In this document: piece after piece, positions 1 through 64,000 of the stretch
Numbering within the stretch: the stretch's first letter is position 1
Layout: each line of letters starts with the position of its first letter
DNA from: an uncultured Christensenella sp.
GTDB taxonomy: Bacteria > Bacillota > Clostridia > Christensenellales > UBA3700
DNA: 64,000 bases
Direction of reading: 5' to 3'
Assembly (NCBI GenBank): GCA_949290515.1
Contig: CASERZ010000003.1
Span: 115,464 to 179,463, forward strand
Notes under the pieces: model-generated
Told to the model about the DNA's origin: nothing
The model's input: the letters and a program-made list of their open reading frames with translations, nothing else
Database searches by the model: none
Translations under genes and position numbers: made by a program

Positions 1-1444
1 GAAGTCGTTTGTTTTTGTATTCGTAACCTACGTAATCCACGAAAGGCTTGAGGAACGAAGCCCTCTCGAAACCGTCCGTGATTTTCTCGAGACTTGTCGC
101 TCCGTCTCTGGGTTTGGGGTCGACGACAAAAGCTTTGTTTTCGCTCATCGCGCCTATAAAATCGTCAAGCGTAGGCACGAGAAGTTTGACTGCCGAGCGC
201 GAAACTTTGAAGTTGAGAAGGGCGTTTCTCATATCCATATCGAGAAGTCGTCTTTCCCATTGCGCTACTCTGCTTATTTCCTTTTCGCCGCCGACGTCTC
301 CGCCGTATTCCTTGAATTGCTTAGGCGCGAGCGACGTAATATAATCTCGGCTCTGTACGAGGTCGTATCCGTCCTTGCCGAGTACTCTCTCGGGCAAAGG
401 ATAGATATGCATTATTCTCGCTCTCTTAATGTCTACTATAAAATCTACGGCAGGGTCTTTCTTTATTGCATTGAAAGCGTTTTTCTCCGCCTTTTCGAAA
501 GATACGCCGCTGACCGTATCCGACATAGCTACGAGAGTAAACTCGTTGACGTCTTTTTCGGCTTTTTGAGCAATAAGCTCAACGTCATCGCTTACGAGCA
601 AAGGCAAACACTCGTTGGTGGTAAATACGCCCACGTACCATTCGTCGCCTATGTGTCCTATGACGGCGTTTTGTCCGTTGGCTTCTACTAGTGAAGCGTA
701 TAAAAGCGCAAGTTCGGTAGCCGTAGCCACTTTGCCTTCGAGCAAATCCTTATGCGTCTGTATCATTTCGCTCTTGCTCTCTTGCGACTTATAGTACTCG
801 AAACGCTGGTCGTTGAGTACGCTGAATGCCGCGGCAAAGTAATTGCGCACGTAGTTTTTGTTGGTATTTGCGGTATATCCGCTCTGCGAAGGCAAATTCC
901 ATTTCTTAAGCTTTGCCTCGATAAGCGACATAAGCTGGTTGACCTGAGGAGTACGCTTTACGAACGTAGCGAGGCTCTCGGGACTTCCTTCGTAGTTGCA
1001 CTCGTTGAAAGCGGTAATCTGCACTTCGCAGCTTTGTTTTGCAACTACCTCTTCGTCAAAGAGTACCTCTACCGTAATCAAGCCCTGCAAGGTCTTGTCC
1101 ACCGCAACCATAAACAGCGGGGACAGCTTTGCCTGACAATCGAATTTCGCGTTTGTGCGACGGGGAAGTATTGCCTGCTCTATCTCGTAAGGCAACATAA
1201 AGTCGGGCTGAGAAGTAACGCGCACTTTGAGATTTTCCTTGTCTTCGTTGCTTCTGTTTTTGACGTAAAGTCTGCGGATAGGACTGATACCGTTTTGCAC
1301 CTGATAATAGTTGACTACGGGCGCGCATTCAAGAGTAATCTCCACGGGCATTTTTTCCACGGGAGGCTTCTCTGTCTTTTCGGGCTTTGCCTTTTCCTTG
1401 GCTTCGCTTACTTCACTGACCTGCTCTTCTAATTCTTCTGCCAT
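1..1444 (-). CDS. DUF4011-type (SF1 helicase-associated) protein, N-terminal part; 3' end lies beyond the left window edge
   Basis: This frame is absent from the ORF track because its stop is off-window. My manual reverse-complement translation from the ATG at 1444-1442 (RBS GGAGAG upstream) was carried to position 1 with no stop met. The spans 1261-1444 and 181-300 were re-derived base by base; the rest was read once. It begins MAEELEEQVSEVSEAKEKAKP. Near 200-290 it contains RVAQWERRLLDMDMRNALLNFK, which matches the W..+LLDLS.RN.LLNF signature I associate with DUF4011 N-terminal regions of large helicases. Confidence 0.5.
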   Translation of the reverse strand, partial: MAEELEEQVSEVSEAKEKAKPEKTEKPPVEKMPVEITLECAPVVNYYQVQNGISPIRRLYVKNRSNEDKENLKVRVTSQPDFMLPYEIEQAILPRRTNAKFDCQAKLSPLFMVAVDKTLQGLITVEVLFDEEVVAKQSCEVQITAFNECNYEGSPESLATFVKRTPQVNQLMSLIEAKLKKWNLPSQSGYTANTNKNYVRNYFAAAFSVLNDQRFEYYKSQESKSEMIQTHKDLLEGKVATATELALLYASLVEANGQNAVIGHIGDEWYVGVFTTNECLPLLVSDDVELIAQKAEKDVNEFTLVAMSDTVSGVSFEKAEKNAFNAIKKDPAVDFIVDIKRARIMHIYPLPERVLGKDGYDLVQSRDYITSLAPKQFKEYGGDVGGEKEISRVAQWERRLLDMDMRNALLNFKVSRSAVKLLVPTLDDFIGAMSENKAFVVDPKPRDGATSLEKITDGFERASFLKPFVDYVGYEYKNKRL

Positions 1445-1752
1445 TTCTCTCCTTTCCTTATCCGAACTGTTGATTGACTTTACCGATAAAAGTCTTTTGT
1501 TTCTCGGTATAAAATTTTAACGTAATAATTTCTAACGTTGACGTGCTAAAAACGTCCGCGCGAAAACCGCGCTTTCTCCATCATTATTTTTATTATACTA
1601 TATAATCTGCTTATTTGCAATACGCAATTTTAGTTTAATTTATTGTAAGAATAAAATATAAGGGTAGCTAAACTTCGTAATAAGATACAGCCGCGGAATT
1701 GATTTAGCCTGTAACGGTAGTTAAGAAAAATAGGAAGATGTTTTACATTTTA

Positions 1753-1778
1753 TAAAAAACACGGGATTTCTCCCGTGT
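1753..1778 (-). terminator. rho-independent terminator downstream of the 1790-2638 gene
   Basis: Hairpin acacggga-tttc-tcccgtgt (1759-1778), followed on the minus strand by a T-run (plus-strand A-run 1754-1759). Confidence 0.7.
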
Positions 1779-1789
1779 CGGTTTGCCTT

Positions 1790-2638
1790 CTATTTATCCT
1801 CGTAAGGATTCCCGTGTATGCCCTTGTCATTCAGCTTGACTACTTTTTTATCCAGTTTCTTTTTAAAGTAACTTCTGAATAAAACGTTGTTCCCGTATTT
1901 TCTTACTATTTTGGGACTGACAGCATAGTAAATGCGGATAAACAGCCTTCCTAATACGCTTTTCGCCAAAACGTCATCTCTGTATCTCCTCAAAGTCCAA
2001 ACCTCGGGACAATCGTAACTTCCGTATACGCACGTCGCCACATAGCATCCGCCCGTACGCTTGGGATAATCCTTGACAAAACATTTGCCATTGTATTCGA
2101 CAAAATTAAAAGTGAACATTTTATCTTTGAAAGGATAAGTCAAGGTATAAAAAACGTATTCGTCCCGCTCGGGAGACGACGATTCGTATGAATTAATCTT
2201 GCTGTCGAGATATGTAAAACCGATATCCCGAAACTGCTGCTTGTATTCAAATTCGGCAGCCTGTTTTCCTATATCAATGATTTTACCCGATATAATGTCC
2301 TTGTCTGCTTCGGCATCATAGAAAAAATCTCCTATATAATCCGCAAGTTTTTTGTCGCTCACGGAATATGCGTTATAGTCTACTACATATTCCCTGTCGT
2401 AGCTCACGTCTCCGCTTTTCCTAAATCCCTTTACCCTTGCGTTAAAGCGGTGTGTCTTAACATAAAAATCCTTACGTTCGGCTGTTATGTCTTTTTCTTG
2501 AGCGGTTTTTAACCAATCGATAAAATACTGCAAAGTCTTTACCATACCGGGTTGCGTCGCTTGATAGCGTTTTACATAGTCTGCAAAATACCCTCTTATT
2601 AATTCGAGTCCTTGCTGTTTGAAATTTGTTTCCTCCAT
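1790..2638 (-). CDS. hypothetical protein with a C-terminal Cys-rich CYVAT..YGS..CPEV..LRRYRD motif
   Basis: 282-aa ORF. The C-terminus GGCYVATCVYGSYDCPEVWTLRRYRDDVLAKSVLGRLFIRIYYAVSP resembles the conserved C[FY][IV]AT-type C-terminal module (CFI-box-like) found on otherwise unrelated proteins. The N-terminal 200 aa have no motif I recognise. Confidence 0.55.
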   Translation of the reverse strand: MEETNFKQQGLELIRGYFADYVKRYQATQPGMVKTLQYFIDWLKTAQEKDITAERKDFYVKTHRFNARVKGFRKSGDVSYDREYVVDYNAYSVSDKKLADYIGDFFYDAEADKDIISGKIIDIGKQAAEFEYKQQFRDIGFTYLDSKINSYESSSPERDEYVFYTLTYPFKDKMFTFNFVEYNGKCFVKDYPKRTGGCYVATCVYGSYDCPEVWTLRRYRDDVLAKSVLGRLFIRIYYAVSPKIVRKYGNNVLFRSYFKKKLDKKVVKLNDKGIHGNPYEDK

Positions 2639-2743
2639 GCTTTCCTCCTTAATACATATAGCACCATGGTGCTAATTTGTGTATATTATACTCCCTTGGA
2701 GATAAAATGTCAACAATACAACTATAAATTAAAGAGGTATATA

Positions 2744-2953
2744 ATGCAAATATTAGTTGCGCAAAGAATAAAAGAACTTATGAGCGAACAACATCTGAAT
2801 CAAGTACAGTTGGCGCAAAAAATAGGATTGAAACAAAATACCATAAGCGCATGGCTGCTCGGTAAAAAAGAACCGTGCATAAGCAGTCTGTGGGCGCTTG
2901 CCGATTATTTCGACGTGGATATAGATTATCTGGTAGGAAGAAAAACCTATTGA
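2744..2953 (+). CDS. XRE-family helix-turn-helix transcriptional regulator
   Basis: MQILVAQRIKELMSEQHLNQVQLAQKIGLKQNTISAWLLGKKEPCISSLWALADYFDVDIDYLVGR is a classic Cro/CI HTH. The ATG at 2744 is preceded by AAAGAGG; the 44 codons upstream in the track ORF look non-coding. Confidence 0.85.
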   Translation: MQILVAQRIKELMSEQHLNQVQLAQKIGLKQNTISAWLLGKKEPCISSLWALADYFDVDIDYLVGRKTY

Positions 2954-2991
2954 AGCCCTAGTCTTGCTCGCAATGAATTTTTACGAACAAT

Positions 2992-3022
2992 AAAAAATCC
3001 GCGTACTGCACGCGGATTTTTA
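2992..3022. terminator. bidirectional rho-independent terminator
   Basis: 10-bp stem aaatccgcgt/acgcggattt (2995-3019), flanked by an A-run and a T-run. It sits between the convergent XRE gene and ddh. Confidence 0.8.
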
Positions 3023-3045
3023 TATATAAAACCAAATTTATAAAA

Positions 3046-4029
3046 TTAAAGCATCTTTGCTCTGAGCTCTGCTCCGTCCATAGGAGAGAGATATGCGGGC
3101 GCGACGTCGAGTACGGTTATACAACCGCTCTTGCCCTCCTTGCTCATTCTGTATACCGCTCTCGCATAAGCAACGAGTACGGACGAGGTGAAAGCGGGAT
3201 TTGAATCGAGCTTGAGAGAATATTCGATTACGTTGTTGTATTCGTCGCTCGCTCCCGTCTTGCCGCTTCTGATTACAAAACCACCGTGAGGTATGCCGTT
3301 ATGCTTTTCCTTGAGCTCCTCCAAAGATATGAAGTTGACTGTAGTGTCATAGTCTGCAAAATAGTTGGGCATCTCTTTTATTTGCTTTTCGATAGACGCC
3401 TTGTCCGCTCCCTCTTCGACTACTACGTAGCACTCTCTCGTGTGCTTTTGTCTCGTGGTAAGCGAAGGGTTGCTTCCGCTTCTTACCGCTTCGAGCGCGC
3501 TCTCTACGGGTACGGTATACTGTCTTGCGTCAACTACGCCTTTAATTCTTCTGATAGCGTCGGAGTGTCCCTGACTTACGCCTTTGCCCCAGAAGGTATA
3601 GGTTGCGCCGCCGGGCAAAACGCTCTCTGCGTATACTCTGTTGAGAGAGAACATACCGGGGTCCCAACCGCAGCTGATAAGCGCGAGCTTGCCGTTTTCT
3701 TTAGCGGCTTTGTCTACATTGGAAAAATGCTGAGGAATGTTTGCGTGCGTATCGAAACTGTCGATTACGTTGAAATACTTTGCGACATTTGGAGTCTGTA
3801 CAGGCAAATCCGTAGCAGAGCCGCCGCAGAGTATGAGTACGTCTATATCGTCTTTGTATTTTGCGATATCGTCGGCTTTACATACCTGTACGCCCTTGGT
3901 GAGAGGCTGAATGCTCTCGGGGTTTCTTCTCGTAAAAATCGCGGTCAAAGCGGTGTCGGGATTGTGTGCGATTGCGCTCTCTACTCCCTTGCCGAGATTG
4001 CCGTAACCTAATATACCTATTCTTATCAT
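3046..4029 (-). CDS. ddh: meso-diaminopimelate D-dehydrogenase
   Basis: MIRIGILGYGNLGKGVE..., LILCGGSATD, SCGWDPGMFSLNRVYAE, FWGKGVSQGHSDAIRRIKGV and GIPHGGFVIR are collinear with Corynebacterium/Bacillus Ddh. Confidence 0.9.
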   Translation of the reverse strand: MIRIGILGYGNLGKGVESAIAHNPDTALTAIFTRRNPESIQPLTKGVQVCKADDIAKYKDDIDVLILCGGSATDLPVQTPNVAKYFNVIDSFDTHANIPQHFSNVDKAAKENGKLALISCGWDPGMFSLNRVYAESVLPGGATYTFWGKGVSQGHSDAIRRIKGVVDARQYTVPVESALEAVRSGSNPSLTTRQKHTRECYVVVEEGADKASIEKQIKEMPNYFADYDTTVNFISLEELKEKHNGIPHGGFVIRSGKTGASDEYNNVIEYSLKLDSNPAFTSSVLVAYARAVYRMSKEGKSGCITVLDVAPAYLSPMDGAELRAKML

Positions 4030-4239
4030 TATCGGTACTCCTTCCTTTTATAAATTTTCTATATTATATACCAAACGCTTTTTGTTTGTCCAAAATTTTG
4101 TATAAAAATTTTTGCGATACTATCCTTTTTCTTTTTGACTATGCATTACGTACGCAGCCGTTTGACAAACGGCCTTATTGACAAAAATAAATTTTTTGTT
4201 ATAATGATATTGATATCTTTTACAAGGAGAAGCTTAATT

Positions 4240-4638
4240 ATGTATTGTTCAAATTGTGGTCAACAGCTCGACGACGATGCTAAGACTTGCCCCAACTGCA
4301 ATACCCCCGTAAAGAAAAATTACCGAATGAGCGACTTACCCGCCCACCGTTTGGCGTGGATTTCGTTCTTCTTATGGATAGGCTCTGAAGCTTTCTTTAT
4401 GTTGGCAGGTCTGTTGGCTGCCGCTACGAAAGACAGCGGCAACTATGCGATATTTAGCGCGATAATGAATGTGCTTATCGCCGCACCTATGCTTACTTTG
4501 AGTATAATTGCCGTGCTGAACGCAAAAAAACAAACCTATGATAAGACGGTGCGCGCATTGATGTATGCCGTGCTGGCGATATCGTGCGTATATGCTTTCG
4601 GAGCAATCATATCTATCTTTTCGTTAGGACTTCTCTAA
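4240..4638 (+). CDS. zinc-ribbon membrane protein
   Basis: MYCSNCGQQLDDDAKTCPNCNTP (CxxC...CxxC) followed by hydrophobic helices. The ATG at 4240 has an AGGAGA RBS at 4225-4230. Confidence 0.75.
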   Translation: MYCSNCGQQLDDDAKTCPNCNTPVKKNYRMSDLPAHRLAWISFFLWIGSEAFFMLAGLLAAATKDSGNYAIFSAIMNVLIAAPMLTLSIIAVLNAKKQTYDKTVRALMYAVLAISCVYAFGAIISIFSLGLL

Positions 4639-4654
4639 ATCGGTAAAATCAAAA

Positions 4655-4677
4655 AAGGCGGTTACCCCGCCTTTTTT
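4655..4677 (+). terminator. rho-independent terminator
   Basis: aaggcgg-ttacc-ccgcctt followed by tttt. Confidence 0.75.
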
Positions 4678-4834
4678 ATTTTCCGTATTCGTATTTTGCG
4701 TATTTGTATTTTTCCGTCATTATAAGAAAATCATTCCGCATCGTCGGCGAACTCTTCGTCGTCGTATTCGAATTCGTAGTCCACGCTGTCTTTTACCGCG
4801 TTGATTACGGCAAGTTCGACAGCCTTGACCGCGC

Positions 4835-7537
4835 CTATCGTGGTATTGCCGAAGACTTGCTGTCAGTCTTTGCGGTTTTGCTCTTTGCCGTCGAAGGTTT
4901 TGCCGCGCTCTTTGCCGAAGTGCCGGACGCGCTTTTCTTTTTGCCCGACTTGACCTCTCCGTCCTTTTTGTCCGTAGGCTCCTCTATAGGCTCGTCGCCA
5001 AGATTTATTCTCGCGCCCGCTCTGGATTGAATAGAGAGTCTTCCCCTGTCGGCGGAAGAGTTTTCGCCCAGAGTAACCATTCTTCCCGTGCGTATGCTGC
5101 TTACGGGGGCGGGTGTTTCGTCATCGTCGTCCGTAGGCTCTATAAGGTCGTCGTTGAGCACGGTCGCTCTGTCCATTATAGGTTTTATTATTCCCAGTCC
5201 CGAATAAGAGGGTTTGGCTGTCTCTTTCTTTTCCGACGTTTTCTTTGTCGACTTAGCCTTGACCGTCTTAGGCTCGACGGCTGTTTCATTCTCGGACATA
5301 TCGTCAATCACGTCTGCCGCGGCAAGTGCGCTGTCGGCCGCGGGGGGAGCAGGCTTTTTGTTGACCGAGTTTCGCATAGCCTTGTTGAATTCGGCTCTCT
5401 CCTCGTCAGTAAGTATGTATTTCTTGTCATCGAGTGCCTTTAGCCTTACTACGTTGACCTGTATCTTAGGCTCGTAGCTTTTGATACCTTTTTCGTACTC
5501 CTCTACGGGTGCTATATCAAACCATACCGACGCGTTGTCCTCGTACCACAGCGGATAGTTGGTACCCCATATATTATTTTGAACGAGGAAGGATATTCCG
5601 TACTTGCTGTTTTCGAGTTTGTTATCGAAACGCAAAAGTTTTCCTCTGCCTAAAGATACGGGAACTGCCTGTTTGGGCTGCAACCTGAAAGTCTTGCCGC
5701 CCGCATCGAATTCTATACCCTCGGTAACGGAAAGATTGCGTCCGCCGTTGGGCACGATTGCGTAGGGACTGAGCTTTTGTCCCAGCTTGTGATAGAATAT
5801 CTTGTCTCTGTCGGGAGATATTCCCAGATGCAACCATATCTCTTCGGGAAGTCTGCTTACGTCCTTGTCCGTCCATTCAAGACGCAATTGCATACAGTTT
5901 TCAAAGAATATGTACTGCACGGTGAGTTTCCTGGGCATTCCCAGCTGAGGCATAATCTGCTTTCTGCCCGCTAGTCTGACGGTAACTCTCTCAAACTCCT
6001 TGGTCTTATCGTATACCGCTTCGCTCATCGTATAGGGGAAATTGCCCTGCGGGTAGTACTTTGCCACTTTTCTCAACTTAGGACGACCGAAATCGGGTAT
6101 TGCCCACGTAAAAGTCTTGTACAAAGCTCTGTGATAATTTTTAAGCCAGAACTTAAAGTCCTTAGGCCCCAAACTCTTGTAGTCGACTATACTCTCTTGG
6201 TTATTCTCTATAAGAGCGCGGTTGCCCATAAAGAGGTTTTTAGGCGCGCCGAAAGAATTGAGTTCCAACTTCCATTTTCCGCATTTGACGGGCATATCGG
6301 GAAAAACTCTCGTGCCCTCGGGATAACAACACTCGTCGGGTCGCAACGCTTTGAGTTTTGTAAACGCTTCGATATAAAGTTTCAAAGGCAAAGCTTCGAT
6401 AGCCTTTATGACGTAATCGCGCTGCTCGTTCCACGATTTGGTCATACGCGTATATCTGCCCTTGCCGCCGCGCTTTTTCATAAAATCTCTGAGAAAAGGC
6501 AGACGGAAAATTCCGTAACGCGGTATTTTTGCGTCGGCCTTGCGTGCCTCGATAAAGTCGGGTTTCAAATAGTTGTCGAAATCTCTGAAAGCGTTGAGTA
6601 TGCCTCTTCCCGCCGTATGCTCGGCAAGACAAAGCAAATTGTCGGTAAACACTCTGTAAGCTTCGCTGTCGGGAGAAAGCTGTTTTTTTCTTACCCACTC
6701 GTTGCGCATATCCTCGAGCATTCTGAGCGCGCCGTATTTGTAAGGGTCGCTGCTCACGCCGTGTATCCACGTATCGCCTATCTCGCGCTTTACCACGGGC
6801 AATTGGTCTTTTATCTCCCAAAGCTTTTGGGCAAAGTCGTCCATAGCACCCGCTACTACCTCATAGCCTTTGTACTTTTTCTTTATCTTTTCAAAATTTT
6901 TGAGTACGGTTTTTGCGTCACGGGGGCCGCAGTTGTCCATAGAGTGGTCAAACACAAGCACTTCTTCGAGCGCGGGATGAGTTACGGTACCGCCGTAACT
7001 GCCCTCGTAGACAACGATTATTTGCGCGCCGTCGCACTCCCACACGAATATAGGAGGTACTTGGGGCATTGCAGACGTACGGTTGACGCCTATATGCAGC
7101 ATCTTTATGCCGTGCTTTGCAAGTAGGGGGACTATACCGATTGTATGCCCCGGGACGTCCGTCATCTTTGCCGCAACCGTTTTGCGCGAAAATCTCTTGT
7201 CAAGCTCCTTGACTATTTTCAAGCCGTCCTCAAAAAGTCTTACGTCCTCCAGCTCGCTCTGCACGGTGAAAGGCATTGCGTGCGCGACGATATCTCCTCT
7301 CAGACAAGCTTCTTCGAGCTCTCTTACCCTCTTTTCGTCATCGTCTCTCAATGCGCGGTCTATAAGCCACGAGCCGAGAGTCCATACGAATTTTTTACCG
7401 TCGGTATTGACTTCTTTTGCTATCTGAATAGCGTTGGGGATATATTTTTCGAGATACTTGTCTACCACTCTCTCAGCGAGATTGGTATATCCCAGGTCCA
7501 AATGAGTTTTGGAAACTACGTAAACGGTTTTTGCCAT
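4835..7537 (-). CDS. DUF5054 / glycoside hydrolase family 38 N-domain-like protein with a roughly 175-aa low-complexity K/S/A/T/D/E-rich C-terminal tail
   Basis: N-terminus MAKTVYVVSKTHLDLGYTNLAERVVDKYLEKYIPNAIQIAKE...WTLGSWLIDRAL matches the KTHLD.G.T / W..GSWL pattern of DUF5054 (GH38-like) proteins. No signal peptide. The tail ends ...KKKSASGTSAKSAAKPSTAKSKTAKTDSKSSAIPR. Confidence 0.6.
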   Translation of the reverse strand: MAKTVYVVSKTHLDLGYTNLAERVVDKYLEKYIPNAIQIAKEVNTDGKKFVWTLGSWLIDRALRDDDEKRVRELEEACLRGDIVAHAMPFTVQSELEDVRLFEDGLKIVKELDKRFSRKTVAAKMTDVPGHTIGIVPLLAKHGIKMLHIGVNRTSAMPQVPPIFVWECDGAQIIVVYEGSYGGTVTHPALEEVLVFDHSMDNCGPRDAKTVLKNFEKIKKKYKGYEVVAGAMDDFAQKLWEIKDQLPVVKREIGDTWIHGVSSDPYKYGALRMLEDMRNEWVRKKQLSPDSEAYRVFTDNLLCLAEHTAGRGILNAFRDFDNYLKPDFIEARKADAKIPRYGIFRLPFLRDFMKKRGGKGRYTRMTKSWNEQRDYVIKAIEALPLKLYIEAFTKLKALRPDECCYPEGTRVFPDMPVKCGKWKLELNSFGAPKNLFMGNRALIENNQESIVDYKSLGPKDFKFWLKNYHRALYKTFTWAIPDFGRPKLRKVAKYYPQGNFPYTMSEAVYDKTKEFERVTVRLAGRKQIMPQLGMPRKLTVQYIFFENCMQLRLEWTDKDVSRLPEEIWLHLGISPDRDKIFYHKLGQKLSPYAIVPNGGRNLSVTEGIEFDAGGKTFRLQPKQAVPVSLGRGKLLRFDNKLENSKYGISFLVQNNIWGTNYPLWYEDNASVWFDIAPVEEYEKGIKSYEPKIQVNVVRLKALDDKKYILTDEERAEFNKAMRNSVNKKPAPPAADSALAAADVIDDMSENETAVEPKTVKAKSTKKTSEKKETAKPSYSGLGIIKPIMDRATVLNDDLIEPTDDDDETPAPVSSIRTGRMVTLGENSSADRGRLSIQSRAGARINLGDEPIEEPTDKKDGEVKSGKKKSASGTSAKSAAKPSTAKSKTAKTDSKSSAIPR

Positions 7538-7630
7538 AATTTTTCCCTTCTTTTGAACAAGTCTCAGGGCATAATGCCTTAAGACCGTATAATCATTTTA
7601 TCACAAATGCTCCCCTTATACAAGAGGGGA

Positions 7631-7667
7631 AATAAAAATTTAATACCGCGCCCGTAAGACGCGGTAT
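7631..7667 (-). terminator. rho-independent terminator downstream of the fucosidase gene
   Basis: Hairpin ataccgcg...cgcggtat (7643-7667) with an A/T-rich run on the minus-strand 3' side. Confidence 0.6.
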
Positions 7668-7736
7668 ATAGTATCGGTTCAGATTACGTGTCTGCCGAGC
7701 ATAACCCGAACGTGTCGTACAATGTCGTTTGTAAGA

Positions 7737-9308
7737 TTAGGCGTACAACTCTACGCTTCTTATTACGGGTACGGAACGCGATTGCTTTATCGTTATTCTC
7801 ACGAGATTTGTCTTGGGTAAATCCTTGAATACGAGGGTGCGTCTGTTGCCTATTACCGTGCTGTCGCCGATAATCTGCCATTTGTCGCCGACTTTTATCC
7901 ACACTTCGAATTCCTCTACCCTCTGAGAAAATCTTACGTCTTCTCTGATGTCGAAACGCGTTATGCTCACGCTCTCTTTGAGATAGAAATCCAACAAATA
8001 TTCGTTGTCTTCAAAAGTGTAGCCGTCTCTTTCGCTGTTGAGAAGCGCAGAGAGTTCGGGTTTTGTCTGCATGGAATTATTGTCGCCGACTTCTATACGT
8101 TCTATCTCTACGGGATTTGCCTTGCTTTCTGCCAAAGCTTCGCCGAATGCACGCAATACCTTCTCGTCTTTTTTAGAGATAAGTCCGTCTTTGTTGGGAG
8201 GGATATTGAGCAACAAGCTACTGTTGCCGCCTACTGACGTATAGTATATCTGCAAGAGGTGGTCAAGCTTCTTGGGGCTTTGATTCCAGTGATAGAACCA
8301 ACCTTTTCTTATGCTGACGTCGACTTCGGCGGGTCTCCACGCCAAATCCTGATATTTCTCCAAAAGTTCGCGACTTCCCAAATCTCTGTCCTCGTCGCTT
8401 ACTTTCTGCAACTCGTCCGCGCCGTCCTCGCTCGTCTGGAAGTTATCGCTAGCGGCATTGCTTACGCTGACTACGCTCCATTCGCTCTCGCGTGCAATTC
8501 CTGCCTCGTTGCCTACCCATCTTACGTCGCTGCCCTGTATAGCCGTAACGCAATTAGGCTGCAACTGCCGAATAAGCTCCTCATAGCCCTCAATGTCGTA
8601 GGCAAAATCCTCGTCGAGCTGAGCTTCCTCTCCCAACGCGCCGTCCATCCATACGCAGAATATCTCGCCGTATCTTCCGTCAAGCAGTTCGGTAAGCTGC
8701 GCTTTGTAAAAATCGTTGTACGCATTGGTGCCGTAACACTCTGCGTTCATATCCCAGGGAGAAAGGTATATACCCATCTTAAGTCCGTATTTTTTACAGC
8801 TTGCGGCAAGCTCTCCGACTATATCTCCGTTGCCGTCCTTATAAGGACTGTTTTTTATGCTGTGCTCGGTAGTCTCCGTCTGCCACAGACAAAAACCGTC
8901 GTGATGTTTTGCCGTGATTATAACGCCTTTGCTGCCCGACGCCTTGAGTATCTCGCACCACTGGTCGGTATCGAGTTTTTCGGGATTGAACTTCGCAGGG
9001 TCTTCGTTGCCCTTGCCCCATTCTCTGCCCGTCATAGTATTCATACCGAAGTGAATGAAGTTGTAATACTCCATTTCCATATAGTCGAGCTGTCTTTGCG
9101 AAGGCGTAACGCTTATAAGTCTGTCGACCTCTTCGCTCTCTTTGTCATAGCCGTTGTTGGTATTGCCGCAACCCTCGAGAAATTCTTCACCCTCTTTATA
9201 AGTCTTTGTGGGTACTTCGTAATAATTGTAATTCTTACATCCTGAAAAGAGCATACAAAGAGCCATAACGGTTACCCCCGCAATATAAATCAATCCTTTT
9301 TTTCTCAT
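7737..9308 (-). CDS. alpha-L-fucosidase (GH29) lipoprotein with a C-terminal F5/8-type-C-like domain
   Basis: Lipobox LFSGC. Also NPEKLDTDQWCEILKASGSKGVIITAKHHDGFCLWQT, YGLKMGIYLSPWD and GEIFCVWMDGA, which are GH29 hallmarks. Confidence 0.85.
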   Translation of the reverse strand: MRKKGLIYIAGVTVMALCMLFSGCKNYNYYEVPTKTYKEGEEFLEGCGNTNNGYDKESEEVDRLISVTPSQRQLDYMEMEYYNFIHFGMNTMTGREWGKGNEDPAKFNPEKLDTDQWCEILKASGSKGVIITAKHHDGFCLWQTETTEHSIKNSPYKDGNGDIVGELAASCKKYGLKMGIYLSPWDMNAECYGTNAYNDFYKAQLTELLDGRYGEIFCVWMDGALGEEAQLDEDFAYDIEGYEELIRQLQPNCVTAIQGSDVRWVGNEAGIARESEWSVVSVSNAASDNFQTSEDGADELQKVSDEDRDLGSRELLEKYQDLAWRPAEVDVSIRKGWFYHWNQSPKKLDHLLQIYYTSVGGNSSLLLNIPPNKDGLISKKDEKVLRAFGEALAESKANPVEIERIEVGDNNSMQTKPELSALLNSERDGYTFEDNEYLLDFYLKESVSITRFDIREDVRFSQRVEEFEVWIKVGDKWQIIGDSTVIGNRRTLVFKDLPKTNLVRITIKQSRSVPVIRSVELYA

Positions 9309-9455
9309 AAATCCCTTCCTGAAAATTTGAAAAACTTATTGTTAAATAGATTATACCACGAATAAAACGTTTTGTAAATACGCACATATACATAAATTTT
9401 TTATCTATCTTGCGATTTTTTGAGCGCAAGGCAATCAAAAGCCACTCTTATCGCA

Positions 9456-9487
9456 AAAGAAAAAAGACGGCTCAAAACCGTCTTTTT
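9456..9487 (-). terminator. rho-independent terminator downstream of ftsH
   Basis: agacgg-ctcaaaa-ccgtct (9465-9483) with a T-run on the minus strand. Confidence 0.7.
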
Positions 9488-9505
9488 CTATCGTTGCCGA
9501 TAATA

Positions 9506-11773
9506 TTATTCTTTATCTTTACCGTCCTCTTTCTTCTCGCTGTCCGACGTCTTCTTGCCTGCGGGTTTTTTAGCCGCACTCGAGGTCGTCTTTCTTGTAG
9601 CGGAAGCGCGTTTTTCAACCGTAGCGGTCGAAGGCTTTCCTTCTTGCTTTTCAGCCTTCTCTTCGACCTTTTCCTCTACTGCTTGAGGTTTTTCAAAAGT
9701 ATTGTCCTCTGCGCCCTCTTGCGTCTTTTCGTTTGCTTCGCTCTCAGACTTTTGGCTCTCGGGCATTTCGGGCACGATATTGACCTTTACGCTTTCGCTC
9801 TTGAAACCGTCCTTTTTGTAGGTCTCTTTCTTAGCCTGTTTTTCGTCGATGAAAGCAATTACGTCTTCGGCGCTCTTGCCGTCAAAGAGCATATTGACTT
9901 CCTCGGTATAAATCGTGTCTTTCTCGAAAAGCACCTTGACCATATTATCCATTATCTTACGGTTTTTCTGCAAGATGTCGAGTGCCCTCTTGTAGCAGTC
10001 GTCGAGAATTTTCTTGATTTCGTTGTCTATGATACCGCCGAGGTCCTCGCTGTAAGAATGCGTAGTGCCGTAATCTCTGCCGAGGAATACTTCCTTGTCG
10101 CCGCCGAGATACATATTGCCTATCGCCTTGGACATACCCCACTGAGTAACCATCTTCTTGGCAATGTTGCTTGCTCTTTCGATATCGTTGGAAGCGCCCG
10201 TGGATATATCGTGAATTACGATTTCTTCAGCCGCTCTTCCGCCGAGCATCATCGTAATCATATCTATGAGCTTGTTACGCGTAACGTGGCTGTCATCGTT
10301 GTCGGGACGGGTAAGAGTATAGCCCGCCGCCATACCTCTGGGGATAATGCTGACTTCCTGTACGTCGTCGCAATTTTCCAAGAGTTTGCCGATAATAGCG
10401 TGTCCCGCTTCGTGATATGCGGTAATTCTCTTGTCGCTGTCCGTAACTACTCTGCTCTTCTTCTGAGGTCCTGCAATTACCTTGTTGATACCTTCGAGGA
10501 TATCTTCCATAATGATGACTTTTCTGTTGGCTCTTGCCGCAAGAATAGCCGCTTCGTTGAGCAGGTTTTCGAGGTCTGCGCCGCTGAAACCGCTCGTCAT
10601 TCTCGCAAGAATCTTGAAGGATACGTCGTCGGCAAGAGGTTTGTTTCTCGAATGTACTTTGAGAATTTCCTCTCTGCCCTTGACGTCGGGTACGTTGACG
10701 TATATCTGTCTGTCAAATCTGCCGGGTCTCAAAAGCGCGGGGTCGAGTATGTCCGCTCTGTTGGTAGCCGCCATTATGATAATGCCTTCGTTTTTCTCGA
10801 AGCCGTCCATCTGAACGAGCAACTGGTTGAGCGTCTGCTCTCTTTCGTCGTGTCCGCCGCCCAAGCCCGAACCTCTCTGTCTGCCTACCGCGTCTATTTC
10901 GTCGATAAACACGATACAAGGCATATTTTTCTTGGCTTGGTCAAACAAGTCTCTTACTCTCGCAGCACCCGTACCTACGAACATCTCCACGAAGTCCGAA
11001 CCGCTTATAGAGAAGAAAGGTACGTTGGATTCGCCCGCTACCGCTTTGGCAAACAGCGTCTTACCTGTTCCGGGAGGGCCTACGAGCAAAACTCCCTTAG
11101 GTATTCTCGCGCCGAGCGCAAGGAATTTCTTGGGGTCTTTGAGGAATTCTACGATTTCCTTGAGTTCCTCTTTCTCTTCCTCAGCTCCCGCAACGTCCGT
11201 AAATCTTACGGATACGTTCATATTCAAACGCGCCTTGGTCTTGCCGAAGTTGAGCGCCTGACGGTTGGAACTTGCGTTTTGTCTGAAGATAATGAATACT
11301 ACAATCGCACACAGTATGAGCGCGAGTATAGGGAAAATCAAAGAGCTGAGATTAACTCCCGAATTGGGGTCGTTGAATACGTACTGAGGCACGGTAACCG
11401 TACCGCCTTCTACTCCTTCTTGCTTATCTCTGAGATTTTCGAGATATTCTTTGAAGTCCGTGCGGTAGTCTATCGCGGCTACGTAGGTAGCCTTCTTGGT
11501 AGGGTTGTTGTAAAACGCCTCTATTTCCTTTTGCGACGCGTCACCCTTGAGAGCGTAAACGCGGTAGGACTCGATATAAAGTGCGGATATGTTGCCCGCT
11601 TCTATACGCTGGATAAGACCCTGATTGTCGCCGCTGACGTCGTTGCTGTATGCGATTTCCACAGGTTTGCTGTTGAAAAACATAAAGTATACGAGCACGA
11701 TTATGAGTACTACGCTCAACGCGAGCACGACGTATCTGCCTATCAATGCTTTTTTGTTCACTTTTTCCTCCAT
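9506..11773 (-). CDS. ftsH: ATP-dependent zinc metalloprotease FtsH with a long E/K/S/T-rich C-terminal extension
   Basis: Walker A GPPGTGKT, Walker [13 protein letters not shown] region and zinc motif HEAGHA. The true start may be the GTG at 11761, just after GGAGGA. Confidence 0.95.
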
Positions 11774-11906
11774 TCGGCAAAAAATGCCGACGCCGTTTAT
11801 TTAAAAACTATCGTTACTATTATATAAAAAATTTATGTGATAGTCAACACAAGATTTAATTTCCTTTGTAAAGAATTGTAAATATTTGGTTTACGGCGCG
11901 TAAAAA

Positions 11907-12359
11907 TCACAAAAAACGCATATCGTCGGCATAGGTCAACGCGTAACCCACTACCTTTTCGACCAGCTCGTCCACAAGCTCCAAAGAGCTGTTTCTGAGT
12001 TGGTCGAGCCTGTCTTTTTCACTGTCTCCCACGACCGCGAGTATGCCCATATCCCCCACTCTTTCACGCGTTTTGTTGAAAGCTCCGCCCGGCTTTACAC
12101 CCGCGTCGGTAATTTTGATTTTACCTATATCCGCGCTCTTGCCGAGTGCCGAATCCACGGCGATTATTCTGTCGCACGAGTGACGCTTTTTGAGCATTGC
12201 TACATAGTCTTCGACGTTTATTGACGTTACCTGACGACGCGTGTCACCGTATACGTACGCGCCGATATTCATCTGTTTGAGACGGTCTCCCACCTTCGGT
12301 CCTATACTGTCTCCGCTGATTTTGGTTGTTCCTAAACATAAAAATACAAGATTTTCCAT
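11907..12359 (-). CDS. yyaC: sporulation protein YyaC (DUF1256, putative protease)
   Basis: VFLCLGTTKISGDSIGPKVGDRL...IIAVDSALGKSADIGKIKITDAGVKPGGAFNK...VGDMGILAVVG follows the YyaC family pattern. Confidence 0.75.
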   Translation of the reverse strand: MENLVFLCLGTTKISGDSIGPKVGDRLKQMNIGAYVYGDTRRQVTSINVEDYVAMLKKRHSCDRIIAVDSALGKSADIGKIKITDAGVKPGGAFNKTRERVGDMGILAVVGDSEKDRLDQLRNSSLELVDELVEKVVGYALTYADDMRFL

Positions 12360-12554
12360 ATCCTTAATTGTGGACAGCGCAGCGCGTTTTATTCTCTTAT
12401 GCCTTTATTTGGCAAAATACGCGCAAACTCATAGGAAAAGTAAAATCGGTTTTATAAAAATGTTAAAGTTTGACAAAATATTAAAATGCGGTTATAATCA
12501 AGTTAAGAACAGGCTTGTTCTGAGAAAGTCTAAGGATAAAGAGGTGCGTATATT

Positions 12555-13157
12555 ATGTCGTATATTACAATTTTATCTTTGATTGTCCTCATCGTCTGCA
12601 TAATAGTAGGCGCGTTTAAGGGCATTGTACAGGCACTTTTGAAATTACTGATTGCAGGCGGTACTTCGCTCATAACGGTACTGCTTACTCCTCCTATTGC
12701 CAACAGCCTCAACGAATCGGCTTTTAAGGACAAGAACGTACACCCCGGTATAGTATCGGGCGTAAGCGCGCTTATAGTGGCAATAGTGTGCATAGTAGTA
12801 TTTTCGATAATCGCGTGGCTTATAAACAAGCGCGTGGAAAAATCCCCTCTCGGTCCTGCCAACAGAGTATTCGGCGCATTGCTTTACGGCTTTATAGGAC
12901 TGGTATTCCTTATCCTCATAGGATACGTCATCAATATTTTCAGAGATACGGATGCTATGAAGTCGGTTATAGAAAATTCAGAAAAAGACGCGTTTTCGAG
13001 ATGGCTTGTTTCCAACAACCTCTTCAATTCGTTTATGGAAGCACTTGCAAAGGACGGCGGCGTGTTTGACAAGTTTATCAACGGTTTCAAAGGGGATTCG
13101 GTAAGCGGCGACGTACAACAAACGGCAAGAATAATAGGAAGCCTTATAGGAGTTTAA
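12555..13157 (+). CDS. CvpA-family membrane protein
   Basis: N-terminal pattern ILSLIVLIVCIIVGAFKGIVQALLKLL plus 4 predicted TM helices. RBS AAAGAGGTG. A TTGACA-17-TATAAT promoter lies at 12470-12498. Confidence 0.5.
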   Translation: MSYITILSLIVLIVCIIVGAFKGIVQALLKLLIAGGTSLITVLLTPPIANSLNESAFKDKNVHPGIVSGVSALIVAIVCIVVFSIIAWLINKRVEKSPLGPANRVFGALLYGFIGLVFLILIGYVINIFRDTDAMKSVIENSEKDAFSRWLVSNNLFNSFMEALAKDGGVFDKFINGFKGDSVSGDVQQTARIIGSLIGV

Positions 13158-13185
13158 TCTCCTCCGTATTCAATACCGACATAGA

Positions 13186-13217
13186 AAAAGGACTGCAACC
13201 GCAGCCCTTTTATTTTT
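13186..13217. terminator. bidirectional terminator
   Basis: ggactgc-aacc-gcagccc with an A-run on the left and a T-run on the right, between convergent genes. Confidence 0.65.
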
Positions 13218-13275
13218 ATTGTACCTTGATTAATAATTGTCAGTTGATAAAAATTTTCCGCTGACAGTGAGAAAG

Positions 13276-14325
13276 TTATTTTCCCATTACGGCATTTTTG
13301 ATTTCGTCGGAAACTTGCATTACCTCTATAAGGTTTGCGTCGTATGCGAATATCTGCTCATAATAGTTTTCGCTGGAGCCTTCGAGATAACCGAGAAGTT
13401 GTGCCTCCCATCTGTTGTCGTTGACATACTTCTTTATAAGTCCGCATTCCCAAATCTCTACGGTAAGCGACTTTTTCGCGTATTTGAATATATCCGTGCT
13501 AGCACTCTTCTTCATACTCTGTATGGACAAGTCGAGAGCTATTTCGTTTTCGCAGTTTATCTCGCAAGTCAAGGTGTATATTCCGTTGACTGCGTCATAA
13601 GTAAGCGAACCTTCGGTAATGCACTCCTCGTAATCGAGGTCATCGGTGATATAATCCTTGAAGGAATTGCGATAATAATTTTGCTTTATGTACTCGTCCA
13701 CGCTCGTAACTTCGGGCTTGGGCTTTTTGTAGATTATCGCGTCGAGCGAAGGATACTTCTTGAAGGAATCTACCGAGCTCTTGCCGTCCTTGAGTTTGTA
13801 GAAGGTCTGGCTGTCGGGAGAATAAACTCTCTCCGTAAAGTTGAGTACGTTGCTGATTATGCTTACGATACCGCTGGGGACATCGCCTTTGGAGCCGTCA
13901 TCTTTCTTGCTGTAACCCTCGACCACAAGTCCGTAAGAATCGAAGAAGTATTCGCCGTTGTCGTAAATTCTCCATTCTCTGGTATCCATCGAGCCTACGA
14001 GATTTGCGCTGGGAATATACGCTTCGCCCGTGCCGTATCCCGCCGCTGCGTAAAACTCGGCGTCTATGTTGTTCTGATTGGAAAGTTTGAGCAGATATCT
14101 GATGGATTCGAGCACTGCCTTGTCCGTGGTGACTTCGCTGCTCAAAGTGATTTTCGAGCTGTCAACGGGCGTAGCCGCCGAAGCAATTTCTTCAGGGGGC
14201 TTAAGACCAAGTCCGTCGAAAGTCAAATCGACCTCTGCACGCTCTGCGGGGTCGGTACAACCCGAAAAAGCGAGTATGCCGACCATTGTGAAAACTAACA
14301 AAATTACAGTAACGATTTTCTTCAT
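13276..14325 (-). CDS. hypothetical lipoprotein
   Basis: MKKIVTVILLVFTMVGILAFSGC lipobox. The GAGGA RBS favours the ATG at 14325 over the track start at 14349. Confidence 0.7.
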   Translation of the reverse strand: MKKIVTVILLVFTMVGILAFSGCTDPAERAEVDLTFDGLGLKPPEEIASAATPVDSSKITLSSEVTTDKAVLESIRYLLKLSNQNNIDAEFYAAAGYGTGEAYIPSANLVGSMDTREWRIYDNGEYFFDSYGLVVEGYSKKDDGSKGDVPSGIVSIISNVLNFTERVYSPDSQTFYKLKDGKSSVDSFKKYPSLDAIIYKKPKPEVTSVDEYIKQNYYRNSFKDYITDDLDYEECITEGSLTYDAVNGIYTLTCEINCENEIALDLSIQSMKKSASTDIFKYAKKSLTVEIWECGLIKKYVNDNRWEAQLLGYLEGSSENYYEQIFAYDANLIEVMQVSDEIKNAVMGK

Positions 14326-14430
14326 AATTTTTTCCTCTTGCAAGTTCATTATAGACTATAGCAAAAGTCTTGTCAACGCTATATCTCCCCTGATAATTTT
14401 GTAAGCGATTTTTTACAATACCGCGCTATA

Positions 14431-14460
14431 TCCAAAAAAAGAGCACGCCAGACAGCGTGC
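14431..14460 (-). terminator. rho-independent terminator downstream of cysS
   Basis: gcacgc-tgtctg-gcgtgc followed by tcttttttt on the minus strand. Confidence 0.7.
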
Positions 14461-14482
14461 CCTCATATTATTTATTTTGATT

Positions 14483-15874
14483 TCAGTTGTTCTTGGTGAG
14501 CTTGTAGCCGTCCTTAGAATCGAGTACGGCATACCCCATCTCGCTTATCTTTGCCCTCAATGCGTCGGCGGTAGCAAAGTCCTTTTGCTTTTTAGCCTGA
14601 TATCTCTTTTCGGCTATTTGCTTGACCTCGTCGGGAATATCCTGTTCTTCCTCTTCGGCAGGCGCGGCTTTGTCCAAAGAAAGACCGAGCACCTTGTCGA
14701 ATTCGAGTGCAAGCTTGTAGATATCCTTGCTCTTAGGCTCTTTGACCATTGTCCATACAACTCCCAGTGCGAGAGGAATATTGAGGTCGTCGTTTATAGC
14801 GTCGTCAAACTGTTTTTTATATCCCTCGAGTACCTGTGCGTCGGTAGCCTTGTCTGCCGTCTTGTGCTGATAGAGCACGCTGAGAAGTCTTGCGTAAGAA
14901 GTCTTGGCTCCGTCCATACCCTCGAAAGTAAAGTTGAGTTTTTTTCTGTAATGTGCGTTAAGGCAGAAATATCTGTAATCGAGCGCACTGTATCCCCTCT
15001 CTTCGAGTTGGTCGATACGGTATACGTTGCCCAGACTCTTTGACATCTTGCCGTTGTCAACTAACATAAACTCGCTGTGTACCCAGTAATCTACCGTCTT
15101 GTGTCCTTCGAGAGCTTCGTTTTGCGCGATTTCGTTTTCGTGGTGTACGGGAATTGCGTCCACGCCGCCCGTGTGTATATCGAAGTGCGAGCCGAGATAC
15201 TTTCTGCTCATAGTCGAGCACTCTATATGCCAGCCGGGATAACCCATACCCCAAGGACTTTCCCACTGCATTATATGCTGAGGGTCAGCCTTCTTCCATA
15301 CCGCAAAATCCGCAGGATGACGTTTTTGAGAGTTTACCTCGACTCTCGCTCCCGCCTGTTGCTCCTCTAAGTTAAGACGCGACAGCTTGCCGTATTCGGG
15401 GAATTTGGATATATCGAAATATATTCCGTCGTCTATCTCGTAGGCATAGCCCTTGTCGATAAGCGTCTGTACGTCCTTTATCATCTCGGGTATGTGCTCG
15501 GTAGCCTTTGCTATTATCTCGGGCTTTCCGATATTGAGCTTCTTGAAGTCGTTGAAAAAGTACTCCGTATAGTATGCGGCAATCTCCCACGGCGTCTTGT
15601 TTTGCTCTCTCGCCGCCTTTGCCATCTTATCCTCGCCTTCGTCTCCGTCGCTGAGAAGATGTCCTACGTCGGTTATGTTCATAACACCCTTGAGCTTGTA
15701 GCCGTCGTATTTGAGTACGCGTCTGAAGATATCCATAAAGATATAAGTCCTCAGGTTGCCGATATGAGCGTAACTGTATACCGTAGGTCCGCAACTGTAC
15801 ATAGATACCTTGCCTTGCGCTACGGGTACGAATTCTTCCTTTTGTCTTGTGAGCGTATTGTAAATCTTAAGCAT
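14483..15874 (-). CDS. cysS: cysteine--tRNA ligase
   Basis: [17 protein letters not shown]..., HIGN (HIGH-type) motif, KMSKS motif (GKMSKSLGN). The ATG at 15874 follows GAGGTG. Confidence 0.95.
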
Positions 15875-15895
15875 ATTCACCTCGTTGTTGTAACC

Positions 15896-16666
15896 TTATT
15901 TATCGGAGTGCAACTTCTCCTTGTTTTCGTCTATCTCGTGTTTTAACTCGACTATTTCTTCCTCGATGACCGTCGCGCCCTTATCGTCGTCGCAAGCGTT
16001 TTGCATAGTAATGGAATACTTGCAAGACTTGACTTTGAGCGCGTCCTCTAAAGCGGCAATTCTCTTGTTGAGTCTTGCGAATTCTTCGAGTATAGGGTCA
16101 GGCAATTTCTGGTCTATGTCGTCCACGCGCATATCGTTGAACTTGACTACTCTTCCCGGCACGCCTACTACCGTAGAATTGGGGGGAACGTCCTTGAGCA
16201 CTACGCTTCCCGCGCCTATCTTGGAATTGTGCCCTACGGTGATAGGTCCGAGCACTTTCGCGCCCGCGGATATCATTACGTTGTCCTCGATTGTAGGATG
16301 GCGTTTTCCCGTATCCTTGCCCGTACCGCCGAGCGTAACTCCCTGATATATGAGCACGTTGGTGCCTATCTCTACCGTTTCGCCTATGACTACGCCTACG
16401 CCGTGGTCGATAAATACTCCGCCCGCTATCTTTGCCGCGGGGTGAATGTCTATTCCCGTCTTACGGCGCGTGCCTGCCGATATCAGCTTTGCCAGATACT
16501 TCGCGCCGTGATTGTAAAACCAGTGCGCAAACCTGTGCCTGTACAACGCCTTAAAGCCGCCGTACGTAAAGAATATTTCAAACTTGTTTCTTGCCGCGGG
16601 GTCCTTGTCCATAGCGGCCTGCAAGTCCATAGCTATCTTGCTTTTTTTCTTTTCCTTTTTACTCAT
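15896..16666 (-). CDS. cysE: serine O-acetyltransferase with a C-terminal acidic/coiled extension
   Basis: FKALYRHRFAHWFYN..., GIDIHPAAKIAGGVFIDHGVGVVIGETVEIG hexapeptide repeats; RBS GGGAGG. Confidence 0.9.
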   Translation of the reverse strand: MSKKEKKKSKIAMDLQAAMDKDPAARNKFEIFFTYGGFKALYRHRFAHWFYNHGAKYLAKLISAGTRRKTGIDIHPAAKIAGGVFIDHGVGVVIGETVEIGTNVLIYQGVTLGGTGKDTGKRHPTIEDNVMISAGAKVLGPITVGHNSKIGAGSVVLKDVPPNSTVVGVPGRVVKFNDMRVDDIDQKLPDPILEEFARLNKRIAALEDALKVKSCKYSITMQNACDDDKGATVIEEEIVELKHEIDENKEKLHSDK

Positions 16667-16778
16667 CGTTACCTCCCGATGGGACTGCTTTGTCGCAGTT
16701 TTATTTTTTACCGAGCAAAAAGTTTTAAACTCTTTGCAAGGATTTATCTTTTACCCGCACGCTTTACACGCAGATAAA

Positions 16779-17003
16779 ACAAAAAAGCAACCGTCTTCAA
16801 AGACGATTGCCCGTGGTTCCACTTTGATTGAATATCTCTATTCCTCTCTTAGGTCTTAACGCGACCCCACGCGCGGCATTTCCTCCGCGAGCCAACGAAC
16901 CGCACTTCGCAACACCGCTTCGAAAAGGCTTTCAGCCGCCGACCTTTTTCTCTGTGCCTGCCTGAGATTTGCTACTCTTATCCGTCATAGCTTATTCGCT
17001 TGT
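16779..17003 (-). promoter_or_regulatory. T-box riboswitch leader (Cys specifier) controlling cysE-cysS
   Basis: On the minus strand: stem I elements ATGACGGATAAGAGTAGC, CAGAGAAAAAGG and GGCTGAAAG. Specifier context GCGAAG-UGC-G (UGC at 16902-16904). T-box core AAAGTGGAACCACGGGCAATCGTC (16810-16825) overlaps the terminator gcaatcgtctttgaagacggttgc+TTTTTTG (16779-16810). Confidence 0.85.
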
Positions 17004-17009
17004 ATATGT

Positions 17010-17038
17010 ATTATAGTCAATACTTAAAGCTTTGTCAA
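17010..17038 (-). promoter_or_regulatory. sigma-A-type promoter of the T-box-cysE-cysS unit
   Basis: Minus strand TTGACA (17033-17038), 17 nt spacer, TATAAT (17010-17015). Confidence 0.7.
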
Positions 17039-17110
17039 CCGTTTTTACTTAAGCATTTAAGCCCCGTACGTTACAATCTATGCTCCTCATACAGCCTTTG
17101 TGACTTCTCG

Positions 17111-18574
17111 CTATATAGATTTGACGTCCGTATTCTCCGCGCTTCCGCTTTCGCGCGCCCTCTCTTTCATAGCTTGAGGAGTATTGAGCTTTTGCAAGTC
17201 GCCGTATTTTGTGGGTACGGGTTTGTTGTGCTGCATACTCATTGCAAAGAAAATCAAGAAATAAGGATACGTATAAGTGAAAGAGTTACCCGTAAACGCC
17301 GATGCCATATACGCCGCCGAAGTAGCCAACAATGCAAGGTCGGCAGCGCTGAGATTTCTCTTTTGCTGCACCGCCTGGGCAAACCACCATACTATCGTGA
17401 TTAGATAGAATACGAGTCCCGGTATTCCTATATTGCTCGCTATTGCCAGATATTCGTTGTGAGGCACGTCGAGCGTAGGGTCGTATATATTGTTGCGGTA
17501 ATAAAGGTCGAGGCCTTTTCCGAACCAAGGAACTTTCTTGATAACCACGATAGTTCTCTTCCACAGAGAATATCTTCCCGTACCTACTATATCGACGTTG
17601 GAATCGCCGCCTGCGGCGTGGTCGGCTATAAAGCCCAAATCCCTGAGCAGCGTCTTGTAAGACTCCCACATATGCGTAGCTCCGCTCGCTTCGTCGATAA
17701 TGGTAACTATACCGCATACGGCAAGCGCGATTAAAAGCGAGGAAGTGTTGATTTTCTTCGTCATATACCCGCTGCACAATACGAATACTGTTCCTACGAT
17801 AAACGCAAGGTTTGCACCCAAAGTATTGCAGTATAAAAGATTGTGCATATTGAGCGCAAGCAACGCCGAAAGCACTGCAAGTTTTTTAGTGTTTTTTGTG
17901 TAAACCATCAGCGAGAAAGTCGCCGTTGTGGACATCGCAAGAAAATACCCGTAGTGATTGGAATTGTTGAAAACGCCGTTCATTTTGTTGGTGCCGAAGT
18001 TGTAACGTACCACTACCGAGCCCCATATAATAAAACATATTATGCCCGCCATTATGACAAACGTCCACAATACAGCCTCTTTGGAAAACTTAAGCTCGTC
18101 TTTTACGGCATAAGCGGCAAGGAAAACCGTAGCGTATTCGAGTACGGTAAAAAATCCTTCGTTGATATATCCCGAGCCGTAGAGAGATTTCTCGAAGTTA
18201 GGGGACTGGAACAGGGCTATAAACGCCCATATAAGCATCGCAAACAAAGGAATTATCATTGCGTTGCGTGCGAAAAAGCCCTTTACGTCATATTCTTTCG
18301 TCACTACCGCTTTATATATTCTGAGCGTATAATAACTGAGCAACGCAAGCGTTAAAAGCATCGAACAGTATTTGAGATAAACCTGCGAATAATACATAAA
18401 ATGGTCGCTGGATTTGGACGATATAAAATTCTTTACCGTACCCAAAAGCGACACCGAGAAAAATCCCTGCAACACTACGAGTATAACACCCCCGAAAAGC
18501 ACGTAAGCCATATAGCGTTGCACGGTTTCCAAAAACTTCTTTTTTTCTAATTGCTGAGCGAGAATCTCTTCCAT
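17111..18574 (-). CDS. O-antigen ligase/polymerase (Wzy_C)-like polytopic membrane protein
   Basis: At least 10 hydrophobic helices, NNSNHYGYFLAM, and PHNEYLAIASNIGIPGLVFYL (H-N-x-Y-L motif of Wzy_C). No clear RBS at 18574, so the start is uncertain. Confidence 0.6.
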   Translation of the reverse strand: MEEILAQQLEKKKFLETVQRYMAYVLFGGVILVVLQGFFSVSLLGTVKNFISSKSSDHFMYYSQVYLKYCSMLLTLALLSYYTLRIYKAVVTKEYDVKGFFARNAMIIPLFAMLIWAFIALFQSPNFEKSLYGSGYINEGFFTVLEYATVFLAAYAVKDELKFSKEAVLWTFVIMAGIICFIIWGSVVVRYNFGTNKMNGVFNNSNHYGYFLAMSTTATFSLMVYTKNTKKLAVLSALLALNMHNLLYCNTLGANLAFIVGTVFVLCSGYMTKKINTSSLLIALAVCGIVTIIDEASGATHMWESYKTLLRDLGFIADHAAGGDSNVDIVGTGRYSLWKRTIVVIKKVPWFGKGLDLYYRNNIYDPTLDVPHNEYLAIASNIGIPGLVFYLITIVWWFAQAVQQKRNLSAADLALLATSAAYMASAFTGNSFTYTYPYFLIFFAMSMQHNKPVPTKYGDLQKLNTPQAMKERARESGSAENTDVKSI

Positions 18575-18815
18575 ATTTTATATTTTAATTTCTAAAGCGC
18601 TATTTGTCAATGCCTTTCATACACCGCGGGATAACTAAAAATGCAAGACTTTTTCCCTATGTGCAACTGCCGATAATGCTCGAAAATACCGACTTTTTGC
18701 CGCTAAGGCTTTCCCCCGGCATTCATTCTCTCGCTTAGATTCAGCAAGGCAAGAGTTTTGATTTCGGATATATAATTGCCCGCTGTATAAAAAATTATTC
18801 ACCTCTGAAAATATA

Positions 18816-18841
18816 TGAAAAAAGACCCGCTGTAGCGGGTC
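18816..18841 (-). terminator. rho-independent terminator
   Basis: gacccgc-tgta-gcgggtc, then a T-run on the minus strand. Confidence 0.75.
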
Positions 18842-18860
18842 CTTTCGTTTGTGATTAATA

Positions 18861-20258
18861 TTATTCTTTGTTTTCCGTGTTCGTATCGTCGGATTTCGCG
18901 CCGAGCTTGAGTTTCTTTCTCAAAATCATCTCGCCCTTCTTAGCCGTTACGCCCATAGCGATAATTACCGCAAGAATAAGCACTACAGCTTCGATTATTA
19001 CGAATACTACCAAAGTAATAGGAGAATCCTTGGTCTTGGTTGCCTGCGAAGTTACTCTGACAAGCGACTGTACGTTGTAGCTCTCGTTGTAATCCTTTAT
19101 CATATTCTGATATGCCGCAAGCACTGCGTTGGCGTCTGCTATCAAAGCTGCTTCCATTGCGTCGGCATTAGCGATTATCTGATTTTTCTCTTCTTCGGGT
19201 TTTGAACTGAAGTTCGCATTCTCGTAACAAGTCTTGTAATACGTCCAGTCATTGAGATTGTTCTGCGCCTCGGTAAGAGTGTCGATAGAGGTGATAAGAT
19301 TGTCGATTATCTCCTTGCCCTGCTGATTTACGATTTGATAAATCTGACTGGGGTCGCTGGGAATAATTATGTTACTCTGCGAACACAGTTTCTCGAATGC
19401 GGTCGTATAGGTCGTTACGTTCTTTTCATAAGTAGCTACCCTGTCGGTATACTCCTGTACTTTTGCGTCGATATTGCTCTTTTCGCTGCCCGAATCTATA
19501 CCGTTGCTGACAATATAATACTTGTACGTATCAAGCTCGAGTGCGAGTGCCTCCGCTCTTTTTGCCAAATTGCTGAATGAAAGATTTTGCGTCGTGGACT
19601 CGAACAAAGGTGCCTTTGCCGCAAGACTGTCCGCTTCGCTCTTCATTATTACCAAAAGATTGCGGATATTGTAATACTTGTCGAGATAATTCGTACCTAC
19701 GGACGATATCGCCGAAAGGTCTGTCGAATAGGAATACTTGTTTTTGAACGATTCGATATACGTAGACGTTATGGCGTCCACCATATTGTAGTAGTCGTTT
19801 TTGGAATTTAGATATTTGTCAATCTCTCCCGACTGCGTGATTATAATTCTGAAATTGTAATCGGCGTTGAGAATTACTTCTTCTGCGTTTTTATTGACGT
19901 TTGTCTTATCCGTGATAACGGTAAGATTCTTGATTACGGGGTCGAGCAACTCCGCTACTTCCTCTTCGCTGTATCCGCATTTAATCGACAAAGCCTTGGA
20001 TACGTTGCTTACGGATTTTACTCCGTTGACAAAATCCATCTGTCCGCCCCAAGGGTCAGTACCTTCTTCTACGCCCTCGTAATAATAGGTTATTCTAGTC
20101 TCAAACTGACTCTTGCTGAAAATTACGTCCGCAAGACCGAGTATTCCTGCCCCTACTATCAGCGCGATAAGAACGTACACAATTATCCTGACGCCGCTTC
20201 TTTTGATACGTTGCCATATCATCTTGAACGTCAACTCGCCGTTTGTGTTCTCTTCCAT
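18861..20258 (-). CDS. Wzz-like polysaccharide chain-length determinant candidate (bitopic, TM at each end)
   Basis: N-terminal LTFKMIWQRIKRSGVRIIVYVLIALIVGAG TM, a long helical periplasmic-type middle, and a C-terminal TM ITLVVFVIIEAVVLILAVIIAMG. RBS GGAGGG. The call rests on topology and context only. Confidence 0.45.
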   Translation of the reverse strand: MEENTNGELTFKMIWQRIKRSGVRIIVYVLIALIVGAGILGLADVIFSKSQFETRITYYYEGVEEGTDPWGGQMDFVNGVKSVSNVSKALSIKCGYSEEEVAELLDPVIKNLTVITDKTNVNKNAEEVILNADYNFRIIITQSGEIDKYLNSKNDYYNMVDAITSTYIESFKNKYSYSTDLSAISSVGTNYLDKYYNIRNLLVIMKSEADSLAAKAPLFESTTQNLSFSNLAKRAEALALELDTYKYYIVSNGIDSGSEKSNIDAKVQEYTDRVATYEKNVTTYTTAFEKLCSQSNIIIPSDPSQIYQIVNQQGKEIIDNLITSIDTLTEAQNNLNDWTYYKTCYENANFSSKPEEEKNQIIANADAMEAALIADANAVLAAYQNMIKDYNESYNVQSLVRVTSQATKTKDSPITLVVFVIIEAVVLILAVIIAMGVTAKKGEMILRKKLKLGAKSDDTNTENKE

Positions 20259-20413
20259 ATTCCCTCCGCAAGATTTGCTTTTGTGCTTATGATAGCTTTA
20301 GTATATCACTATTATTTGCCTTTATGCAATAATAATTTGCAAATTATTGCTCTCTTCGCGCCTGTTTTGCTTGCCTTTCGCCTTTTTGAACACACCCTTT
20401 AATATTCCGTTTA

Positions 20414-20444
20414 CAAAAATACGGGGCTTTTGCCCCGCTTTTTA
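20414..20444 (-). terminator. rho-independent terminator
   Basis: cggggc-tttt-gccccg flanked by A/T runs. Confidence 0.7.
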
Positions 20445-20876
20445 CTATAGATAACTCTGCATCTCGCTCATAAGCTTGCCTTCGAGTTCCATAAGACTTT
20501 GCAGCGTCTCGCAACTCTCTTCCGTCGCGCCGCTGTACTTCTTTTTGTACTCCCTCAGCTTCTTCGCGCCCATATTGCAGCCTTCTATTACCATTACCGC
20601 TATATTGCCGTCAGAACTGTCCCTCTTCAAACGCATTTTCGTCGTCATTTTTGCCATAAACTGTGCTATCGGATTAGGGTCGGCTCCGCCCTCGCAAAAC
20701 TCCGCAAGTTGCTCTCTTGTGCGCGCAACTATATCCTCGTGCTTTTTTATATATTCAGACAATGCGTCTTTAAGTGCCTTTTCCGTCACGAAAGGATATA
20801 CCCTTTCAATAGTGCCTATTGCCATTTTGGCACCCGCATTACACTTCTTGAGCAAATTCGTGCTCTCTTCAGTCAT
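20445..20876 (-). CDS. hypothetical helical protein
   Basis: 143-aa ORF with a strong GGAGGAGG RBS. No motif recognised. Confidence 0.6.
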   Translation of the reverse strand: MTEESTNLLKKCNAGAKMAIGTIERVYPFVTEKALKDALSEYIKKHEDIVARTREQLAEFCEGGADPNPIAQFMAKMTTKMRLKRDSSDGNIAVMVIEGCNMGAKKLREYKKKYSGATEESCETLQSLMELEGKLMSEMQSYL

Positions 20877-21054
20877 ATTTCCTCCTCCGACAACGATACC
20901 TGCTTGTCGTCTGCAACTGTATGTAACCTTAGATTAGCCCGCCATACCAAGCCGTAACCTTTGAACAGACTTTTTTGTTTCATTACAATTTTCTGCAATT
21001 CCCCGTTTTTTATACGCTCCGTCTCTTCAATAATCGCAAATATATAAAAATCGC

Positions 21055-21083
21055 TTGCCAAAACATTATTTTTATGCTAATAT
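21055..21083 (+). promoter_or_regulatory. candidate promoter of tRNA-Ser
   Basis: TTGCCA, 17 nt spacer, TGcTAATAT (extended -10), about 45 nt upstream of the tRNA. Confidence 0.5.
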
Positions 21084-21132
21084 CTCATTACGAAAACTTA
21101 ATACAAGAAAAATTCGACTTATTAAGACAAAT

Positions 21133-21223
21133 AGAGAGTTGGCTGAGTGGTCGAAGGCGCACGATTGGAAATCGTGTGAACGGTAATCCCGTTCCGAGGG
21201 TTCAAATCCCTCACTCTCTGCCA
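21133..21223 (+). tRNA. tRNA-Ser (anticodon GGA), CCA encoded
   Basis: Acceptor AGAGAGT/ACTCTCT. Anticodon stem CACGA/TCGTG with loop TTGGAAA. Long variable arm GAACGG..CCGTTC. T-arm GAGGG-TTCAAAT-CCCTC. Discriminator G plus CCA. Confidence 0.93.
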
Positions 21224-21229
21224 TAGAAC

Positions 21230-21261
21230 AGGACACAGCTTTCTGTGTCCTATTTCTTTTT
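21230..21261 (+). terminator. rho-independent terminator of tRNA-Ser
   Basis: 9-bp stem aggacacag/ctgtgtcct, loop cttt, then atttcttttt. Confidence 0.8.
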
Positions 21262-21344
21262 GCGAGAGTTCGTGAGCACCGAAATAACGTGACGCTCGCA
21301 CTAGACGCATTTGCTTGCTCGCTATTCCGTCGCTTCTCTCCTTA

Positions 21345-21398
21345 CAAATCCCTCACTCTCTGCCATAGAATAGGACACAGAAAGCTGTGTCCTATTTC
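21345..21398 (+). repeat. direct duplicate of the tRNA-Ser 3' end plus its terminator hairpin (copy 1 at 21203-21256)
   Basis: caaatccctcactctctgccatagaa[c/t]aggacacag-loop-ctgtgtcctatttc occurs twice, 142 bp apart. The only differences are one C/T change and the 4-nt loop, which is cttt versus aaag (exact reverse complement). Confidence 0.9.
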
Positions 21399-21493
21399 AT
21401 TATTTTTTCGGGCAATAAAAGATAAAAAATCATAAAGCTTCTACAAAAGAATTAAAAGAGTTTTTAAATCAAAAGGTTTAAAAAACTTTCTGT

Positions 21494-21524
21494 CAAAAAA
21501 AACAGCCGTACTTAAAGGGGCTGT
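21494..21524 (-). terminator. rho-independent terminator downstream of the phosphoesterase gene
   Basis: acagcc...ggctgt followed by tttttttt on the minus strand. Confidence 0.6.
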
Positions 21525-21556
21525 CTTTTCTCACTTAACGAAAATATACGTATTTA

Positions 21557-22240
21557 CTAAGACTGTAAAAAAATCTCCTCGCAATCGTCTATCCTTAATA
21601 CAGATAATACACCGCTTAAATACACTCCCGTGTCAATGTGAATTTTGCAAAAATTTTCGATATCGCCGCTTTTTTGTAATTCGGGCGTTTTAGGATAGAA
21701 AATAAAATTGTCTTTGCCTGTTATAAATCTTGCCGGGGTATGCCCGAAAACAATACATTTGTCAGTCTTAGGCAAAACGTAAGGCTCTTTGAAAACTCTG
21801 TCATAAACGAATTCTTCAGCAGTTACTTTTTCCAAATCAACCGGCTTACCGTCTGTCAGAGGTATGCCGGAATGTACGCCTATAAATTTATCCGTTTGGA
21901 TATAATATGACAAACTTTCAAGCCAATCTACCGTATCCCATTCCAGCAAAGCTCCGTCGAAAGGAAAGCGCGCTTTCAGCTTTTGCAAAACGTCTTCGTA
22001 ATCCTCTGTACTTCTCATCAGGCTATGATAATATTTGATAAAATCGTATTCGTGATTGCCCTGTATGCAAAACGCGTTGGGAAGCGACGACAAAAGTTGC
22101 AAAACTTTGACGGAATAGTTACCTTTTTCTATCATATCGCCTAGGACGAACAAGCGGTCGCTTGGAGAAAATTTTATCTTCTCGAGCAAGCGGCACAGCA
22201 ATTCGTATTCCCCGTGAATATCCGATATACAGTAATCCAT
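21557..22240 (-). CDS. metallophosphoesterase (PP1/PrpE-like Ser/Thr phosphatase family)
   Basis: MDYCISDIHGE, VLGDMIEKG, GNHE and FGHTP: the calcineurin-like phosphoesterase motif set. Confidence 0.85.
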   Translation of the reverse strand: MDYCISDIHGEYELLCRLLEKIKFSPSDRLFVLGDMIEKGNYSVKVLQLLSSLPNAFCIQGNHEYDFIKYYHSLMRSTEDYEDVLQKLKARFPFDGALLEWDTVDWLESLSYYIQTDKFIGVHSGIPLTDGKPVDLEKVTAEEFVYDRVFKEPYVLPKTDKCIVFGHTPARFITGKDNFIFYPKTPELQKSGDIENFCKIHIDTGVYLSGVLSVLRIDDCEEIFLQS

Positions 22241-22490
22241 AAGCAACTGTTTTCCTTTAATTTTATCGTTTTCAGTATAACCCGATTTTTAAAAAATAAC
22301 AATACTGTTTTCTTTAAATCATCTCAATTCGGTTGAATATTGACGTAAAGCACCATGTTTGGTATTATAAAAGCAGAAGCTGCCTTCTTAAGGCACTGCT
22401 TTTTAAAGACAACAATAGTGCAAACTGCAATCGGCAAACAAACCTCGAGCGACAATCTACGTCAGACAATACTTGTACAAGGAGAAAATT

Positions 22491-24947
22491 ATGGGTATAA
22501 AAAAAGCAATAGACAAGCTAATCAAAAAAATAAGCGACAGATTTACTGGAAACGGTCTTATGCAGGAAGAAAATACCGCACAGGGAGAAAGATACGTTAC
22601 TCCCGGCATAGGAGAAGTCATACGTCAGGCAGGTGCGGACGGCTGTGTGTTGCTTGAAAACGACGGCGTACTGCCTCTTGAAAACGAGGTCAGGACTGCT
22701 GTATTCGGCAGATGTCAGTTTGACTGGTTTTACGTAGGATACGGCAGCGGCGGCAACGTAAATGCGCCCTATAAAATAAATCTGGACGAAGCCCTTGCAG
22801 ACGCACAAAAAGACGGATATTTGCAAATCGACGAAGACGTAAGAAGCTTCTATCTCAAATGGCGCGCTATTCCCAAAAACCAACCCAGCGACGGCTGGTG
22901 GGGACATTGGCCTATGAGCTACCCCGAAGCAACGCTTCCCGCAGAGATAATTAAAAAAGCAGCAGAGAAAAACGACGTCGCGGTTGTAGTTATAGGCCGT
23001 GCCGCCGGAGAGGACAGAGAAAACGTGCTTGCTAAAGGAAGCTATTATCTGACCGACGATGAACGCGCTTTGCTCGACGAGGTAACTTCCTCTTTCAAAA
23101 AAACCGTGGTTGTAATTGACGCGGGCAACGTAATAGATATGGCGTGGACGAAAGATTACAAAGGCAAAATTTCCGCGCTCGTATATGCTTGGCAAGGCGG
23201 TATGGAAAGCGGCAATGCCGTAGCAGACGTACTGACAGGCAAAGTCAATCCCTCGGCAAAACTCACCGATACGATTGCCTTGCACTATGACGACTACCCC
23301 TCGTCCGCGCATTTCGGAGGATTGGAATACAACGAATACCGCGAAGACATTTACGTAGGATACCGATATTTCGAAACCTTTGCCAAAGACAAAGTACTCT
23401 ATCCTTTCGGATACGGTTTGTCTTATACTTGTTTCGATATCGCTGCTCGCGAGTTCAAAAAAACCAAGGACGGTATTTGCGTAAAGGCAGAAGTCAAAAA
23501 TATCGGCAAACGCGCCGGACGCGAAGTAATCCAACTCTATGCCAGTGCTCCTCAAGGCAAACTCGGAAAACCCGCCAGAGTACTCGTTGCTTTTGCAAAG
23601 ACAAAGCTTCTGAATGCGGGAGAGAGCCAGACAATCGAATTGAGTTGCAAGGACTACGGTTATTCTTCTTACGACGACTCGGGAGTGACGGGAAACATAT
23701 ATTCTTACGTACTTGAAAAAGGCAATTACGCTTTCTATCTCGGCAACAGCGTGCGCACGGACTTAAAAGCGGGAGAATACTCTCTCGACAAGGACAAAGT
23801 GCTCCAAACGCTTACCCCTGTCTGCAAAGTGCAAAATCCTTTCCCCCGTCTTAAAGCTCAACCTGACGGCGATAACATAAAGGCAGTATACGAACAGACG
23901 CCCTGCGCGGATTATGACCTCAAAAAGCGAATTACCGACAATCTTCCCGCTCCTGTTCCACGCAGAGAGTACAACGGCGAAAACTTCAAAGACGTAATCG
24001 ACGGCAAACTCTCTCTCGACGATTTCGTGGCCGTACTCAATGACGAAGAGTTACAGGCACTGACGAGAGGCTACGGCTGTATGAACGCTCCTCAGGGCGT
24101 ATCGGGCAACGCAGGTACATACGGAGGAATCATAAAATCACTGACCGACAAAGGCGTAATGCCTGTCATAACCACCGACGGCCCCGCAGGCATACGTATA
24201 GGACGTTACAACGCGCTTTTGCCTTGCGGCAGTGCGCTTGCAAGCACGTGGGATACCGCGCTGATTAAAAATCTCTATGAAAAAGTCGCTATGGAGATGG
24301 AGCATTACTCTACCGACGTACTTCTCGGCGCGGGTATGAATATACACCGCAATCCTCTTTGCGGCCGCAATTTCGAATACTATTCGGAAGACCCTCTCCT
24401 CAGCGGTAAATTCGCGTGTGCTTTTACCGACGGAATACAGAGTAATGGCAAAGCCTCCTGTCCCAAACACTTTGCGTGCAACAATCAGGAAGTAAAGCGT
24501 AACGTCAATGACAGCAGGGTTTCCGAACGCGCGCTGAGAGAGATTTATCTCAAAGGCTTCGAGATATGCGTCAAGGAAAGCAAGCCCGTCAATATTATGA
24601 CAAGTTACAACAAAATCAACGGCGTGTGGTGTCATTACAACTACGATACGGTAGCCGTAGTCTTGAGAAAAGAATGGGGATACGACGGTACGGTAATCAC
24701 CGACTGGTGGATGAGAAAATCCGTAAGTCCCGAGTTCCCCGCGATTAAAAACAACTCTTACCGAATCCGCTCGCAAGTGGACGTCCTGATGCCCGGAACA
24801 CTGAACTATTCACTCAGCGGTTACAAAAAGTACAAGGATTTGATTAAGTCCATAGACAAGGAAGGGTGCATAACTTTGGGCGAGATGCAGCTGTGCGCTA
24901 AAAACACGCTCAAAACGCTGATACGTCTTAAAAAACGCGACAACTGA
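22491..24947 (+). CDS. glycoside hydrolase family 3 beta-glucosidase-type enzyme with permuted domain order
   Basis: The GH3 C-terminal-type alpha/beta sandwich and FnIII-like segment come first. The barrel comes last (GPAGIR, NIHRNPLCGRNFEYYSEDP, KHFACNNQE, GTVITDWW nucleophile region). The ATG at 22491 follows AGGAGA. Confidence 0.85.
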   Translation: MGIKKAIDKLIKKISDRFTGNGLMQEENTAQGERYVTPGIGEVIRQAGADGCVLLENDGVLPLENEVRTAVFGRCQFDWFYVGYGSGGNVNAPYKINLDEALADAQKDGYLQIDEDVRSFYLKWRAIPKNQPSDGWWGHWPMSYPEATLPAEIIKKAAEKNDVAVVVIGRAAGEDRENVLAKGSYYLTDDERALLDEVTSSFKKTVVVIDAGNVIDMAWTKDYKGKISALVYAWQGGMESGNAVADVLTGKVNPSAKLTDTIALHYDDYPSSAHFGGLEYNEYREDIYVGYRYFETFAKDKVLYPFGYGLSYTCFDIAAREFKKTKDGICVKAEVKNIGKRAGREVIQLYASAPQGKLGKPARVLVAFAKTKLLNAGESQTIELSCKDYGYSSYDDSGVTGNIYSYVLEKGNYAFYLGNSVRTDLKAGEYSLDKDKVLQTLTPVCKVQNPFPRLKAQPDGDNIKAVYEQTPCADYDLKKRITDNLPAPVPRREYNGENFKDVIDGKLSLDDFVAVLNDEELQALTRGYGCMNAPQGVSGNAGTYGGIIKSLTDKGVMPVITTDGPAGIRIGRYNALLPCGSALASTWDTALIKNLYEKVAMEMEHYSTDVLLGAGMNIHRNPLCGRNFEYYSEDPLLSGKFACAFTDGIQSNGKASCPKHFACNNQEVKRNVNDSRVSERALREIYLKGFEICVKESKPVNIMTSYNKINGVWCHYNYDTVAVVLRKEWGYDGTVITDWWMRKSVSPEFPAIKNNSYRIRSQVDVLMPGTLNYSLSGYKKYKDLIKSIDKEGCITLGEMQLCAKNTLKTLIRLKKRDN

Positions 24948-25011
24948 AGTCGCTTCTGATTGACTTAGTATCGCAAGCTGATGCACGCAAAAAAATTGTA
25001 AAAACCATAAG

Positions 25012-25042
25012 AAAATCCCGAAGTTTTGCTTCGGGATTTTTT
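25012..25042. terminator. bidirectional terminator; 3' boundary of the TIR operon
   Basis: 12-bp stem aaaatcccgaag/cttcgggatttt, loop ttttg. Confidence 0.85.
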
Positions 25043-25057
25043 AGCGGATTGAAATTT

Positions 25058-26386
25058 TTATCTTCTTGCTTTAAACAACATAAATCCCAGATTGAAGAAA
25101 AAGTCTTCTTCTATAAATTCTTCTTCCATCTTAGGATAATTGTTCTCAAGCCATTCTGCGTTATGCACGACGGTCTTGTCTTTAGGATTACGGCGCGCAA
25201 AATCGGCAAAGTCTTGCTTTACGAATGAAAAATAAATCTCAAACAATGCCAGTCTGTCGTCATAATCCATACCTACGGTGTTTATGCCGTCTTTAAGCAA
25301 TTCAATTTTTCTGAATCCTGATTTACGCAGCAATCCGTAAATCTGTCTGCCGCTTTTTCTGTATCCGCTCAGGGGGTCCTGTGCGCACAAACCTATTGCC
25401 GTTTCAAACATTCCGTCCTTGTCGGGATAAGCAATGTTGAAACCGTCATCTATGTCCTTGACAATCACTACGGCGTCGGGTTTTGTGAATTTGCGTATCG
25501 TACGAAGCATTTTTATAGGATTTTTTATATGCAATAGCACCATCGAAATGTTGACTACGTTAAAATCGCTTATGCCGCGTCTTTTGCAAATATCTGACAG
25601 CTTATCTTCAAAATCGTCGCTTTCCAAATCGCATTGCTCAAAGAATATCTTATCGTTCCCGAAAGATTCGTTGGCTATATCGACAGTCCCCTGACTGTAT
25701 TCCAGCCCGAGCAAAGCCGTAAGGTTTGACTTGTTTCCCAAACGGTTCATTATAAATTCGCCGTTGTTGCTGCCCACGTCGAGCACACGCATATCCTCCG
25801 TTTGGGACGCAACCTCGTCATATAAGAATTTGTCGAATTTCTCCAGCAAAATACGCTGTTTTTTAAGACGCTCCGTTTCCTTTTTATCGGTGGAATCGTA
25901 ATATGTATTTGAATGTCTTTCGCAGGATTTTTTTATCTCTTCGTTTACAGGACGTATGATTGCCTTGATTTTGTTTTTAAGCTCCTGCACAGCGTTTTCT
26001 ATTCCTTGCAAAGAAGCGTCTATCCAGTGCATACGTTTGACATAGTACTCCATAGCCTTTGACAAATCCTTGTCGTCCAGCTTGAAAGGAAGTATAGTCA
26101 ATTCTCCCTGATTGTCGATAATCCTCTTATAAGCCATCTCGACTTCGTTGAGTACGTGAGGCGACTTAGACGACTCGTTGTTGAGCAATACCACAAAAAC
26201 GCTTGCGCTGTCTATAGCGTTTACTATACTCGTAGCGTAATCGCCTATAACGTCGCGGGGCGCATACCAGCACCTTATGCCCTCATTTTCAAGTTCGCTG
26301 CAAATTCTGTCAACTACCGATTTGAGGCTGTGCTCGTAACTCAAAAATACATCTACCCTAGAAGTATCCTTATCCGATTTTTCCAT
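25058..26386 (-). CDS. TIR domain - class I SAM-dependent methyltransferase fusion protein
   Basis: N-terminal VDVFLSYEHSLKSVVDRICSELENEGIRCWYAPRDVIGDYATSIVNAIDSASVFVVLLNNESSKSPHVLNEVEMA is bacterial TIR pattern with a conserved Glu. C-terminal MRVLDVGSNNGEFIMNRLG (motif I-like) ... FNVVNISMVLLHIKNP...KPDAVVIVKDIDDG (motif IV-VI-like). The ATG at 26386 follows GGGGAG; the track's longer start at 26461 would overlap the GNAT gene. Confidence 0.75.
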   Translation of the reverse strand: MEKSDKDTSRVDVFLSYEHSLKSVVDRICSELENEGIRCWYAPRDVIGDYATSIVNAIDSASVFVVLLNNESSKSPHVLNEVEMAYKRIIDNQGELTILPFKLDDKDLSKAMEYYVKRMHWIDASLQGIENAVQELKNKIKAIIRPVNEEIKKSCERHSNTYYDSTDKKETERLKKQRILLEKFDKFLYDEVASQTEDMRVLDVGSNNGEFIMNRLGNKSNLTALLGLEYSQGTVDIANESFGNDKIFFEQCDLESDDFEDKLSDICKRRGISDFNVVNISMVLLHIKNPIKMLRTIRKFTKPDAVVIVKDIDDGFNIAYPDKDGMFETAIGLCAQDPLSGYRKSGRQIYGLLRKSGFRKIELLKDGINTVGMDYDDRLALFEIYFSFVKQDFADFARRNPKDKTVVHNAEWLENNYPKMEEEFIEEDFFFNLGFMLFKARR

Positions 26387-26406
26387 CCTTAATCTCCCCT
26401 GATATT

Positions 26407-27036
26407 TTAGCTGTCTATTTTTATGTTTTTTACGGTATGCAGTCTTATCATAGAATAGCATCTTACCTTTCCGTTTCCGTATCCGCCGTAATCGTCGTAT
26501 TCGTAAAGTATCCTGAATCCGTTGTCACGGTAGAGCTTTACCGCGGTTTCATTGGAGGTAAGCACGGTAAGCATTATGTTTGAATTGCCCGCCATACGTA
26601 TTACTTCCTTTACCATAAAATCGCCTACTCCGCGTCTGCGGTATTCCTTGCGGACGCATACGTTGCACGCCTTGACTTCGGGTTGGTAATTATGTGCTTC
26701 CTTAAAATACTTGCTTACGGCATTGAAAGATTGAGGCAAAGCTACGCCCGCTTCGATAAAAGCCATCCTCACCTCTTCTTCCTGCCAGTCGTCGCCGTAC
26801 TTGAAAATCGCTATCATACCCAGAATGTCTTTGTTGTCCAACGCCAGATAATAACAGGACCGTTTAAAGATACCGCTATCGCGGCGGAAAAGACAGGGCA
26901 AAACTTTGACCGCGTTTTCGTACGACCCAAACAAATCTTTGTATATGAACGGGTCAGTCTCCATAAGCAGTTCGGCAATAGTATAGATATCGTCATCCGC
27001 GCGGAGTCTGCGTATTTCCCAATTATCTTTTGTCAA
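26407..27036 (-). CDS. GNAT-family N-acetyltransferase
   Basis: NVCVRKEYRRRGVGDFMVKEVIRMA (R-x-x-G-x-G/A acetyl-CoA motif) and NETAVKLYRDNGFRI. TTG start at 27036 with a GAGGAAGA RBS, overlapping the upstream gene by 14 nt. Confidence 0.8.
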   Translation of the reverse strand: MTKDNWEIRRLRADDDIYTIAELLMETDPFIYKDLFGSYENAVKVLPCLFRRDSGIFKRSCYYLALDNKDILGMIAIFKYGDDWQEEEVRMAFIEAGVALPQSFNAVSKYFKEAHNYQPEVKACNVCVRKEYRRRGVGDFMVKEVIRMAGNSNIMLTVLTSNETAVKLYRDNGFRILYEYDDYGGYGNGKVRCYSMIRLHTVKNIKIDS

Positions 27037-29368
27037 GTTCGTCTTCCTCGTAAATAATCAAAATAGGTTCTATCCACAACTTGAGAGATTCTGCCGACCT
27101 CTGTTTGTTGGGCAGACAATAATATTTCTCGTTGAGTTTATATCTGAATTCGCTGAGCACCTTAATATTGACGTCCTGACCTTTTGCGGATATAATCGAA
27201 AAGTTGTTGATGTGATAACCGTCACCCGTCTGCTTTGCGTACTGATAAGTAGCGACAAAAGGGAATATTGCTTTAAGCGACAATTCGATATCCCATACGT
27301 CCTTGTTGTTGCGCTCGCCTGTCTGCAAATATCTGCATACCTCAATGACCTTGTTTATGAGCGAATAAGCTTCGGAATTAGTCGCGTTGTCCGCATTGAC
27401 TCTCCAGCAGTCTTCGAGGCTTTGCGTAATGTAATCGCAATCCATAAGCTGTTGACGTCCCAGCATCTGTTTGAGCACTTTGTAGCCTTCTTTGCCGGGC
27501 ACGTACTCATTGCACACTTCTTCAAGCATAGCAAAAATTTTCTTGTGGTCGCTGGCGGTGTTTTCTATAAGCTTTTTGTATTTTGCCGCCTCGGCATTGA
27601 ATATCACCTGTGCCTCGCTCTGATATGCTTCTATTTCCTCGTCGGTCAGAACTCTGTAATAGGATTCGTTTTCAAAAAGCATTTTCTGCTTTGTGTACTT
27701 GATAAGACCTCTGTAGAAAATAATCAGGGTGCTTACTGTCTGACTGACTATAGCCCTCGTCTTCTCTATTTTCTGCTTAGGCTTTTCGTTGAAGTCGTCG
27801 CGTATGCTTTCCAAAAGCTGTATGCGCGAACGGATACTGAGCGGGAAACCCACTTTTTCGTCCACGACCTGATTGCCGTTGACGGCGCGCGTAACGTTGG
27901 CTACAATGGTACGGACTTGTACTTCGACGCGTATTGACTCCTTCTCTCTGTCATACACAAAAGCACCTCTGCCCACGCCGACGCTGTTTCTGTAATGAAT
28001 CTTCTCTTCTTCTTTTTCTATTTCTTTTTTTGCTTTGGCAAGTATTTCCGACGAAGAAAATAGGTCTCTGCCGAAACGTAATTCCAGATTCTTGACAAGC
28101 TTCTGAAAAGCCTGTGAATTTGCCGAAAAAATCGTTTTGAGAAGTTTACCCGCCCCTTCTTCCACCATCAGTATCGCTATTATTACGTCCCATTGCAGCG
28201 ACATTGTATTTTCTTTCGAGGATGAGAAAAGTATTCGGAATCTGCTGTCGTCGGCATAAGTTCTATAGATATTATGCTGGTCTGTACGGTCGAGTATATC
28301 CACGACCGCAAGCGCGAGATTTCGGATATATTTGTAGTTTATCGCGTAAAAGTCTTCGATAATGGGTTTGTTATCGGTAAAATTAACGAAGCCTTTTTCC
28401 CCGAAAAAATTTTCTGCACAAAATATTTCGTAAGACTGTTTTACGAAGAATACGTTTTCGTGGTCATAGTCGGACAATACGCTTTCGTCTTCCGCTATAA
28501 TCACGCTTATAAAAGTCGATGTGGGTTCAAATGACACGTAATTGAGTTTGACGCCTACTATATTCGTGTCGCCTTGCATTTCAAAGGCATCGCCGCCGCT
28601 TACCGCATCGCCTTTATCTGTAATAAATTCTGTTCCGGCAAGATAGTAATAACTGCGCGCTACTTTGATAAGACAATTGAAAGTGTCAATATCTCCGACA
28701 AATTCTTTCTGCGTGAAGAAGTCGTCGTTTCTCCACAATACTTTCTGAAGTTTTACTCCGTCCTGCGCCTGTCCGTTTTGGTAGAATACCGCGTTGTGAT
28801 TGACTTCGAGTTTTGCCGAAAGATTTTTAAAAAAGGCAAAGTTCTTGACAAAATCCATAAATTCGTCAATGCGGTCGCTAACGTTAGTGGAATCGTTAAA
28901 ACGCGAATCCGTCCTCGCCTTTTTAGCCATATAAGCCATACGGGCAAATTCCGTACTCTGGAAAATGTCGTGAGTTATTCTCAGCTCCTGAGAGATTACC
29001 CCGTTGAGCGCGATATCTATCTGCAAATCCATCAGTATGCTTTCCATAACCTCGTAAGACAATTCGTTGAGGATATACATTCTGCGCATTACCTTGAATA
29101 TTCTGATAAGGTCGTTGTCGGTAGGTCCTTCGTCAATTTCGTTGTCTACCAACGACCACTTTCTATATCTGAAATAGACGTAATGATAAGTCATTATCAG
29201 AAGCTTGGAAACATAGTAAAGTATCTGGGTTCTGTCCCCCAGAAAATCGTCTCTGCGGATATCGTTGCCGAACAGCATATTGCGTACCGTCTCGTCGGGA
29301 ATCATTTTGTTCAGCAACTCTTTTGCAGAGTTACATTTTTGCGCTATGGTTACCTTGGTCTCTGCCAT
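27023..29368 (-). CDS. large hypothetical protein (about 781 aa), no recognisable domain
   Basis: Long uninterrupted ORF inside the operon. The ATG at 29368 lies 5 nt after GGAG; the track start is the GTG at 29374. Predicted largely helical, with a charged coiled segment AKAKKEIEKEEEKIH. Confidence 0.75.
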   Translation of the reverse strand: MAETKVTIAQKCNSAKELLNKMIPDETVRNMLFGNDIRRDDFLGDRTQILYYVSKLLIMTYHYVYFRYRKWSLVDNEIDEGPTDNDLIRIFKVMRRMYILNELSYEVMESILMDLQIDIALNGVISQELRITHDIFQSTEFARMAYMAKKARTDSRFNDSTNVSDRIDEFMDFVKNFAFFKNLSAKLEVNHNAVFYQNGQAQDGVKLQKVLWRNDDFFTQKEFVGDIDTFNCLIKVARSYYYLAGTEFITDKGDAVSGGDAFEMQGDTNIVGVKLNYVSFEPTSTFISVIIAEDESVLSDYDHENVFFVKQSYEIFCAENFFGEKGFVNFTDNKPIIEDFYAINYKYIRNLALAVVDILDRTDQHNIYRTYADDSRFRILFSSSKENTMSLQWDVIIAILMVEEGAGKLLKTIFSANSQAFQKLVKNLELRFGRDLFSSSEILAKAKKEIEKEEEKIHYRNSVGVGRGAFVYDREKESIRVEVQVRTIVANVTRAVNGNQVVDEKVGFPLSIRSRIQLLESIRDDFNEKPKQKIEKTRAIVSQTVSTLIIFYRGLIKYTKQKMLFENESYYRVLTDEEIEAYQSEAQVIFNAEAAKYKKLIENTASDHKKIFAMLEEVCNEYVPGKEGYKVLKQMLGRQQLMDCDYITQSLEDCWRVNADNATNSEAYSLINKVIEVCRYLQTGERNNKDVWDIELSLKAIFPFVATYQYAKQTGDGYHINNFSIISAKGQDVNIKVLSEFRYKLNEKYYCLPNKQRSAESLKLWIEPILIIYEEDELDKR

Positions 29369-29380
29369 AATCACTCCGTA

Positions 29381-30271
29381 TTATTCTGTTATCAAATCTG
29401 CAAACGCCTCGTACATTTCGAGAGCCTTCTGCTCGTCGGGAGAATGTTTTTCCATATTGTAAAGGATATCCTCTCTGAACTTGAATCTCACAACTTCAGG
29501 CACGCCGAATCTTCCGTTTTCGAGCATTCCGAAGTTGACGTCGTTGTACTTTATGATATCGCTGATTTTATTCTTGATTTCGTTCTTGACTGCCTCGTAA
29601 TTGTAGGGTATATCGTCGAGAACGATATTATCCGAGGGTACAGCGTTGGGTACGATAATATACTTCTTATTTGCCACCTTAGGGTCGAAGCCCGCAAGGA
29701 AAGAGTATGTACCCTTTCTGAATTGCAAAGTGATACGCATTACGGTAACGAGTTTTGACGACAAACGCAGACTTACGTCCGCAGTCATCTGACTTCCCGT
29801 AGGGCAATCGAAAATCATACCGCAACAATCGAAGTCTTCGCAAAGAGCCTTGATGTCGTCAAAGGGATTGCCTTCTATGTAATAGCTGTTGCTGTCCTGT
29901 TCGACGCCGATTGCGCCCTCTGTTCTCGCAGGCAAAAAGAGTATGCTTCTTTCTTCGAATCCGTATACGTCGCCTATTCCTACGAGTGCCTGAAAAAAGG
30001 GATGCGCCGCTATGTCCTCAACGCACGAGTATCTGCCGGGATACGAACCCGCGATAATATTTTGCGTATACAAAGCCGCTTTCTGCGCCTTGTGCGAATA
30101 AAGGAATGTCAAACCCGCGCTGTCGATATCCATATCGAGAATGAGCAGCGGTCTTTGAGGCGTAGCTTTTAATTTCTTTGCCAAAAATGGTATTGTGTTG
30201 TACAACAACGAGCTTCTGCCCGAGCCGCCCTTATAAGAAAAATATGCCAATGTTTCCATACCTGTATCCAC
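29381..30271 (-). CDS. ParA/MinD-like (SIMIBI) P-loop ATPase with degenerate Walker A
   Basis: METLAYFSYKGGSGRSSLLYNTIPFLA compares with the canonical KGGxGK[ST]. Followed by LLILDMDIDSAGLTF and IFDCPTG (Walker B-like). Alternative start is the ATG at 30259; RBS AAGGAGAG. Confidence 0.65.
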   Translation of the reverse strand: MDTGMETLAYFSYKGGSGRSSLLYNTIPFLAKKLKATPQRPLLILDMDIDSAGLTFLYSHKAQKAALYTQNIIAGSYPGRYSCVEDIAAHPFFQALVGIGDVYGFEERSILFLPARTEGAIGVEQDSNSYYIEGNPFDDIKALCEDFDCCGMIFDCPTGSQMTADVSLRLSSKLVTVMRITLQFRKGTYSFLAGFDPKVANKKYIIVPNAVPSDNIVLDDIPYNYEAVKNEIKNKISDIIKYNDVNFGMLENGRFGVPEVVRFKFREDILYNMEKHSPDEQKALEMYEAFADLITE

Positions 30272-30277
30272 TCTCCT

Positions 30278-32380
30278 TTACTGTCTTTCGCCGTTGATAA
30301 AGCTCAAAATTTCGCCGTTTTTGGTCAAAACGATTTTCGTCAGCCAGTCTTTGACTTTCTTGCCGACCTTGTCGGTAATCTGGAAGCCGCCTTCTTTAAG
30401 TATCTTGCCGAAATACTTGTGCAGAATATACTTGTCGACGACTTGCTCGAATTCGCTGTCCTCGTCTGTTGCGATTCTCTTGCTTAACGCCTCGATGAGA
30501 TAGCGGTCGAAGTTATCAGTCATAGTCTCGTCTATAATCGCGATAATTTCTTTTATGAGAGGTTCGCGGTTGACGGTAAGTTCTCTGATGGTCTTGTCCT
30601 TTTCCGCTATTATCTGCTTGTAAGACTCCTTATCCTGCGACCACTCTTTTCTCAGAGCTTCGATACGTTTGTCAGCCTCGGTCTTGAGTTTTTCTCTCTC
30701 GTTTTTAAGTACTTCTTCAGGCTCTATGTAGCATTCTTCGTACTGCTCGTAATACTCGTAGAAGTTGAACAAGGCTTTGATAAAATAGTTTTCGCTGGTG
30801 ATATTGTAGCCTTCTTTATCCCAAGCCCACTCTTTTCCTTTATCGCTGTCCGACCTGTTGTCGAGTATGAGTTTGAGATATTCGATATTCTGCTTCTGAG
30901 GATACTTTATAAGATAACGCGATACTTCGTTGTAAGCTCTTATAAGCAAAGGCAAAAGGCTTGCCACTTGTATTCTCTGTCTTCTGAGGACTTTTGCAAG
31001 CGGAGCAACCGCCGAAGGCATCTTTTCCTTAAAACTGAGTACGTACTGCTCGACGATATAAGTCTTGTCCTCCTTGAGGAGATACTTGTAGCATCTGAGA
31101 ATATTCTGAAGCGCGTACTGCATTTCGTCGAAAAATTCGTCGCCTTTACCCATTATGTCGTAATCGAGGTCGATACCTGAATAGATAAGTATGAGTACGT
31201 GCAATACGGTATTGATTACGGCATCGTTTGTGGTACTGTTTTCGATATCGTCAAAATCCATCTCTACGTAATTCTGACCTATAAACTTGGATGCCAAATC
31301 TATTTCGTTGCCTATAAGACCGTTGGCGCGCATTTCCTCGTATCTTCCCGCCGACATACATTGCAGCTGGAATTCTTTGAAAACCTTGACTATAAGTTCG
31401 TAAAATCTCTTATTTTGCGTATAAATGTAAGAAGGTGCTTCGTTTATACGGTTTTTGTCAGCGTCCTCGAATACTTCCTGCAAGGATTGATATACAGACA
31501 TATACGCACTGCAAACAGAATAAGTCATATACATCGAAGGCTCGTACTCTTCGTCAGTTTCTGACACCTTGAAGAAGTTCCAGCCCAGATATCCTACCAG
31601 ACTGCTCTTTGCCATCTTTCCGCCGATAGAATAATGTATCGTCTTTTTAGCAGGTATGCACGCGCTGCAAATCCAGCCTATCGTGTATTTGACGAGATGT
31701 TCTATCATCTCCGTCATTTTGGCAGAAGTTACAGGCTGCGATTCGAATGTAAGCGTCAGACGGTGTCCGTCATACTCCTGTCGTATTATCATATCTCGCG
31801 TTTCGACCAAAGATTTGAGTACGTTGCAAGCCGACTCGACGCAGGTATTGATTGCAAAAGCGTCGTCGTCGTCTTCGTAATCGTTGCTCTTTACGAAAGG
31901 GGTCATATTGAAAGTAAGAAGCTCTTTGCCGTAGTCGAGATTATCTCCCATAGCAACTATCTTTTCGTATACTTCACTCGTAAAACCTATCTGTTTGAAA
32001 ATATCGTTGAGCGTATGGTCGACTATGTCGGTATATGACGACATATCCATACCGAAACCGTTGAGAGAGGATATAGCCTGCATACCCAGACATTGAGTCA
32101 AAAGTCCCACCTGAGTACGGTCCATATCCGTATTGTAAAAACCTCTTGCAAATTTCTTAGCCTGATTTCCTTTGCCCGAATTATACTTCTTGTTGAACAA
32201 AACTTTGGCAATTTGCTGAGCAATTTCCTTTTTGTTCTTGTATCGGTTGAAAATTACCTTGGAATCCGACCTCTTGTCTATGATATCCGTCAACGCTCTG
32301 TCTTCATCGTTCATCTCGGCAGTTTCGTTGACAAAAGTATTTTTTTCTTTCGTCAAATCCTGACTTGTTTGTTCTTGCAT
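30278..32380 (-). CDS. large hypothetical protein (700 aa), no recognisable domain; C-terminal coiled-coil
   Basis: Long ORF with RBS GGGGGGAG. Helical repeat-like body. Coiled segment EEVLKNEREKLKTEADKRIEALRKEWSQDKESYKQIIAEKDKTIRELT. Confidence 0.75.
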   Translation of the reverse strand: MQEQTSQDLTKEKNTFVNETAEMNDEDRALTDIIDKRSDSKVIFNRYKNKKEIAQQIAKVLFNKKYNSGKGNQAKKFARGFYNTDMDRTQVGLLTQCLGMQAISSLNGFGMDMSSYTDIVDHTLNDIFKQIGFTSEVYEKIVAMGDNLDYGKELLTFNMTPFVKSNDYEDDDDAFAINTCVESACNVLKSLVETRDMIIRQEYDGHRLTLTFESQPVTSAKMTEMIEHLVKYTIGWICSACIPAKKTIHYSIGGKMAKSSLVGYLGWNFFKVSETDEEYEPSMYMTYSVCSAYMSVYQSLQEVFEDADKNRINEAPSYIYTQNKRFYELIVKVFKEFQLQCMSAGRYEEMRANGLIGNEIDLASKFIGQNYVEMDFDDIENSTTNDAVINTVLHVLILIYSGIDLDYDIMGKGDEFFDEMQYALQNILRCYKYLLKEDKTYIVEQYVLSFKEKMPSAVAPLAKVLRRQRIQVASLLPLLIRAYNEVSRYLIKYPQKQNIEYLKLILDNRSDSDKGKEWAWDKEGYNITSENYFIKALFNFYEYYEQYEECYIEPEEVLKNEREKLKTEADKRIEALRKEWSQDKESYKQIIAEKDKTIRELTVNREPLIKEIIAIIDETMTDNFDRYLIEALSKRIATDEDSEFEQVVDKYILHKYFGKILKEGGFQITDKVGKKVKDWLTKIVLTKNGEILSFINGERQ

Positions 32381-32392
32381 AGTCTCCCCCCG

Positions 32393-33574
32393 TTATCTGG
32401 TGTATTTTTCTAAAAGTTTGTCTATATTAATCGTAATGCAGGGTCTTATTCCGCACATCACGTTTGAACCTACGTTTACTGTCATAGGACTGTATTTCTT
32501 AAAATAAGCCGTTACCTTTCCGTCGAGTTTTCCCCAGAACATAGGCCAAAAACTGCTCTTGCGGTAAGACTTGCAGTAATCAGTCTCGACGTTGGCGGTA
32601 ATAACGTTGTCGAATTCTTTTAGCGATTCTATATCGGGCAATCCCGCTTCTTCTATACAGCTTCTGATATCGTCGTCATCTACCGCATTTTTGATAAAGC
32701 TTTCAAAATAACCTTGCAAATCTGCTCCGTTGCACTTGTCCAGCACGTGTTCGGCTATGGCAACCGCTCTGGTATTGTCGTTTTTTAATATAATCCATCT
32801 GAGCGGTCCGTGAATAAAACCGTTGCCGTTTTTTATTGTCGCCAATCCTTCCGCAGTCTGCTTTACCCCGTCCTGAATTACAAATTCCCCGCTCGCCTTT
32901 TGCTGAGGAAAGCTTCCCAAACGAATAAAAGAAATCCCGTTTTCCTTGCTGGCAATAGGAAGTCTTGACAGCTTGTCCAAAGCGACGTCGTCGCTGCAAA
33001 ACAGGTTTTCGTCGTAATTCTTGAGTTCTTCTATAAGCTTGGTGAGATGAAAACCGTTGTCTGTGCGGTTAAGATAAAATACGGACGACTTGATGTTTTT
33101 CAAAACGTTCTCTACCCTCTCCGCGGGGAAAGCCGCGTCGAGTTGCTGCGCAGTCATATCCGCGCAAGATATGTATGCGTCACGCACAGTGGCATTTACC
33201 GTCGACGAATTCACCGAAACCGGAAAAAGCTTGAAGTCCTTCCTGCCGCTGTCCTCAATCTCTCTGTAAATTCTCAGTTCTTTTTCGCAAGCCGCGCTCT
33301 TGACCATATCCGCGCTGAAATAAAGTATAATTCCTGCGCATTGAGGATTGCGAATCATATCCTCTACCGTCTTATCCCACTCGTCACCCACGGAAAGCTT
33401 CTTGTCATACCAGTAATTGAGACAATTGTTGTACAATACGGACAAATCGGCATACACGGTATCGGCATCCTTGTGTGCATAACTGATAAACATATATCTG
33501 TCAGTCTTTTTCCACGTTTTTCTGTCCGAAAAGCACAACGGCTGTCGGTTTTTGTCCTGCAAATTCTCTTCCAT
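32393..33574 (-). CDS. TIR domain protein with a C-terminal DUF6273-like domain
   Basis: YMFISYAHKDADTVYADLSVLYNNCLNYWYDKKLSVGDEWDKTVEDMIRNPQCAGIILYFSADMVKSAACEKEL is TIR_2 pattern with a conserved Glu. The C-terminal part (FIRLGSFPQQ..., PLRWIILKNDN..., FWPMFWG..., MCGIRPCITINI) resembles the W.VL ... GVRPA pattern of DUF6273. There is no SD before the ATG at 33574; the alternative start is M28 (33493). Confidence 0.7.
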   Translation of the reverse strand: MEENLQDKNRQPLCFSDRKTWKKTDRYMFISYAHKDADTVYADLSVLYNNCLNYWYDKKLSVGDEWDKTVEDMIRNPQCAGIILYFSADMVKSAACEKELRIYREIEDSGRKDFKLFPVSVNSSTVNATVRDAYISCADMTAQQLDAAFPAERVENVLKNIKSSVFYLNRTDNGFHLTKLIEELKNYDENLFCSDDVALDKLSRLPIASKENGISFIRLGSFPQQKASGEFVIQDGVKQTAEGLATIKNGNGFIHGPLRWIILKNDNTRAVAIAEHVLDKCNGADLQGYFESFIKNAVDDDDIRSCIEEAGLPDIESLKEFDNVITANVETDYCKSYRKSSFWPMFWGKLDGKVTAYFKKYSPMTVNVGSNVMCGIRPCITINIDKLLEKYTR

Positions 33575-33580
33575 ATAAAT

Positions 33581-33609
33581 ATAATAAAGGATTTTATGCG
33601 ATAAGTCAA
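33581..33609 (-). promoter_or_regulatory. promoter of the TIR operon, positioned for a leaderless or near-leaderless mRNA
   Basis: Minus strand TTGACT (33604-33609), 17 nt spacer, TATTAT (33581-33586), then only 6 nt (atttat) before the ATG at 33574. Confidence 0.55.
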
Positions 33610-33720
33610 TATTTTTGGGGTAATGACAGCTTTATGTTTGCAAATCTCCGTGCTATGCACGGTATGCCGCTCGTCAATCTTTGAACCCCCTTTCTTTTTT
33701 CAATATATAACCTTTTCATT

Positions 33721-33749
33721 GTTGAAAACGTCGGCAATATGTGTTATAA
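33721..33749 (+). promoter_or_regulatory. promoter of the divergent HD-RyR-SLOG operon
   Basis: TTGAAA (33721-33726), 17 nt spacer, TGtTATAAT (33744-33749, extended -10). Confidence 0.6.
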
Positions 33750-33783
33750 TACAATATTATAAACACATTCGGATAATTTGCCT

Positions 33784-36033
33784 ATGATGACTCTTATCAA
33801 TCAAAGTACAGTATTTTTCGACGAAAAAGACCTGTTGCATACCGACGAAGAAACTAGCGACAGACTACGCGACGACAACGGTAATTCTTTTAATTTCAAC
33901 AGAGATATAGATAAACTTTGTTTTAAAAACGCACTCACACGTTTTTTGCTTTCGGGCACTAAGGAAGACGCTTACGACATCTATTTTTGTTTCAACGAGA
34001 TATTCCAGTTGTTGGGTGAAAAGAGCGAAGGCATAAACACTCTTCTCTCGCTTCTCTATCAGCACGAGGCAAACGCCGCCTCTCTGCTGATGAAACACCG
34101 CGACCACTACTCTCACTCCGTATACATATTTGCTTTGGGGTTGGCAATCTTCTGCAACAACAAAAAGATGCGCGACGCTTTTTCGGGTATTTACGGCGGG
34201 GATAAACTATATGACAAATTCCTCAAATACTGGGGAATATGCTCGCTTTTTCACGACATAGGTTATCCTTACGAGATATCGTTTAATCAGGTTTTGGACT
34301 ACGGCAAAAAAATCGACGGTGACGTTTCGTCGGATTTTCTTTCACTGGCATATTCAAACTTCGACAACTTTGTACGCCTCACGGACGAAGAAAAGACAAA
34401 ATGTCGGCTTTTCGGCGAAGGAATAAACGATTTGGACATTAACACCCTTTTTGCAAAGTATGTTTGCGACAATTTCGGCGCAATCGGCAACAACCCGCAA
34501 AAAGACCTCGAGACTGTTTCGCAGTGCCTAAAAAGCCGAATCGTAAAACCTTCAAAGTTTATGGACCACGCTTTTTTCAGTGCCGTTATACTTATTAAAA
34601 AACTGCTTTCAACTCCTCAGTTCGTGCTGGACAAGCCCGCAATGGACAGCATAGCGGCGATACTTCTTCACAACAGCTTTTACAAGCGCACTTACAAAGA
34701 CGAGATAAGACGCAATATCGGCTATAAACAAATAAGCCTTTCATCTCACCCGCTGGCATATCTTCTTATGCTTTGCGACGAGCTGCAATGCTGGGACCGT
34801 ATGCCCTACGGAGAAAATACAAAACTGCAGAATTACCCTTGGGATATGGATATTACCGTGGGAGACAGAAGCATCAGATGCGTTTATTATTATTCGTCTC
34901 AGCCTGACGAAAAAACAGCACTCAAACAATGTACTCTCGCTGAGCAAATCAACGAAAGCGTCGTCGACACTTCCGAACTAGCTTCTCTCAACGTGCAAGT
35001 CAAAGAGAAAAGCAAAACAAAATGCGTATACAAATATCTCTCAGACAGCAAGTTTATCGACTTGCAAAAAATGGCTAGCGCAATAAACGCTTCGTATACC
35101 GAGGATTGCAACGCCGACAATATAGAGAATATGAACAAGGAGTATGCCGAACTCTCTCTCGAATACAAGCTGTCCAACATAGCGCAGGCTAAACACTATA
35201 TACAGCATATAGAAAACATAGGCTGTTTCTTCAGCGACAAACAGCTCGACCTCACGCCCGTAACGGATTTTTCAGAGGACGAAAAAGAGTATCTCGCACG
35301 TTGCGAACATATCCGCTGGGCAAACGAAAAGGTGGCTATGGGCTGGAGGTACGGAACGTATTCAAACCGTGCCGAGCGCGAACGCAAACGTCTTCACAAG
35401 GACCTCGTTCCGTACGACTATCTCCATTACGGAGAACAGAAAAAAGACTGGTACGTAATCGACAATATGGTAAAACAGCTCGATAAATTCGGCATAAAGA
35501 TTTACCGTACGTCAAACAACCTGCCCCCTTACACAGTGGGCTGCGTAGGACACAGAGACTTATCACGTATAGAAGGATTTGACGAAACGGCTGTAAGAAA
35601 AAAAATCAGGCTGCATCTCAAAAGTCTCGCTCAGGATTACAAAGTCACAATGTACAACGGATTTGCCAGAGGCGCAGACCTTCTCTTCGCCGAAGAAGCT
35701 TACAATTGCGGCATAGACGTAATCGCAGTACTTCCCGTACCTTGGGACGAATTTATTGCCGAACACGAGAACAACGGAGTAAAATTTATGCAGCTTCTCG
35801 CTCAGACGAAACAGGTTATCGTGCGTCCGCACATAGTGGCAAAATACAAAGAAGTAAGCCGTTATATATCAAGCAAAGCCGACGAGATGCTCGTACTCTG
35901 GGACGGCAAGGATAAGGACATCAAGGACGAAAAAGGAAACCACGTAAATATCGGAGGAACATTCGACACCGTGCGCAGACTTGTCAATACCGATATGAAA
36001 ATCCTGCATTTCGGAAAAAGCAGAACATTGTAA
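33784..36033 (+). CDS. HD-domain - RyR-domain - SLOG (DUF1273/YpsA-like) fusion protein
   Basis: HD motifs: HRDHYSHSVYIFALGLAIF ... SLFHDIGYPYE ... LLMLCDELQCWDR. RyR: EKEYLARCEHIRWANEKVAMGWRYGTYSNRAERERKRLHKDLVPYDYLHYGEQKKDWYVIDNMVKQLDKFGIKIYR. SLOG: VGCVGHRDL...YNGFARGADLLFAEEAYNCGIDVIAVLPVPW...ADEMLVLWDGK...IGGTFDTV. First ATG at 33784 (track start is the TTG at 33778); no obvious SD. Confidence 0.7.
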   Translation: MMTLINQSTVFFDEKDLLHTDEETSDRLRDDNGNSFNFNRDIDKLCFKNALTRFLLSGTKEDAYDIYFCFNEIFQLLGEKSEGINTLLSLLYQHEANAASLLMKHRDHYSHSVYIFALGLAIFCNNKKMRDAFSGIYGGDKLYDKFLKYWGICSLFHDIGYPYEISFNQVLDYGKKIDGDVSSDFLSLAYSNFDNFVRLTDEEKTKCRLFGEGINDLDINTLFAKYVCDNFGAIGNNPQKDLETVSQCLKSRIVKPSKFMDHAFFSAVILIKKLLSTPQFVLDKPAMDSIAAILLHNSFYKRTYKDEIRRNIGYKQISLSSHPLAYLLMLCDELQCWDRMPYGENTKLQNYPWDMDITVGDRSIRCVYYYSSQPDEKTALKQCTLAEQINESVVDTSELASLNVQVKEKSKTKCVYKYLSDSKFIDLQKMASAINASYTEDCNADNIENMNKEYAELSLEYKLSNIAQAKHYIQHIENIGCFFSDKQLDLTPVTDFSEDEKEYLARCEHIRWANEKVAMGWRYGTYSNRAERERKRLHKDLVPYDYLHYGEQKKDWYVIDNMVKQLDKFGIKIYRTSNNLPPYTVGCVGHRDLSRIEGFDETAVRKKIRLHLKSLAQDYKVTMYNGFARGADLLFAEEAYNCGIDVIAVLPVPWDEFIAEHENNGVKFMQLLAQTKQVIVRPHIVAKYKEVSRYISSKADEMLVLWDGKDKDIKDEKGNHVNIGGTFDTVRRLVNTDMKILHFGKSRTL

Positions 36034-36122
36034 TTTTTTCCATTGCTTTAACGATACCGTAGCGCAAACCTATCATTAACAATCAATATCATACGCGGGA
36101 ATTCTTCCCAAAAGAGGTTTAT

Positions 36123-38303
36123 ATGACTGCCGTCAACATTATCAGCGCAAGCTGTCTCTTACTTATGTTTACAGAGGCACTTATCATTGCGATAAAATTT
36201 TTGTCAAAATCGCGTTATGACAGAATTAATTACATAAGGTCGTTTAAAAAAGGCAGATGCTTTTTAATCTACCCTATCGCGTTCGTGCTTTACCTGACGG
36301 GAAAGCTCTATGCCGGTATGTCCGTAGCCGATGCCGTATTTATGTCCGTAAACAACGTAGTGATTCTCGTAGTATTGCGATACAATCCCGCAGACATAGG
36401 ATTGCTTATAAAAGACAATTCGTTTTTTGCGGCAACAGTATATATATGTTACGTCTTCGTTACAATCAATGCCGTAATATTTATACTTTCTGTATGCAAC
36501 CAACAAATCGTCAACGCTATCGCAAATGCGAATTTCAAACTTAGCAAACAGAAAAAATACATCGTTATCGGCAACAATACAGACAGCTATAAGATTTACG
36601 ATTCTATCAACTGCAAGACTAAGATACTTCTCGACGCCGCAGGAAAGGATGCAAAAGTCGCAAGCGCAGAATTGTATCGCAGAAGAATAAAGTACAATCT
36701 CCTCGGAAAAACCGCGTGGGATAATATCGCAGATTATTGCATAAAAAATTCTTCCCCCGTTCATTGCACGGTCATAATCAACACTCAGGACGATGAAACA
36801 AACCTCAAACTCTGCACCAAATTCACTCAAGCACTCGCAAAGCTCCGCGATTCGTCACTAGAAGACGAACACGTGGCATTGTTCGAGCGCATTGACGTAT
36901 TTGTATTTGGCAATGCAGAACTTGAATCTTTGTATCTCGATATAGCAGACAAATCTTACGGCTGTATACATTACCTTACCAGACACAGAATGATAGCTTT
37001 CGACTTCGAGGACAACTATCCTTTTGCTTCGTTTATGAATGATGATTCCATAGATTATTCTAATGCTTTACTCAAAGACAATGCTCAAATCAACGTGGCA
37101 ATGCTGGGATTCGGTAAAGTCAACAGAGAACTCTTCAAAATGGCTACGGTAAACAATCAGTTTGCCGGCGGCACAAAAGAAAATCCTATCGAGCGAAAAG
37201 TCAATTACTACGTGTTTGAGAAGGGAAAAAGCAGCAATAAAAATCTCAATCACAACTTCTTTAGATACGATACCGAATTTTCCGACTTGTCTGACAGCGA
37301 AAAGAAAAATTATCTACCCCTGCCGCCCTCTCCCGCAAACGTAGTTTTCGAGGAGAATTTCGATATTTGCCAAAGGGATTTTTACAAACGCATACACGAC
37401 ATCTTCGCTCCCGAAAAAAATACCGTCAAAAACAATTTTCTGATTATTGCCCTCGGTCACGATACCGAAAACATAGACTTTGCAAAAAAATTAATCGAAA
37501 AGAAAAACGAGTGGCAACTCGATAATCTCGTCATATTCGTGCGACTTAGAAGCGACGGCCTTGCAAAAGCTTTCAAAAACGCTTTTGCCAAACAGAATTG
37601 CTACATTTTCGGTGAAGACGCAAGGACTGTATATAACGCAGAAAAAATAGAAAAAGAAAAGTTCTATACATTGGCAATGCACCGTCATATCTCATACGCA
37701 ATAGAAAAAGCACTTAAATCAGACGCTTCGGCAGATTTGACGCAAGTCAGAAAACAAGCGGTTTACGACTGGACCGTAAATCTCTCATATTCCGAACGCC
37801 TATCGAATATATATTGTTGTCTCAGCCTGAGACACAAACTTCTTCTCACAGGACTGGATATCTGTTCCAAAGACGATAACCAAGCATTGAGCGAAAAAGA
37901 ATTTTTCGATATATACTTTTCAGGCGACCGCCCGACAAGCAATATTACCGACGACGGAAAGCCCGTGATAAACTATACTCTGGATTTTCCCGTTTCTTTA
38001 AGACGTACTCTCGCAATAACAGAGCACTACCGCTGGAACGCTTTTATGATTATGCAAGGTTTCGTTCCCAGCTCGCTGAAACAAATCCGAGAAGAAGAAA
38101 ATCACGGCAAAAACTATGCCCAACGCCGTCACGGTAACCTCACTACTTTCGACGGACTGGTGCAATTCAGAGAAATCGTTGCTCAAAAGACAGGAAAATC
38201 TCAACAAGCCTGCGACGTATTCAAATACGACTATCAGATTATGGACGATGCTTGGTGGTTCCTGCAAAAATGCGGTTTGGGGATTAAACCAAAACAAATG
38301 TAA
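36123..38303 (+). CDS. membrane protein: N-terminal TM helices, two Rossmann-like segments and a C-terminal RyR-like module
   Basis: About 4 N-terminal TM helices. KKYIVIGNNTDSYKIY and INVAMLGFGKVNRELF (weak GxGxxG-like). C-terminal YDWTVNLSYSERLSNIYCCLSLRHKLLLTGLDI followed by LAITEHYRWNAFMIMQGF...RRHGNLTTFDGL parallels the two-part RyR module of the upstream gene. There is no terminator between the two genes. Confidence 0.6.
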   Translation: MTAVNIISASCLLLMFTEALIIAIKFLSKSRYDRINYIRSFKKGRCFLIYPIAFVLYLTGKLYAGMSVADAVFMSVNNVVILVVLRYNPADIGLLIKDNSFFAATVYICYVFVTINAVIFILSVCNQQIVNAIANANFKLSKQKKYIVIGNNTDSYKIYDSINCKTKILLDAAGKDAKVASAELYRRRIKYNLLGKTAWDNIADYCIKNSSPVHCTVIINTQDDETNLKLCTKFTQALAKLRDSSLEDEHVALFERIDVFVFGNAELESLYLDIADKSYGCIHYLTRHRMIAFDFEDNYPFASFMNDDSIDYSNALLKDNAQINVAMLGFGKVNRELFKMATVNNQFAGGTKENPIERKVNYYVFEKGKSSNKNLNHNFFRYDTEFSDLSDSEKKNYLPLPPSPANVVFEENFDICQRDFYKRIHDIFAPEKNTVKNNFLIIALGHDTENIDFAKKLIEKKNEWQLDNLVIFVRLRSDGLAKAFKNAFAKQNCYIFGEDARTVYNAEKIEKEKFYTLAMHRHISYAIEKALKSDASADLTQVRKQAVYDWTVNLSYSERLSNIYCCLSLRHKLLLTGLDICSKDDNQALSEKEFFDIYFSGDRPTSNITDDGKPVINYTLDFPVSLRRTLAITEHYRWNAFMIMQGFVPSSLKQIREEENHGKNYAQRRHGNLTTFDGLVQFREIVAQKTGKSQQACDVFKYDYQIMDDAWWFLQKCGLGIKPKQM

Positions 38304-38324
38304 ATCGAGACAGTTGTTGCGAAT

Positions 38325-38350
38325 AAAGGCGGAGAAATCTCCGCCTTTAT
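38325..38350 (+). terminator. terminator of the HD-RyR operon
   Basis: 11-bp stem aaaggcggaga/tctccgccttt with a short T-run. Confidence 0.65.
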
Positions 38351-38487
38351 CAATATCTGTATATACTCTGTCTTGTCTTTTATGCCGGCATACTTCCCGA
38401 CAAACCAAATCGCCGCCCCTGAAGGCGGCGATTGTATTTATCTTTGGTAATTCTATGTAAGTCTTTTGTAATTGTAAGGTATAAACC

Positions 38488-38976
38488 TTAATTGATTTTG
38501 TTGCCGTAAGCGTCAAGGTGTACGACGGAAGTCATCTTTGTTACCCAGTCTTTTTGGTCGTGTTTGTACTTCATTACCGCACACCAGTATCTCGATACGC
38601 CGCCGGTAGGACAAGTTACGCTGAGTTCCTCATAAATATTCAAGTCGGGCGTAGCGATTCTTGCCTCGAGAATCATATCGTTGTAATCGTCATAAATGTC
38701 ATAAGCGGAATAAATCTCCACTATTACCTGTATTACGGACATTCCCAAGGTAAATTCGTTTTTAGCAGTAGCGGTCAGATAGCCGTCGCTGTGCTTGTTC
38801 AAGGACAAGCTAAGCTGAGTGTACAGACCTCTCGTTTCGGGTTGTTCGCTTTGCGTTTGTGCAAGCGTTTCGGCTTTTGCGGTACTAGCCGTAAAAGGAA
38901 GTATCAGCGCAAGCGCGAGTGTTAGTACTGCAAGCAGTACCAAGTTGAATTGCAACATTTTTTTGGACTTCAACAT
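38488..38976 (-). CDS. small secreted hypothetical protein
   Basis: Signal peptide MLKSKKMLQFNLVLLAVLTLALALILPFTASTAKA; RBS AAGGAG. Confidence 0.7.
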   Translation of the reverse strand: MLKSKKMLQFNLVLLAVLTLALALILPFTASTAKAETLAQTQSEQPETRGLYTQLSLSLNKHSDGYLTATAKNEFTLGMSVIQVIVEIYSAYDIYDDYNDMILEARIATPDLNIYEELSVTCPTGGVSRYWCAVMKYKHDQKDWVTKMTSVVHLDAYGNKIN

Positions 38977-38988
38977 AGTTTTAACTCC

Positions 38989-39522
38989 TTATTTTTTATT
39001 TTTACCGCGACGTGCAAGAAGTACCGAAGAACATCCTGCCAGCACTACGGCAATAACCAAGAATAACAAGGACAACACGTTGTCTGAAGACATATTCAAA
39101 CTGTATACCGACAGATTTGCGAGATTGCCTTCTGCGCTTCCGAAACCTACGAAAATGCCTTTCAAGCCGACTGCGAGCAATACAATTGAGACAATAAGCG
39201 AAAAAGTTGCGAGAAGTATTTTCTTCAACAGACTTTTCTTATTGTCTACAGTCTCGCTTTCTGCTACGCATTCGGTGATAGCGCAATCGCAACTTTCGTC
39301 GAGAGTGCAAGCGCATACGTCGTCTGAGAAAAACTCGTTGGGAGACATATCGAATTCCTTGCAAAGAAGCACGATTTTATTGTAATCGGGTACAGCCTTG
39401 CCTGCTTCCCAGTAATAAACCGTTTGTCTGCTGACTTCCAGCTTCTCTGCAAATTCTTCTTGCGAAAGCTTGTTCAACGTGCGAATATTTTTGATTTTGC
39501 TGCTAATTAATTCTTTAACCAT
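38989..39522 (-). CDS. membrane-anchored XRE-family HTH regulator
   Basis: IKNIRTLNKLSQEEFAEKLEVSRQTVYYWEAGKAVPDYNKIVLLCKEF HTH, followed by two C-terminal TM helices. Confidence 0.8.
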   Translation of the reverse strand: MVKELISSKIKNIRTLNKLSQEEFAEKLEVSRQTVYYWEAGKAVPDYNKIVLLCKEFDMSPNEFFSDDVCACTLDESCDCAITECVAESETVDNKKSLLKKILLATFSLIVSIVLLAVGLKGIFVGFGSAEGNLANLSVYSLNMSSDNVLSLLFLVIAVVLAGCSSVLLARRGKNKK

Positions 39523-39552
39523 AATCTAACCTGCCGAATATAAATATAATAT

Positions 39553-39576
39553 ATTGACAGGCGGGATTTTGTCAAT
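39553..39576. promoter_or_regulatory. palindromic candidate operator in the XRE promoter region
   Basis: attgaca-ggcgggattt-tgtcaat, a perfect 7-bp inverted repeat about 30 nt upstream of the 39522 start. Confidence 0.4.
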
Positions 39577-39955
39577 TTTTTTTGCAAGCAATTTGCTCGC
39601 AAAACACTGCTTTTAATCAATTTAGAAAATTATTTTCCAAGCTTTTCCGTGAGATAAAAATCCGTTGTCTTATAATATATTTCTGCGTTTTTCAGATTAG
39701 TGCGATTAGCTTCGGAGTAAGCGTAAGACAACATAGACGACAGCAAAAATACTAAGCATTGTGAAGCACAGTCCGACAACAGTAACCAAGTCTCAAACCT
39801 CTTGTCCGATGACGCTGAAAATACTTGCAAAAACACGGACATTACCGCGGAAAACCAAACTTTCTTAGACTCGGAAAATACTCAAAATACCTGCGAAAAA
39901 ACGCAAAATACCGTAATCGGCACACAAGCAATTCACACTGAAGGAGACGACAACA

Positions 39956-40273
39956 ATGGCAGTCTTTGACGTAGTGTGGAAAATACTTTTGACGGCACTC
40001 ATCACTTACCTTTGCAGAGTGCTGACGCTCGTGCTTGTGCGCAAAAAAATCAAGAGCAGATTTTTCCGCTCTTTGCTCGAATACCTTCCCTACGGCGTAC
40101 TCACGGCTATGGTCTTCCCCGCAGTACTCTACTCGACGTCAAGCTTTTACTCCGCGCTCGTCGGTATGATTGTCGCGATAATACTCTCTTTGTTCAAACG
40201 CGGACTTCTCACCGTTGCGCTTTCTGCTACGGCCGCGGTATTTGTCGTAGAATTGATAATGCGCTTTGCGTAA
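39956..40273 (+). CDS. azlD: AzlD-family branched-chain amino acid transport protein (small subunit)
   Basis: 105-aa, 3-4 TM protein. ALITYLCRVLTLVL..., LEYLPYGVLTAMVFPAV pattern. RBS AAGGAGA. Confidence 0.65.
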   Translation: MAVFDVVWKILLTALITYLCRVLTLVLVRKKIKSRFFRSLLEYLPYGVLTAMVFPAVLYSTSSFYSALVGMIVAIILSLFKRGLLTVALSATAAVFVVELIMRFA

Positions 40274-40275
40274 AA

Positions 40276-40728
40276 TCATATCATATATATGGTTTTATTC
40301 TTCGACAAAGCATACTTATAAGACTTATACGCTCCGCTGTTTTCCTCTTTACGCAAATAAAAAACTGCACAATCGCTTTTATCTATAATCGCACAATTCC
40401 TATAATATATTCTTGTATACCAATAAGAGAAGCTCAGCTCAAAACACACGTAATCGTCGTATTTATAATTCTTTCCTCGCAAATATTCCTTTTCATCGCA
40501 ACAAACATATACAGTTTTAATTTTATTATTAATTTTTTTTACATTTAACACCGTTTGAAAACATAAATCGTCAAAATTGCCGAAACCGCCAAAATAAAAA
40601 ACAGTGTAATCGTCTTTTTCGGCCATATCAAATATTAATCTATACAGCTTTTGTTTTTCCTCTTTATTCAGAACGCAATCTCTGTGCCCGAAAAAACAAC
40701 AAGCTTTTTTGTTTTTCTGCTCTTCCAT
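40276..40728 (-). CDS. DUF1273 / SLOG-family protein (YpsA/YoqJ-like)
   Basis: KACCFFGHRDCVL...FYFGGFGNFDDLCFQTV...YVCCDE...RNCAIIDKSDCAVFYL follows the DUF1273 pattern (FtGHR ... G.a.G.D ... Rn..mvd.sd). The gene is very AT-rich. Confidence 0.65.
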   Translation of the reverse strand: MEEQKNKKACCFFGHRDCVLNKEEKQKLYRLIFDMAEKDDYTVFYFGGFGNFDDLCFQTVLNVKKINNKIKTVYVCCDEKEYLRGKNYKYDDYVCFELSFSYWYTRIYYRNCAIIDKSDCAVFYLRKEENSGAYKSYKYALSKNKTIYMI

Positions 40729-40754
40729 AGATATAATATAACACTGTTTTTAAC

Positions 40755-40823
40755 ATACTTCAATACATCGAAGTATATTTTTTCAATTTAGATATACGCT
40801 GAATATACTTCAATATATCGAAG
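40755..40823. promoter_or_regulatory. two 19-bp direct repeats with internal dyad symmetry (candidate operators) in the divergent DUF1273/XRE promoter region
   Basis: atacttcaatacatcgaag (40755-40773) and atacttcaatatatcgaag (40805-40823), spaced 50 bp start to start. Each contains acttc...gaagt-type symmetry. A minus-strand TTGAAG-17-TATATT (40735-40763) lies 6 nt from the ATG at 40728. Confidence 0.55.
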
Positions 40824-40831
40824 AGGCGCGT

Positions 40832-41071
40832 ATGACACTTACTGAGGCTGTTGCAAGACGAATTAAAGAATTGCTTGCCGAGCGCAAAATGACGGCTTAT
40901 CAATTATTTAAAGCAAGCGGCGTTCCGCAATCCACCATAAGCACTATACTCTCTGCTCAGACAACTACTGTCAAACTGAGCACTCTTTACGATATATGCG
41001 CCGGATTAGAAATAGAAATCAAAGACTTTTTTGACGTAACCTATCTATCACTTGCGAATATAGAGGATTAA
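40832..41071 (+). CDS. XRE-family HTH regulator
   Basis: RIKELLAERKMTAYQLFKASGVPQSTISTILSAQTTTVKLSTLYDICAGLEIEIKDFF. Confidence 0.85.
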   Translation: MTLTEAVARRIKELLAERKMTAYQLFKASGVPQSTISTILSAQTTTVKLSTLYDICAGLEIEIKDFFDVTYLSLANIED

Positions 41072-41097
41072 TTCAAAAAACATACCTAAAACCAATC

Positions 41098-41119
41098 AGC
41101 ACCGACAAGGTGCTTTTTT
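41098..41119 (+). terminator. rho-independent terminator
   Basis: agcacc-gacaa-ggtgct followed by tttttt. Confidence 0.75.
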
Positions 41120-41241
41120 ATATCAATGGTGTTTTCTAGTTAAACCCCCTATTGCTTTTTTAGAAAATTTTTGCTATACTCGTTATGGTAGATTATCACG
41201 TACCGAAATATTCGGTGTGCTTATCGTATAAGGGGAAAAAA

Positions 41242-41814
41242 TTGGAAAAGCGCGAATTTAACCGTCTATTGCACGGTTTTAAAACCAACATAAAACTGTT
41301 TGACAGATTATACGAATATTATTTTCCGCGAATTGTCATTCATATAAACCGTACTTTTTCCGACTTTCATATCGGAGAGGACGTCGCGCAAGAATTTTTT
41401 ATAAAGCTGTTTAAAATCAATATTCCCGAACAAATAGATTATCCTACAAGCTGGATCTTCAGGATTTGCGACAATATAGCAAAAACGCATATATCGTCGC
41501 AAAAGAACAAATCACCTCTCCCGCTCGAAGAAAACTGCGCCGCAACAAGTCAAGACGTAAGCGACGAGTTTTACTCTCTTGAAAACGGCGGCATATCTAA
41601 AGAAAACATTTCCGCGCTCAAGGAGCTCGATAAACAAACAATCGAAATACTAGTGATGAAATTCTGGGAAGGCTACGACTATAAGGAAATCGGAGCCATT
41701 TTAGGCTTGAGCCACGATGCCGTAAGACAAAAGGCGTCGAGAGGCATAAAAAAACTTAAAACCCGTATGCTCAACAGTCACACTCTTATTATGTTGTTGA
41801 GTCTTTTAGGATAG
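41242..41814 (+). CDS. sigma-70 family (ECF-like) RNA polymerase sigma factor
   Basis: Region 2-like GEDVAQEFFIKLF...YPTSWIFRICDNIAKTH. Region 4 HTH ILVMKFWEGYDYKEIGAILGLSHDAVRQKASRGIKKLK. TTG at 41242 follows AAGGGGA; the track start is 41185. Confidence 0.75.
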   Translation: MEKREFNRLLHGFKTNIKLFDRLYEYYFPRIVIHINRTFSDFHIGEDVAQEFFIKLFKINIPEQIDYPTSWIFRICDNIAKTHISSQKNKSPLPLEENCAATSQDVSDEFYSLENGGISKENISALKELDKQTIEILVMKFWEGYDYKEIGAILGLSHDAVRQKASRGIKKLKTRMLNSHTLIMLLSLLG

Positions 41815-41827
41815 AAGGAGGGGTATA

Positions 41828-42586
41828 ATGAGAAAAGATTTAAAAAGAATGTCCTCAGACGACCACAAAAAAATTCTCGATGACAACCGCGACTTCTACG
41901 AAAAGATAACCGGCGAATACTTTGTCGAGCAAAAAAAGGAACATACTCAAGCCCCTGCTTTTTCGTGGAAAAAGTTTTCTTTCGCTATGGCGTCCGTGCT
42001 TGTGGTAGTAATAGTATGCTGTACTCTTCTGTTTACTCTTTTACCTTCTCAGACGACGGAGTCACCCAGCGGTCAGTCGCCCGATGACGGAGAATTAGGT
42101 CCCGGCGGCATAGTACCCGGTCCTGACGCAGGCCCCGATGAGCCTTCTCCCCCTCAAGGCATAACTTCTGTTACGTCCGACTATTTGACGCTTTCCGCCT
42201 ATTTCGTAGATATAGAGATACCTGAGGATATTTGTCAGACAATAACGCTGTATTACGCCCCTTCGACAAAACGAAGTATATATTTCCGTATCGAAAACAA
42301 AAAGGAAGAAACCAGATATTTCGATATGGATTTGACTTGCGCGGGCGAAACTCTCCCCGACTGCGACGAATCGCAATTTACCCAAAGCAAAACCTTTAAC
42401 GGATACGAAGTCAAATACGAGATTACACGCAACGAACATAACCCTCAAGCCTTCGTATACTCTGTTAACGCGCTTATAAAACTCCCCTCTCAGACGGTGA
42501 GATTTAATTTCAGGGATATAGCGCAAGAGCGTCAGCCCGACGATTTCTTCTTCGACTGGCTGGAAGACAATATCGTTTTCAAATAA
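41828..42586 (+). CDS. single-pass membrane protein, putative anti-sigma factor
   Basis: Lies immediately downstream of the sigma gene. Strong AAGGAGGGG RBS. One TM (FAMASVLVVVIVCCTLLFTLL) separates an N-terminal cytoplasmic part from an extracytoplasmic domain. Call is by context. Confidence 0.5.
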   Translation: MRKDLKRMSSDDHKKILDDNRDFYEKITGEYFVEQKKEHTQAPAFSWKKFSFAMASVLVVVIVCCTLLFTLLPSQTTESPSGQSPDDGELGPGGIVPGPDAGPDEPSPPQGITSVTSDYLTLSAYFVDIEIPEDICQTITLYYAPSTKRSIYFRIENKKEETRYFDMDLTCAGETLPDCDESQFTQSKTFNGYEVKYEITRNEHNPQAFVYSVNALIKLPSQTVRFNFRDIAQERQPDDFFFDWLEDNIVFK

Positions 42587-42600
42587 AATGTCCCTATCTG

Positions 42601-42631
42601 AAAAAAAAGACGGCAAATGCCGTCTTTTTTT
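42601..42631 (+). terminator. rho-independent terminator
   Basis: aagacggc-aaat-gccgtctt followed by ttttttt. Confidence 0.8.
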
Positions 42632-42920
42632 ATTTTCCCGTCACAAAATCTTATCAAACGGCAGTCTGTATTACAAAAGCGTTTAAAGAAAATTTTTTAA
42701 TACACAATTTTCGAAATAACAATATCGCATAACTCTTTTTAAGTCATTGCGGTATGCCTGTGTAAACCTCCTTATTTAAAGCCTTTCGGCAGCTTTCACC
42801 CCGCTGACCTAAAGGCAAACAAAAATCCATTCATCGACTTGAATTTATCCTTATCCCTACAGGCATACCGCACAAAATCTAAAAGCTTTTATAACGGAAA
42901 TCGGTGAAAACTTTTGGCTA

Positions 42921-42949
42921 TTGCTTTTTCAGAAGTATTTTGCTATAAT
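42921..42949 (+). promoter_or_regulatory. candidate promoter of the ABC operon
   Basis: TTGCTT, 17 nt spacer, TGcTATAAT. Confidence 0.55.
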
Positions 42950-43001
42950 AATAACAAAGGGTATTGTTTTTGTATTTTAGGGGAATACAAGGAGAAAGCT
43001 T

Positions 43002-43592
43002 ATGTTAAAACTCAGTTATCTTTGCAAAAGCTACGATTTCGAGGTGCTTCAGGATATTTGTCTCGAGCTTCCCGACAGGGGTTTTGTGGCTATTGCAGGC
43101 GAAAGCGGCAGCGGTAAATCTACGCTGTTGAAATGTATCAGTCTTCTCGAAGATGTAACCTCGGGAGAAATATTTTTCAACGGGGAAAATCTCACCGCTT
43201 TGAGTAAAGGAAAAAAAGACGAAAAAAGAGGAAGAATTTTTGCCTACATTCCGCAATCTACGAGTCTTATGGAAGACGATACCGTAGACAAGGGACTGAG
43301 CTATTTTTCCGACGATTGCAACAAACGCATCGCCGTGCTCGAAAAACTCGGAATTGCCGACAAAAAAGACGAAATTGCCCGCAATCTGAGCGGTGGAGAA
43401 AGGCAACGCGTAGCAATAGCGCAAGCACTTCTGAGAGAAGCGCCCGTATTGCTGTGCGACGAAATTACTGCCAATCTCGACCCCGAAAACGCCGAACAAG
43501 TGCACGCTATACTCAAAGAATTATCCAAAGAAAGACTTGTAATTTGCGTGGGACACAATCCGCAAACGCTTAAAAATATGCCTACCGAATGA
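43002..43592 (+). CDS. ABC transporter ATP-binding protein
   Basis: Walker A GESGSGKST, signature LSGGERQRV, Walker B LLCDEITANLD, H-loop VGHN. Confidence 0.9.
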   Translation: MLKLSYLCKSYDFEVLQDICLELPDRGFVAIAGESGSGKSTLLKCISLLEDVTSGEIFFNGENLTALSKGKKDEKRGRIFAYIPQSTSLMEDDTVDKGLSYFSDDCNKRIAVLEKLGIADKKDEIARNLSGGERQRVAIAQALLREAPVLLCDEITANLDPENAEQVHAILKELSKERLVICVGHNPQTLKNMPTE

Positions 43593-45058
43593 TTACCATA
43601 AAAGAGGGAGAGATAGAAAAAGACGAAACTTTTTCGCAATCGGATTGCGATAGCCGAAGCTCTCAGCGTCTTCCTTATGCCAAAGAGACGTCTTTGAGCA
43701 CAAAAAAGTTTTTCAGAATATTTTCACGCGGTATAAAATCCAAAGTAGCGCGTATTGTTTTCGGCGCACTGTTTTTGTTTTTGTCTATGTCGGGGCTATG
43801 TATAGGAATTACTCAACCTATATCAGGCTCGGACGGACTTATACGCAAACAAGCGGACCTGTTGGGAGTGGAATTCGTGCAAACCCAAGACAAACAAGAC
43901 GGAAGTTTTTTAGCAACCCGAACCACAATAAGAAATGCAGCGATAATTTTTGTGGATTTTGAAAAAGAACAAGAACACTTCGAGCTGATTGAAGGACACT
44001 TCCCTACAAATCCAAATGAAGCCATAATTTCTGAATACAAAGCAAAATTCGAGAGCTTGGAAATCGGCGATAACGTTTTGACTACTGTCAACGGGATATC
44101 GAGCGCCGAGCAATTAGGGAGCAGGGTTATATGCGGCATATTCAAAAGCGACACTTCGGCTTACAAATTCAAATATATAACGCCTGAGGATTACGAATGG
44201 AAAGTATACTTCACACTTACTGCGCCGTATTGCACTACAAGTTTCCTCACGTTGTTAGAGGAAGAAGCCGTTGCCTCTACAAATAATTCTATCGTCTGCC
44301 AATATAAAAACGAGGAAATAATTGCCGGTAGGTTAATAGACGACACCGCCGTGGAAAGCGAGGTAATTGTATCGACAAAATACATATCGGATAAATACGG
44401 CTATGATTTACAGGATATTAAAGCCAATCCTCAGCAATATTTTTCCCAAATAGACAAAACGGTAGTTTTGAACGGCTACAGTTTCCAAATCGTTGGCTTG
44501 TACGACAACGATTATTCGTCTTGTTTCTTGAAAAAAGGCGCAATTCTTTATCTTGACGCAATTAGCGGATACGTTATGCCGATAGACGAGATAAAAAAAG
44601 ATAATTTCAAATACTCTTTGGTTTACGATAATACTTTTATCAGCGAAGCTATGAAGAACGACACTAATCTCACTCAAATAGGTCTTCCCGTATTTGCCGT
44701 ATTCGCCGTACTTGCGGCGGTGGTAATAATCAATCTCAACATATACGAAATCGACGAGAAAAAAGCTCTCTTCAGAAATATGCGCCTATCGGGTTTCAGC
44801 AAACGCAGTCTTATGGCATACAATCTCGTAGTCGATATGATGCTTGTGGCGACAGCGTTGGTTTTGTTCCTTATCGTAGGATTGCCTATCATATCGCATT
44901 TCCAAATTGTTGAGAGAGAATTCGATTCGATTTATATCTATGCTCTTAACGGCTGGGCTGCGCTTATAGCAATCATAGCAACCGCGGCGATTGCCGTCGT
45001 ATCTTATCTCATCACTCTCAAAAAATTTAATAGGGAGACGGACGTATGCTCGAAATAG
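43589..45058 (+). CDS. FtsX/MacB-type ABC transporter permease
   Basis: ATGA overlap with the upstream ATPase gene. N-terminal TM, a large extracytoplasmic domain, then 3 C-terminal TM helices (FtsX-like topology). Confidence 0.65.
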   Translation: MITIKEGEIEKDETFSQSDCDSRSSQRLPYAKETSLSTKKFFRIFSRGIKSKVARIVFGALFLFLSMSGLCIGITQPISGSDGLIRKQADLLGVEFVQTQDKQDGSFLATRTTIRNAAIIFVDFEKEQEHFELIEGHFPTNPNEAIISEYKAKFESLEIGDNVLTTVNGISSAEQLGSRVICGIFKSDTSAYKFKYITPEDYEWKVYFTLTAPYCTTSFLTLLEEEAVASTNNSIVCQYKNEEIIAGRLIDDTAVESEVIVSTKYISDKYGYDLQDIKANPQQYFSQIDKTVVLNGYSFQIVGLYDNDYSSCFLKKGAILYLDAISGYVMPIDEIKKDNFKYSLVYDNTFISEAMKNDTNLTQIGLPVFAVFAVLAAVVIINLNIYEIDEKKALFRNMRLSGFSKRSLMAYNLVVDMMLVATALVLFLIVGLPIISHFQIVEREFDSIYIYALNGWAALIAIIATAAIAVVSYLITLKKFNRETDVCSK

Positions 45059-47088
45059 TAGGAATAAGCAAAAAATTCAAAAACGTAACCGCGCTTGACA
45101 ACATAAATCTATCTTTTGCCGACAAGGGACTCGTGGCAATACTCGGAGAAAGCGGCAGCGGCAAATCTACTCTATTCAATATCCTTACGGGTATCGTAAA
45201 GCCTGACGGCGGACAAGTGATTTTCAACGGAAATACTCTCAACGAAGACGGCAAGATTAACTCGCAAAACGTATTCGGTATTATATTCCAGGACGGAAAC
45301 CTCTTTGGCGGGCTGACGGTAAAAGAAAATCTCGATATATGTTGTAAAGACGCCGAAAGACAAAACAGGATATTGAAAAATCTCGGCATTAAAAAATATC
45401 TGAACAGCGACGTAAGAAAAATAAGCGGCGGAGAATTGCAGAGAGTGGCGATAGCGCGCGCACTTCTCGATGAAAGCAAAATATTGCTTGCGGACGAACC
45501 GACAGGCTCGCTGGACGAAAAAAACGGCGAAAACGTAATGTCTATCCTAAAAGAATTATCCCTTGACAAACTCGTAATTTTTATTACGCACAACAACGAG
45601 TTTGCCGAGAAATACGCCGACAGAATCATAAAAATACATAATGGCACAATTCAAGAAGACATACAAAACTTCGCGTCTGCACCGCCTCAAAAATCCGACG
45701 ATGACAATCTGTCGGCAAAGCTATCCACAGACAAAGAGGAAACAGAAAAAAAGCAACGTAATCTCTCCTTTTCGTCGCTTAACAAATTCTGCTTTAACAA
45801 ACTCAAACATTCTTTTGCAAAAAGCATAACTTCCATAATAGTCTTTTCGGTATTGCTCGCGCTTATCGCAATATCGGCGGCTTTTCTTATGGCAGACTGC
45901 CGCTCCGAATATCTGAAAAGTCTCAGACAATACGATTATTCAGAGCTATACAACGACAAAGATATGTCCGTATTCGCACAAAAACTCGAAGGCGGAGATA
46001 TGACGGGGCTTACGCGCTATTACCGCTTTGCGTGGGTGGACGGTATGTGCGATAAAATCATTGTAGACGACACACTCAAAGACGACGAAATCAAATTGGG
46101 TTACTTCACCGCAGAGGCTATAAATTACCGCACCGATACGCCCAAATACGTCGGCGACGAGATAGACTACAACGGATACTCTTTTACCTATAAGGAAATA
46201 GTGGAACAAACTTCCGACAGCGACTTAATAAATATAAACAGCGCGGTATATCTCAATCAAAAAACCGCCGAAAAGATTATACTTAATTCGCAAATAGAAG
46301 TAAGACTTACCCATATACCCGAAAGCGTCGTAGTATTATGCGACGATACTCTCGAAGAAGGCGAGTGCATAATCGACTTCGGACTGTATTATTATCTCGC
46401 TCAGCACAATCCTTTCTATATAGATTTGAGAATGAAAACAGTCGAATGGGAAATAAGCAACTCCGGTACACGCCTCTATAAAAAACTCTATACCATTCAG
46501 AGCGTTGACAACGAAGTAGAAGATATATCCGTATTGACGCTTTACGTATCCCCTACAGACTATGAAGAGATAAAGGTAGCAAGAATGTTTTACGGTTATC
46601 TTTTAAAATCGGATGACAAAGCTACAATAGAATATTGGTGGGACAGAGGCGTGGATATATACAATGAGGGATTTCATACCTATCTCGAAACGCAGGAGGA
46701 ATGGGCGAAAGCCGTACCTTATCTTTGGCTGGTTCTCATCGTAGGCATTGTATTCAGTGCATTATATATGGTAACTCTCCTCAATCACGTCAGCGCAACC
46801 AACATACGCGAATTGTATATTCTCAAAACCTTGCGCGTAGGCGACAGAAGCATCTTTTCACTGCTGGTATTGCAAAGTTTGCACGTGCTTATTTTTGCCA
46901 ACGTACTAACTTCAGTATTCAATATCGTGACAAAAACGCTTATAGCTAAGAGTATAGCTTTTCTGTCGCTTAAAGTAGCGGCAAGTACGGCAATAGTATT
47001 CTTCGTATCGCTCGCGATAACTTTGATAGTCTGCGCAATCAAAACAAAAATAATGAATAAAAAATTCGATATCAACAAGATAAGATAA
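45046..47088 (+). CDS. fused ABC ATPase - FtsX-like permease
   Basis: N-terminal GESGSGKST, ISGGELQRVAIARAL and LLADEPTGSLD. C-terminal TM, large loop, then 3 TM helices. 13-nt overlap with the upstream gene. Confidence 0.8.
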   Translation: MLEIVGISKKFKNVTALDNINLSFADKGLVAILGESGSGKSTLFNILTGIVKPDGGQVIFNGNTLNEDGKINSQNVFGIIFQDGNLFGGLTVKENLDICCKDAERQNRILKNLGIKKYLNSDVRKISGGELQRVAIARALLDESKILLADEPTGSLDEKNGENVMSILKELSLDKLVIFITHNNEFAEKYADRIIKIHNGTIQEDIQNFASAPPQKSDDDNLSAKLSTDKEETEKKQRNLSFSSLNKFCFNKLKHSFAKSITSIIVFSVLLALIAISAAFLMADCRSEYLKSLRQYDYSELYNDKDMSVFAQKLEGGDMTGLTRYYRFAWVDGMCDKIIVDDTLKDDEIKLGYFTAEAINYRTDTPKYVGDEIDYNGYSFTYKEIVEQTSDSDLININSAVYLNQKTAEKIILNSQIEVRLTHIPESVVVLCDDTLEEGECIIDFGLYYYLAQHNPFYIDLRMKTVEWEISNSGTRLYKKLYTIQSVDNEVEDISVLTLYVSPTDYEEIKVARMFYGYLLKSDDKATIEYWWDRGVDIYNEGFHTYLETQEEWAKAVPYLWLVLIVGIVFSALYMVTLLNHVSATNIRELYILKTLRVGDRSIFSLLVLQSLHVLIFANVLTSVFNIVTKTLIAKSIAFLSLKVAASTAIVFFVSLAITLIVCAIKTKIMNKKFDINKIR

Positions 47089-47152
47089 CTTCTGCCGCAG
47101 CGAAAAAACATTGCGACTTATTTGGCAAGAAGAAAACTGATTTTGCTATAAC

Positions 47153-47180
47153 AAAAAGACGGCACGTGCCGTCTTTTTTA
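47153..47180. terminator. bidirectional terminator
   Basis: aaagacggcac/gtgccgtcttt perfect palindrome flanked by A and T runs. Confidence 0.8.
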
Positions 47181-47243
47181 TGCTATTTATTAAATTTTAA
47201 CTTTGATTGCAAAGCATACGCAAAATATACGCTTTGCGTAGTA

Positions 47244-48434
47244 TTACTTGTCTTGCAGAAGTTCAACAAGTCTTCTTGCAGCTTCCTTTGTATCCTCTAC
47301 GCTTCCGAAAGTCGAAAAACGGAAGTAGCCTTCGCCGCAACTGCCGAAACCTTCGCCGGGAGTGCCGACGATTTGCGCCTTGTCGAGAAGATAATCGAAA
47401 AATTCCCAGCTGGACATACCTTTAGGACACTTGAGCCATATATAGGGAGCGTTTTTGCCGCCGCAATACCAAATACCGAGTTTGTCGAGCGCTGCCATAA
47501 TGCACTTTGCGTTTTGCTTGTAAATTGCTATATTCTCGTATATTTCTTTGAGCCCCTCGTCGGTAAACACAGCCGCCGCGCCTCTTTGCAAAATATAAGA
47601 TACGCCGTTGGTCTTGGTGGTACGGTTGCGCACCCACATTGCATTGAGATTCATACCGCCCCTTTCGAGTTCTTTGGGGATTACGGTATAGCCGCAACGG
47701 GTACCCGTAAAACCTGCCGTCTTGGAAAGCGAACAGATTTCTATCGCGCAAGTACGCGCGCCGTCAATCTGGAAAATACTGTGGGGAAGCGTATCGTCCT
47801 CTATAAACGCCTCGTAAGCCGCGTCAAACAATATTACCGCGCCGCGTGCGTTTGCCCAGTCTACCCACTTCTTAAGACTTTGTTTGTCGAATACCGCGCC
47901 CGTAGGGTTGTTGGGAGAACAGATATACACCAAATCTGCTTTTACGCTCTCGTCGGGAAGAGGCAAAAATCCGTTTTCCTTGCCGGAAGAGAGATGCAGT
48001 ATTTCTCTGCCTACCATTACGTTGGCGTCGACGTATGCGGGATAAGCGGGCTCGATTACGAGTACGCTGTCCGACTTGTCGAAAAGGTCGAGAATATCGC
48101 CGAGTTCGTCGCTCGCGCCGGAGGATACGAACACTTCGTCTTCTAATAGTTTTACGCCTCTTTTCTCATAATATCCCGCTACGGCTTTCTTGAAAAAGTC
48201 CGCGCCGCACTCGGGCATATATCCGTGGAAAGTAGACTTGTTTGCCTGGTCGTCAACCGCCTTGTGCAAAGCGTCGATTACCGTTTTGCAAAGGGGCAGA
48301 GATACGTCGCCTATGCCTAATCTCAGCACTCTCGAGCCCTTATGCTCGTCGAGATACTTTGCTACCTTCTGCGATATTCTGTAAAAGAGATAGGAATCTT
48401 TGAGATTGTTGTAATTTGTGTTGGGTTTTAACAT
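47244..48434 (-). CDS. dapL: LL-diaminopimelate aminotransferase
   Basis: NYNNLKDSYLFYRISQKV..., LRLGIGDVSLPL, CSPNNPTG and SLSKTAGFTGTRCGY (PLP lysine) follow the DapL pattern. The ATG at 48434 follows AGGAG. Confidence 0.8.
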   Translation of the reverse strand: MLKPNTNYNNLKDSYLFYRISQKVAKYLDEHKGSRVLRLGIGDVSLPLCKTVIDALHKAVDDQANKSTFHGYMPECGADFFKKAVAGYYEKRGVKLLEDEVFVSSGASDELGDILDLFDKSDSVLVIEPAYPAYVDANVMVGREILHLSSGKENGFLPLPDESVKADLVYICSPNNPTGAVFDKQSLKKWVDWANARGAVILFDAAYEAFIEDDTLPHSIFQIDGARTCAIEICSLSKTAGFTGTRCGYTVIPKELERGGMNLNAMWVRNRTTKTNGVSYILQRGAAAVFTDEGLKEIYENIAIYKQNAKCIMAALDKLGIWYCGGKNAPYIWLKCPKGMSSWEFFDYLLDKAQIVGTPGEGFGSCGEGYFRFSTFGSVEDTKEAARRLVELLQDK

Positions 48435-48555
48435 ATTTACTCCTATATTAGTTTGATTTACTGGCGGTTGAACCATTAGCTATTTTCGTCAATTTGTTGC
48501 TTATATGCGCTCAAAGAGGCTGTATGCCTCTTTGACTTCTTTGAAGTTCGTATAG

Positions 48556-51500
48556 TTATTCTGCGTCTATGGTCGATACGCTCATAGTGATTTCTTCGAG
48601 TACGTCGAGAAGTACCCTTACCGTATCGAGCGCTGTGAATACCGTAACGTTGTTTTCTATAGCGCACTGACGAATAGCCGAACCGTCCGCCATTTTGTTT
48701 TCCGCGCTTACGTCGCGGGTGTTGATAACGTAGGTTACGTAGCCCTGACGTATGGAGTCGAGAATATCCGTCGAGCCTTCGCTTATCTTCTTGCGTGGAC
48801 GCGTCTTGATACCGTGTTCCTTGAGGAATTTAGCCGTACCTTCGGTAGCCTCGATATTGAAACCTAAGTTGTAGAATCTTCTAATCAACGGCAAAGCCTC
48901 TTGCTTGTCGTTGTCGGCAATTGTAGCTAGTACCGTGCCGTAATTCTGCACCTTTACGCCCGACGCCTGCAAAGCCTTGTACAACGCTCTGTTGAGCGCC
49001 TTGTCGTAGCCTATTGCCTCGCCCGTAGATTTCATCTCGGGAGAAAGATAGGAGTCCATACCTCTCAATTTGGAGAAAGAGAAAGCGGGAGCTTTTGCGT
49101 ACCATCTCTTTTTCTCGGGAGGATAGCTGATTGCGTAGCCCTGTTCTTTGAGGCTCTTGCCTAGTATTACGAGCGTAGCGATATCCGCCAAATCGTACCC
49201 CGTAGCTTTCGAGAGGAAAGGCACTGTACGCGACGAACGGGGATTTACCTCTATGATATATACGTTGTCGTCCTTGTCGACGATAAACTGTATATTGTAA
49301 AGTCCCACGATACCTATGCCCTTGCCGAGTTTTTGCGTGTAATCGATAATGGTCTTTTTAACTTTTTCGCTGATACTGAAAGTAGGATATACGCTTATGG
49401 AGTCGCCCGAGTGTACACCCGTACGCTCTACGAGTTCCATAATACCGGGAACGAATACGTCCTTGCCGTCGCATACAGCGTCAACCTCGACTTCCTTACC
49501 CTGAATATACTTGTCTACGAGTACGGGCTTGTCCTCGTCGATTTCAACTGCCGTCTTGAGATAATGTTTGAGCTGTTCTTCGCCGGCGACTATTCTCATA
49601 GCTCTGCCGCCGAGTACGAAGCTGGGACGTACGAGTACGGGATAGCCTATCTCTTTAGCGGCTTGAAGTCCGTCTTCTATCTTGGTTACGGCTCTGCCCT
49701 TAGGCTGAGGTATATTCAAGGACAAAAGCAGCTTTTCGAACGCGTCGCGGTTTTCCGCCTTTTCGATAGCGTCGCAGTCGGTACCTATAATCTTCGCACC
49801 TCTCTCCATAAGCGATTCGGCAAGATTGATTGCCGTCTGACCGCCTAGCGAAGCTATTACGCCTACGGGTTTTTCCATCTCGATAATGTTCATAACGTCT
49901 TCGGTGCACAGAGGTTCGAAGTACAGCTTGTCCGCCGTGGTGTAATCGGTCGATACGGTTTCGGGGTTGTTGTTGATGATAATAGCCTCGAAACCCGACC
50001 TCTTTATCGTCTTGACCGCGTGTACGGTCGAATAGTCGAATTCCACGCCCTGACCTATACGTATAGGACCGCTGCCGAGCACGATGACCTTTTTCTTATC
50101 CGAAACCTTGGATTCGTTTTCCTCCTCGTAGGTCGAATAGAAGTAAGGTATATAGCTGTCAAATTCTGCCGCACAGCTGTCTATCATTTTGTATACGGGG
50201 ACAATGCCGTTGTCCTTTCTCAGCTTGTTGACTTCGCTCTCTTTCATCTGCCAGAGCTTGGCAACAGCCTTATCTGAAAAGCCCATTCTCTTGGCTTCTT
50301 TAAGCACGTCGATATTACCTACGTTTGCCGTGAGTTTCTTTTCCTCGTCTACGATATTCTTGAATTTGCGGACAAACAGCTCGTCAATTTTGGTAATATG
50401 CGCTATTCTGTCTATGCTCTCGCCCATTCTCAAAAGCTGAGCTATTGCATATATTCTGTCGTCCGTACCGATAGAGATATAGTGCAGAAGTTCGTCTCTG
50501 CTCATCGTATCGAATTTGGGCATATACATATGATATACGCCTATCTCTAGCGAACGGATAGCTTTGAGCAAACTTTCCTCTATCGTTCTGCCTACGCTCA
50601 TTACCTCGCCCGTAGCTTTCATCTGAGTACCGAGCTTGTTGTTGGCGTCGGCAAACTTATCGAAGGGGAAACGGGGCATCTTGGTAACTACGTAGTCAAG
50701 CGAAGGCTCGAATGACGCGGGTGTATTGGCAAGCATAATTTCGTCGAGGTTCATTCCTATGCCTATCTGCGCGGAAACTCTCGCGATAGGATATCCGCTC
50801 GCCTTGGAAGCAAGCGCGGACGAACGCGAAACTCTGGGGTTTACCTCGATGAGATAATACTGGAAGGACTTGGGGTCGAGTGCGAATTGCACGTTGCAGC
50901 CGCCCTCTATCTTGAGTTCTCTTATTATCTTGAGCGCGCTGTCTCTGAGCATCTGATATTCTCTGTTGGTCAGCGTCTGCGAGGGACATACTACTATGGA
51001 GTCGCCCGTGTGTATTCCTACGGGGTCGATGTTTTCCATATTACATATCGCGATAGCTGTATCGTTGGCGTCGCGCATAACCTCGTATTCGATTTCCTTG
51101 TAGCCCTTGATACTCTTCTCGACGAGTACCTGATGCACGGGGGACAAACTCAAAGCGTTTTTGATAATCTCCAAAAACTCCTCTTCGTTGTCGGCAAAGC
51201 CGCCGCCCGTACCGCCGAGAGTAAAAGCGGGACGGAGCACTACGGGATAGCCTATCTTTTCTACCGCCTCTAATCCCTCTTCGATAGTATTGGCAATCTG
51301 CGAAGGAAGCACAGGCTCGCCGAGACTTTCGCAAAGTTCCTTGAAAAGCTCTCTGTCCTCGGCTCTCTCTATACTCTTTACGTCCGTACCGAGAAGCTCT
51401 ACGCGACACTCCTTGAGTACGCCTTTCTTCTCGAGCTGTATGGCAAGGTTGAGTCCCGTCTGCCCGCCTATGCCGGGTATAATCGCGTCGGGACGCTCGT

Positions 51501-51738
51501 ATCTGATTATTTTAGCGAGATACTCAAGCGTCAAAGGTTCCATATATACCTTGTCTGCTATCGACGTATCCGTCATTATGGTAGCGGGGTTTGAGTTGCA
51601 AAGCACTACTTCGTAACCCTGCTCTTTGAGCGCAAGACAAGCCTGCGTACCCGCATAGTCGAATTCTGCCGCCTGACCTATTACGATAGGTCCGCTGCCT
51701 ATAACAAGAACTTTCTTTATATCCGTACGCTTAGGCAT
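48556..51738 (-). CDS. carB: carbamoyl-phosphate synthase large subunit
   Basis: 1060 aa. Duplicated ATP-grasp halves. [33 protein letters not shown] start. Confidence 0.97.
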
Positions 51739-52825
51739 TTTTCTTACCCTCCTCTATGTTTCTTATAAACTTGTCGAACAAGTACGCACTGTCCTGAGGA
51801 CCGGGACAACTCTCGGGGTGATACTGTACGCTGAAGATGTTGTCTTTGACGCACTCTACACCCTCTACCGTATTGTCGAGAATATTCATATGCGTAACCG
51901 TAAGGTCGGTACCCTCTACGCTCTTCGCGTCAACCGCGTAAGAGTGGTTTTGCGCCGTAACCTCTATCTTGCCCGTCTTCAAGTCCTTGACGGGATGGTT
52001 GCCGCCTCTGTGTCCGAATTTGAGTTTGTAGGTCTTAGCCCCGTAAGCAAGCGAGATGAGCTGATGACCGAGACATATTCCGAATATAGGATACTTGCCT
52101 TTGATTTCTTTTATGAGATTGATTACGGGCACTACGTCCTCGGGGTCTCCGGGGCCGTTGGAGAAAAATACTCCGTCGGGTCGCATAGCCTCTATCTTCT
52201 CAGCCGTGGTATTCCAGGGCACAACCACTACGTCGAAACCTCTTTTATTGAGCGAGCGGATAATGTTATGCTTTATTCCGCAATCCACAGCGACTACCTT
52301 GTAAGCCGCGTCCTGAGCTTTGCTCTCCCACGCTTTTTTACAACTTACTTTGGAAACTCCGTCCCTCGGCACCTCGTTGCGTGCGAGTATTTTCAACGCC
52401 TCGTCGAGAGGAGTGGAAGCCGCGGTCGTCAGTATCTTACAGCTTCCCAAATCGCGTATTCTTCTCGTCAGCTTTCTCGTGTCTATCCCCGATATGCCCG
52501 TAACTCCGTATTTTTCCATTACCTCGCCGAGCGACTCTACGCTGCCCCAGTTGGAGGGAAAATCGTTGTATTCTCTTACGACAAGTCCGCCTATCGTGGG
52601 GGTCTTGGTTTCGTAGTCCCACGAAGTCATACCGTAGTTGCCTATGAGCGGATAAGTCATAACTACCGTCTGGTAGGTATAAGACGGGTCGGACAATATC
52701 TCCTGATAACCCGCCATAGAAGTATTGAATACCAGCTCCGTTACCTTCTGCTCTTTCGCGCCGAATGCGTAACCGTAGTATTCCGTACCGTCTTCAAAAA
52801 CTATCTTTGCGTCGAATTCCTTCAT
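51731..52825 (-). CDS. carA: carbamoyl-phosphate synthase small (glutaminase) subunit
   Basis: [11 protein letters not shown] (catalytic Cys) and QYHPE. Overlaps the carB start by 8 nt. Confidence 0.95.
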
Positions 52826-52882
52826 ATATCCTCTCTGTTTTTTCTAATGATTATATCCGTATTTCCGTTAATTTGTCAATTA

Positions 52883-54313
52883 TCAGTCGTCTTCTTTTTC
52901 GGAAAGTTTTCTCTCAAACCTGTCCTTCTTTCCCTCGTACACTTTCGTGGGGTACTCTCCGCAGAAACAAGCCGCACAGAAATCGTCCGAATCTATGAGT
53001 TTGCTCAAGTCCTCGAAGGGCAGATATCCCAGACTGTCGGCTCCTATCATCTTGCAAATCTCGTCTACGGAGTGATTGACCGCAATGAGATTTTCTCTCG
53101 AATCTATGTCCGTGCCGTAATAACAGGGATAGAGGAAGGGAGGCGCGGATATGCGCATATGTATCTCCTTGGCTCCCGCCATTCTGAGCTGAGTAACTAT
53201 ACGTCTGCTTGTCGTGCCTCTGACAATCGAGTCGTCGATAAGCACTACTCTCTTGCCCTCTACGGTATCCGCAATAGGGTTGAGCTTTATGTTGACGAGA
53301 TTTGCTCTGTCGTCCTGTCCCGGCGTGATAAACGTTCTGCCGATATACTTGTTTTTGATAAATCCTATGCCGTAAGGGATTCCCGATTGCTTGCTGTAAC
53401 CGAGCGCGGCATCCAGTCCCGAATCGGGCACGCCTATTACTACGTCAGCTTCGACAGGATGAGCCTTTGCAAGCATCTCTCCCGCTCTTTCTCTCGATTT
53501 ATGTACGGACACGCCGTCGATAACCGAATCGGGACGCGCAAAATAAATGTACTCGAAAATACATCTCGACAACTTCTTTTGTTTGCCGCAGTGAGTGCGG
53601 TTGGAATGTACGCCCTCGTCGTCGAACACGACTATTTCTCCCGCCTCTATATCTCTCACGTACTTCGCGCCTACCGCTTTGAGCGCGCAACTCTCGGACG
53701 CGACTATATACGCGTTGGAGGGCGTTATGCCGTAGCAAAGAGGACGGAAACCCTGAGGGTCTCTCGCCGCTATAAGTTTTGTGGGGGTCATAAGTACGAG
53801 CGAATAAGCTCCTTCGATTTTGTTGAAAACCTCGCTCAAAGCCTTTTCCGTGGAAGGCGCGGTAAGTCTTTCTTTTGTGATGAGATAAGCTATTATCTCG
53901 GTATCGCAAGTGGTATGGAAAATCGCTCCCGTCATCTCGAGCTGCTCTCTCAAGTTGTAAGCGTTGGAAAGATTGCCGTTGTGCGCGATAGCTATTCTTC
54001 CCTTTCTGTGGTTGACCTCGATAGGCTGACAGTTGTTGCGGTTGGTCGCTCCCGTAGTGCCGTATCTCACGTGACCTACCGCTATTTTGCCCTGAGGCAG
54101 TCTTGCCATTACGTCCTTCGTGAACACTTCGTTGACAAGCCCCAAATCCTTGTGCGAGCAGAAAATGCCGTCATCGTTGACTACTATTCCGCAACTCTCC
54201 TGACCTCTGTGCTGCAGCGCGTACAAACCGTAGTATACGTACTTTGCCACATTTGACGGAGCGGGCGCAAATATACCGAATACTCCGCACTCCTCGTTGA
54301 CTTCTCCTTGCAT
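52883..54313 (-). CDS. purF: amidophosphoribosyltransferase (propeptide-containing, Fe-S type)
   Basis: MQGEVNEECGVFGIF has an 8-residue propeptide before the nucleophile Cys, as in B. subtilis PurF. Also DDSIVRGTT (PRPP motif) and C-terminal CAACFCGEYP cluster cysteines. Confidence 0.95.
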   Translation of the reverse strand: MQGEVNEECGVFGIFAPAPSNVAKYVYYGLYALQHRGQESCGIVVNDDGIFCSHKDLGLVNEVFTKDVMARLPQGKIAVGHVRYGTTGATNRNNCQPIEVNHRKGRIAIAHNGNLSNAYNLREQLEMTGAIFHTTCDTEIIAYLITKERLTAPSTEKALSEVFNKIEGAYSLVLMTPTKLIAARDPQGFRPLCYGITPSNAYIVASESCALKAVGAKYVRDIEAGEIVVFDDEGVHSNRTHCGKQKKLSRCIFEYIYFARPDSVIDGVSVHKSRERAGEMLAKAHPVEADVVIGVPDSGLDAALGYSKQSGIPYGIGFIKNKYIGRTFITPGQDDRANLVNIKLNPIADTVEGKRVVLIDDSIVRGTTSRRIVTQLRMAGAKEIHMRISAPPFLYPCYYGTDIDSRENLIAVNHSVDEICKMIGADSLGYLPFEDLSKLIDSDDFCAACFCGEYPTKVYEGKKDRFERKLSEKEDD

Positions 54314-54375
54314 ATTAACTCCTCCGAAATTCCTTTTACTCTTTCCTTTTCCGTATATTAATGCGTTAAATCGCG

Positions 54376-54405
54376 AAAAACGCAGGCGGATAAATCCGCT
54401 TGCGC
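54376..54405 (-). terminator. rho-independent terminator downstream of guaA
   Basis: gcgcaagcgg-attta-tccgcctgcg followed by ttttt on the minus strand. Confidence 0.7.
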
Positions 54406-54407
54406 TT

Positions 54408-55937
54408 TTATTCCCACTCTACCGTTGCGGGGGGTTTGGAAGTGATGTCATAGACCACTCTTCCTATGCTTCTCACTTCGTTTGTAATTCTGTTGCTGGC
54501 TCTGTCGAGCACTTCGTAAGGAAGTTTCGTCCAGTCAGCCGTCATAAAATCATCCGTCGTAACCGCTCTCAATGCGACCGTGTAGCCGTAAGTTCTCGCG
54601 TCGCCCATTACGCCTACGCTTCTGCTGTCGGTAAGCACGGCAAAATACTGATTGGTAATTTTCTCAAGACCCGCACGCTTGATTTCGTCTCTGAAAATCG
54701 CATCGGCATCGCGAAGTGTATCCAGCTTCTCTTTTGTGATTTCGCCGATAACTCTTATCGCAAGACCGGGACCGGGGAAAGGCTGACGCCATACCAAATC
54801 TGCGGGTATGCCCAGCTCCGTGCCTACGGCTCTCACCTCGTCCTTGAAAAGCATTCTCAAAGGCTCGATAATCTCGTCGAAGTCAATTACGCTGGGAAGT
54901 CCGCCTACGTTGTGATGGCTCTTTATCGTGGACGCGTCTCCCGCTCCGCTCTCGATTACGTCGGGATAAATGGTACCCTGTACGAGATAATTTACCTTGC
55001 CTATCTTCTTGGCTTCTTTTTCGAATACTCTTATGAATTCCTCGCCTATTATCTTGCGCTTCTTCTCAGGCTCGGTTACGCCCTTGAGCTTTGCGAGGAA
55101 CAAGTCTTCGGCGTTTACTCTGACGATTTTCATATTGAATCGCTCTTTGAAAATCCTCTCCACCATATCGCCCTCGTCTTTTCTCAAAAGACCGTGGTCT
55201 ACAAATACGCAAGTCAGATTGTCGCCTATAGCTTTATACAACAAAACAGCCGCTACCGAAGAATCCACGCCGCCGCTCAATGCGCACAGAACCTTCTTTC
55301 CCGCAAGCTGTTTTTTGTAATTCTCAATCGCCTCTTTAGCGAAGTCTGCCATTTGCCAATCTCCTTTGCACTCGCATATGCAAAAGAGAAAATTATGCAA
55401 AATGGTTTTACCGTAAACCGTATGCGTTACCTCGGGATGAAACTGCACGGCGTAAATATCCTTGCCGTTGCTCATCGCCGCGCAAGGACAATGCTCGGTG
55501 GTAGCAGTCACCTCAAATCCCTCGGGCAATACCTTGATATAGTCGGTATGGCTCATCCAGCATTCACTGAAAGAAGGCACACCTTCGAAAAGTGTGTCTT
55601 CCTTAACTTCGAGACGTACCCTGCCGTATTCGCTGATATTGTCGGCTTTGCATACTTCGCCACCCTCGAGATAAGCGATAAGCTGCGCGCCGTAGCAAAT
55701 TCCCAATACGGGAATACCGAGATGCAAAACCTCCTTGCTGCAACGGGGAGATTTTTCGTCGTAAACACTGTTGGGACCGCCTGTAAAAATAATGCCCTTG
55801 TAGCCCTCTTTCTTAATCTCTTCGGGAGTGATTTTGTTGTAGGGCTTAATCTCTGCGTAAACGTTTTGTTCTCTTACTCTGCGGGCAATAAGCTGATTAT
55901 ATTGTCCGCCGAAATCAAGTACCAGTACTTTTTCCAT
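54408..55937 (-). CDS. guaA: GMP synthase (glutamine-hydrolysing)
   Basis: [18 protein letters not shown] (PP-loop) and the C-terminal ...KPPATVEWE. Confidence 0.97.
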
Positions 55938-56015
55938 ATTTATCCTCTTTTAAAATTTCAGGCTTTCGCCTTGTTTACGGTTGGGAATCCGCGGGCAGTC
56001 ACTCGCAGCATAAGT

Positions 56016-57593
56016 TTATTTTCCGCTGTCGCCGTAGTTGGACAATACTCTCGCAGAAGGGTCGTTGACGTCGCAGCCTTTCCACGACTTGTTGGGCATC
56101 CAGAAGTCGGCTATCATACGTCCCTGACCGGGGTAATATTTTTCAAACAGTTCTCTGTACAAAAGCGATTCTTTGGTAAAAGGCGTCGCGTGCGTATACT
56201 TTTTGCGTTTCTCTTCGTACTCTTCGTCGGTATACTTGCTCTCGGCATACTCCTTGAGATAGTCTACCATCGAGTGACCTACCGCGTCGGAAAAAGCCGC
56301 TTTTTCGCGGTAGAGTATGTCGTAAGGAAGATAATCGCCTTCGAAAGCTTTACGCAAAAGGTATTTACCCTTGTTGTACTTGTTGAGCTTTTTCTCGGGG
56401 TCCACCGACATAACGTATCTTACGAAATCCAAATCGCCGAAAGGTACTCTTGCCTCCAGAGAGTTGACGGATATACATCTGTCGGCTCTTAAGACGTCGT
56501 ACATATAAAGCTCGCTGATTCTCTTTTCCGCCTCTTGCTGAAAAGCCTCGGCAGAAGGCGCAAAATCCGTATACTTGTAGCCGAAAAGCTCGTCTGAGAT
56601 TTCACCCGTAAGCAACACTCTTATATCGCTAGTCTCGTGTATTGCCTTGCATACTAGATACATACCTATGCTGGCTCTTATCGTTGTTATATCGAAAGTA
56701 CCGAGAATTCTGACGACGGTTTCGAGCGAAGAGAGTACGTCGGATTTGTCTATTATCACCTCGGTATGCTCGCTGCCTATGTAATCGGCTACCTGTTTTG
56801 CATACTTGAGGTCTATAGCGTCCGTACTCATTCCTATCGAAAAGGTACGTATAGGCTTGGCAGATTTTTTAGCGGCAACAGCGCATACGAGTGATGAGTC
56901 CAGTCCTCCGCTTAGCAAGAACCCTACCTTGGCGTCTGCAACCAGTCTTTTCTCTATACCCGCAGTAAGTTTTTCGCGGATGTTGTCACAAATTTTTTCT
57001 ATACTATCATAGCACTTTTTGTCGGGTTTGGCAACATTTGTGTACCTAATAAATTGTCCGTCGCAATAAAAATGTGAAGGAGGAAAAGGAATAATTTCTT
57101 TTACAAGCCCTACTAAGTTGATTGCTTCGCTGGCAAAGACTATAACGCCCTTGTCGTCGTAACCGTAAAACAGCGGTCTTATACCGATAGGGTCGCGCGC
57201 CGCTACGTAACCGCCCTTTTTAGCGTCATAGATGATGCACGCAAACTCGGCATCGAGCATAGCAAACATATCCGTGCCGTATTTCTCGTACATAGGCAAG
57301 ATGATTTCGCAGTCGCTGCCGCTCTTAAACTCGTATTCGCTCGACAGTTCGCTCTTTACTTTTTCGTAGCCGTAAAGCTCGCCGTTGCATACGCAGTAAT
57401 TACCGTTGAGTTCGAAAGGTTGCATACCCTCGGGGGAAAGACCCATTATCGCAAGTCTGTGAAAACCGAGAAGTCCCTTGCCCGTATCCGCTATTCGCGT
57501 ATCGTCGGGGCCTCTCGATATGGTGCGGTCAAAACACTCTTTGAACAATTCTTTGTCTGCGCCCTCTGCGCAGTAACCCATAATCGAACACAT
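56016..57593 (-). CDS. asnB: asparagine synthase (glutamine-hydrolysing)
   Basis: MC... N-terminal nucleophile Cys2, LSGGLDSS PP-loop, and AsnB-type length. Confidence 0.9.
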   Translation of the reverse strand: MCSIMGYCAEGADKELFKECFDRTISRGPDDTRIADTGKGLLGFHRLAIMGLSPEGMQPFELNGNYCVCNGELYGYEKVKSELSSEYEFKSGSDCEIILPMYEKYGTDMFAMLDAEFACIIYDAKKGGYVAARDPIGIRPLFYGYDDKGVIVFASEAINLVGLVKEIIPFPPSHFYCDGQFIRYTNVAKPDKKCYDSIEKICDNIREKLTAGIEKRLVADAKVGFLLSGGLDSSLVCAVAAKKSAKPIRTFSIGMSTDAIDLKYAKQVADYIGSEHTEVIIDKSDVLSSLETVVRILGTFDITTIRASIGMYLVCKAIHETSDIRVLLTGEISDELFGYKYTDFAPSAEAFQQEAEKRISELYMYDVLRADRCISVNSLEARVPFGDLDFVRYVMSVDPEKKLNKYNKGKYLLRKAFEGDYLPYDILYREKAAFSDAVGHSMVDYLKEYAESKYTDEEYEEKRKKYTHATPFTKESLLYRELFEKYYPGQGRMIADFWMPNKSWKGCDVNDPSARVLSNYGDSGK

Positions 57594-57724
57594 AGTCTCT
57601 ACTCTCTTTAATTTATTTGTTCACCGCTTACCGCGGAAGAATATCATATTGAATAAGCGTTTCTTTACGCGCTTACCTGCATCTCTACGCGCTTTTCTTA
57701 AGAAAATACTGTATGTAAAAAGGT

Positions 57725-57766
57725 AAAAAAATAAGGTGCCTCTGAGTGAATTCTCAAAGACACCTT
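57725..57766 (-). terminator. intrinsic terminator immediately downstream of the asnB-side promoter (leader attenuator or short RNA)
   Basis: Minus strand aaggtgtctttgag-aattc-actcagaggcacctt (14-15 bp including G-U pairs) followed by attttttt. It starts about 10 nt after the predicted TSS and ends about 130 nt before the asnB ATG. Confidence 0.65.
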
Positions 57767-57783
57767 TGCCTTTTGTTAGTTGA

Positions 57784-57812
57784 ATTATACTCGCATCGGT
57801 ATATCTTGTCAA
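57784..57812 (-). promoter_or_regulatory. consensus sigma-A promoter facing asnB
   Basis: Minus strand TTGACA (57807-57812), 17 nt spacer, TATAAT (57784-57789). Confidence 0.7.
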
Positions 57813-57963
57813 CGGTTTTTGAATATTTTTTTGCATTCTACAAATAATTCAAATACTTTTTCAAGCTTTACTTACGCTATATATACTTTATTTCATATTA
57901 TTCATCATACGCTTAAATGGAGACAGAAAAATTTTCCTTTTCGAAAAAATATACTCGAGTTTG

Positions 57964-57992
57964 TTGACAGCCCAAATCTCTTATGCTAAAAT
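57964..57992 (+). promoter_or_regulatory. consensus sigma-A promoter facing the glutamate synthase operon
   Basis: TTGACA (57964-57969), 17 nt spacer, TGcTAAAAT (57987-57992). Confidence 0.7.
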
Positions 57993-58005
57993 TTCCGTAA
58001 TGAGC

Positions 58006-58057
58006 AAAGGCGTTCATTCAGAGGACATCGTGTCCTTTTGAATGAGCGCCTTTTTTT
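58006..58057 (+). terminator. intrinsic terminator immediately downstream of the promoter (leader attenuator or short RNA)
   Basis: aaaggcgttcattcagaggaca-tcg-tgtccttttgaatgagcgccttt, about 22 bp with a few mismatches or G-U pairs, then ttttttt. It lies 100 nt upstream of the ATG at 58157. Confidence 0.7.
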
Positions 58058-58156
58058 ATACCTGAAAATATCGTCAACCTTTTACGCGGAAACAGGCATA
58101 TCGCACCCGCTCCGCATACAAATAAAAATCAGTAAATTAAGAGTAAGGAATTTATT

Positions 58157-59248
58157 ATGCAGTTAGAAGGTCAAATCAGAATACCCTCGGGTTGCGCAAT
58201 CGCGGCGGTAATATCAAAAGAGGGCAAAAAAATGAGCGGCAAAAGCATCGTCGACAGTATGGTGCCTATGCACGAGAGAAGCAACGGCCTCGGCGGCGGC
58301 TTTGCCGGCTACGGAATCTATCCCGAGTACAAGGACTTTTATGCTTTCCACTTTTTCTTCGACAACAGAAGCGTACAAAAAGATACCGAACAGTATCTCA
58401 AAGAAAGCTATGAGATAGTCAAGTCGCAGCCTATTCCCGTACGCAAAATCCCCGCTATCGTAGACGAGCCTATTGTTTATCGCTATTTTCTCGCTCCTCT
58501 CAAGTCGTCCGTTGCAAACGCTCAACTCGACGAAAGAGAATTCGTGGCGCGCACAGTAATGCATATCAATATAAATATCAAGGGCGCGTACGTAGTTTCC
58601 AGCGGAAAAAATATGGGCGTATTCAAAGCCGTCGGCTTCCCCGAAGACGTAGGTAAATTCTACCGTCTCGACGAATACGAGGGCTACTCGTGGACGGCTC
58701 ACGGCCGCTATCCCACTAATACCCCCGGCTGGTGGGGCGGCGCGCATCCCTTTGCGCTTCTCGACTACACTATCGTTCACAACGGCGAAATATCTTCCTA
58801 CGACGCCAACAGAAGATTTATAGAAATGTACGGATACAAATGCACCCTTCAGACGGATACGGAAGTTATTACGTATATATCCGATTACCTGTTGAGAAAA
58901 CAGGGCTTGACGCTCGACGAACTCGCTTCCGTAATCGCCGCGCCTTTCTGGTCGACTATCGCAAAGAAGTCCCCCGAAGAAAGAGCAAAACTCACATATC
59001 TGCGCACGGTTTACTCCGGCCTTCTCGTAACGGGTCCTTTCTCCATCGTACTAGGCTTCGAAGGCGGACTTATGGCTCTCAACGACAGACTTAAGTTACG
59101 CTCGATGGTCGTTGCGGAAAAAGACGACAAGGTTTATGTAGCAAGCGAGGAAGCCTCTATAAGGGTTATGTGTCCCGACGTAAAAGACGTCTACGCTCCC
59201 GAGGGCGGCGAACCCGTAATAGTAAAAGTTGAGGAGGGCAAGTACTGA
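58157..59248 (+). CDS. glutamate synthase, class II glutamine amidotransferase domain protein (split, archaeal-type subunit)
   Basis: PSGCAIAAV (nucleophile Cys after a short propeptide), HGRYPTNTPGWWGGAHPF and VHNGEISSY. Confidence 0.8.
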   Translation: MQLEGQIRIPSGCAIAAVISKEGKKMSGKSIVDSMVPMHERSNGLGGGFAGYGIYPEYKDFYAFHFFFDNRSVQKDTEQYLKESYEIVKSQPIPVRKIPAIVDEPIVYRYFLAPLKSSVANAQLDEREFVARTVMHININIKGAYVVSSGKNMGVFKAVGFPEDVGKFYRLDEYEGYSWTAHGRYPTNTPGWWGGAHPFALLDYTIVHNGEISSYDANRRFIEMYGYKCTLQTDTEVITYISDYLLRKQGLTLDELASVIAAPFWSTIAKKSPEERAKLTYLRTVYSGLLVTGPFSIVLGFEGGLMALNDRLKLRSMVVAEKDDKVYVASEEASIRVMCPDVKDVYAPEGGEPVIVKVEEGKY

Positions 59249-60753
59249 TGCAAGCAGAATTTATATATCCCGAATACGAAGTAGTGCGCAACGACGCCCG
59301 CTGTACGCGTTGCCGTATATGCGAAACACAATGCGCTCACGGCGTACACTTTTACTCCGACAAAAACAAAATTATGCTGAGCGACGATACAAAGTGCGTC
59401 AACTGCCAGCGTTGCGTTTCGGTATGTCCTACGCGCGCCATCAAAATCGTCAAAAGCGACTGCGCTCTCAAAGAAAACGCCAACTGGCAAAACGATACCG
59501 TACGCGAAATCTATAAGCAGGCTCAAAGCGGCGGCGTATTGCTCTCCTCTATGGGCAATCCCAAGCCTCTTCCCACCTACTTCGATAAAATACTCATCAA
59601 TGCGTCACAGGTTACCAATCCCCCTATCGACCCTTTGAGAGAGCCTATGGAAACGCGCGTTTTCTTAGGCAAAAAACCCTCGTCCGTAAAAAGAGACAAG
59701 GACGGTAAACTCCTATGCGATATACCACCTCAACTCGAACTTTCGCTGCCCGTAATGTTTTCGGCAATGAGTTACGGCTCGATAAGCTACAACGCTCACG
59801 AAAGCCTGGCAAAAGCAGCTACCGCTCTCGGCACGTATTACAACACGGGAGAAGGCGGCCTGCACGAAAACTTCTACCCTTTCAGCGCGAATACTATAGT
59901 ACAAGTAGCTTCGGGAAGATTCGGCGTACACGAAAAATATCTTCAGACGGGCGCGGCAATCGAAATCAAAATGGGTCAGGGCGCAAAGCCCGGTATAGGC
60001 GGACATTTGCCCGGCTCCAAAATCGTTGGGGACGTAGCGCGCACCAGAATGGTACCCGAAGGCTCTGACGCAATCTCCCCCGCTCCTCATCACGATATTT
60101 ACTCAATCGAAGATTTGCGACAGCTCGTATACTCGCTCAAAGAAGCTACCGAATATAAAAAGCCCGTAATCGTAAAAGTTGCCGCCGTACACAATATCGC
60201 GGCAATAGCCAGCGGTATCGCGAGAAGCGGTGCAGACATTATAGCGATAGACGGATTCAGAGGCGGTACGGGAGCGGCACCTACACGTATTCGCGACAAC
60301 GTAGGTATTCCCGTCGAACTCGCTCTTGCCGCCGTCGACCAAAGACTTCGCGACGAAGGCATCAGAAACGACGTGTCGATTATAGCGGGCGGAAGCATAA
60401 GAAGCGCAGCCGACGTAGTCAAAGCAGTGGCACTAGGCGCAGACGCGTGCTATATCGCTACAGCCGCACTCATAGCTATGGGCTGTCATCTTTGCCGCAA
60501 CTGTCAAAGCGGTAAATGCAACTGGGGTATAGCTACTCAGCGTCCCGAACTCGTCAGCCGTCTTGACCCCGAATGGGGAGCAAAACGTCTTGTCAATCTC
60601 CTGTCTGCCTGGAAACACGAGATAATGGAGATTATGGGAGGTATGGGCATCAACTCCATAGAAGCTCTCAAAGGCAACCGCCTTATGCTCAGGGGCATAG
60701 GCCTCAATCAAAAAGAACTGGATATTCTCGGCATACTCCACGCGGGAGAATAA
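59248..60753 (+). CDS. glutamate synthase FMN/Fe-S domain protein with N-terminal 2x[4Fe-4S] ferredoxin motifs
   Basis: CTRCRICETQCAHG and CVNCQRCVSVCP. Also GEGG, KMGQGAKPGIGGHLPG, SPAPHHDIYSIEDL, DGFRGGTGAAP and the CHLCRNCQSGKC cluster. Confidence 0.88.
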   Translation: MQAEFIYPEYEVVRNDARCTRCRICETQCAHGVHFYSDKNKIMLSDDTKCVNCQRCVSVCPTRAIKIVKSDCALKENANWQNDTVREIYKQAQSGGVLLSSMGNPKPLPTYFDKILINASQVTNPPIDPLREPMETRVFLGKKPSSVKRDKDGKLLCDIPPQLELSLPVMFSAMSYGSISYNAHESLAKAATALGTYYNTGEGGLHENFYPFSANTIVQVASGRFGVHEKYLQTGAAIEIKMGQGAKPGIGGHLPGSKIVGDVARTRMVPEGSDAISPAPHHDIYSIEDLRQLVYSLKEATEYKKPVIVKVAAVHNIAAIASGIARSGADIIAIDGFRGGTGAAPTRIRDNVGIPVELALAAVDQRLRDEGIRNDVSIIAGGSIRSAADVVKAVALGADACYIATAALIAMGCHLCRNCQSGKCNWGIATQRPELVSRLDPEWGAKRLVNLLSAWKHEIMEIMGGMGINSIEALKGNRLMLRGIGLNQKELDILGILHAGE

Positions 60754-60779
60754 CTTTTGCACATTCAATAGGTGATAAT

Positions 60780-61499
60780 ATGATTATAGACGCAAGACAA
60801 TATACCAACGAAGATTTGAACAATACCGTCAGGCAATGCGCCTCTCAGGTACAGATAGACAACTGTCTGGGACAGAGATTTATAGGAGCGGGTCTGAGCG
60901 GCAAAAAAATAACCGTCAACGGCACTCCCGGCAACGCTCTTGGAGCATACCTCAACGGCGCGGACATCGTAGTCAACGGCAATGCGCAGGACGCAGTAGG
61001 AGATACGATGAACGAAGGCTGTATATTCATACACGGCAATACGGGCGACGCCGCGGGCTACGCTATGCGCGGCGGCAAAATTTACGTCGAAGGCAACGCG
61101 GGCTACCGCGCGGGCATTCATATGAAAGCCTATAAGCAAAAGCTGCCCGTAATGATTATCGGCGGAAGATGCGGAAGTTTTCTCGGAGAATACCTCGCGG
61201 GCGGTATAATCGTCGTGTTGGGTATGAATACCGACGGCAAAAAAATCGTGGGCAACTTCCCTTGCACGGGTATGCACGGCGGAAAGGTCTACTTGCGTAC
61301 TACGGACAATTCAATAGACTTCCCTTCGCAAGTCAATACGCATAAAGCGACAAAAGAAGATATGCAGGAGATAATTCCTTATCTGGAAGAATTCTGTAAG
61401 GTATTCGGCAAAAATCCTGACGAACTGCTCAAAGAAGGTTTTACGGTAGTTTCTCCCAACACTGCCAATCCCTACAAGCAGATGTACGTCACCAACTGA
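60780..61499 (+). CDS. glutamate synthase GXGXG-domain protein (alpha-subunit C-terminal domain)
   Basis: Repeated GxGxG beta-helix pattern: VNGTPGNALGAYLNGADIVVNGNAQDAVGDTMNEGCIFIHGNTGDAAGYAMRGGKIYVEGNAGYRAG. ATG at 60780 after AGGTGA. Confidence 0.85.
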   Translation: MIIDARQYTNEDLNNTVRQCASQVQIDNCLGQRFIGAGLSGKKITVNGTPGNALGAYLNGADIVVNGNAQDAVGDTMNEGCIFIHGNTGDAAGYAMRGGKIYVEGNAGYRAGIHMKAYKQKLPVMIIGGRCGSFLGEYLAGGIIVVLGMNTDGKKIVGNFPCTGMHGGKVYLRTTDNSIDFPSQVNTHKATKEDMQEIIPYLEEFCKVFGKNPDELLKEGFTVVSPNTANPYKQMYVTN

Positions 61500-61685
61500 C
61501 GCCATTGCCGTGATACAGGGCTTAACGGCAAAAATTTGCTCTGCCAGAAAGTCTTTTGTTTTTCAAAATCATTGATTAATTATCCGAAATTATATATAAT
61601 ACTGATAAGAAATATTTTTATCGGTATCTCTAAAATATATCTTTTTTACGGTCGCTATTACTTCCGTAAAGCGTAAGGAGACATT

Positions 61686-62894
61686 ATGAAATATTCTAAG
61701 GAAGAAGTATTGCAATACGTTGCCGAGGAAGACGTCAAATTTATACGTCTTGCCTTTTGCGACGTCTACGGCGTGCAGAAAAACATATCGGTTATGCCCC
61801 ACGAATTAAAACGCGCTTTCGAGTACGGCATAGCCATTGACGCTTCTGCCATAGAGGGCTTCGAAGACGAGGTCCACTCCGATTTGTTTTTACACCCCGA
61901 CCCGTCCACGCTTACGGTTTTGCCCTGGCGTCCCGAGCACGGAAGAGTAGTGAGAATGTTTTGCAATATCTCCTACCCTGACGGTACGCCTTATACCAAC
62001 GATACGAGAAGCCTTCTCGTCAAAGCCGTAGAGGAAGCAAAAAGTCTCGGCTATACCTTTTACTTCGGCGCGGAAATGGAATTTTACCTTTTCCGCCTGA
62101 ACGAATACGGAAAGCCCACCAAGGAGCCTTACGACAACGCAAAATATATGGATATCGCACCCGACGACAAAGGCGAAAACGTAAGACGCGAAATCTGTCT
62201 TACGCTCGAGCAGATGGGCATAAGTCCCGAAAGCTCGCACCACGAAGAAGGTCCCGGGCAAAACGAAATCGACTTCCGTTATTCCGACGCGCTTTCCGCG
62301 GCTGACAATGCCGTAACGTTCAAATCGGTAGTCAAGACGGTAGCCGCTCGCAACGGACTTTATGCCGACTTCTCCCCCAAACCTCTCGAGAACTGCGCGG
62401 GCAACGGACTGCATATCAATATGTCGGTACGCGACAAAAGCGGAAAGGAACTTATCGACGCGCTTATACCCGCACTTTTGGAAAAGACGGGAGAAATCAC
62501 GCTTTTCCTCAATCCCGTAGCCGACTCTTACAAACGTCTGGGAAACAACAAAGCTCCCGCATATATCTCGTGGTCGGCGCAAAACCGCTCGCAGCTTATA
62601 CGAATTCCCGCCGCTATAGGAGAATACAAAAGGCTTGAGTTGCGTTCTCCCGACCCCGAGGCAAATCCTTATCTGGCTTTTACTTTGCTTATCTATGCGG
62701 GACTGTACGGCTTGACGAAAAAGCTTCCCCTGCCCCCTCCCGCAGACGTAAACTTCTTTACCCTCGACAAGGCGGCACTTGCTGAATTCAAAAGGCTTCC
62801 CTCGACTTTGGAAGAAGCTAAAGTACAGGCAAAGGCAAGCGCGTTTGTGCAGGAACATCTGCCCGAATCGCTCATTAACGCTTATTGCAGATAG
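61686..62894 (+). CDS. glnA: glutamine synthetase (type I-like, short C-terminus)
   Basis: VKFIRLAFCDVYG, EMEFYLF, SHHEEGPGQNEIDF, KPLENCAGNGLHINMS, NSYKRL and NRSQLIRIP. Confidence 0.9.
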   Translation: MKYSKEEVLQYVAEEDVKFIRLAFCDVYGVQKNISVMPHELKRAFEYGIAIDASAIEGFEDEVHSDLFLHPDPSTLTVLPWRPEHGRVVRMFCNISYPDGTPYTNDTRSLLVKAVEEAKSLGYTFYFGAEMEFYLFRLNEYGKPTKEPYDNAKYMDIAPDDKGENVRREICLTLEQMGISPESSHHEEGPGQNEIDFRYSDALSAADNAVTFKSVVKTVAARNGLYADFSPKPLENCAGNGLHINMSVRDKSGKELIDALIPALLEKTGEITLFLNPVADSYKRLGNNKAPAYISWSAQNRSQLIRIPAAIGEYKRLELRSPDPEANPYLAFTLLIYAGLYGLTKKLPLPPPADVNFFTLDKAALAEFKRLPSTLEEAKVQAKASAFVQEHLPESLINAYCR

Positions 62895-62924
62895 TATAAA
62901 CTGACAATAAATCACGGAGAAAAT

Positions 62925-63509
62925 ATGGCTTTAGAAGAGCGGGTTTACAGCGTTCTGATAGTATCTCAGTCGGAGAAGTTCAAAACTTCTCTGACCCCTC
63001 TTTTGCCAAAAACAAATTTCTCTCCCGTAACATTCGCGCCAAGCTTTTCTTCTGCAAAGAAAATGCTTTTGGAAAGACACTACGATTTGCTTATTATCAA
63101 CACACCTCTTCTCGACGACTTCGGCACCAAGCTTGCAATAGACGCCAGCAACGAAAAAGGAGTGGCAACACTGCTTCTCGTCAAACAGGACTTGTATGAC
63201 GAGACGTATTCCAAGGTTTGCCGTTTCGGAGTTTTCACTCTTGCAAAGCCGACCTCGCCTCAAAATTTCAGAATGGCAATAGACTGGCTGTGCGCGCTCA
63301 GAGAAAAGCTGAGGAAGTTTGAAAAGACCATCTCTTCGGTCGAAGATAAAATGCAGGAGATACGTCTTGTCAACAGAGCTAAATGGATACTTATCGACAC
63401 TCTGAAAATGAGCGAAGAAGACGCGCACTACTATATAGAAAAACAAGCTATGGACAAATGCTTATCAAAAACGGATATTGCAAAAAATATTATAAATTCA
63501 TATAAATAA
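62925..63509 (+). CDS. ANTAR-domain RNA-binding antiterminator with an atypical (pseudo-)receiver domain
   Basis: C-terminal ANTAR: EIRLVNRAKWILIDTLKMSEEDAHYYIEKQAMDKCLSKTDIAKNII. In the N-terminal receiver-like fold, the usual phospho-acceptor position reads DLLIIN (Asn, not Asp). Confidence 0.8.
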   Translation: MALEERVYSVLIVSQSEKFKTSLTPLLPKTNFSPVTFAPSFSSAKKMLLERHYDLLIINTPLLDDFGTKLAIDASNEKGVATLLLVKQDLYDETYSKVCRFGVFTLAKPTSPQNFRMAIDWLCALREKLRKFEKTISSVEDKMQEIRLVNRAKWILIDTLKMSEEDAHYYIEKQAMDKCLSKTDIAKNIINSYK

Positions 63510-63535
63510 ATCTTTTATAATCTCTAATAAAACTC

Positions 63536-63568
63536 AAAACCCGCTTTTTAGCGGGTTTATTTTTTTTA
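63536..63568. terminator. bidirectional terminator
   Basis: aaacccgc-ttttta-gcgggttt followed by a long T-run. Confidence 0.8.
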
Positions 63569-63585
63569 GCACGCTTCAATTATCT

Positions 63586-64000
63586 TTACGCTTCTGCAAT
63601 GAATTTTTCTATATCGCGCCACGCTTGTTTGCTTTCTTTCAAAAAGGGTACGGCATATAAAAAATCGTGGAACATTCCTTTGTATTTTTTATATTCGACT
63701 TCTACTCCTGCCTCGATTGCCCTTAGGTATATCATATCGCTGTCGCTCTCGTCCACTTCGCAATCTCCGACGATTACGAGCATCTTGGGAAAACCTCTGT
63801 AATCGGCAAAAGCAGGAGAGATATACGGGTCACGGGGGTCGCAGTCTCCGATATATGCAGGAAGCCTTCTCAATCTGTCCGAATACTTATCGGCGCTCAT
63901 ATAATAAGGCAAAGCGTACATAGGGTCTTTATGACAGTTTTTTCTGTATGACTCTCCGCTTGCCGTGCAGTCGGCATAGGCACATACGGATACCGCCGCT
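63586..64000 (-). CDS. alpha/beta hydrolase (esterase/lipase fold-3 type), C-terminal part; start lies beyond the right edge
   Basis: DPYISPAFADYRGFPKMLVIVGDCEVDESDSDMIYLRAIEAGVEVEYKKYKGMFHDF fits the Abhydrolase_3 C-terminal pattern (D...H). The frame stays open upstream of the M at 63921 through to position 64000. Confidence 0.7.
   Translation of the reverse strand, partial: AAVSVCAYADCTASGESYRKNCHKDPMYALPYYMSADKYSDRLRRLPAYIGDCDPRDPYISPAFADYRGFPKMLVIVGDCEVDESDSDMIYLRAIEAGVEVEYKKYKGMFHDFLYAVPFLKESKQAWRDIEKFIAEA

Follow-up and report, generated by a model that had tools for sequence, protein, structure and literature searches.

What does a displaced copy of a tRNA 3′ end mark when no integrase is recognized near it? 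The question arises at the tRNA-Ser(GGA) gene of an uncultured Christensenella species, within a window of 64,000 nucleotides (the whole stretch of DNA analyzed here), where the end of the tRNA gene and the terminator hairpin behind it occur a second time, 142 bp downstream. A reading made from the sequence alone, hereafter the sequence-only reading, had suggested that the duplication may be the att-site-like scar of an integrated and later deleted element, or the proximal boundary of the accessory DNA to its right, which contains a TIR/RyR island. We examined both proposals against about 60 related loci.

The end of tRNA-Ser(GGA) and its terminator are duplicated

The features of the locus are listed in Table 1. 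The repeated stretch consists of the last 21 nt of the tRNA (the core), the spacer TAGAAC, a hairpin with a 9-bp stem, and the tail ATTTC. As the sequence-only reading had described, the two 54-nt copies differ by a C/T change (21229/21371) and by the 4-nt hairpin loop, which is CTTT in the first copy and its reverse complement AAAG in the second. A repeat search extended the match to 57 nt (21203-21259 versus 21345-21401; 89% identical, spacing 142), adding a T/A difference at 21257/21399. The 21-nt core occurs exactly twice in the 64 kb and not once in 100 dinucleotide-preserving shuffles, and a search with a profile of the whole repeat unit returned no third copy from the window, as had also been claimed. 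The same structure is present in many independent metagenome assemblies and is therefore not an assembly artifact; chance is excluded by the shuffles. The duplicated end of tRNA-Ser is a real, nonrandom feature of the locus.

Table 1. Features of the tRNA-Ser(GGA) locus and its surroundings (positions in the 64-kb window)
Feature	Position	Strand	Basis
Sigma-70-like promoter upstream of the tRNA (TTGCCA, 17 nt, TAATAT, extended TG)	21055-21083	+	Consensus scan only
tRNA-Ser(GGA) gene with encoded CCA	21133-21223	+	ARAGORN; Rfam tRNA 56.1 bits
54-nt repeat, copy 1	21203-21256		
Core copy 1 (last 21 nt of tRNA-Ser(GGA))	21203-21223	+	
Spacer TAGAAC, hairpin 1, and T-rich tail; predicted intrinsic terminator for the tRNA; also first part of the repeat unit	21224-21261	+	
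Hairpin 1, stem	21230-21238/21243-21251	+	
Hairpin 1, loop CTTT	21239-21242	+	
Conserved noncoding arm, GCGAGAGTTCG...CGCTTCTCTCCTTA	21262-21344	+	
54-nt repeat, copy 2	21345-21398		
Core copy 2 (exact duplicate of the tRNA 3′ 21 nt)	21345-21365	+	
Spacer TAGAAT, hairpin 2 (loop AAAG, 21381-21384), and tail; start of a truncated further unit and predicted second terminator	21366-21401	+	
Right-hand junction zone	21402-21440	+	BLAST maps
TIR/RyR island, a separate insertion flanked by the GH3 gene and the next conserved gene	24977-38406		BLAST maps

Both hairpins score as intrinsic-terminator-like, each having a GC-rich stem-loop with a run of Ts behind it on the transcribed strand, with predicted fold energies of −15.1 and −19.0 kcal/mol (z-scores, −4.8 and −8.1) for hairpins 1 and 2, respectively. 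Core copy 2 has no T-stem partner upstream and so is not part of a tRNA, and ARAGORN found a single tRNA at the locus. The region 5′ of the tRNA can be aligned between species; the conserved upstream neighbors (143 aa and 465 aa) belong to no informative family in Pfam or NCBIfam. The 88 bp between the copies had been described as free of open reading frames. Taken literally, this needs a minor qualification, as two mechanical ORFs clip the spacer (21289-21435 on the plus strand and 21122-21310 on the minus strand); in substance it holds, since indels of 1 to 2 nt between species argue against a coding arm or spacer.

The repeat does not mark the edge of the TIR/RyR island

The island carries genes for a TIR-methyltransferase, a GNAT protein, a second TIR protein, and an RyR-domain protein, along with several others of unknown family. 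It starts 3.6 kb from the repeat, and this proximity, together with its defense-type content, is what speaks for the repeat as its attL. The island is absent from eight related contigs (L001, L003-L005, and L007-L010), while the L006 contig stops short of the region. All of the eight except L001 nevertheless keep the same 142-bp duplication unchanged, and the island-less contigs retain the metallophosphoesterase and GH3 genes that lie between the tRNA and the island. Within the island we found no recombinase domain and no core copy, and its ends have neither a core nor a direct repeat. The sequence-only reading had named relatives of this kind beforehand as its refuting test, and, with the duplication present in them, the proposal that the repeat is the proximal boundary of the island is refuted and retains next to no probability.

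A tandem unit occurs across the family

In the window, a tandem unit 139 to 143 bp long is present about 1.4 times. It is composed of the 21-nt core, a terminator hairpin, and an arm of ~88 nt. Exact-protein look-ups with two neighboring genes yielded a population set of 20 loci on 17 distinct metagenome scaffolds, 95 to 99.5% identical to the window. The two-core structure, with a spacing of 142 to 143, is found on 15 of these scaffolds; in strains L001 and L006, foreign DNA follows directly after the CCA of the tRNA, with no second core within 10 kb.

A species set was obtained by scanning one genome per species with the 21-mer, which gave 21 loci from 20 species, every one of them from Christensenellaceae, uncultured Christensenella, or Clostridia MAGs. 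According to the unit profile, at least 10 of the 20 species possess the unit, in one to two complete copies plus truncated ones. A second exact core lies at 139 to 143 bp in L011, L021, L026, and L030, with L021 having one complete unit and one partial or truncated further unit. The L022 contig, which begins inside an array, has two cores at a distance of 143 bp and includes no tRNA. The closest species, L029 (89 to 95% identity), has three cores, and its two complete units show 100% identity across the 146 nt compared. In L024, L025, and L031 the units are decayed, and in L015 the unit is found 5.7 kb downstream of the tRNA. Beyond hairpin 2, loci L005, L007, and L038 continue with TTTTTGCG as in a full unit and then diverge, where an IS30-like fragment begins. 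The tRNA is seen without the unit in the remaining 10 species, as it is in L001 and L006, although short flanks or a distal unit like that of L015 may account for several of these cases. Judged by these alignments, the structure is a family-wide tandem unit next to tRNA-Ser(GGA) and not a recent private scar.

The core has the anatomy of a tRNA attachment-site repeat

The core comprises 5 nt of the T-loop, the 3′ strand of the T-stem, the 3′ strand of the acceptor stem, the discriminator G, and CCA. Its left edge lies 2 nt into the 7-nt T-loop (between TT and CAAAT) and its right edge is CCA, with the same boundary in every species. Because it starts in the T-loop and ends at CCA, the core has the anatomy of a tRNA attachment-site repeat: an intact tRNA gene is accompanied by a second, displaced 3′ end in direct orientation, and the repeat begins at a canonical sublocation and runs to the end of the tRNA. 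Three species (L011, L026, and L030) display this particularly simply. Here only the core and 1 to 2 nt are common to both copies, and different hairpins precede the arm and follow the second core. The one behind the second core in L011 is that found directly 3′ of the tRNA in L012 and L015, two single-copy relatives. This pattern looks like a 140-bp insert between direct repeats of 21 to 23 bp. The segment bounded by the cores in the window measures 121 bp and contains no gene; the unit, with both att-like repeats kept and integration and transfer genes lacking, would in this respect resemble a cis-mobilizable element (CIME).

We give a probability of roughly one half to the reading that the unit is a gene-less, CIME-like remnant, left after an element had inserted site-specifically into the part of tRNA-Ser(GGA) that runs from T-loop to CCA. 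A recombinase-borne element would once have integrated into this segment and then lost all of its genes, while a terminator hairpin, one arm, and the att repeats were kept. The cores would subsequently have acted as recombination points, with core-core recombination expanding and contracting the array, and foreign cassettes, mostly of phage-defense genes, would join either the tRNA or the last core at its CCA, each bringing its own terminator. From this anatomy, rather than from a demonstrated recombinase, we infer that a recombinase made the repeat and that it may still act. The att-site-like scar of the sequence-only reading is retained here insofar as the core runs from T-loop to CCA and the site is a hotspot with cargo at the CCA; as a recent private scar it has given way to a family-wide tandem unit for which no integrase was found. 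We know of no described 142-bp remnant that is conserved across a family.

Several known systems bear comparison. At the ssrA gene of Dehalococcoides, tandem islands inserted in mid T-loop are bounded by 20-bp repeats of the gene's 3′ end. Beside the repeat lies a conserved motif that does not align with the gene itself; 16 of the islands have a serine-recombinase module for integration adjacent to attL, and 15 have no integration module (PMC3146451). The unit described here shares the mid-T-loop point, the conserved motif by the repeat, the tandem modules, and the frequent lack of an integration gene. It differs in that no recombinase was found, in that the commonest “island” is 142 bp long and gene-less, and in the length of the conserved flank (~88 nt versus 15). 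An intact tRNA and a displaced 3′ fragment in direct orientation also mark the ends of the islands recorded by Islander, but these contain a tyrosine integrase gene (PMC4383910). CIMEs, as defined along with site-specific accretion for the ICESt1/ICESt3 family (PMC5704250), in a scheme that the proposed history follows, are kilobases long and have a known cognate ICE integrase, while the 142-bp unit would be CIME-like by its anatomy.

Foreign cargo abuts the CCA of the tRNA or of a repeat core

The point at which variable cargo starts is exact: it directly follows either the CCA of the true tRNA or that of the last repeat copy. Foreign DNA starts immediately after the CCA of core 1 in L001, L006, and L028, exactly after that of core 2 in L009 and L040, and exactly after core 2 or core 3 in L022 and L029; in these last four loci the opposite junctions have no core. 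A conserved downstream module, composed of a AGCGGAATCG hairpin and ~150 nt, starts right after the CCA of the true tRNA (L006 and L028) or of the last repeat core (L009, L022, L029, and L040). The cargo behind the module comprises DUF4238, PcfJ/PcfK, DndBCDE, and a DUF87 protein over >20 kb in L006 and L042-L045, an 832-aa TIR protein in L028, a Fic-HTH protein in L029, and a 759-aa metallophosphoesterase set in L040. In other species the tRNA is followed right away by a C5 methyltransferase, or by a dCTP-deaminase-like gene together with a kinase gene. L015 has a 5.7-kb island between the tRNA and the distal unit, with two extra tRNA-3′-end-like fragments between island and unit. The locus is a real hotspot, where related strains and species have different foreign cargo attached exactly at the CCA of one copy or the other.

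An AlwI-type restriction-modification pair is located inside copy 2, upstream of the module, in L051 and L062-L066, where the HTH protein downstream of the module may be the AlwI controller. This cassette starts with a different tRNA-Ser-type 3′ end and terminator, homologous to those of tRNA-Ser(CGA) in L058, and meets the resident arm at the T-loop boundary. Its right junction keeps only 9 nt of core 2 and is therefore not a clean reciprocal product. The right end itself (GGTT...) was considered as a tRNA fragment and rejected, L067 showing GGTT to be the end of the methyltransferase cassette. In other Clostridia, related AlwI cassettes immediately follow tRNA-Tyr or tRNA-Ser(CGA), and at a site of the tRNA-Ser(CGA)/tRNA-Tyr type (L060 and L061) a Hachiman and HpaII island lies ahead of a displaced tRNA-like fragment.

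In contigs with insertions after copy 2, homology to the window resumes at 21402 (L005, L007, L009, and L051) or 21440 (L040). Overall, the right-hand junctions are irregular (21402, 21440, and 22490) and lack a core, which makes homologous replacement possible and counts against the remnant reading. Junctions at the CCA would likewise be expected if homologous recombination used the conserved tRNA as a flank, and this too counts against it.

A bolder view of the same junctions is that the array at the tail of tRNA-Ser(GGA) is an active, selected docking platform instead of a fossil. Arm and core would be recognized by a recombinase encoded elsewhere, allowing Christensenellaceae to capture and exchange integrase-less defense cassettes, each of which would arrive with its own tRNA-3′-end fragment and terminator. 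Such a platform would apply an integron-like logic to a tRNA end, the pseudo-core serving as a safe site that spares the essential tRNA. We regard this as a long shot.

No recombinase was found in the window or the cargo, and no cognate element in sequence collections

A scan of ~47 large window ORFs turned up no Pfam domain of an integrase, recombinase, or transposase, the FtsH-to-CysS block (9.5 to 15.9 kb) being covered through precomputed Pfam gene tables of related loci. This agrees with the sequence-only reading, which had recognized no integrase in the window. Recombinase domains were also missing from ~10 distinct cargo modules (L001, L006, L011-L031, L040, L042, and L051), and the Dnd island of L006, followed over >20 kb including a further 10 kb, showed neither a recombinase nor a second core.

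Viral contigs contained no match to the 21-nt core, to a variant core, or to arm patterns, and the 142-nt stretch from the spacer to core 2 (21224-21365) had no match in plasmid and phage collections. The arm-core junction was absent from the JGI metagenomes, in which the core alone matched four single-copy tRNA loci. A cognate integrase-bearing element with the same att specificity was found in none of the viral, phage, plasmid, JGI metagenome, and genome-collection loci. Two points in these searches count against the remnant reading: neither window nor cargo yielded an integrase, recombinase, or transposase domain, and no attP-bearing element is known. Also against it, a GCTCGC-like motif in the arm, considered as an arm-type binding motif, was not significantly enriched (P = 0.11).

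Conservation of the arm exceeds that of the neighboring genes

Between species the arm is 76 to 92% identical, versus 64 to 77% identity to the window for the best-aligning stretches of the flanking genes, and its identity drops roughly with species distance. Conservation above that of neighboring coding DNA is unlike a dead scar and counts against the remnant reading; either function or repeated horizontal exchange is therefore needed. Within the population, arm diversity is 2 to 7% versus <1% in the flanks for most contigs, and the arm of L036 matches the L029 lineage, from which it looks imported, and not its own population. Both observations point to exchange at the locus.

The main rival to the remnant reading holds that, within the tRNA-Ser locus, the unit has a function and is under selection, namely, as a read-through RNA copying the acceptor end or a protein-binding DNA site, with extra copies produced by unequal crossing-over. 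We consider it unlikely, though it is the alternative to be taken most seriously. It would account for the arm's identity and for the way in which this tracks species distance, and also for the position of the unit, which always lies between terminator-like hairpins, whatever their sequence. A precedent is provided by the rrn operons of E. coli, which are reported to contain an sRNA made by read-through between dual terminators (PMC8144298). GAGAGT at the 5′ side of the arm is complementary to the core's 3′ ACTCTC, and their pairing would leave a GCCA tail, copying the tRNA-Ser acceptor stem; this acceptor-like helix is invariant on both sides and hence uninformative. Another helix, GUGACG/CGUCGC, still pairs through two one-sided changes and one two-sided change.

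The comparative data favor this rival less. RNAalifold found no compensatory pairs in the arm, whose single-sequence fold has a z-score of −0.83. In a hand-specified structure, tested on few independent sequences, 92% of the cells pair versus 91% in shuffles, and the covariation score was reached by 8 of 500 shuffles, which is within the tool's stated null range. A structured RNA appears unlikely, there being no significant covariation. Neither arm nor unit matched any Rfam family, the tRNA covariance model included, at E ≤ 10, and no conserved promoter was found. The three decayed units and the ten species in which the unit was not seen also speak against a selected function, and the apparently imported arm of L036 favors exchange over pure vertical constraint.

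A further explanation is that the unit is the leftover of an ancient tandem duplication of tRNA-Ser with its terminator. The 5′ part would have decayed, gene conversion would keep the 3′ end the same as in the live gene, and unequal recombination would alter the copy number. The head-to-tail arrangement, the variable copy number, and the identity of the two L029 units fit such an origin; moreover, the arm begins with GAGAGTT, the bases of the 5′ acceptor strand of the tRNA, at approximately a tRNA length from the CCA (104 versus 91 nt). However, when compared with the 5′ 70 nt of the tRNA, the arm scored no better than shuffles in three of five species (P = 0.17 to 0.46) and was borderline in L026 and L030 (P = 0.058 and 0.047, uncorrected). 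With no match to the tRNA covariance model either, a second tRNA or pseudo-tRNA was rejected. The 5′ strand of the T-stem is absent, and a duplication would leave unaccounted for both a conversion that stops exactly in the T-loop in every species and the sparing of the arm from decay.

The E. coli tyrT locus is the relevant comparison for a duplication. Egan and Landy reportedly described, in 1978, 178-bp repeats distal to tyrT, each starting with the tRNA-Tyr 3′ end, and proposed unequal recombination. The locus has two tandem tRNA genes, and its distal repeats carry a small ORF. The Christensenellaceae arrays resemble it in having tandem units 3′ of a tRNA, each opening with ~19 to 21 nt of the tRNA end including CCA, and differ from it in the single tRNA gene, the lack of a conserved ORF, and the foreign cargo joined at the cores. 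In an array of the tyrT type, the rest of the unit would be homologous to the tRNA or its spacer and a second tRNA gene would be present; here, the similarity of arm and tRNA is at most borderline and each locus has only one tRNA gene, which makes an origin by tRNA duplication rather improbable.

The hairpin loop is polymorphic and probably flips recurrently

The sequence-only reading had noted that the loop of hairpin 2 is the exact inverse of that of hairpin 1 and had remarked that an inversion of the whole hairpin would look like this. The reverse complementarity is exact, but the population is polymorphic at both hairpins. At the position of hairpin 1, three loop alleles occur, AATG, CTTT, and AAAG. 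In the order copy 1/copy 2, the combinations are CTTT/AAAG (window, L002, L004, L005, and L007), CTTT/CTTT (L037 and both units of L029), AAAG/AATG (L036), AATG/AATG (L003, L010, and L038), and AATG/AAAG (L008, L034, L039, and L041). AAAG and CTTT are thus both seen at both positions, with no intermediates, and flipping makes no difference to the stem. Inversion of the loop characterizes the hairpin itself and is no trace of how the duplication arose.

As only the 4-nt loop is asymmetric, the flip can recur at both hairpins. We infer intramolecular template switching during replication, across the perfect palindromic stem, as its most economical cause; gene conversion between the copies may in addition move loop alleles. 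Template switching between the arms of an inverted repeat inverts the spacer, according to two reports (PMC8604942 and PMC8794818). As in the cases presented there, the stem is perfect, the loop is exactly reverse complemented, and several nucleotides change without intermediates. The present case differs from those presented there in that both orientations coexist in one bacterial population and at two paralogous hairpins 142 bp apart.

Implications for Christensenellaceae

The structure can be described as a gene-less, family-wide, tandemly iterated tRNA-end repeat at a defense-cassette hotspot, formed by a mechanism that we have proposed from its anatomy. Those who annotate genomes should note that a tRNA 3′ end found out of place does not necessarily delimit the closest island. 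The two loop orientations, present at two positions across strains, provide a clean natural example of what is probably template-switch inversion in a bacterial population, and the arm is a concrete conserved noncoding element.

Christensenellaceae are a hard-to-culture gut lineage for which, to our knowledge, few mobile elements or genetic tools have been described. The exact, conserved 21-nt site beside the ~88-nt arm is a candidate safe docking site for such tools. With this work, a family-wide recombination hotspot has been located in the lineage, the tRNA-Ser(GGA) site, where restriction-modification, DNA phosphorothioation (Dnd), TIR, Fic, and other defense-type genes turn over.

Genes and terminator around the tRNA

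Two genes lie upstream of tRNA-Ser(GGA), and neither the 465-aa nor the 143-aa protein gave an informative match in Pfam or NCBIfam. The gene for the former, just upstream of the tRNA, is alignable in most of the species examined; the one adjoining the tRNA, which encodes the latter, is alignable only in the closer species (L021 and L028). On the other side of the tRNA, a hairpin (ACAGCC...GGCTGT) with T-runs on either strand is probably a bidirectional terminator, closing the metallophosphoesterase gene and any read-through past hairpin 2, the terminator-like hairpin that follows the second copy of the tRNA 3' core.

Coordinates of the features discussed (window unless stated)
Feature	Positions	Strand
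465-aa gene	18861-20258	-
143-aa gene	20445-20876	-
Equivalent of the variant arm sequence in L036	21300-21315	
360-bp insert in L005, L007, and L038	between 21398 and 21402	
Bidirectional terminator (probable)	21497-21530	
TIR/RyR island	24977-38406	
Presence/absence segment	39733-42635	
Presence/absence segment	40277-41065	
Presence/absence segment	42880-42988	
L015 island, flanked by the tRNA and the distal repeat unit (locus coordinates)	1927-7296	

Variation at the repeat

A 360-bp insert is found in three related loci (L005, L007, and L038), where it holds the left end of an IS30-like transposase gene with its first ~42 codons, joined to a truncated HTH gene, of controller type, from the AlwI restriction-modification cassette. 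This fusion marks a deletion scar of the cassette. In another related locus, L036, the conserved arm of the repeat unit has the GAGACGCTATCCGC variant, which is typical of the sister species (L029), whereas the flanks agree with the window population; the arm looks like a local introgression at the repeat.

Accessory DNA downstream of the tRNA

The window shares the 13.4-kb TIR/RyR island with L002, whereas eight other related contigs lack it. Among its products are a TIR-methyltransferase, a GNAT protein, a RyR-domain protein of 751 aa, and another TIR protein of 393 aa; those of 783, 296, 700, and 726 aa were assigned to no known family. The island is bordered by the stop codon of GH3 on one side and by the following gene's terminator on the other, and we found neither a recombinase within the island nor a flanking direct repeat at its ends. 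Additional presence/absence segments across related contigs surround AzlC/AzlD, sigma-factor, and ABC-transporter genes. The 25- to 47-kb region of the window is mosaic along its entire length.

The island of L015, a locus from another species, encodes a deoxynucleoside kinase and dCTP-deaminase-like, adenylosuccinate-synthetase (PurA/PurZ-like), and 899-aa PHP/HhH/AAA proteins. These nucleotide-metabolism genes bring to mind modules for phage base modification or nucleotide-depletion defence.

In another Clostridia lineage (L060 and L061), Hachiman (HamA and helicase) and HpaII-type restriction-modification systems precede a displaced fragment resembling a tRNA 3' end and the terminator of tRNA-Ser(CGA), an arrangement that suggests a second tRNA-Ser-linked defence hotspot.

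Follow-up and report, generated by a model that had tools for sequence, protein, structure and literature searches.

We found that a minus-strand gene in the window (the whole 64,000-nucleotide stretch of DNA that was analysed) encodes a protein, designated A1, whose predicted structure shows it to be a MinD/ParA-fold SIMIBI P-loop protein. A1 belongs to a distinct lineage in which arginine takes the place of the P-loop lysine (motif KGG[SA]GR[ST]); judged from homologous sequences and their codons, this arginine is a selected, conserved feature under purifying selection. The A1 gene is embedded in a cassette with the order TIR > A2 (~700 aa) > A1 > A3 (~780 aa) > amine-modifying enzyme, the last position being taken here by a GNAT acetyltransferase, and at least 80 uncultured species of gut and rumen Bacillota carry the cassette. 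Our leading interpretation, to which we give an even chance of being right, is that A1, with its hydrolysis impaired, works as a nucleotide-dependent dimer switch or scaffold, coupling A2 to A3 and controlling the TIR protein of a candidate conflict system.

ParA/MinD proteins are the textbook case of positioning machines driven by ATP, and the A1 family would represent a natural experiment on the ParA fold, with hydrolysis presumably switched off and the other nucleotide-site residues kept. In the cassette, a TIR enzyme is combined with two large proteins without detectable relatives and with interchangeable enzymes of the arginine/polyamine type. If its function is immune, the cassette would bring a new type of NTPase into bacterial immunity and might connect TIR signalling with polyamine metabolism; a metabolic function would make the cassette a hitherto unknown pathway in abundant gut anaerobes.

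Fold and motifs of A1

The minus strand carries an open reading frame at 29381..30271, and the plus-strand reading of the same segment is interrupted by many stops. Translation from the first GTG (30271) yields 296 aa. Translation probably begins at the ATG at 30259, however, which is preceded by AGGAGAG and gives a 292-aa protein. Residue numbers below refer to the 292-aa form. All three peptides quoted in the original prediction, FSYKGGSGRSSLLYN, ILDMDIDSAGL, and IFDCPTG, were found in the minus-strand A1 translation. The spacing of 6–12 nt to the 700-aa and 781-aa orphans claimed there had to be revised: with ATG starts, the upstream 700-aa gene is separated from A1 by 18 nt and the downstream 781-aa gene by 12 nt. 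Homologues of A1 were found in 94 clusters, and in 172 representative clusters at E<1e-30. Coordinates of the features are collected in Table 1.

Table 1. Position of A1, its motifs, and the surrounding cassette features in the window.
Feature	Coordinates	Strand	Basis or remark
Promoter-like site TTGACT-17-TATTAT, just upstream of the TIR gene	33581..33609	-	Consensus match only
TIR-domain protein, 393 aa, first cassette gene	32393..33574	-	PF13676, E 5.4e-12
A2, 700-aa orphan, helical, long C-terminal coiled coil	30278..32380	-	Synteny, immediately upstream of A1
A1, Arg-P-loop MinD/ParA-like protein, 292 aa	29381..30259	-	Identical to database protein P0001
Deviant Walker A of A1, K10-G-G-S-G-R15-S16	30212..30232	-	R15 codon AGA at 30215-30217
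Switch I / Walker A' of A1, D42-M-D44-I-D46	30122..30136	-	Aligns to DADI of A. fulgidus MinD
Walker B / switch II of A1, D151-C-P-T-G155	29795..29809	-	Aligns to LLDAPAG of MinD
Family-specific motif of A1, T177-x-Q179-F-R181-x-G183-T184	29708..29731	-	Alignment conservation
P204-N205-A-V207-P208 of A1, after strand 7	29636..29650	-	Alignment; strand E199-207 in model
A3, 781-aa orphan	27023..29368	-	Immediately downstream of A1
GNAT acetyltransferase, 209 aa, variable position	26407..27036	-	PF13508 and PF00583, E 1e-11 to 1e-12
TIR-SAM-methyltransferase fusion, 467 aa from first ATG	25058..26461	-	TIR_2 3.5e-17, Methyltransf_23 2.2e-11
Terminator-like hairpin, 12-bp stem, T-rich tail, after the TIR-methyltransferase gene	25012..25040	-	Sequence

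Pfam models of ParA and CbiA were not significant for A1, the sole match being a chance one to AraC_N, while an A1 homologue, P0007, carries a precomputed PF13614 match. Searches of the PDB by phmmer and hmmsearch gave E values above 0.2 throughout. The NCBIfam ParA, MinD, and BcsQ models remained below threshold, at E 1e-4 to 1e-5 in 5–17 of the 44 aligned A1 members, with the BcsQ model being the second commonest sub-threshold match (17/44). Since sequence-only classification failed, structure prediction was required to place A1 in a class. The AlphaFold2 model was confident (pLDDT 92.5, pTM 0.90), and Foldseek comparison with the PDB returned MinD, FlhG, FleN, Soj, McdA, and ParA at E of about 1e-8 to 1e-7 and probability 1.00, with TM scores of 0.58–0.76 and sequence identity of 13–18%. 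The best 26 PDB matches were all of the MinD/ParA family, including one deposited as cobyrinic acid a,c-diamide synthase; the remainder of the best 50 (E 1e-8 to 2e-6 for the whole set) came from the same deviant-Walker-A superfamily and included BchL, the nitrogenase Fe protein, and BcsQ (6yay). The assignment of A1 to the MinD/ParA-fold SIMIBI proteins, originally proposed from the motifs, is thus borne out by classification of the model.

The best profile match of A1 was NCBIfam NF047398 (KGGVGR-motif variant AAA ATPase), at E 6.7e-9 and 36–37 bits against a curated cut-off of 90 bits, with residues 2–185 of A1 aligned to positions 3–183 of the 190-position profile; in the 296-aa reading frame, residues 5–188 align to positions 2–182. 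NF047398 was the best match for 44/44 aligned A1 members, and even the top E of 7.9e-16 was still under the cut-off. The sub-cut-off scores make A1 a related lineage of NF047398 and a non-member by the NCBI rule.

Alignment of the A1 family profile with A. fulgidus MinD paired KGGsGR with KGGTGK, DlDidSaGL with DADITMANL, and ifDtpaG with LLDAPAG. Given this alignment and the Foldseek matches, chance does not account for the reading of the A1 peptides as Walker A, switch I, and Walker B. In 44 aligned A1 sequences, which reach down to about 30% identity, K10, G11, G12, G14, R15, D42, D44, D151, and G155 were invariant, and D46 was at least 90% conserved; the signature lysine and the two glycines of KGG were present in 221/221 relatives with an N-terminus. 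Two further motifs were revealed by the same alignment. In one, no variation was seen at T177, Q179, G183, or T184, and R181 is conserved to at least 90%; by its position, this motif may correspond to the partner-binding region of MinD. In the other, V207 is invariant, and conservation is at least 90% at P204, N205, and P208; its place in the model suggests that it forms the site where ParA/MinD proteins touch the base and ribose.

Arginine in the P-loop

The replacement of the P-loop lysine by arginine, the central observation of the original prediction, was confirmed across the family. Among 221 relatives with the motif region, KGG[SAT]GR[ST] was found in 199, KGGxCR[ST] in 21, and KGGSGAT in one, and a canonical GK[ST] in none. 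At 80 species-level loci where the arginine is invariant, the R15-equivalent codon was AGA in 40, CGA in 14, CGC in 11, CGT in seven, AGG in six, and CGG in two cases, and never one for lysine. Since 0/221 relatives have GK[ST], and all six arginine codons are used in the 80 species, the arginine is not incidental. Two details of the original description do not hold. The Walker A motif of A1 is inaptly called “degenerate”, since A1 belongs to a defined variant family with an NCBIfam counterpart, a model of related KGGVGR-motif ATPases. The serine, presented as a deviation from threonine, is not one, because the canonical motif is GK[ST]; both residues occur in the A1 family. The Gly to Cys sub-branch (KGGxCR) and the single sequence with GA could mean that the pocket is relaxed, and so count against the switch reading. 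A lysine codon is just one transition away from arginine, yet it is absent in the 80 species.

The same change has been studied in partition proteins. Substitution of arginine for lysine at this P-loop position in F-plasmid ParA (SopA K120R; the corresponding residue was mutated in P1 ParA as K122) leaves ATP binding intact, while hydrolysis and the ATP* conformational change are lost, and the DNA-binding-competent state of F-plasmid ParA is abolished. The F-plasmid K120R and P1 K122 variants are engineered loss-of-function mutants, whereas for the A1 family as a whole arginine is the wild type, kept by selection. By analogy, it is plausible that A1 acts as a switch or scaffold and not as a fast ATPase.

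The cassette around A1

The A2 > A1 > A3 order was kept in every examined locus with enough sequence, and the TIR gene adjoined A2-A1-A3 in all complete loci except one. This obligate synteny fits the earlier suggestion that A1 works with the two giant proteins that flank it. A2 has 73 homologues. Neither A2 nor A3 matched Pfam, NCBIfam, or PADLOC models, whether searched as a single protein or as all alignment members, with coiled-coil noise being the only signal for A2; profile searches of the PDB produced chance matches only for both proteins (BUD31, ficolin, and a designed protein). For the AlphaFold2 model of A2 (pLDDT 75.7), Foldseek returned nothing significant from the PDB or BFVD, the weak likeness of A2 to (alpha/alpha)6-toroid sugar isomerases being non-significant (best E 0.15, probability up to 0.84, TM up to 0.53). 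The universally kept portion of A3, as defined by domain coverage, is the N-terminal ~200 aa. Fusions of A3 with GNAT were found in 14 species, and A3 with an embedded TIR domain was found in one locus, L088. The possibility that A2 and A3 are paralogues was considered and rejected (hhalign probability 1.5%).

The TIR protein that opens the cassette matched the PADLOC models ThsB1 (2.9e-6) and SAVED_TIR (6.1e-7), and was the only cassette protein to match a validated defence system in PADLOC. Its residues S31, Y32, W55, D57, W66, G81, and E99, the latter a catalytic-type glutamate, were invariant in 64/64 sequences. A1 itself matched PDC-M28B, of the PADLOC candidate system PDC-M28, weakly, over residues 4–58 only (E 3.6e-5; 2.7e-9 for the long variant P0175); PDC-M28 models matched none of the other cassette proteins, and the cassette does not qualify as a full PDC-M28 system.

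The last cassette slot is subject to modular swapping, with enzymes exchanged between lineages. It may hold a GNAT acetyltransferase, either encoded on its own or fused to A3; a tandem AdoMetDC-like pyruvoyl decarboxylase, with or without a PAD_porph/agmatine-deiminase-like protein; a PLP-dependent Orn/Lys/Arg decarboxylase; or a viperin-like radical SAM enzyme. This swappable amine-modifying module was missed in the earlier reading of A1. In the window, the transcription unit is probably closed by the TIR-methyltransferase gene: no strong terminator-like site was seen ahead of this gene, and one directly follows it.

The cassette is rare and patchy, with 84 matches among 185,579 species genomes. 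Chromosomal flanks differ between close homologues, and more TIR genes are found near the cassette. Base composition of the cassette shows no anomaly within the window and gives no sign of recent transfer. The cassette is not described in the defence catalogues and literature searched: its architecture is absent from PADLOC 2.0 and from a preprint surveying TIR signalling systems, and the latter makes no mention of a ParA/MinD, ATPase, P-loop, GNAT, or acetyltransferase component.

Known relatives, proposed role, and alternatives

A1 has in common with MinD, FlhG, FleN, Soj/ParA, and McdA the fold, the KGG sequence, the switch I DxD, and the DxPxG Walker B, and differs from them in its acidic character (median pI of the family 5.06; the C-terminus is an acidic helix), its arginine P-loop, and the lack of a membrane-targeting helix. 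A ParA-like protein that serves not partition but a multi-protein machine, as its assembly or scaffold subunit, is BcsQ of cellulose secretion. It has the canonical lysine in its P-loop, its partners BcsR and BcsE are unrelated to those of A1, and no TIR is known to be involved. The cassette also resembles Thoeris and other TIR-based defence systems in being multi-gene and modular, and in opening with a ThsB-like TIR protein with a catalytic-type glutamate. Unlike Thoeris, it has A2, A1, and A3 as obligatory components, i.e., three large or unusual extra subunits, and no effector of the ThsA, SLOG, Macro, or SAVED type was detected when A2 and A3 were compared with PADLOC, Pfam, and NCBIfam.

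Kaur et al. 2020 (eLife, PMC7159879) reported MinD/ParA-like domains of predicted inactivity from bacterial conflict systems and viewed them as inactive effector modules and not as switches. The original prediction regarded SIMIBI ATPases as atypical of TIR-based systems; the report of Kaur et al. (PMC7159879) shows that SIMIBI proteins are not unprecedented in conflict systems. NF047398, which is associated with conflict-type contexts, probably corresponds to their “inactive MinD/ParA-like domain”. It is similar to A1 in retaining the signature lysine, in having arginine at the P-loop lysine position, and in aligning over the full-length domain, and differs in the motif itself, KGGVGR versus KGG[SA]GR in the A1 family. 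The domains that Kaur et al. described occur in fusion or association with vWA-MoxR/VMAP or AP-ATPase systems, and their peptide-processing systems are actinobacterial (PMC7159879), whereas A1 is a stand-alone protein of ~300 aa in a fixed TIR-A2-A1-A3 cassette of gut Bacillota.

Because the signature lysine, the switch I aspartate pair, the Walker B aspartate, and the base-contacting asparagine are kept, we propose that A1 would bind Mg-nucleotide and form the nucleotide-sandwich dimer typical of deviant-Walker-A proteins. Its hydrolysis would be very slow or absent, given the arginine at the P-loop lysine position. Binding without turnover may convert A1 into a long-lived, nucleotide-gated clamp or scaffold that physically contacts both neighbours and couples A2 to the N-terminal domain of A3, and this coupling would control how the TIR enzyme and the associated enzyme are assembled or activated. 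The whole cassette is most likely a conflict (anti-phage) system, as suggested by the invariant TIR glutamate, the ThsB-like matches, the swapped enzymes, the viperin-like gene, the nearby TIRs, and the differing flanks; the amine/polyamine nature of all the accessory enzymes could instead point to metabolism. A bolder version of the defence reading, which we put forward as speculative and doubtful, is that the cassette represents a new anti-phage class, where a naturally hydrolysis-dead ParA-type dimer is the nucleotide-gated sensor or latch, in place of STAND, AAA+, or ABC NTPases, A2 and A3 are new folds that recognise the invader, and the output falls on basic-amino-acid/polyamine chemistry. 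The output might be decarboxylation, deimination, or acetylation of arginine, agmatine, or polyamines needed by phages; alternatively, a TIR-made ADP-ribose-amine conjugate might be the signal.

Several other explanations were weighed against the dimer switch. A1 could be a nucleotide-free pseudo-enzyme, serving as a structural adaptor or as a dominant-negative effector that disturbs cell division. Such a role would agree with the inactive MinD/ParA-like conflict domains predicted by Kaur et al. 2020 (PMC7159879) and with the state of the P-loop, which has lysine in no member, additionally has Cys for Gly in 21 relatives, and has Ala for Arg in one. A dead site would be expected to drift, but purifying selection acts on the arginine, and the signature lysine, the switch I aspartate pair, and the Walker B aspartate are invariant and the asparagine is conserved to at least 90% in sequences as distant as about 30% identity; moreover, A1 always has a gene of its own between A2 and A3 and is never a terminal effector module. 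We consider the pseudo-enzyme unlikely. The cassette could also be biosynthetic, making an arginine-, ornithine-, or polyamine-derived metabolite that is possibly ADP-ribosylated by the TIR protein, with A1 as an assembly factor of the large A2 and A3 subunits or as an ATP-using step. The variable enzymes (GNAT, AdoMetDC-like, PAD_porph/agmatine-deiminase-like, PLP decarboxylase) all act on amines or basic amino acids, A2 bears its non-significant likeness to sugar isomerases, and no compositional anomaly is present. However, a single slot that accepts opposite chemistries (acetylation, decarboxylation, viperin-like radical SAM) is typical of modular conflict systems and atypical of a fixed pathway, and the conserved catalytic TIR glutamate, the additional TIR genes nearby, the rare and patchy distribution, and the variable flanks also speak against metabolism, which we rate as quite unlikely.

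It is improbable that A1 is a fully active ParA-type ATPase which uses arginine in place of lysine to position A2/A3 cargo on the nucleoid or membrane. The remaining catalytic residues are intact and the nearest folds are the positioning ATPases MinD, McdA, ParA, and FlhG, but the same change in F-plasmid ParA kills both hydrolysis and the DNA-binding-competent state, and the acidic A1 with its acidic end helix is unlike proteins with the MinD membrane-targeting helix or a basic DNA-binding surface. No ParB-, MinE-, MinC-, or centromere-like partner was found in the cassette. A partition or cell-division role was rejected as the main reading on the same grounds, i.e., the missing ParB/MinE/MinC partner and the acidic protein, and on the fixed synteny with TIR. 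The one point in favour of A1 being an ordinary ParA that has degenerated incidentally, a decaying gene, or an annotation artefact is the non-significance of the Pfam ParA/CbiA models. We give this possibility a negligible chance and discarded it, in view of the intact open reading frame with a ribosome-binding site, the invariant motif, the 94 and 172 clusters of homologues, the synonymous codon turnover, and the confident structural model.

Fold and nucleotide site of A1

The ParA-like protein under study (A1) is encoded by an open reading frame occupying 29381-30271 of the minus strand, and stops occur throughout the plus strand of the same interval. Translation from the first GTG gives 296 amino acids; the ATG at 30259, 13 nt behind AGGAGAG, is the probable start, and the resulting 292-aa protein is identical to database protein P0001. 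The three peptides quoted in the original prediction were all found in the translation. A1 is indeed flanked by the two orphan proteins named there, A2 upstream (700 aa) and A3 downstream (781 aa), but the gaps, put at 6-12 nt, are 18 nt from the A2 stop and 12 nt to the A3 ATG.

A1 is hardly visible to sequence models on their own: no Pfam match was found, and E-values in PDB sequence searches stayed above 0.2 throughout. An AlphaFold2 model computed from an alignment of 44 homologues (identity down to 30%) had a pLDDT of 92.5 and a pTM of 0.90. The top Foldseek PDB matches of this model were MinD (1ion, 1hyq), FlhG, FleN, Soj, McdA, and ParA (E 1e-8 to 1e-7, probability 1.00, identity 13-18%), with query TM-scores of 0.58-0.66 and target TM-scores of 0.63-0.76 in the first 26 matches. 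When the family profile was compared with A. fulgidus MinD, KGGsGR aligned to KGGTGK, DlDidSaGL to DADITMANL, and ifDtpaG to LLDAPAG. Since Foldseek places A1 among MinD/ParA structures and the three motifs fall on their MinD counterparts, the fold and the nucleotide-site motifs are real, and the ParA/MinD-like assignment made from sequence is borne out.

The signature lysine, which in the clade of Soj and MinD extends to the nucleotide bound by the opposite subunit of the dimer, is intact in A1, as are the switch I aspartate pair and the Walker B aspartate; the P-loop lysine is the single defining residue absent. A PNAVP element is conserved in the family at what the fold suggests is the base-contacting position. 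A further invariant element of the 44-sequence alignment, T-x-Q-x-R-x-G-T, is family-specific, and presumably sits in the region that MinD uses for partner binding.

Arginine at the P-loop position

Invariant positions in the 44-sequence alignment were K10, G11, G12, G14, R15, D42, D44, D151, and G155. Searched with a profile, 1.84 billion representatives yielded 1265 relatives with E of 1e-3 or less, including 172 below 1e-30. We compared 231 relatives, of which 221 contained the motif region. KGG[SAT]GR[ST] was present in 199 of these and KGG[SAT]CR[ST] in 21, while one (P0130) had KGGSGAT. Canonical GKT in homologues, which was to mark the variation as incidental, did not appear, GK[ST] being present in 0 of the 221. 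In the 21-member KGG[SAT]CR[ST] sub-branch (among P0118-P0164), the usually invariant P-loop glycine before Lys/Arg is replaced by cysteine.

At 80 species-level loci all six arginine codons are used (AGA 40, CGA 14, CGC 11, CGT 7, AGG 6, CGG 2), and lysine was found at this position in none. A single transition converts AGA or AGG to a lysine codon. Purifying selection acts on the arginine itself, because six codons are in use and lysine, one transition away, is absent. Incidental degeneration is refuted by an arginine that is invariant in 44 sequences and kept through six codons in 80 species.

NF047398 of NCBIfam ("KGGVGR-motif variant AAA ATPase") is the sole curated model to match A1 (E 6.7e-9, full domain covered), and the score of 36 bits lies below the NCBI membership cut-off of 90 bits. 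The model is matched by 44/44 family members (best E 7.9e-16); BcsQ, ParA, and MinD models are touched by 17, 9, and 5 of them, respectively. Since NF047398 exists and all members match it, Arg-P-loop ParA-like proteins are already catalogued as a kind, with the A1 family as a separate, sub-threshold lineage. A1 is distinct in having its own obligate partners. To our knowledge, proteins of this kind have had no experimental characterisation to date. They were noted earlier in comparative genomics: Kaur et al. 2020 (PMC7159879) reported that bacterial conflict systems contain MinD/ParA-like domains "predicted to be inactive", and we infer that these and NF047398-type proteins form the same broad group.

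The cassette in the window and in other genomes

The TIR gene that opens the window cassette has a promoter-like site directly upstream, and the single strong terminator-like hairpin follows the last gene, a TIR-SAM-methyltransferase fusion that is apparently transcribed together with the preceding GNAT gene. Read from its first ATG, the fusion gene shares about 55 nt with the GNAT gene, so its real start may be a Met 25 codons downstream. The catalytic-type glutamate E99 of the cassette TIR is invariant (64/64), and NAD-directed chemistry would be expected for this reason. Homologues of A2 and A3 form 73 and 17 clusters, respectively; Pfam, NCBIfam, PADLOC, and PDB searches gave no match for either, and the two are unrelated to each other. 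An AlphaFold2 model of A2, of medium confidence (pLDDT 75.7), shows a helical body and two small beta-hairpin sheets followed by an ~80-residue helix (554-636); its best PDB resemblances, to (alpha/alpha)6 sugar isomerases/epimerases (YihS, AGE family, D-mannose isomerase), are not significant.

Features of the window cassette, its neighbours, and homologous loci (L-numbers)
Feature	Position	Strand	Remarks
TIR protein		minus	393 aa; first in order; PF13676 E 5e-12
A2	30278-32380	minus	second
A1	29381..30259	minus	third
KGGSGRS	A1 residues 10-16
LDMDIDSAGL	A1		includes D42, D44, D46
FDCPTG	A1		includes D151, G155
A3	27023-29368	minus	fourth
GNAT		minus	209 aa; fifth
TIR-SAM-methyltransferase fusion	25058-26461	minus	467 aa; sixth; TIR_2 3.5e-17, Methyltransf_23 2.2e-11
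RyR-domain protein	33778-36033	plus	751 aa; PF02026 E 1.3e-9
Second protein of RyR pair	36123-38303	plus	726 aa; no family match; hydrophobic-looking N-terminus
Tandem AdoMetDC examples	L031:13142-13936; L046:11611-12405
PF04371-type loci	L046, L048, L052, L055, L059, L063, L073, L075, L076, L078, L087, L080, L083, L067
Viperin-like radical SAM gene	L084:6489-7589		also in L085
Distant-branch cassette	L088:1629-9986		GCA_016852305.1 contig
ADP-ribosylglycohydrolase gene	L004:4996-6339	as cassette	PF03747
Integrase-core fragment	L001:6344-6592		rve_3

The order TIR-A2-A1-A3-GNAT is the same in contigs with A1 homologues at 75%, 43%, and 33% identity; the chromosomal surroundings differ. A GTDB scan with one genome per species found 84 A1 relatives, of which 80 were kept. 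All come from MAGs of Bacillota from the gut or rumen (Christensenellales, Oscillospiraceae, Acutalibacteraceae, Lachnospiraceae, and Bacilli lineages), and no host is therefore in culture. HMMs built for the purpose were run against the six-frame ORFs of every locus, which are simple ORF calls. A2 > A1 > A3 was present in each locus with enough sequence, and a TIR gene adjoins it in all complete loci but one.

The last slot varies. A separate GNAT, as in the window, is found in 9 species, and a GNAT fused to the A3 C-terminus (~960-990 aa) in 14. In most species (loci L018-L087), a tandem AdoMetDC (SpeD-like) protein of 264-295 aa fills this slot: the pyruvoyl decarboxylase (PF02675) stands by itself in 38 species, and is accompanied by a PAD_porph/agmatine-deiminase-like gene (PF04371, E 1e-82 to 1e-89), placed between TIR and A2, in 13; in a 14th, incomplete locus the deiminase-like gene alone is visible. 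The [EQ]-S-H self-processing motif is kept only in the C-terminal half of the tandem protein. Both SpeD-SpeD fusions and the neofunctionalisation of SpeD to Arg/Orn decarboxylases have been described (PMC10407285). Eleven PF04371-type loci combine a long (~600-aa) TIR protein with an A3 of which the N-terminal ~235 aa remain; the long TIR also occurs in L080 and L083, where a ~200-aa protein takes the A3 position, and L067 has a full-length A3 and no detected TIR. In 2 species (L084, L085), a radical SAM gene whose product is recognised by the prokaryotic viperin models of PADLOC (E 3e-13) lies upstream of A2 in place of the TIR gene, which follows the A3-like gene. The distant branch (L088) has the order A2-like > A1 > A3-like > CxxCxxCC protein plus PLP Orn/Lys/Arg decarboxylase, with a 451-aa ParA-like protein carrying a ~140-aa insert after switch I and a 916-aa A3-like giant with an embedded TIR domain. 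The constant core is TIR, A2, A1, and the A3 N-domain; A3, fused in places to TIR or GNAT, is the hub, and the enzyme module is interchangeable.

In one lineage, an ADP-ribosylglycohydrolase gene lies directly upstream of the cassette (L004), and may bear on any ADP-ribose chemistry of the TIR enzyme. In L001, the closest homologous locus, a small integrase-core fragment lies just upstream of the cassette, and the flanks (serpin, colicin V, Na/Pi transporter) are wholly unlike the GH3 glycosidase and metallophosphoesterase genes that flank the cassette in the window; this fragment and the differing flanks are consistent with cassette mobility.

Proposed working and neighbouring genes

In F-plasmid ParA, the K120R substitution at the equivalent position preserves ATP binding, abolishes hydrolysis, and blocks the ATP* conformational state. 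From this we infer that A1 would bind nucleotide and dimerise with very slow or no turnover, acting as a nucleotide-gated latch or scaffold that joins A2 to the A3 N-domain, with A3 carrying or recruiting the TIR and the accessory enzyme. Evidence against a truly active positioning ATPase comes from the K120R data, the acidic pI (family median 5.06), the lack of a membrane helix in A1, and the lack of a ParB/MinE partner. A nucleotide-free pseudo-enzyme would agree with the view of Kaur et al. and with the Cys and Ala motif variants, but all other site residues, and the arginine itself, are conserved.

The accessory enzymes are uniformly amine-directed, as would suit a metabolic complex devoted to a compound derived from arginine or polyamines, yet enzymes of opposite chemistry interchange, and the TIR context also speaks against it. 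A conflict or defence system is favoured because of the enzyme-slot swapping, nearby extra TIR genes, and viperin-like variant, together with a rare, patchy distribution and variable flanks. No cassette component besides TIR matches a validated defence system in PADLOC, and the TIR-A2-A1-A3 architecture is absent from PADLOC 2.0 and from a preprint surveying TIR signalling systems, and was not found in the literature searched. A1 offers a clear, selected catalytic-site substitution open to ready mutational test; A2 and A3 are two large proteins without detectable relatives, and the coupling of TIR with arginine/polyamine-type enzymes is an unexpected link.

In L006-L008, L036, and L057, the neighbourhood of the cassette includes fusions comparable to the TIR-methyltransferase of the window. 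A divergent gene pair, one member of which encodes a RyR domain, adjoins the window cassette; the presence of such a domain beside TIR enzymes is intriguing. Relatives of one or both proteins are found near the cassette, at varying positions, in ~25 of 88 loci, and the pair may be a linked second module.

Follow-up and report, generated by a model that had tools for sequence, protein, structure and literature searches.

Two divergent transcription attenuators, probably under the control of an ANTAR antiterminator, between asnB and a glutamate synthase operon in an uncultured Christensenella species

Introduction

Antitermination of nitrogen genes by RNA-binding ANTAR proteins is established as a principle. 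In AmiC-AmiR and NasS-NasT, the ANTAR protein has a non-phosphorylated receiver-like domain and its sensor protein is encoded alongside; the domain of AmiR, too, is a pseudo-receiver. AmiC sequesters AmiR, and in Bacillus it is glutamine synthetase (GS) that sequesters the regulators TnrA and GlnR. In Clostridium saccharobutylicum, a glnA-nitR-gltAB cluster in which the ANTAR gene lies directly after glnA was reportedly described in 2007 by Stutz and colleagues. As cited in PMC6316151, NitR is reported to induce GS and glutamate synthase (GOGAT) genes of this species by antitermination under nitrogen limitation.

The canonical ANTAR target consists of two tandem hairpins joined by a short linker, each with at least 3 bp and a six-base loop in which position 1 is A and position 4 is G (A1 and G4); the second hairpin overlaps the terminator, and it is mainly A1 and G4 that are kept (Ramesh et al. 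2012, PMC3369931). The structure of EutV bound to RNA identified a single hexaloop as the minimal ANTAR site, with G4 stacking on Tyr164 and the protein contacted as a dimer. Its authors proposed that single hexaloops may suffice only where there is no time pressure from the transcribing polymerase, the extent of their use being left open, and described no natural family of single-hexaloop antiterminators (Walshe et al. 2022, PMC8934654). With regard to nitrogen assimilation, a dual-hairpin search published in 2012 predicted clostridial ANTAR regulons containing GS, GOGAT, asparagine synthase and related genes, with Desulfotomaculum, Alkaliphilus, Carboxydothermus, Mahella and one Clostridium sp. 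as carriers, and listed no GS/GOGAT match for three Lachnospiraceae genomes, those of Roseburia, Butyrivibrio and Eubacterium eligens (PMC3369931).

Here we examine a pair of leaders in the window, the whole 64,000-nucleotide stretch of Christensenella DNA that was analysed. An initial annotation of the segment at 57725-58057 had read them as attenuators, possibly ANTAR-controlled. We put the probability at roughly four in five that the segment comprises two divergent attenuators that are OFF by default and turned ON by an RNA-binding ANTAR antiterminator. The attenuators as such are strongly supported by recurrence and covariation, more so than antitermination by an ANTAR protein as their mechanism. 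Within the papers it covered, our literature search returned nothing specific on this exact leader or on the targets of NitR.

Results

The asnB gene and the first glutamate synthase gene diverge from a gap of about 560 bases, which contains two promoters pointing in opposite directions (Table 1). NCBIfam and Pfam matches confirmed the functions originally read from the translations, with asnB on one side and a glutamate synthase-glnA-ANTAR cluster on the other. The 402 aa GS scores below the NCBIfam equivalog cut-offs, and the solved structures nearest to it (8ufj, 8tfb and 4lnf) are glutamine synthetase chains roughly 440-470 residues long; we take these to be GSI-alpha enzymes from Methanosarcina and Bacillus, which belong to a class that binds regulators. 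The back-to-back consensus promoters of the initial annotation held up well: no other site in the 8 kb scanned matches a promoter as closely as these two. Within the window, glnA has no leader of this kind of its own: neither the covariance model R1 described below nor a pattern scan found a hairpin-terminator element in 61499-61686, and this interval upstream of glnA holds only a promoter-like site at 61572-61600.

Table 1. Positions of the genes and leader elements in the window
Feature	Position	Strand	Basis or remark
asnB, glutamine-hydrolysing asparagine synthase	56016..57593	-	NCBIfam NF006949, 601 bits, above cut-off
asnB leader promoter, TTGACA-17-TATAAT	57812..57784	-	12/12 consensus match
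asnB leader P1, AAAGGC-AAAGGU-GUCUUU; six pairs including one G.U, hexaloop with A1/G4	57773..57756	-	Sequence; class B
asnB leader intrinsic terminator; 14 bp stem (57766..57733), hexaloop AAUUCA, A plus U7 to 57725	57725..57766	-	
Glutamate synthase-glnA-ANTAR operon (glt) leader promoter, TTGACA-17-TGcTAAAAT (extended -10)	57964..57992	+	11/12 plus TG
glt leader P1, AAUGAGC-AAAGGC-GUUCAUU; seven pairs, hexaloop with A1/G4	57999..58018	+	
glt leader intrinsic terminator; stem of about 22 bp (58006-58053), loop UCG, U7 at 58051-58057	58006..58057	+	
Split (archaeal-type) glutamate synthase, whole	58157..61499	+	Pfam; gene order same in relatives
GATase_2 part	58157-59248	+	Pfam
Fer4 + Glu_synthase part	59248-60753	+	Pfam
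GXGXG part	about 60780-61499	+	Pfam
glnA, short (402 aa) GSI-alpha-like glutamine synthetase	61686..62894	+	Pfam Gln-synt_N + Gln-synt_C
Pseudo-receiver + ANTAR protein, 194 aa; last gene of the operon	62925..63509	+	Pfam ANTAR (PF03861), 6.4e-14

Right after each promoter lies a strong intrinsic terminator, as had been proposed: both leaders contain a stem-loop with G and C in its stem and a U-run directly behind it. Folding energies are -21.4 kcal/mol (z = -5.95 against shuffles) for the asnB terminator and -34 kcal/mol (z = -8.1) for the glt terminator. Terminator and start codon are 103 nt apart on the glt side and 184 nt apart on the asnB side. The roughly 130 nt of extra sequence between the asnB terminator and its start codon are kept only in the closest relative, locus L002.

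When transcripts are truncated before the distal terminator arm, both leaders fold into a short hairpin, here called P1, plus the apex of the terminator. P1 carries a hexaloop and in both leaders has a C-G closing pair with a G.U pair beneath it. In the glt leader, it is the alternative pairing of AAUGAGC with GUUCAUU that the initial annotation had pointed out; in the asnB leader, the hexaloop hairpin suggested there exists as well, with a stem of 6 bp rather than 3 bp. The loop and the 3' arm of P1 double as the 5' arm of the terminator in both leaders, the 5' arm of the glt terminator starting within the P1 loop, so that P1 and the terminator are mutually exclusive. Since P1 contributes only about -5 kcal/mol (approximately -5.3 kcal/mol for the glt type alone, computed on the identical sequence in L016) against -21 to -34 kcal/mol for the terminators, termination is predicted to be the default unless P1 is held.

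Both hairpins had been noted to share the decamer GCAAAGGYGU, and this likeness is real, the decamer being the conserved core of a leader family. UCAGAGG, the other shared string, is indeed present in both leaders and is a coincidence: we rejected it as a functional box because it lies in a different arm in each leader and is not conserved in L003 and other relatives. Window-wide, matches of the GCAAAGGYGU type number 15 where 7.6 ± 2.9 are expected, which is not beyond chance. Two further exact matches (3578-3587 and 8923-8932) seemingly fall in coding sequence and are followed by no terminator, and at nine further matches with one mismatch R1 gives no extra copy. Within the window, the search for more decamer-terminator leaders that had been suggested at the outset yields none beyond these two by exact matches or by R1. 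Rfam 15, run over the whole window at the gathering threshold, reported tRNA elsewhere in the window only; at E <= 10 in 57550-58200, the best match reached 23 bits against thresholds of 44-95, and no family was recognised.

Relatives of the locus were collected through the ANTAR protein, for which a protein search gave 1739 homologues; by way of an alignment of 24, we arrived at 80 genomic loci from Christensenellaceae (the closest, 91%), Lachnospiraceae, Oscillospiraceae, Ruminococcaceae and Allobaculum, a sample whose design favours finding motif and protein together. BLAST of both leaders revealed that the 20 nt of the glt P1 are identical in distant families. Scans by regular expression and folding provided 63 clean copies with terminator and U-run, and GCAAAGGCGU is invariant in most P1 copies. 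The copies fall into two sequence classes, one with AUGAGC/GUUCAU before the glutamate synthase operon and one with AAAGGC/GUCUUU (class B) before other genes. Model R1, built on an unfitted MAFFT alignment, scores the glt leader at 55.7 bits (57995-58062) and the asnB leader at 52.2 bits (57723-57778) and finds nothing else real in the window. Among the collected loci, it gives 119 matches, which reduce to 91 non-overlapping ones when palindromic copies read on both strands are counted once; they are present in 48 of the 80 loci and in several Bacillota families, with the two in the window in addition.

Among the 91 matches, A1 is found in 90, and A2, G4 and the closing C-G pair in all 91, R1 having been trained on AAAGGY and so favouring A1/G4; the one copy with G at loop position 1 is in L058. 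Loop positions 3, 5 and 6 vary, with position 5 being R and position 6 Y. Eight of the nine glnN or gltGAT leaders missed by R1 show the same architecture with other A..G.. hexaloops (AUUGAU, AUCGAC, AAGGAC, AAAGGA, AAUGGU, AAUGAC, AACGGC and AAGGGA) in a scan that selects for A..G..; among control regions upstream of glnA, 2 of 16 match the same scan, one of these two being a true motif copy. We also scanned metagenome contigs with the pattern GCAAAGGCGT-N20-50-CGCCTTT. Of the 80 loci returned, most are chance matches and seven reach the R1 score; in five of those seven, the motif adjoins gltGAT, glnN or glnA-ANTAR.

The ANTAR domain of the last gene product aligns with those of PdtaR, EutV, AmiR and NasR. 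At the position of the G4-stacking Tyr164 of EutV it has His168, AmiR likewise having His and PdtaR Phe. In the N-terminal domain, Asn59, invariant in 24 homologues, aligns with the phospho-acceptor Asp of PdtaR (1s8n) and EutV (6wsh), and Ser14/Gln15 take the place of the receiver acidic pair. The domain thus has neither the phospho-acceptor Asp nor the acidic pair of a two-component response regulator and is, to judge by these residues, a receiver-like pseudo-receiver. No kinase gene adjoins the ANTAR gene, and glnA, encoding the 402 aa GS, lies directly upstream of it in every locus with enough DNA. Without a phospho-acceptor Asp in its receiver domain, the ANTAR protein is probably controlled not through phosphorylation but through a ligand or a partner protein.

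P1 is most likely bound by the ANTAR protein of the cluster, although we infer the identity of the protein, the direction of regulation and the signal. The ANTAR control first considered as a possibility has gained indirect support from the A1/G4 hexaloop with its C-G closing pair, from the place of the ANTAR gene at the end of the operon and from His168. It is also conceivable, and in our judgement improbable, that the attenuators are real and that P1 is read by something else, such as a PII-type or GS-associated RNA-binding protein, or a small ligand that binds the RNA itself as in a riboswitch. Such a reader would fit the sequence conservation of P1, which lies much above that of canonical ANTAR targets, with mainly A1 and G4 kept, and it would fit the absence of the canonical dual hexaloop. 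However, variation in the loop falls exactly on the positions that ANTAR tolerates, with A1, G4 and the closing pair preserved; in every locus, the operon under control includes the ANTAR gene; and no Rfam family matches. As for a riboswitch, we know of no aptamer as small as a conserved RNA of about 20 nt.

The position of P1 in the transcript bears on the question of a second hairpin. The first P1 base follows the end of the -10 hexamer by 9-10 nt in the asnB leader, a spacing also seen in relatives, and by 6 nt in the glt leader. A promoter that matches at 10/12 positions or better and ends 4-10 nt before P1 is found at 43 of the 63 family copies, compared with 5 of 2000 random positions. 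With the -10 box so near, P1 is the first element transcribed, and an upstream partner hairpin is excluded because the -10 ends 6-10 nt before P1. Downstream of P1, a second A..G.. hexaloop hairpin occurs in 10 of the 63 copies against 5.8 ± 2.3 in shuffles, and the loops at the terminator apex range from 3 to 12 nt, only two of them in the 63 copies being A1/G4 hexaloops. With a second hexaloop near the shuffle level and apex loops this variable, the canonical dual hairpin is absent, and we rejected a tandem pair made with either a downstream hexaloop, which is not beyond chance, or an upstream one, for which there is no room. The initial annotation had made out a single convincing hexaloop hairpin per leader, and the family agrees, with no second hexaloop beyond chance.

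The genes behind the motif have a common theme in nitrogen metabolism. The 91 copies precede GOGAT, glnN (type III GS), gdhA, asnB and glnA-ANTAR and, once each, the genes for CTP synthase (pyrG, in L058) and SAICAR synthetase (purC, in L030). Considering loci with upstream DNA, the motif stands before the glutamate synthase gene (gltGAT) in 33 of 35, before glnN in 31 of 39 and before gdhA in 5 of 5. The conserved layout runs leftward from the motif or motifs through an occasional gdhA to glnN and asnB, and rightward from a motif through GATase_2, Glu_synthase, often one more gene, GXGXG, glnA and ANTAR, the ANTAR gene forming part of the regulated operon in every locus. Tandem attenuators are common before glnN (L016, L023, L045, L048, L067 and L074). 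The window and its two closest relatives lack glnN at this place, and the class B leader directly precedes asnB.

This placement makes it very improbable that the segment instead encodes two independent divergent small RNAs of about 55-65 nt, which would act in trans while the downstream genes used promoters of their own. A strong promoter followed by a strong terminator is the anatomy of a small RNA gene too, and this reading could draw on the long terminator-to-start-codon distances of both leaders in the window and on a weaker promoter-like site at 57864..57835. In relatives, however, the terminator usually lies 21-58 nt from the start codon on the same strand, too close for a further promoter to fit between. 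Without exception the element points toward a nitrogen gene, some leaders contain two copies in tandem (L016, L048 and L067), and what is conserved is the switch region rather than a seed-like single strand. As attenuators, the two leaders would be expected to release such RNAs as products of the OFF state, so that the pair of 50-60 nt RNAs offered in the initial annotation as an alternative is not a rival of attenuation.

Both helices covary across the family. In P1, 91.5% of the alignment cells are paired, a percentage inflated by the choice of copies with at least 5 pairs, compared with 43-55% in slid registers; 5 of 7 pairs are changed on both sides, and the covariation score is reached by 0 of 500 shuffles. 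In the terminator helix, taken from an unfitted MAFFT alignment, 91.8% are paired, compared with 36-57% in slid registers, and 8 of 17 pairs are changed on both sides. Much of the covariation separates AUGAGC/GUUCAU from AAAGGC/GUCUUU, so independent changes are fewer than the cell counts suggest; changes within a class exist as well, from U-A to C-G in L013 and to A-U in L047. G.U occupies P1 pair 8/17 in 35 of 37 sequences and terminator pair 10/71 in 25 of 45, and the central terminator hairpin has loops of 3-12 nt and a stem of variable length with its pairing kept. Conserved G.U pairs and a centre that varies in length while remaining paired point to a structured RNA and away from a DNA operator. 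Together with the recurrence of the motif in 48 of the 80 loci, this covariation of both helices upholds the original interpretation as terminator/antiterminator attenuators. Although several copies are near-perfect palindromes that score on both strands (L012, L014, L026 and L040), it is scarcely credible that the inverted repeats are DNA operators of a dimeric transcription factor with incidental RNA structures, given G.U wobbles that are meaningless in DNA, a centre that changes length with pairing kept, a U-run on the gene side and a location downstream of the -10 box in transcribed DNA.

Discussion

We propose that the segment between asnB and the glutamate synthase operon works as a pair of RNA switches. 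A near-consensus sigma-A-type promoter would start each transcript 0-3 nt before P1. In the OFF state, once the distal arm is made, a helix of 14-22 bp (-21 to -34 kcal/mol) followed by U7 would displace P1, and transcription would end after about 55-65 nt. In the ON state, the active pseudo-receiver/ANTAR protein encoded in the window would bind the P1 hexaloop and keep P1 closed, so that the top of the terminator alone could form, at least 13 nt from the U-run, and polymerase would continue into asnB in one direction and, in the other, into the glutamate synthase-glnA-ANTAR operon. Through read-through into this operon, the regulator would also raise its own synthesis. If the parallel with NitR of C. 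saccharobutylicum holds, the switch should be ON when nitrogen is limiting.

In several respects, these leaders resemble those of EutV/eut (Enterococcus faecalis), NasR/nasF and AmiR/amiE, with which they share the A1/G4 hexaloop, a conserved closing pair, competition with a terminator, a nearby ANTAR gene and targets in nitrogen metabolism (PMC3369931). The loops in the window, AAAGGC and AAAGGU, are six-base loops with A1 and G4 on stems of at least 3 bp, P1 shares its loop and 3' arm with a terminator in a pair of helices that both covary, and an ANTAR protein (PF03861) is encoded in the window and, by design of the search, in all related loci. What sets them apart is that there is one hairpin here and two in canonical targets, P1 corresponding to the canonical second hairpin, and that the stem and loop sequences of P1 are far more conserved. 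With respect to the minimal site defined by the EutV-RNA structure, the single hexaloop here is built into a co-transcriptional terminator switch (PMC8934654). A natural and widespread family of one-hexaloop terminator switches bears on whether a lone hexaloop can keep pace with polymerase during transcription.

Compared with the NitR cluster, the locus has in common an ANTAR gene directly downstream of glnA and a leader before a GOGAT operon. It differs in gene order, which here is GOGAT-glnA-ANTAR, in the split archaeal type of its GOGAT, and in a regulon that in relatives also reaches asnB, glnN, gdhA, pyrG and purC. The protein is similar to those of the AmiC-AmiR and NasS-NasT pairs in having a receiver without a phospho-acceptor Asp, replaced here by Asn59, and an invariant upstream neighbour. 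In contrast to these pairs, the neighbour is a glutamine synthetase and not a sensor of the periplasmic-binding-protein type.

This difference raises a more specific hypothesis, which we consider doubtful in its entirety, namely that a single 5'-terminal hexaloop suffices for co-transcriptional ANTAR antitermination and that the GS encoded upstream, rather than phosphorylation, sets the activity of the pseudo-receiver. For instance, GS in its feedback-inhibited form could bind and hold back the ANTAR protein, in the way that AmiC sequesters AmiR. If so, GS would be the nitrogen sensor of an RNA-level regulon in many gut Clostridia, spanning GOGAT, GS, GDH, asparagine synthase and other glutamine-using enzymes. 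The invariant GS-ANTAR pair and the non-phosphorylatable receiver suggest a sensor mechanism that is testable.

This system differs from the known ones in having a single hairpin right at the 5' end of its transcripts, in the near-invariant sequence of that hairpin, in its pseudo-receiver regulator, and in the breadth across gut Clostridia of a family for which Rfam has no entry. The motif provides a searchable signature, TTGACA-17-TATAAT followed after 6-10 nt by NNNGC-AAAGGY-GUNNN nested in a terminator, and this signature marks a nitrogen regulon in many uncultured gut and rumen Clostridia (Christensenellaceae, Lachnospiraceae, Oscillospiraceae) and Allobaculum. One Roseburia genome (L017) carries the single-hexaloop motif.

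Variation in the leader motif

The covariance model built on the leader family, in which a small P1 hairpin overlaps an intrinsic terminator, missed leaders in eight of the related loci collected through ANTAR-protein homologues (L046, L058, L059, L021, L029, L049, L052 and L075). These leaders share the architecture of the family and differ in the hexaloop, which reads AUUGAU, AUCGAC, AAGGAC, AAUGGU, AACGGC, AAGGGA, AAAGGA or AAUGAC. The C-G closing pair, A1 and G4 were present in every one of them, in a scan that selected for A..G.. loops. A single copy with G at position 1 (GAAGGC) was found, in L058, where it lies 3' of the ANTAR gene and before a pyrG-like CTP synthase gene, beyond which come two ORFs, of 404 and 1060 aa. 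A further copy precedes a purC-like SAICAR synthetase gene (see the table).

Six leaders of glnN, which encodes type III glutamine synthetase, each hold two complete P1-terminator units in series, and in the three checked for promoters (L016, L048 and L067) a promoter precedes the first unit only. Such a serial pair of checkpoints would make the response sharper. Other copies of the motif are near-perfect palindromes, with A-runs on the 5' side and U-runs on the 3' side, and are scored as the motif on either strand; such copies could terminate transcription in both directions where the flanking genes diverge or converge.

Coordinates of features in the window and in related loci (L handles)
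Feature	Locus	Position	Strand	Remark
Promoter-like site	window	61572-61600		TTGATT-17-TATAAT, before glnA
Glutamine synthetase, 402 aa	window	61686-62894		under all NCBIfam equivalog cut-offs
ANTAR protein with receiver-like domain	window	62925-63509
Leader motif	L058	10636-10699	+	before pyrG-like gene
Leader motif	L030	685-739	-	before purC-like gene
Leader missed by model	L046	about 8455-8530	-
Tandem units before glnN	L016	2689-2822	-
Tandem units before glnN	L048	4356-4489	-
Tandem units before glnN	L067	5020-5144	-
Tandem units before glnN	L023	4947-5102	-
Tandem units before glnN	L045	3355-3504	-
Tandem units before glnN	L074	3378-3519	-
Near-palindromic motif	L012	8468-8525
Near-palindromic motif	L014	1918-1978
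Near-palindromic motif	L026	5285-5355
Near-palindromic motif	L028	925-982
Near-palindromic motif	L040	6915-6976

The ANTAR protein and its gene neighbourhood

Judged by its sequence, the N-terminal domain of the ANTAR protein is a pseudo-receiver: the phospho-acceptor Asp is replaced by Asn59, a residue unchanged across 24 homologues, and the acidic pair by Ser14/Gln15. No histidine kinase gene adjoins the ANTAR gene in the window. In all loci with enough DNA, this gene lies directly downstream of a gene for a glutamine synthetase of the short type found in the window, which is smaller than the usual GSI (~444 aa). Since most relatives also carry glnN under the control of the same type of leader, the short enzyme, instead of being the principal one, might serve as a sensor or partner.

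The 186-nt gap 5' of the window glnA (61499-61686) contains no copy of the leader motif, and the promoter-like site within it could provide an attenuator-independent basal supply of glutamine synthetase and regulator. In most relatives (for example L005, L010 and L014) the Glu_synthase and GXGXG genes of the split glutamate synthase are separated by an additional gene of ~1.7 kb; it is missing from the window (59248-61499), L002, L003, L007, L008, L013 and some others. On the minus strand, the asnB start codon lies ~130 nt past its leader terminator, and further hairpins are predicted within this spacer (57594-57722). Its conservation extends to L002, the closest relative, and not to L003; the equivalent spacer spans only 21-58 nt in most relatives.
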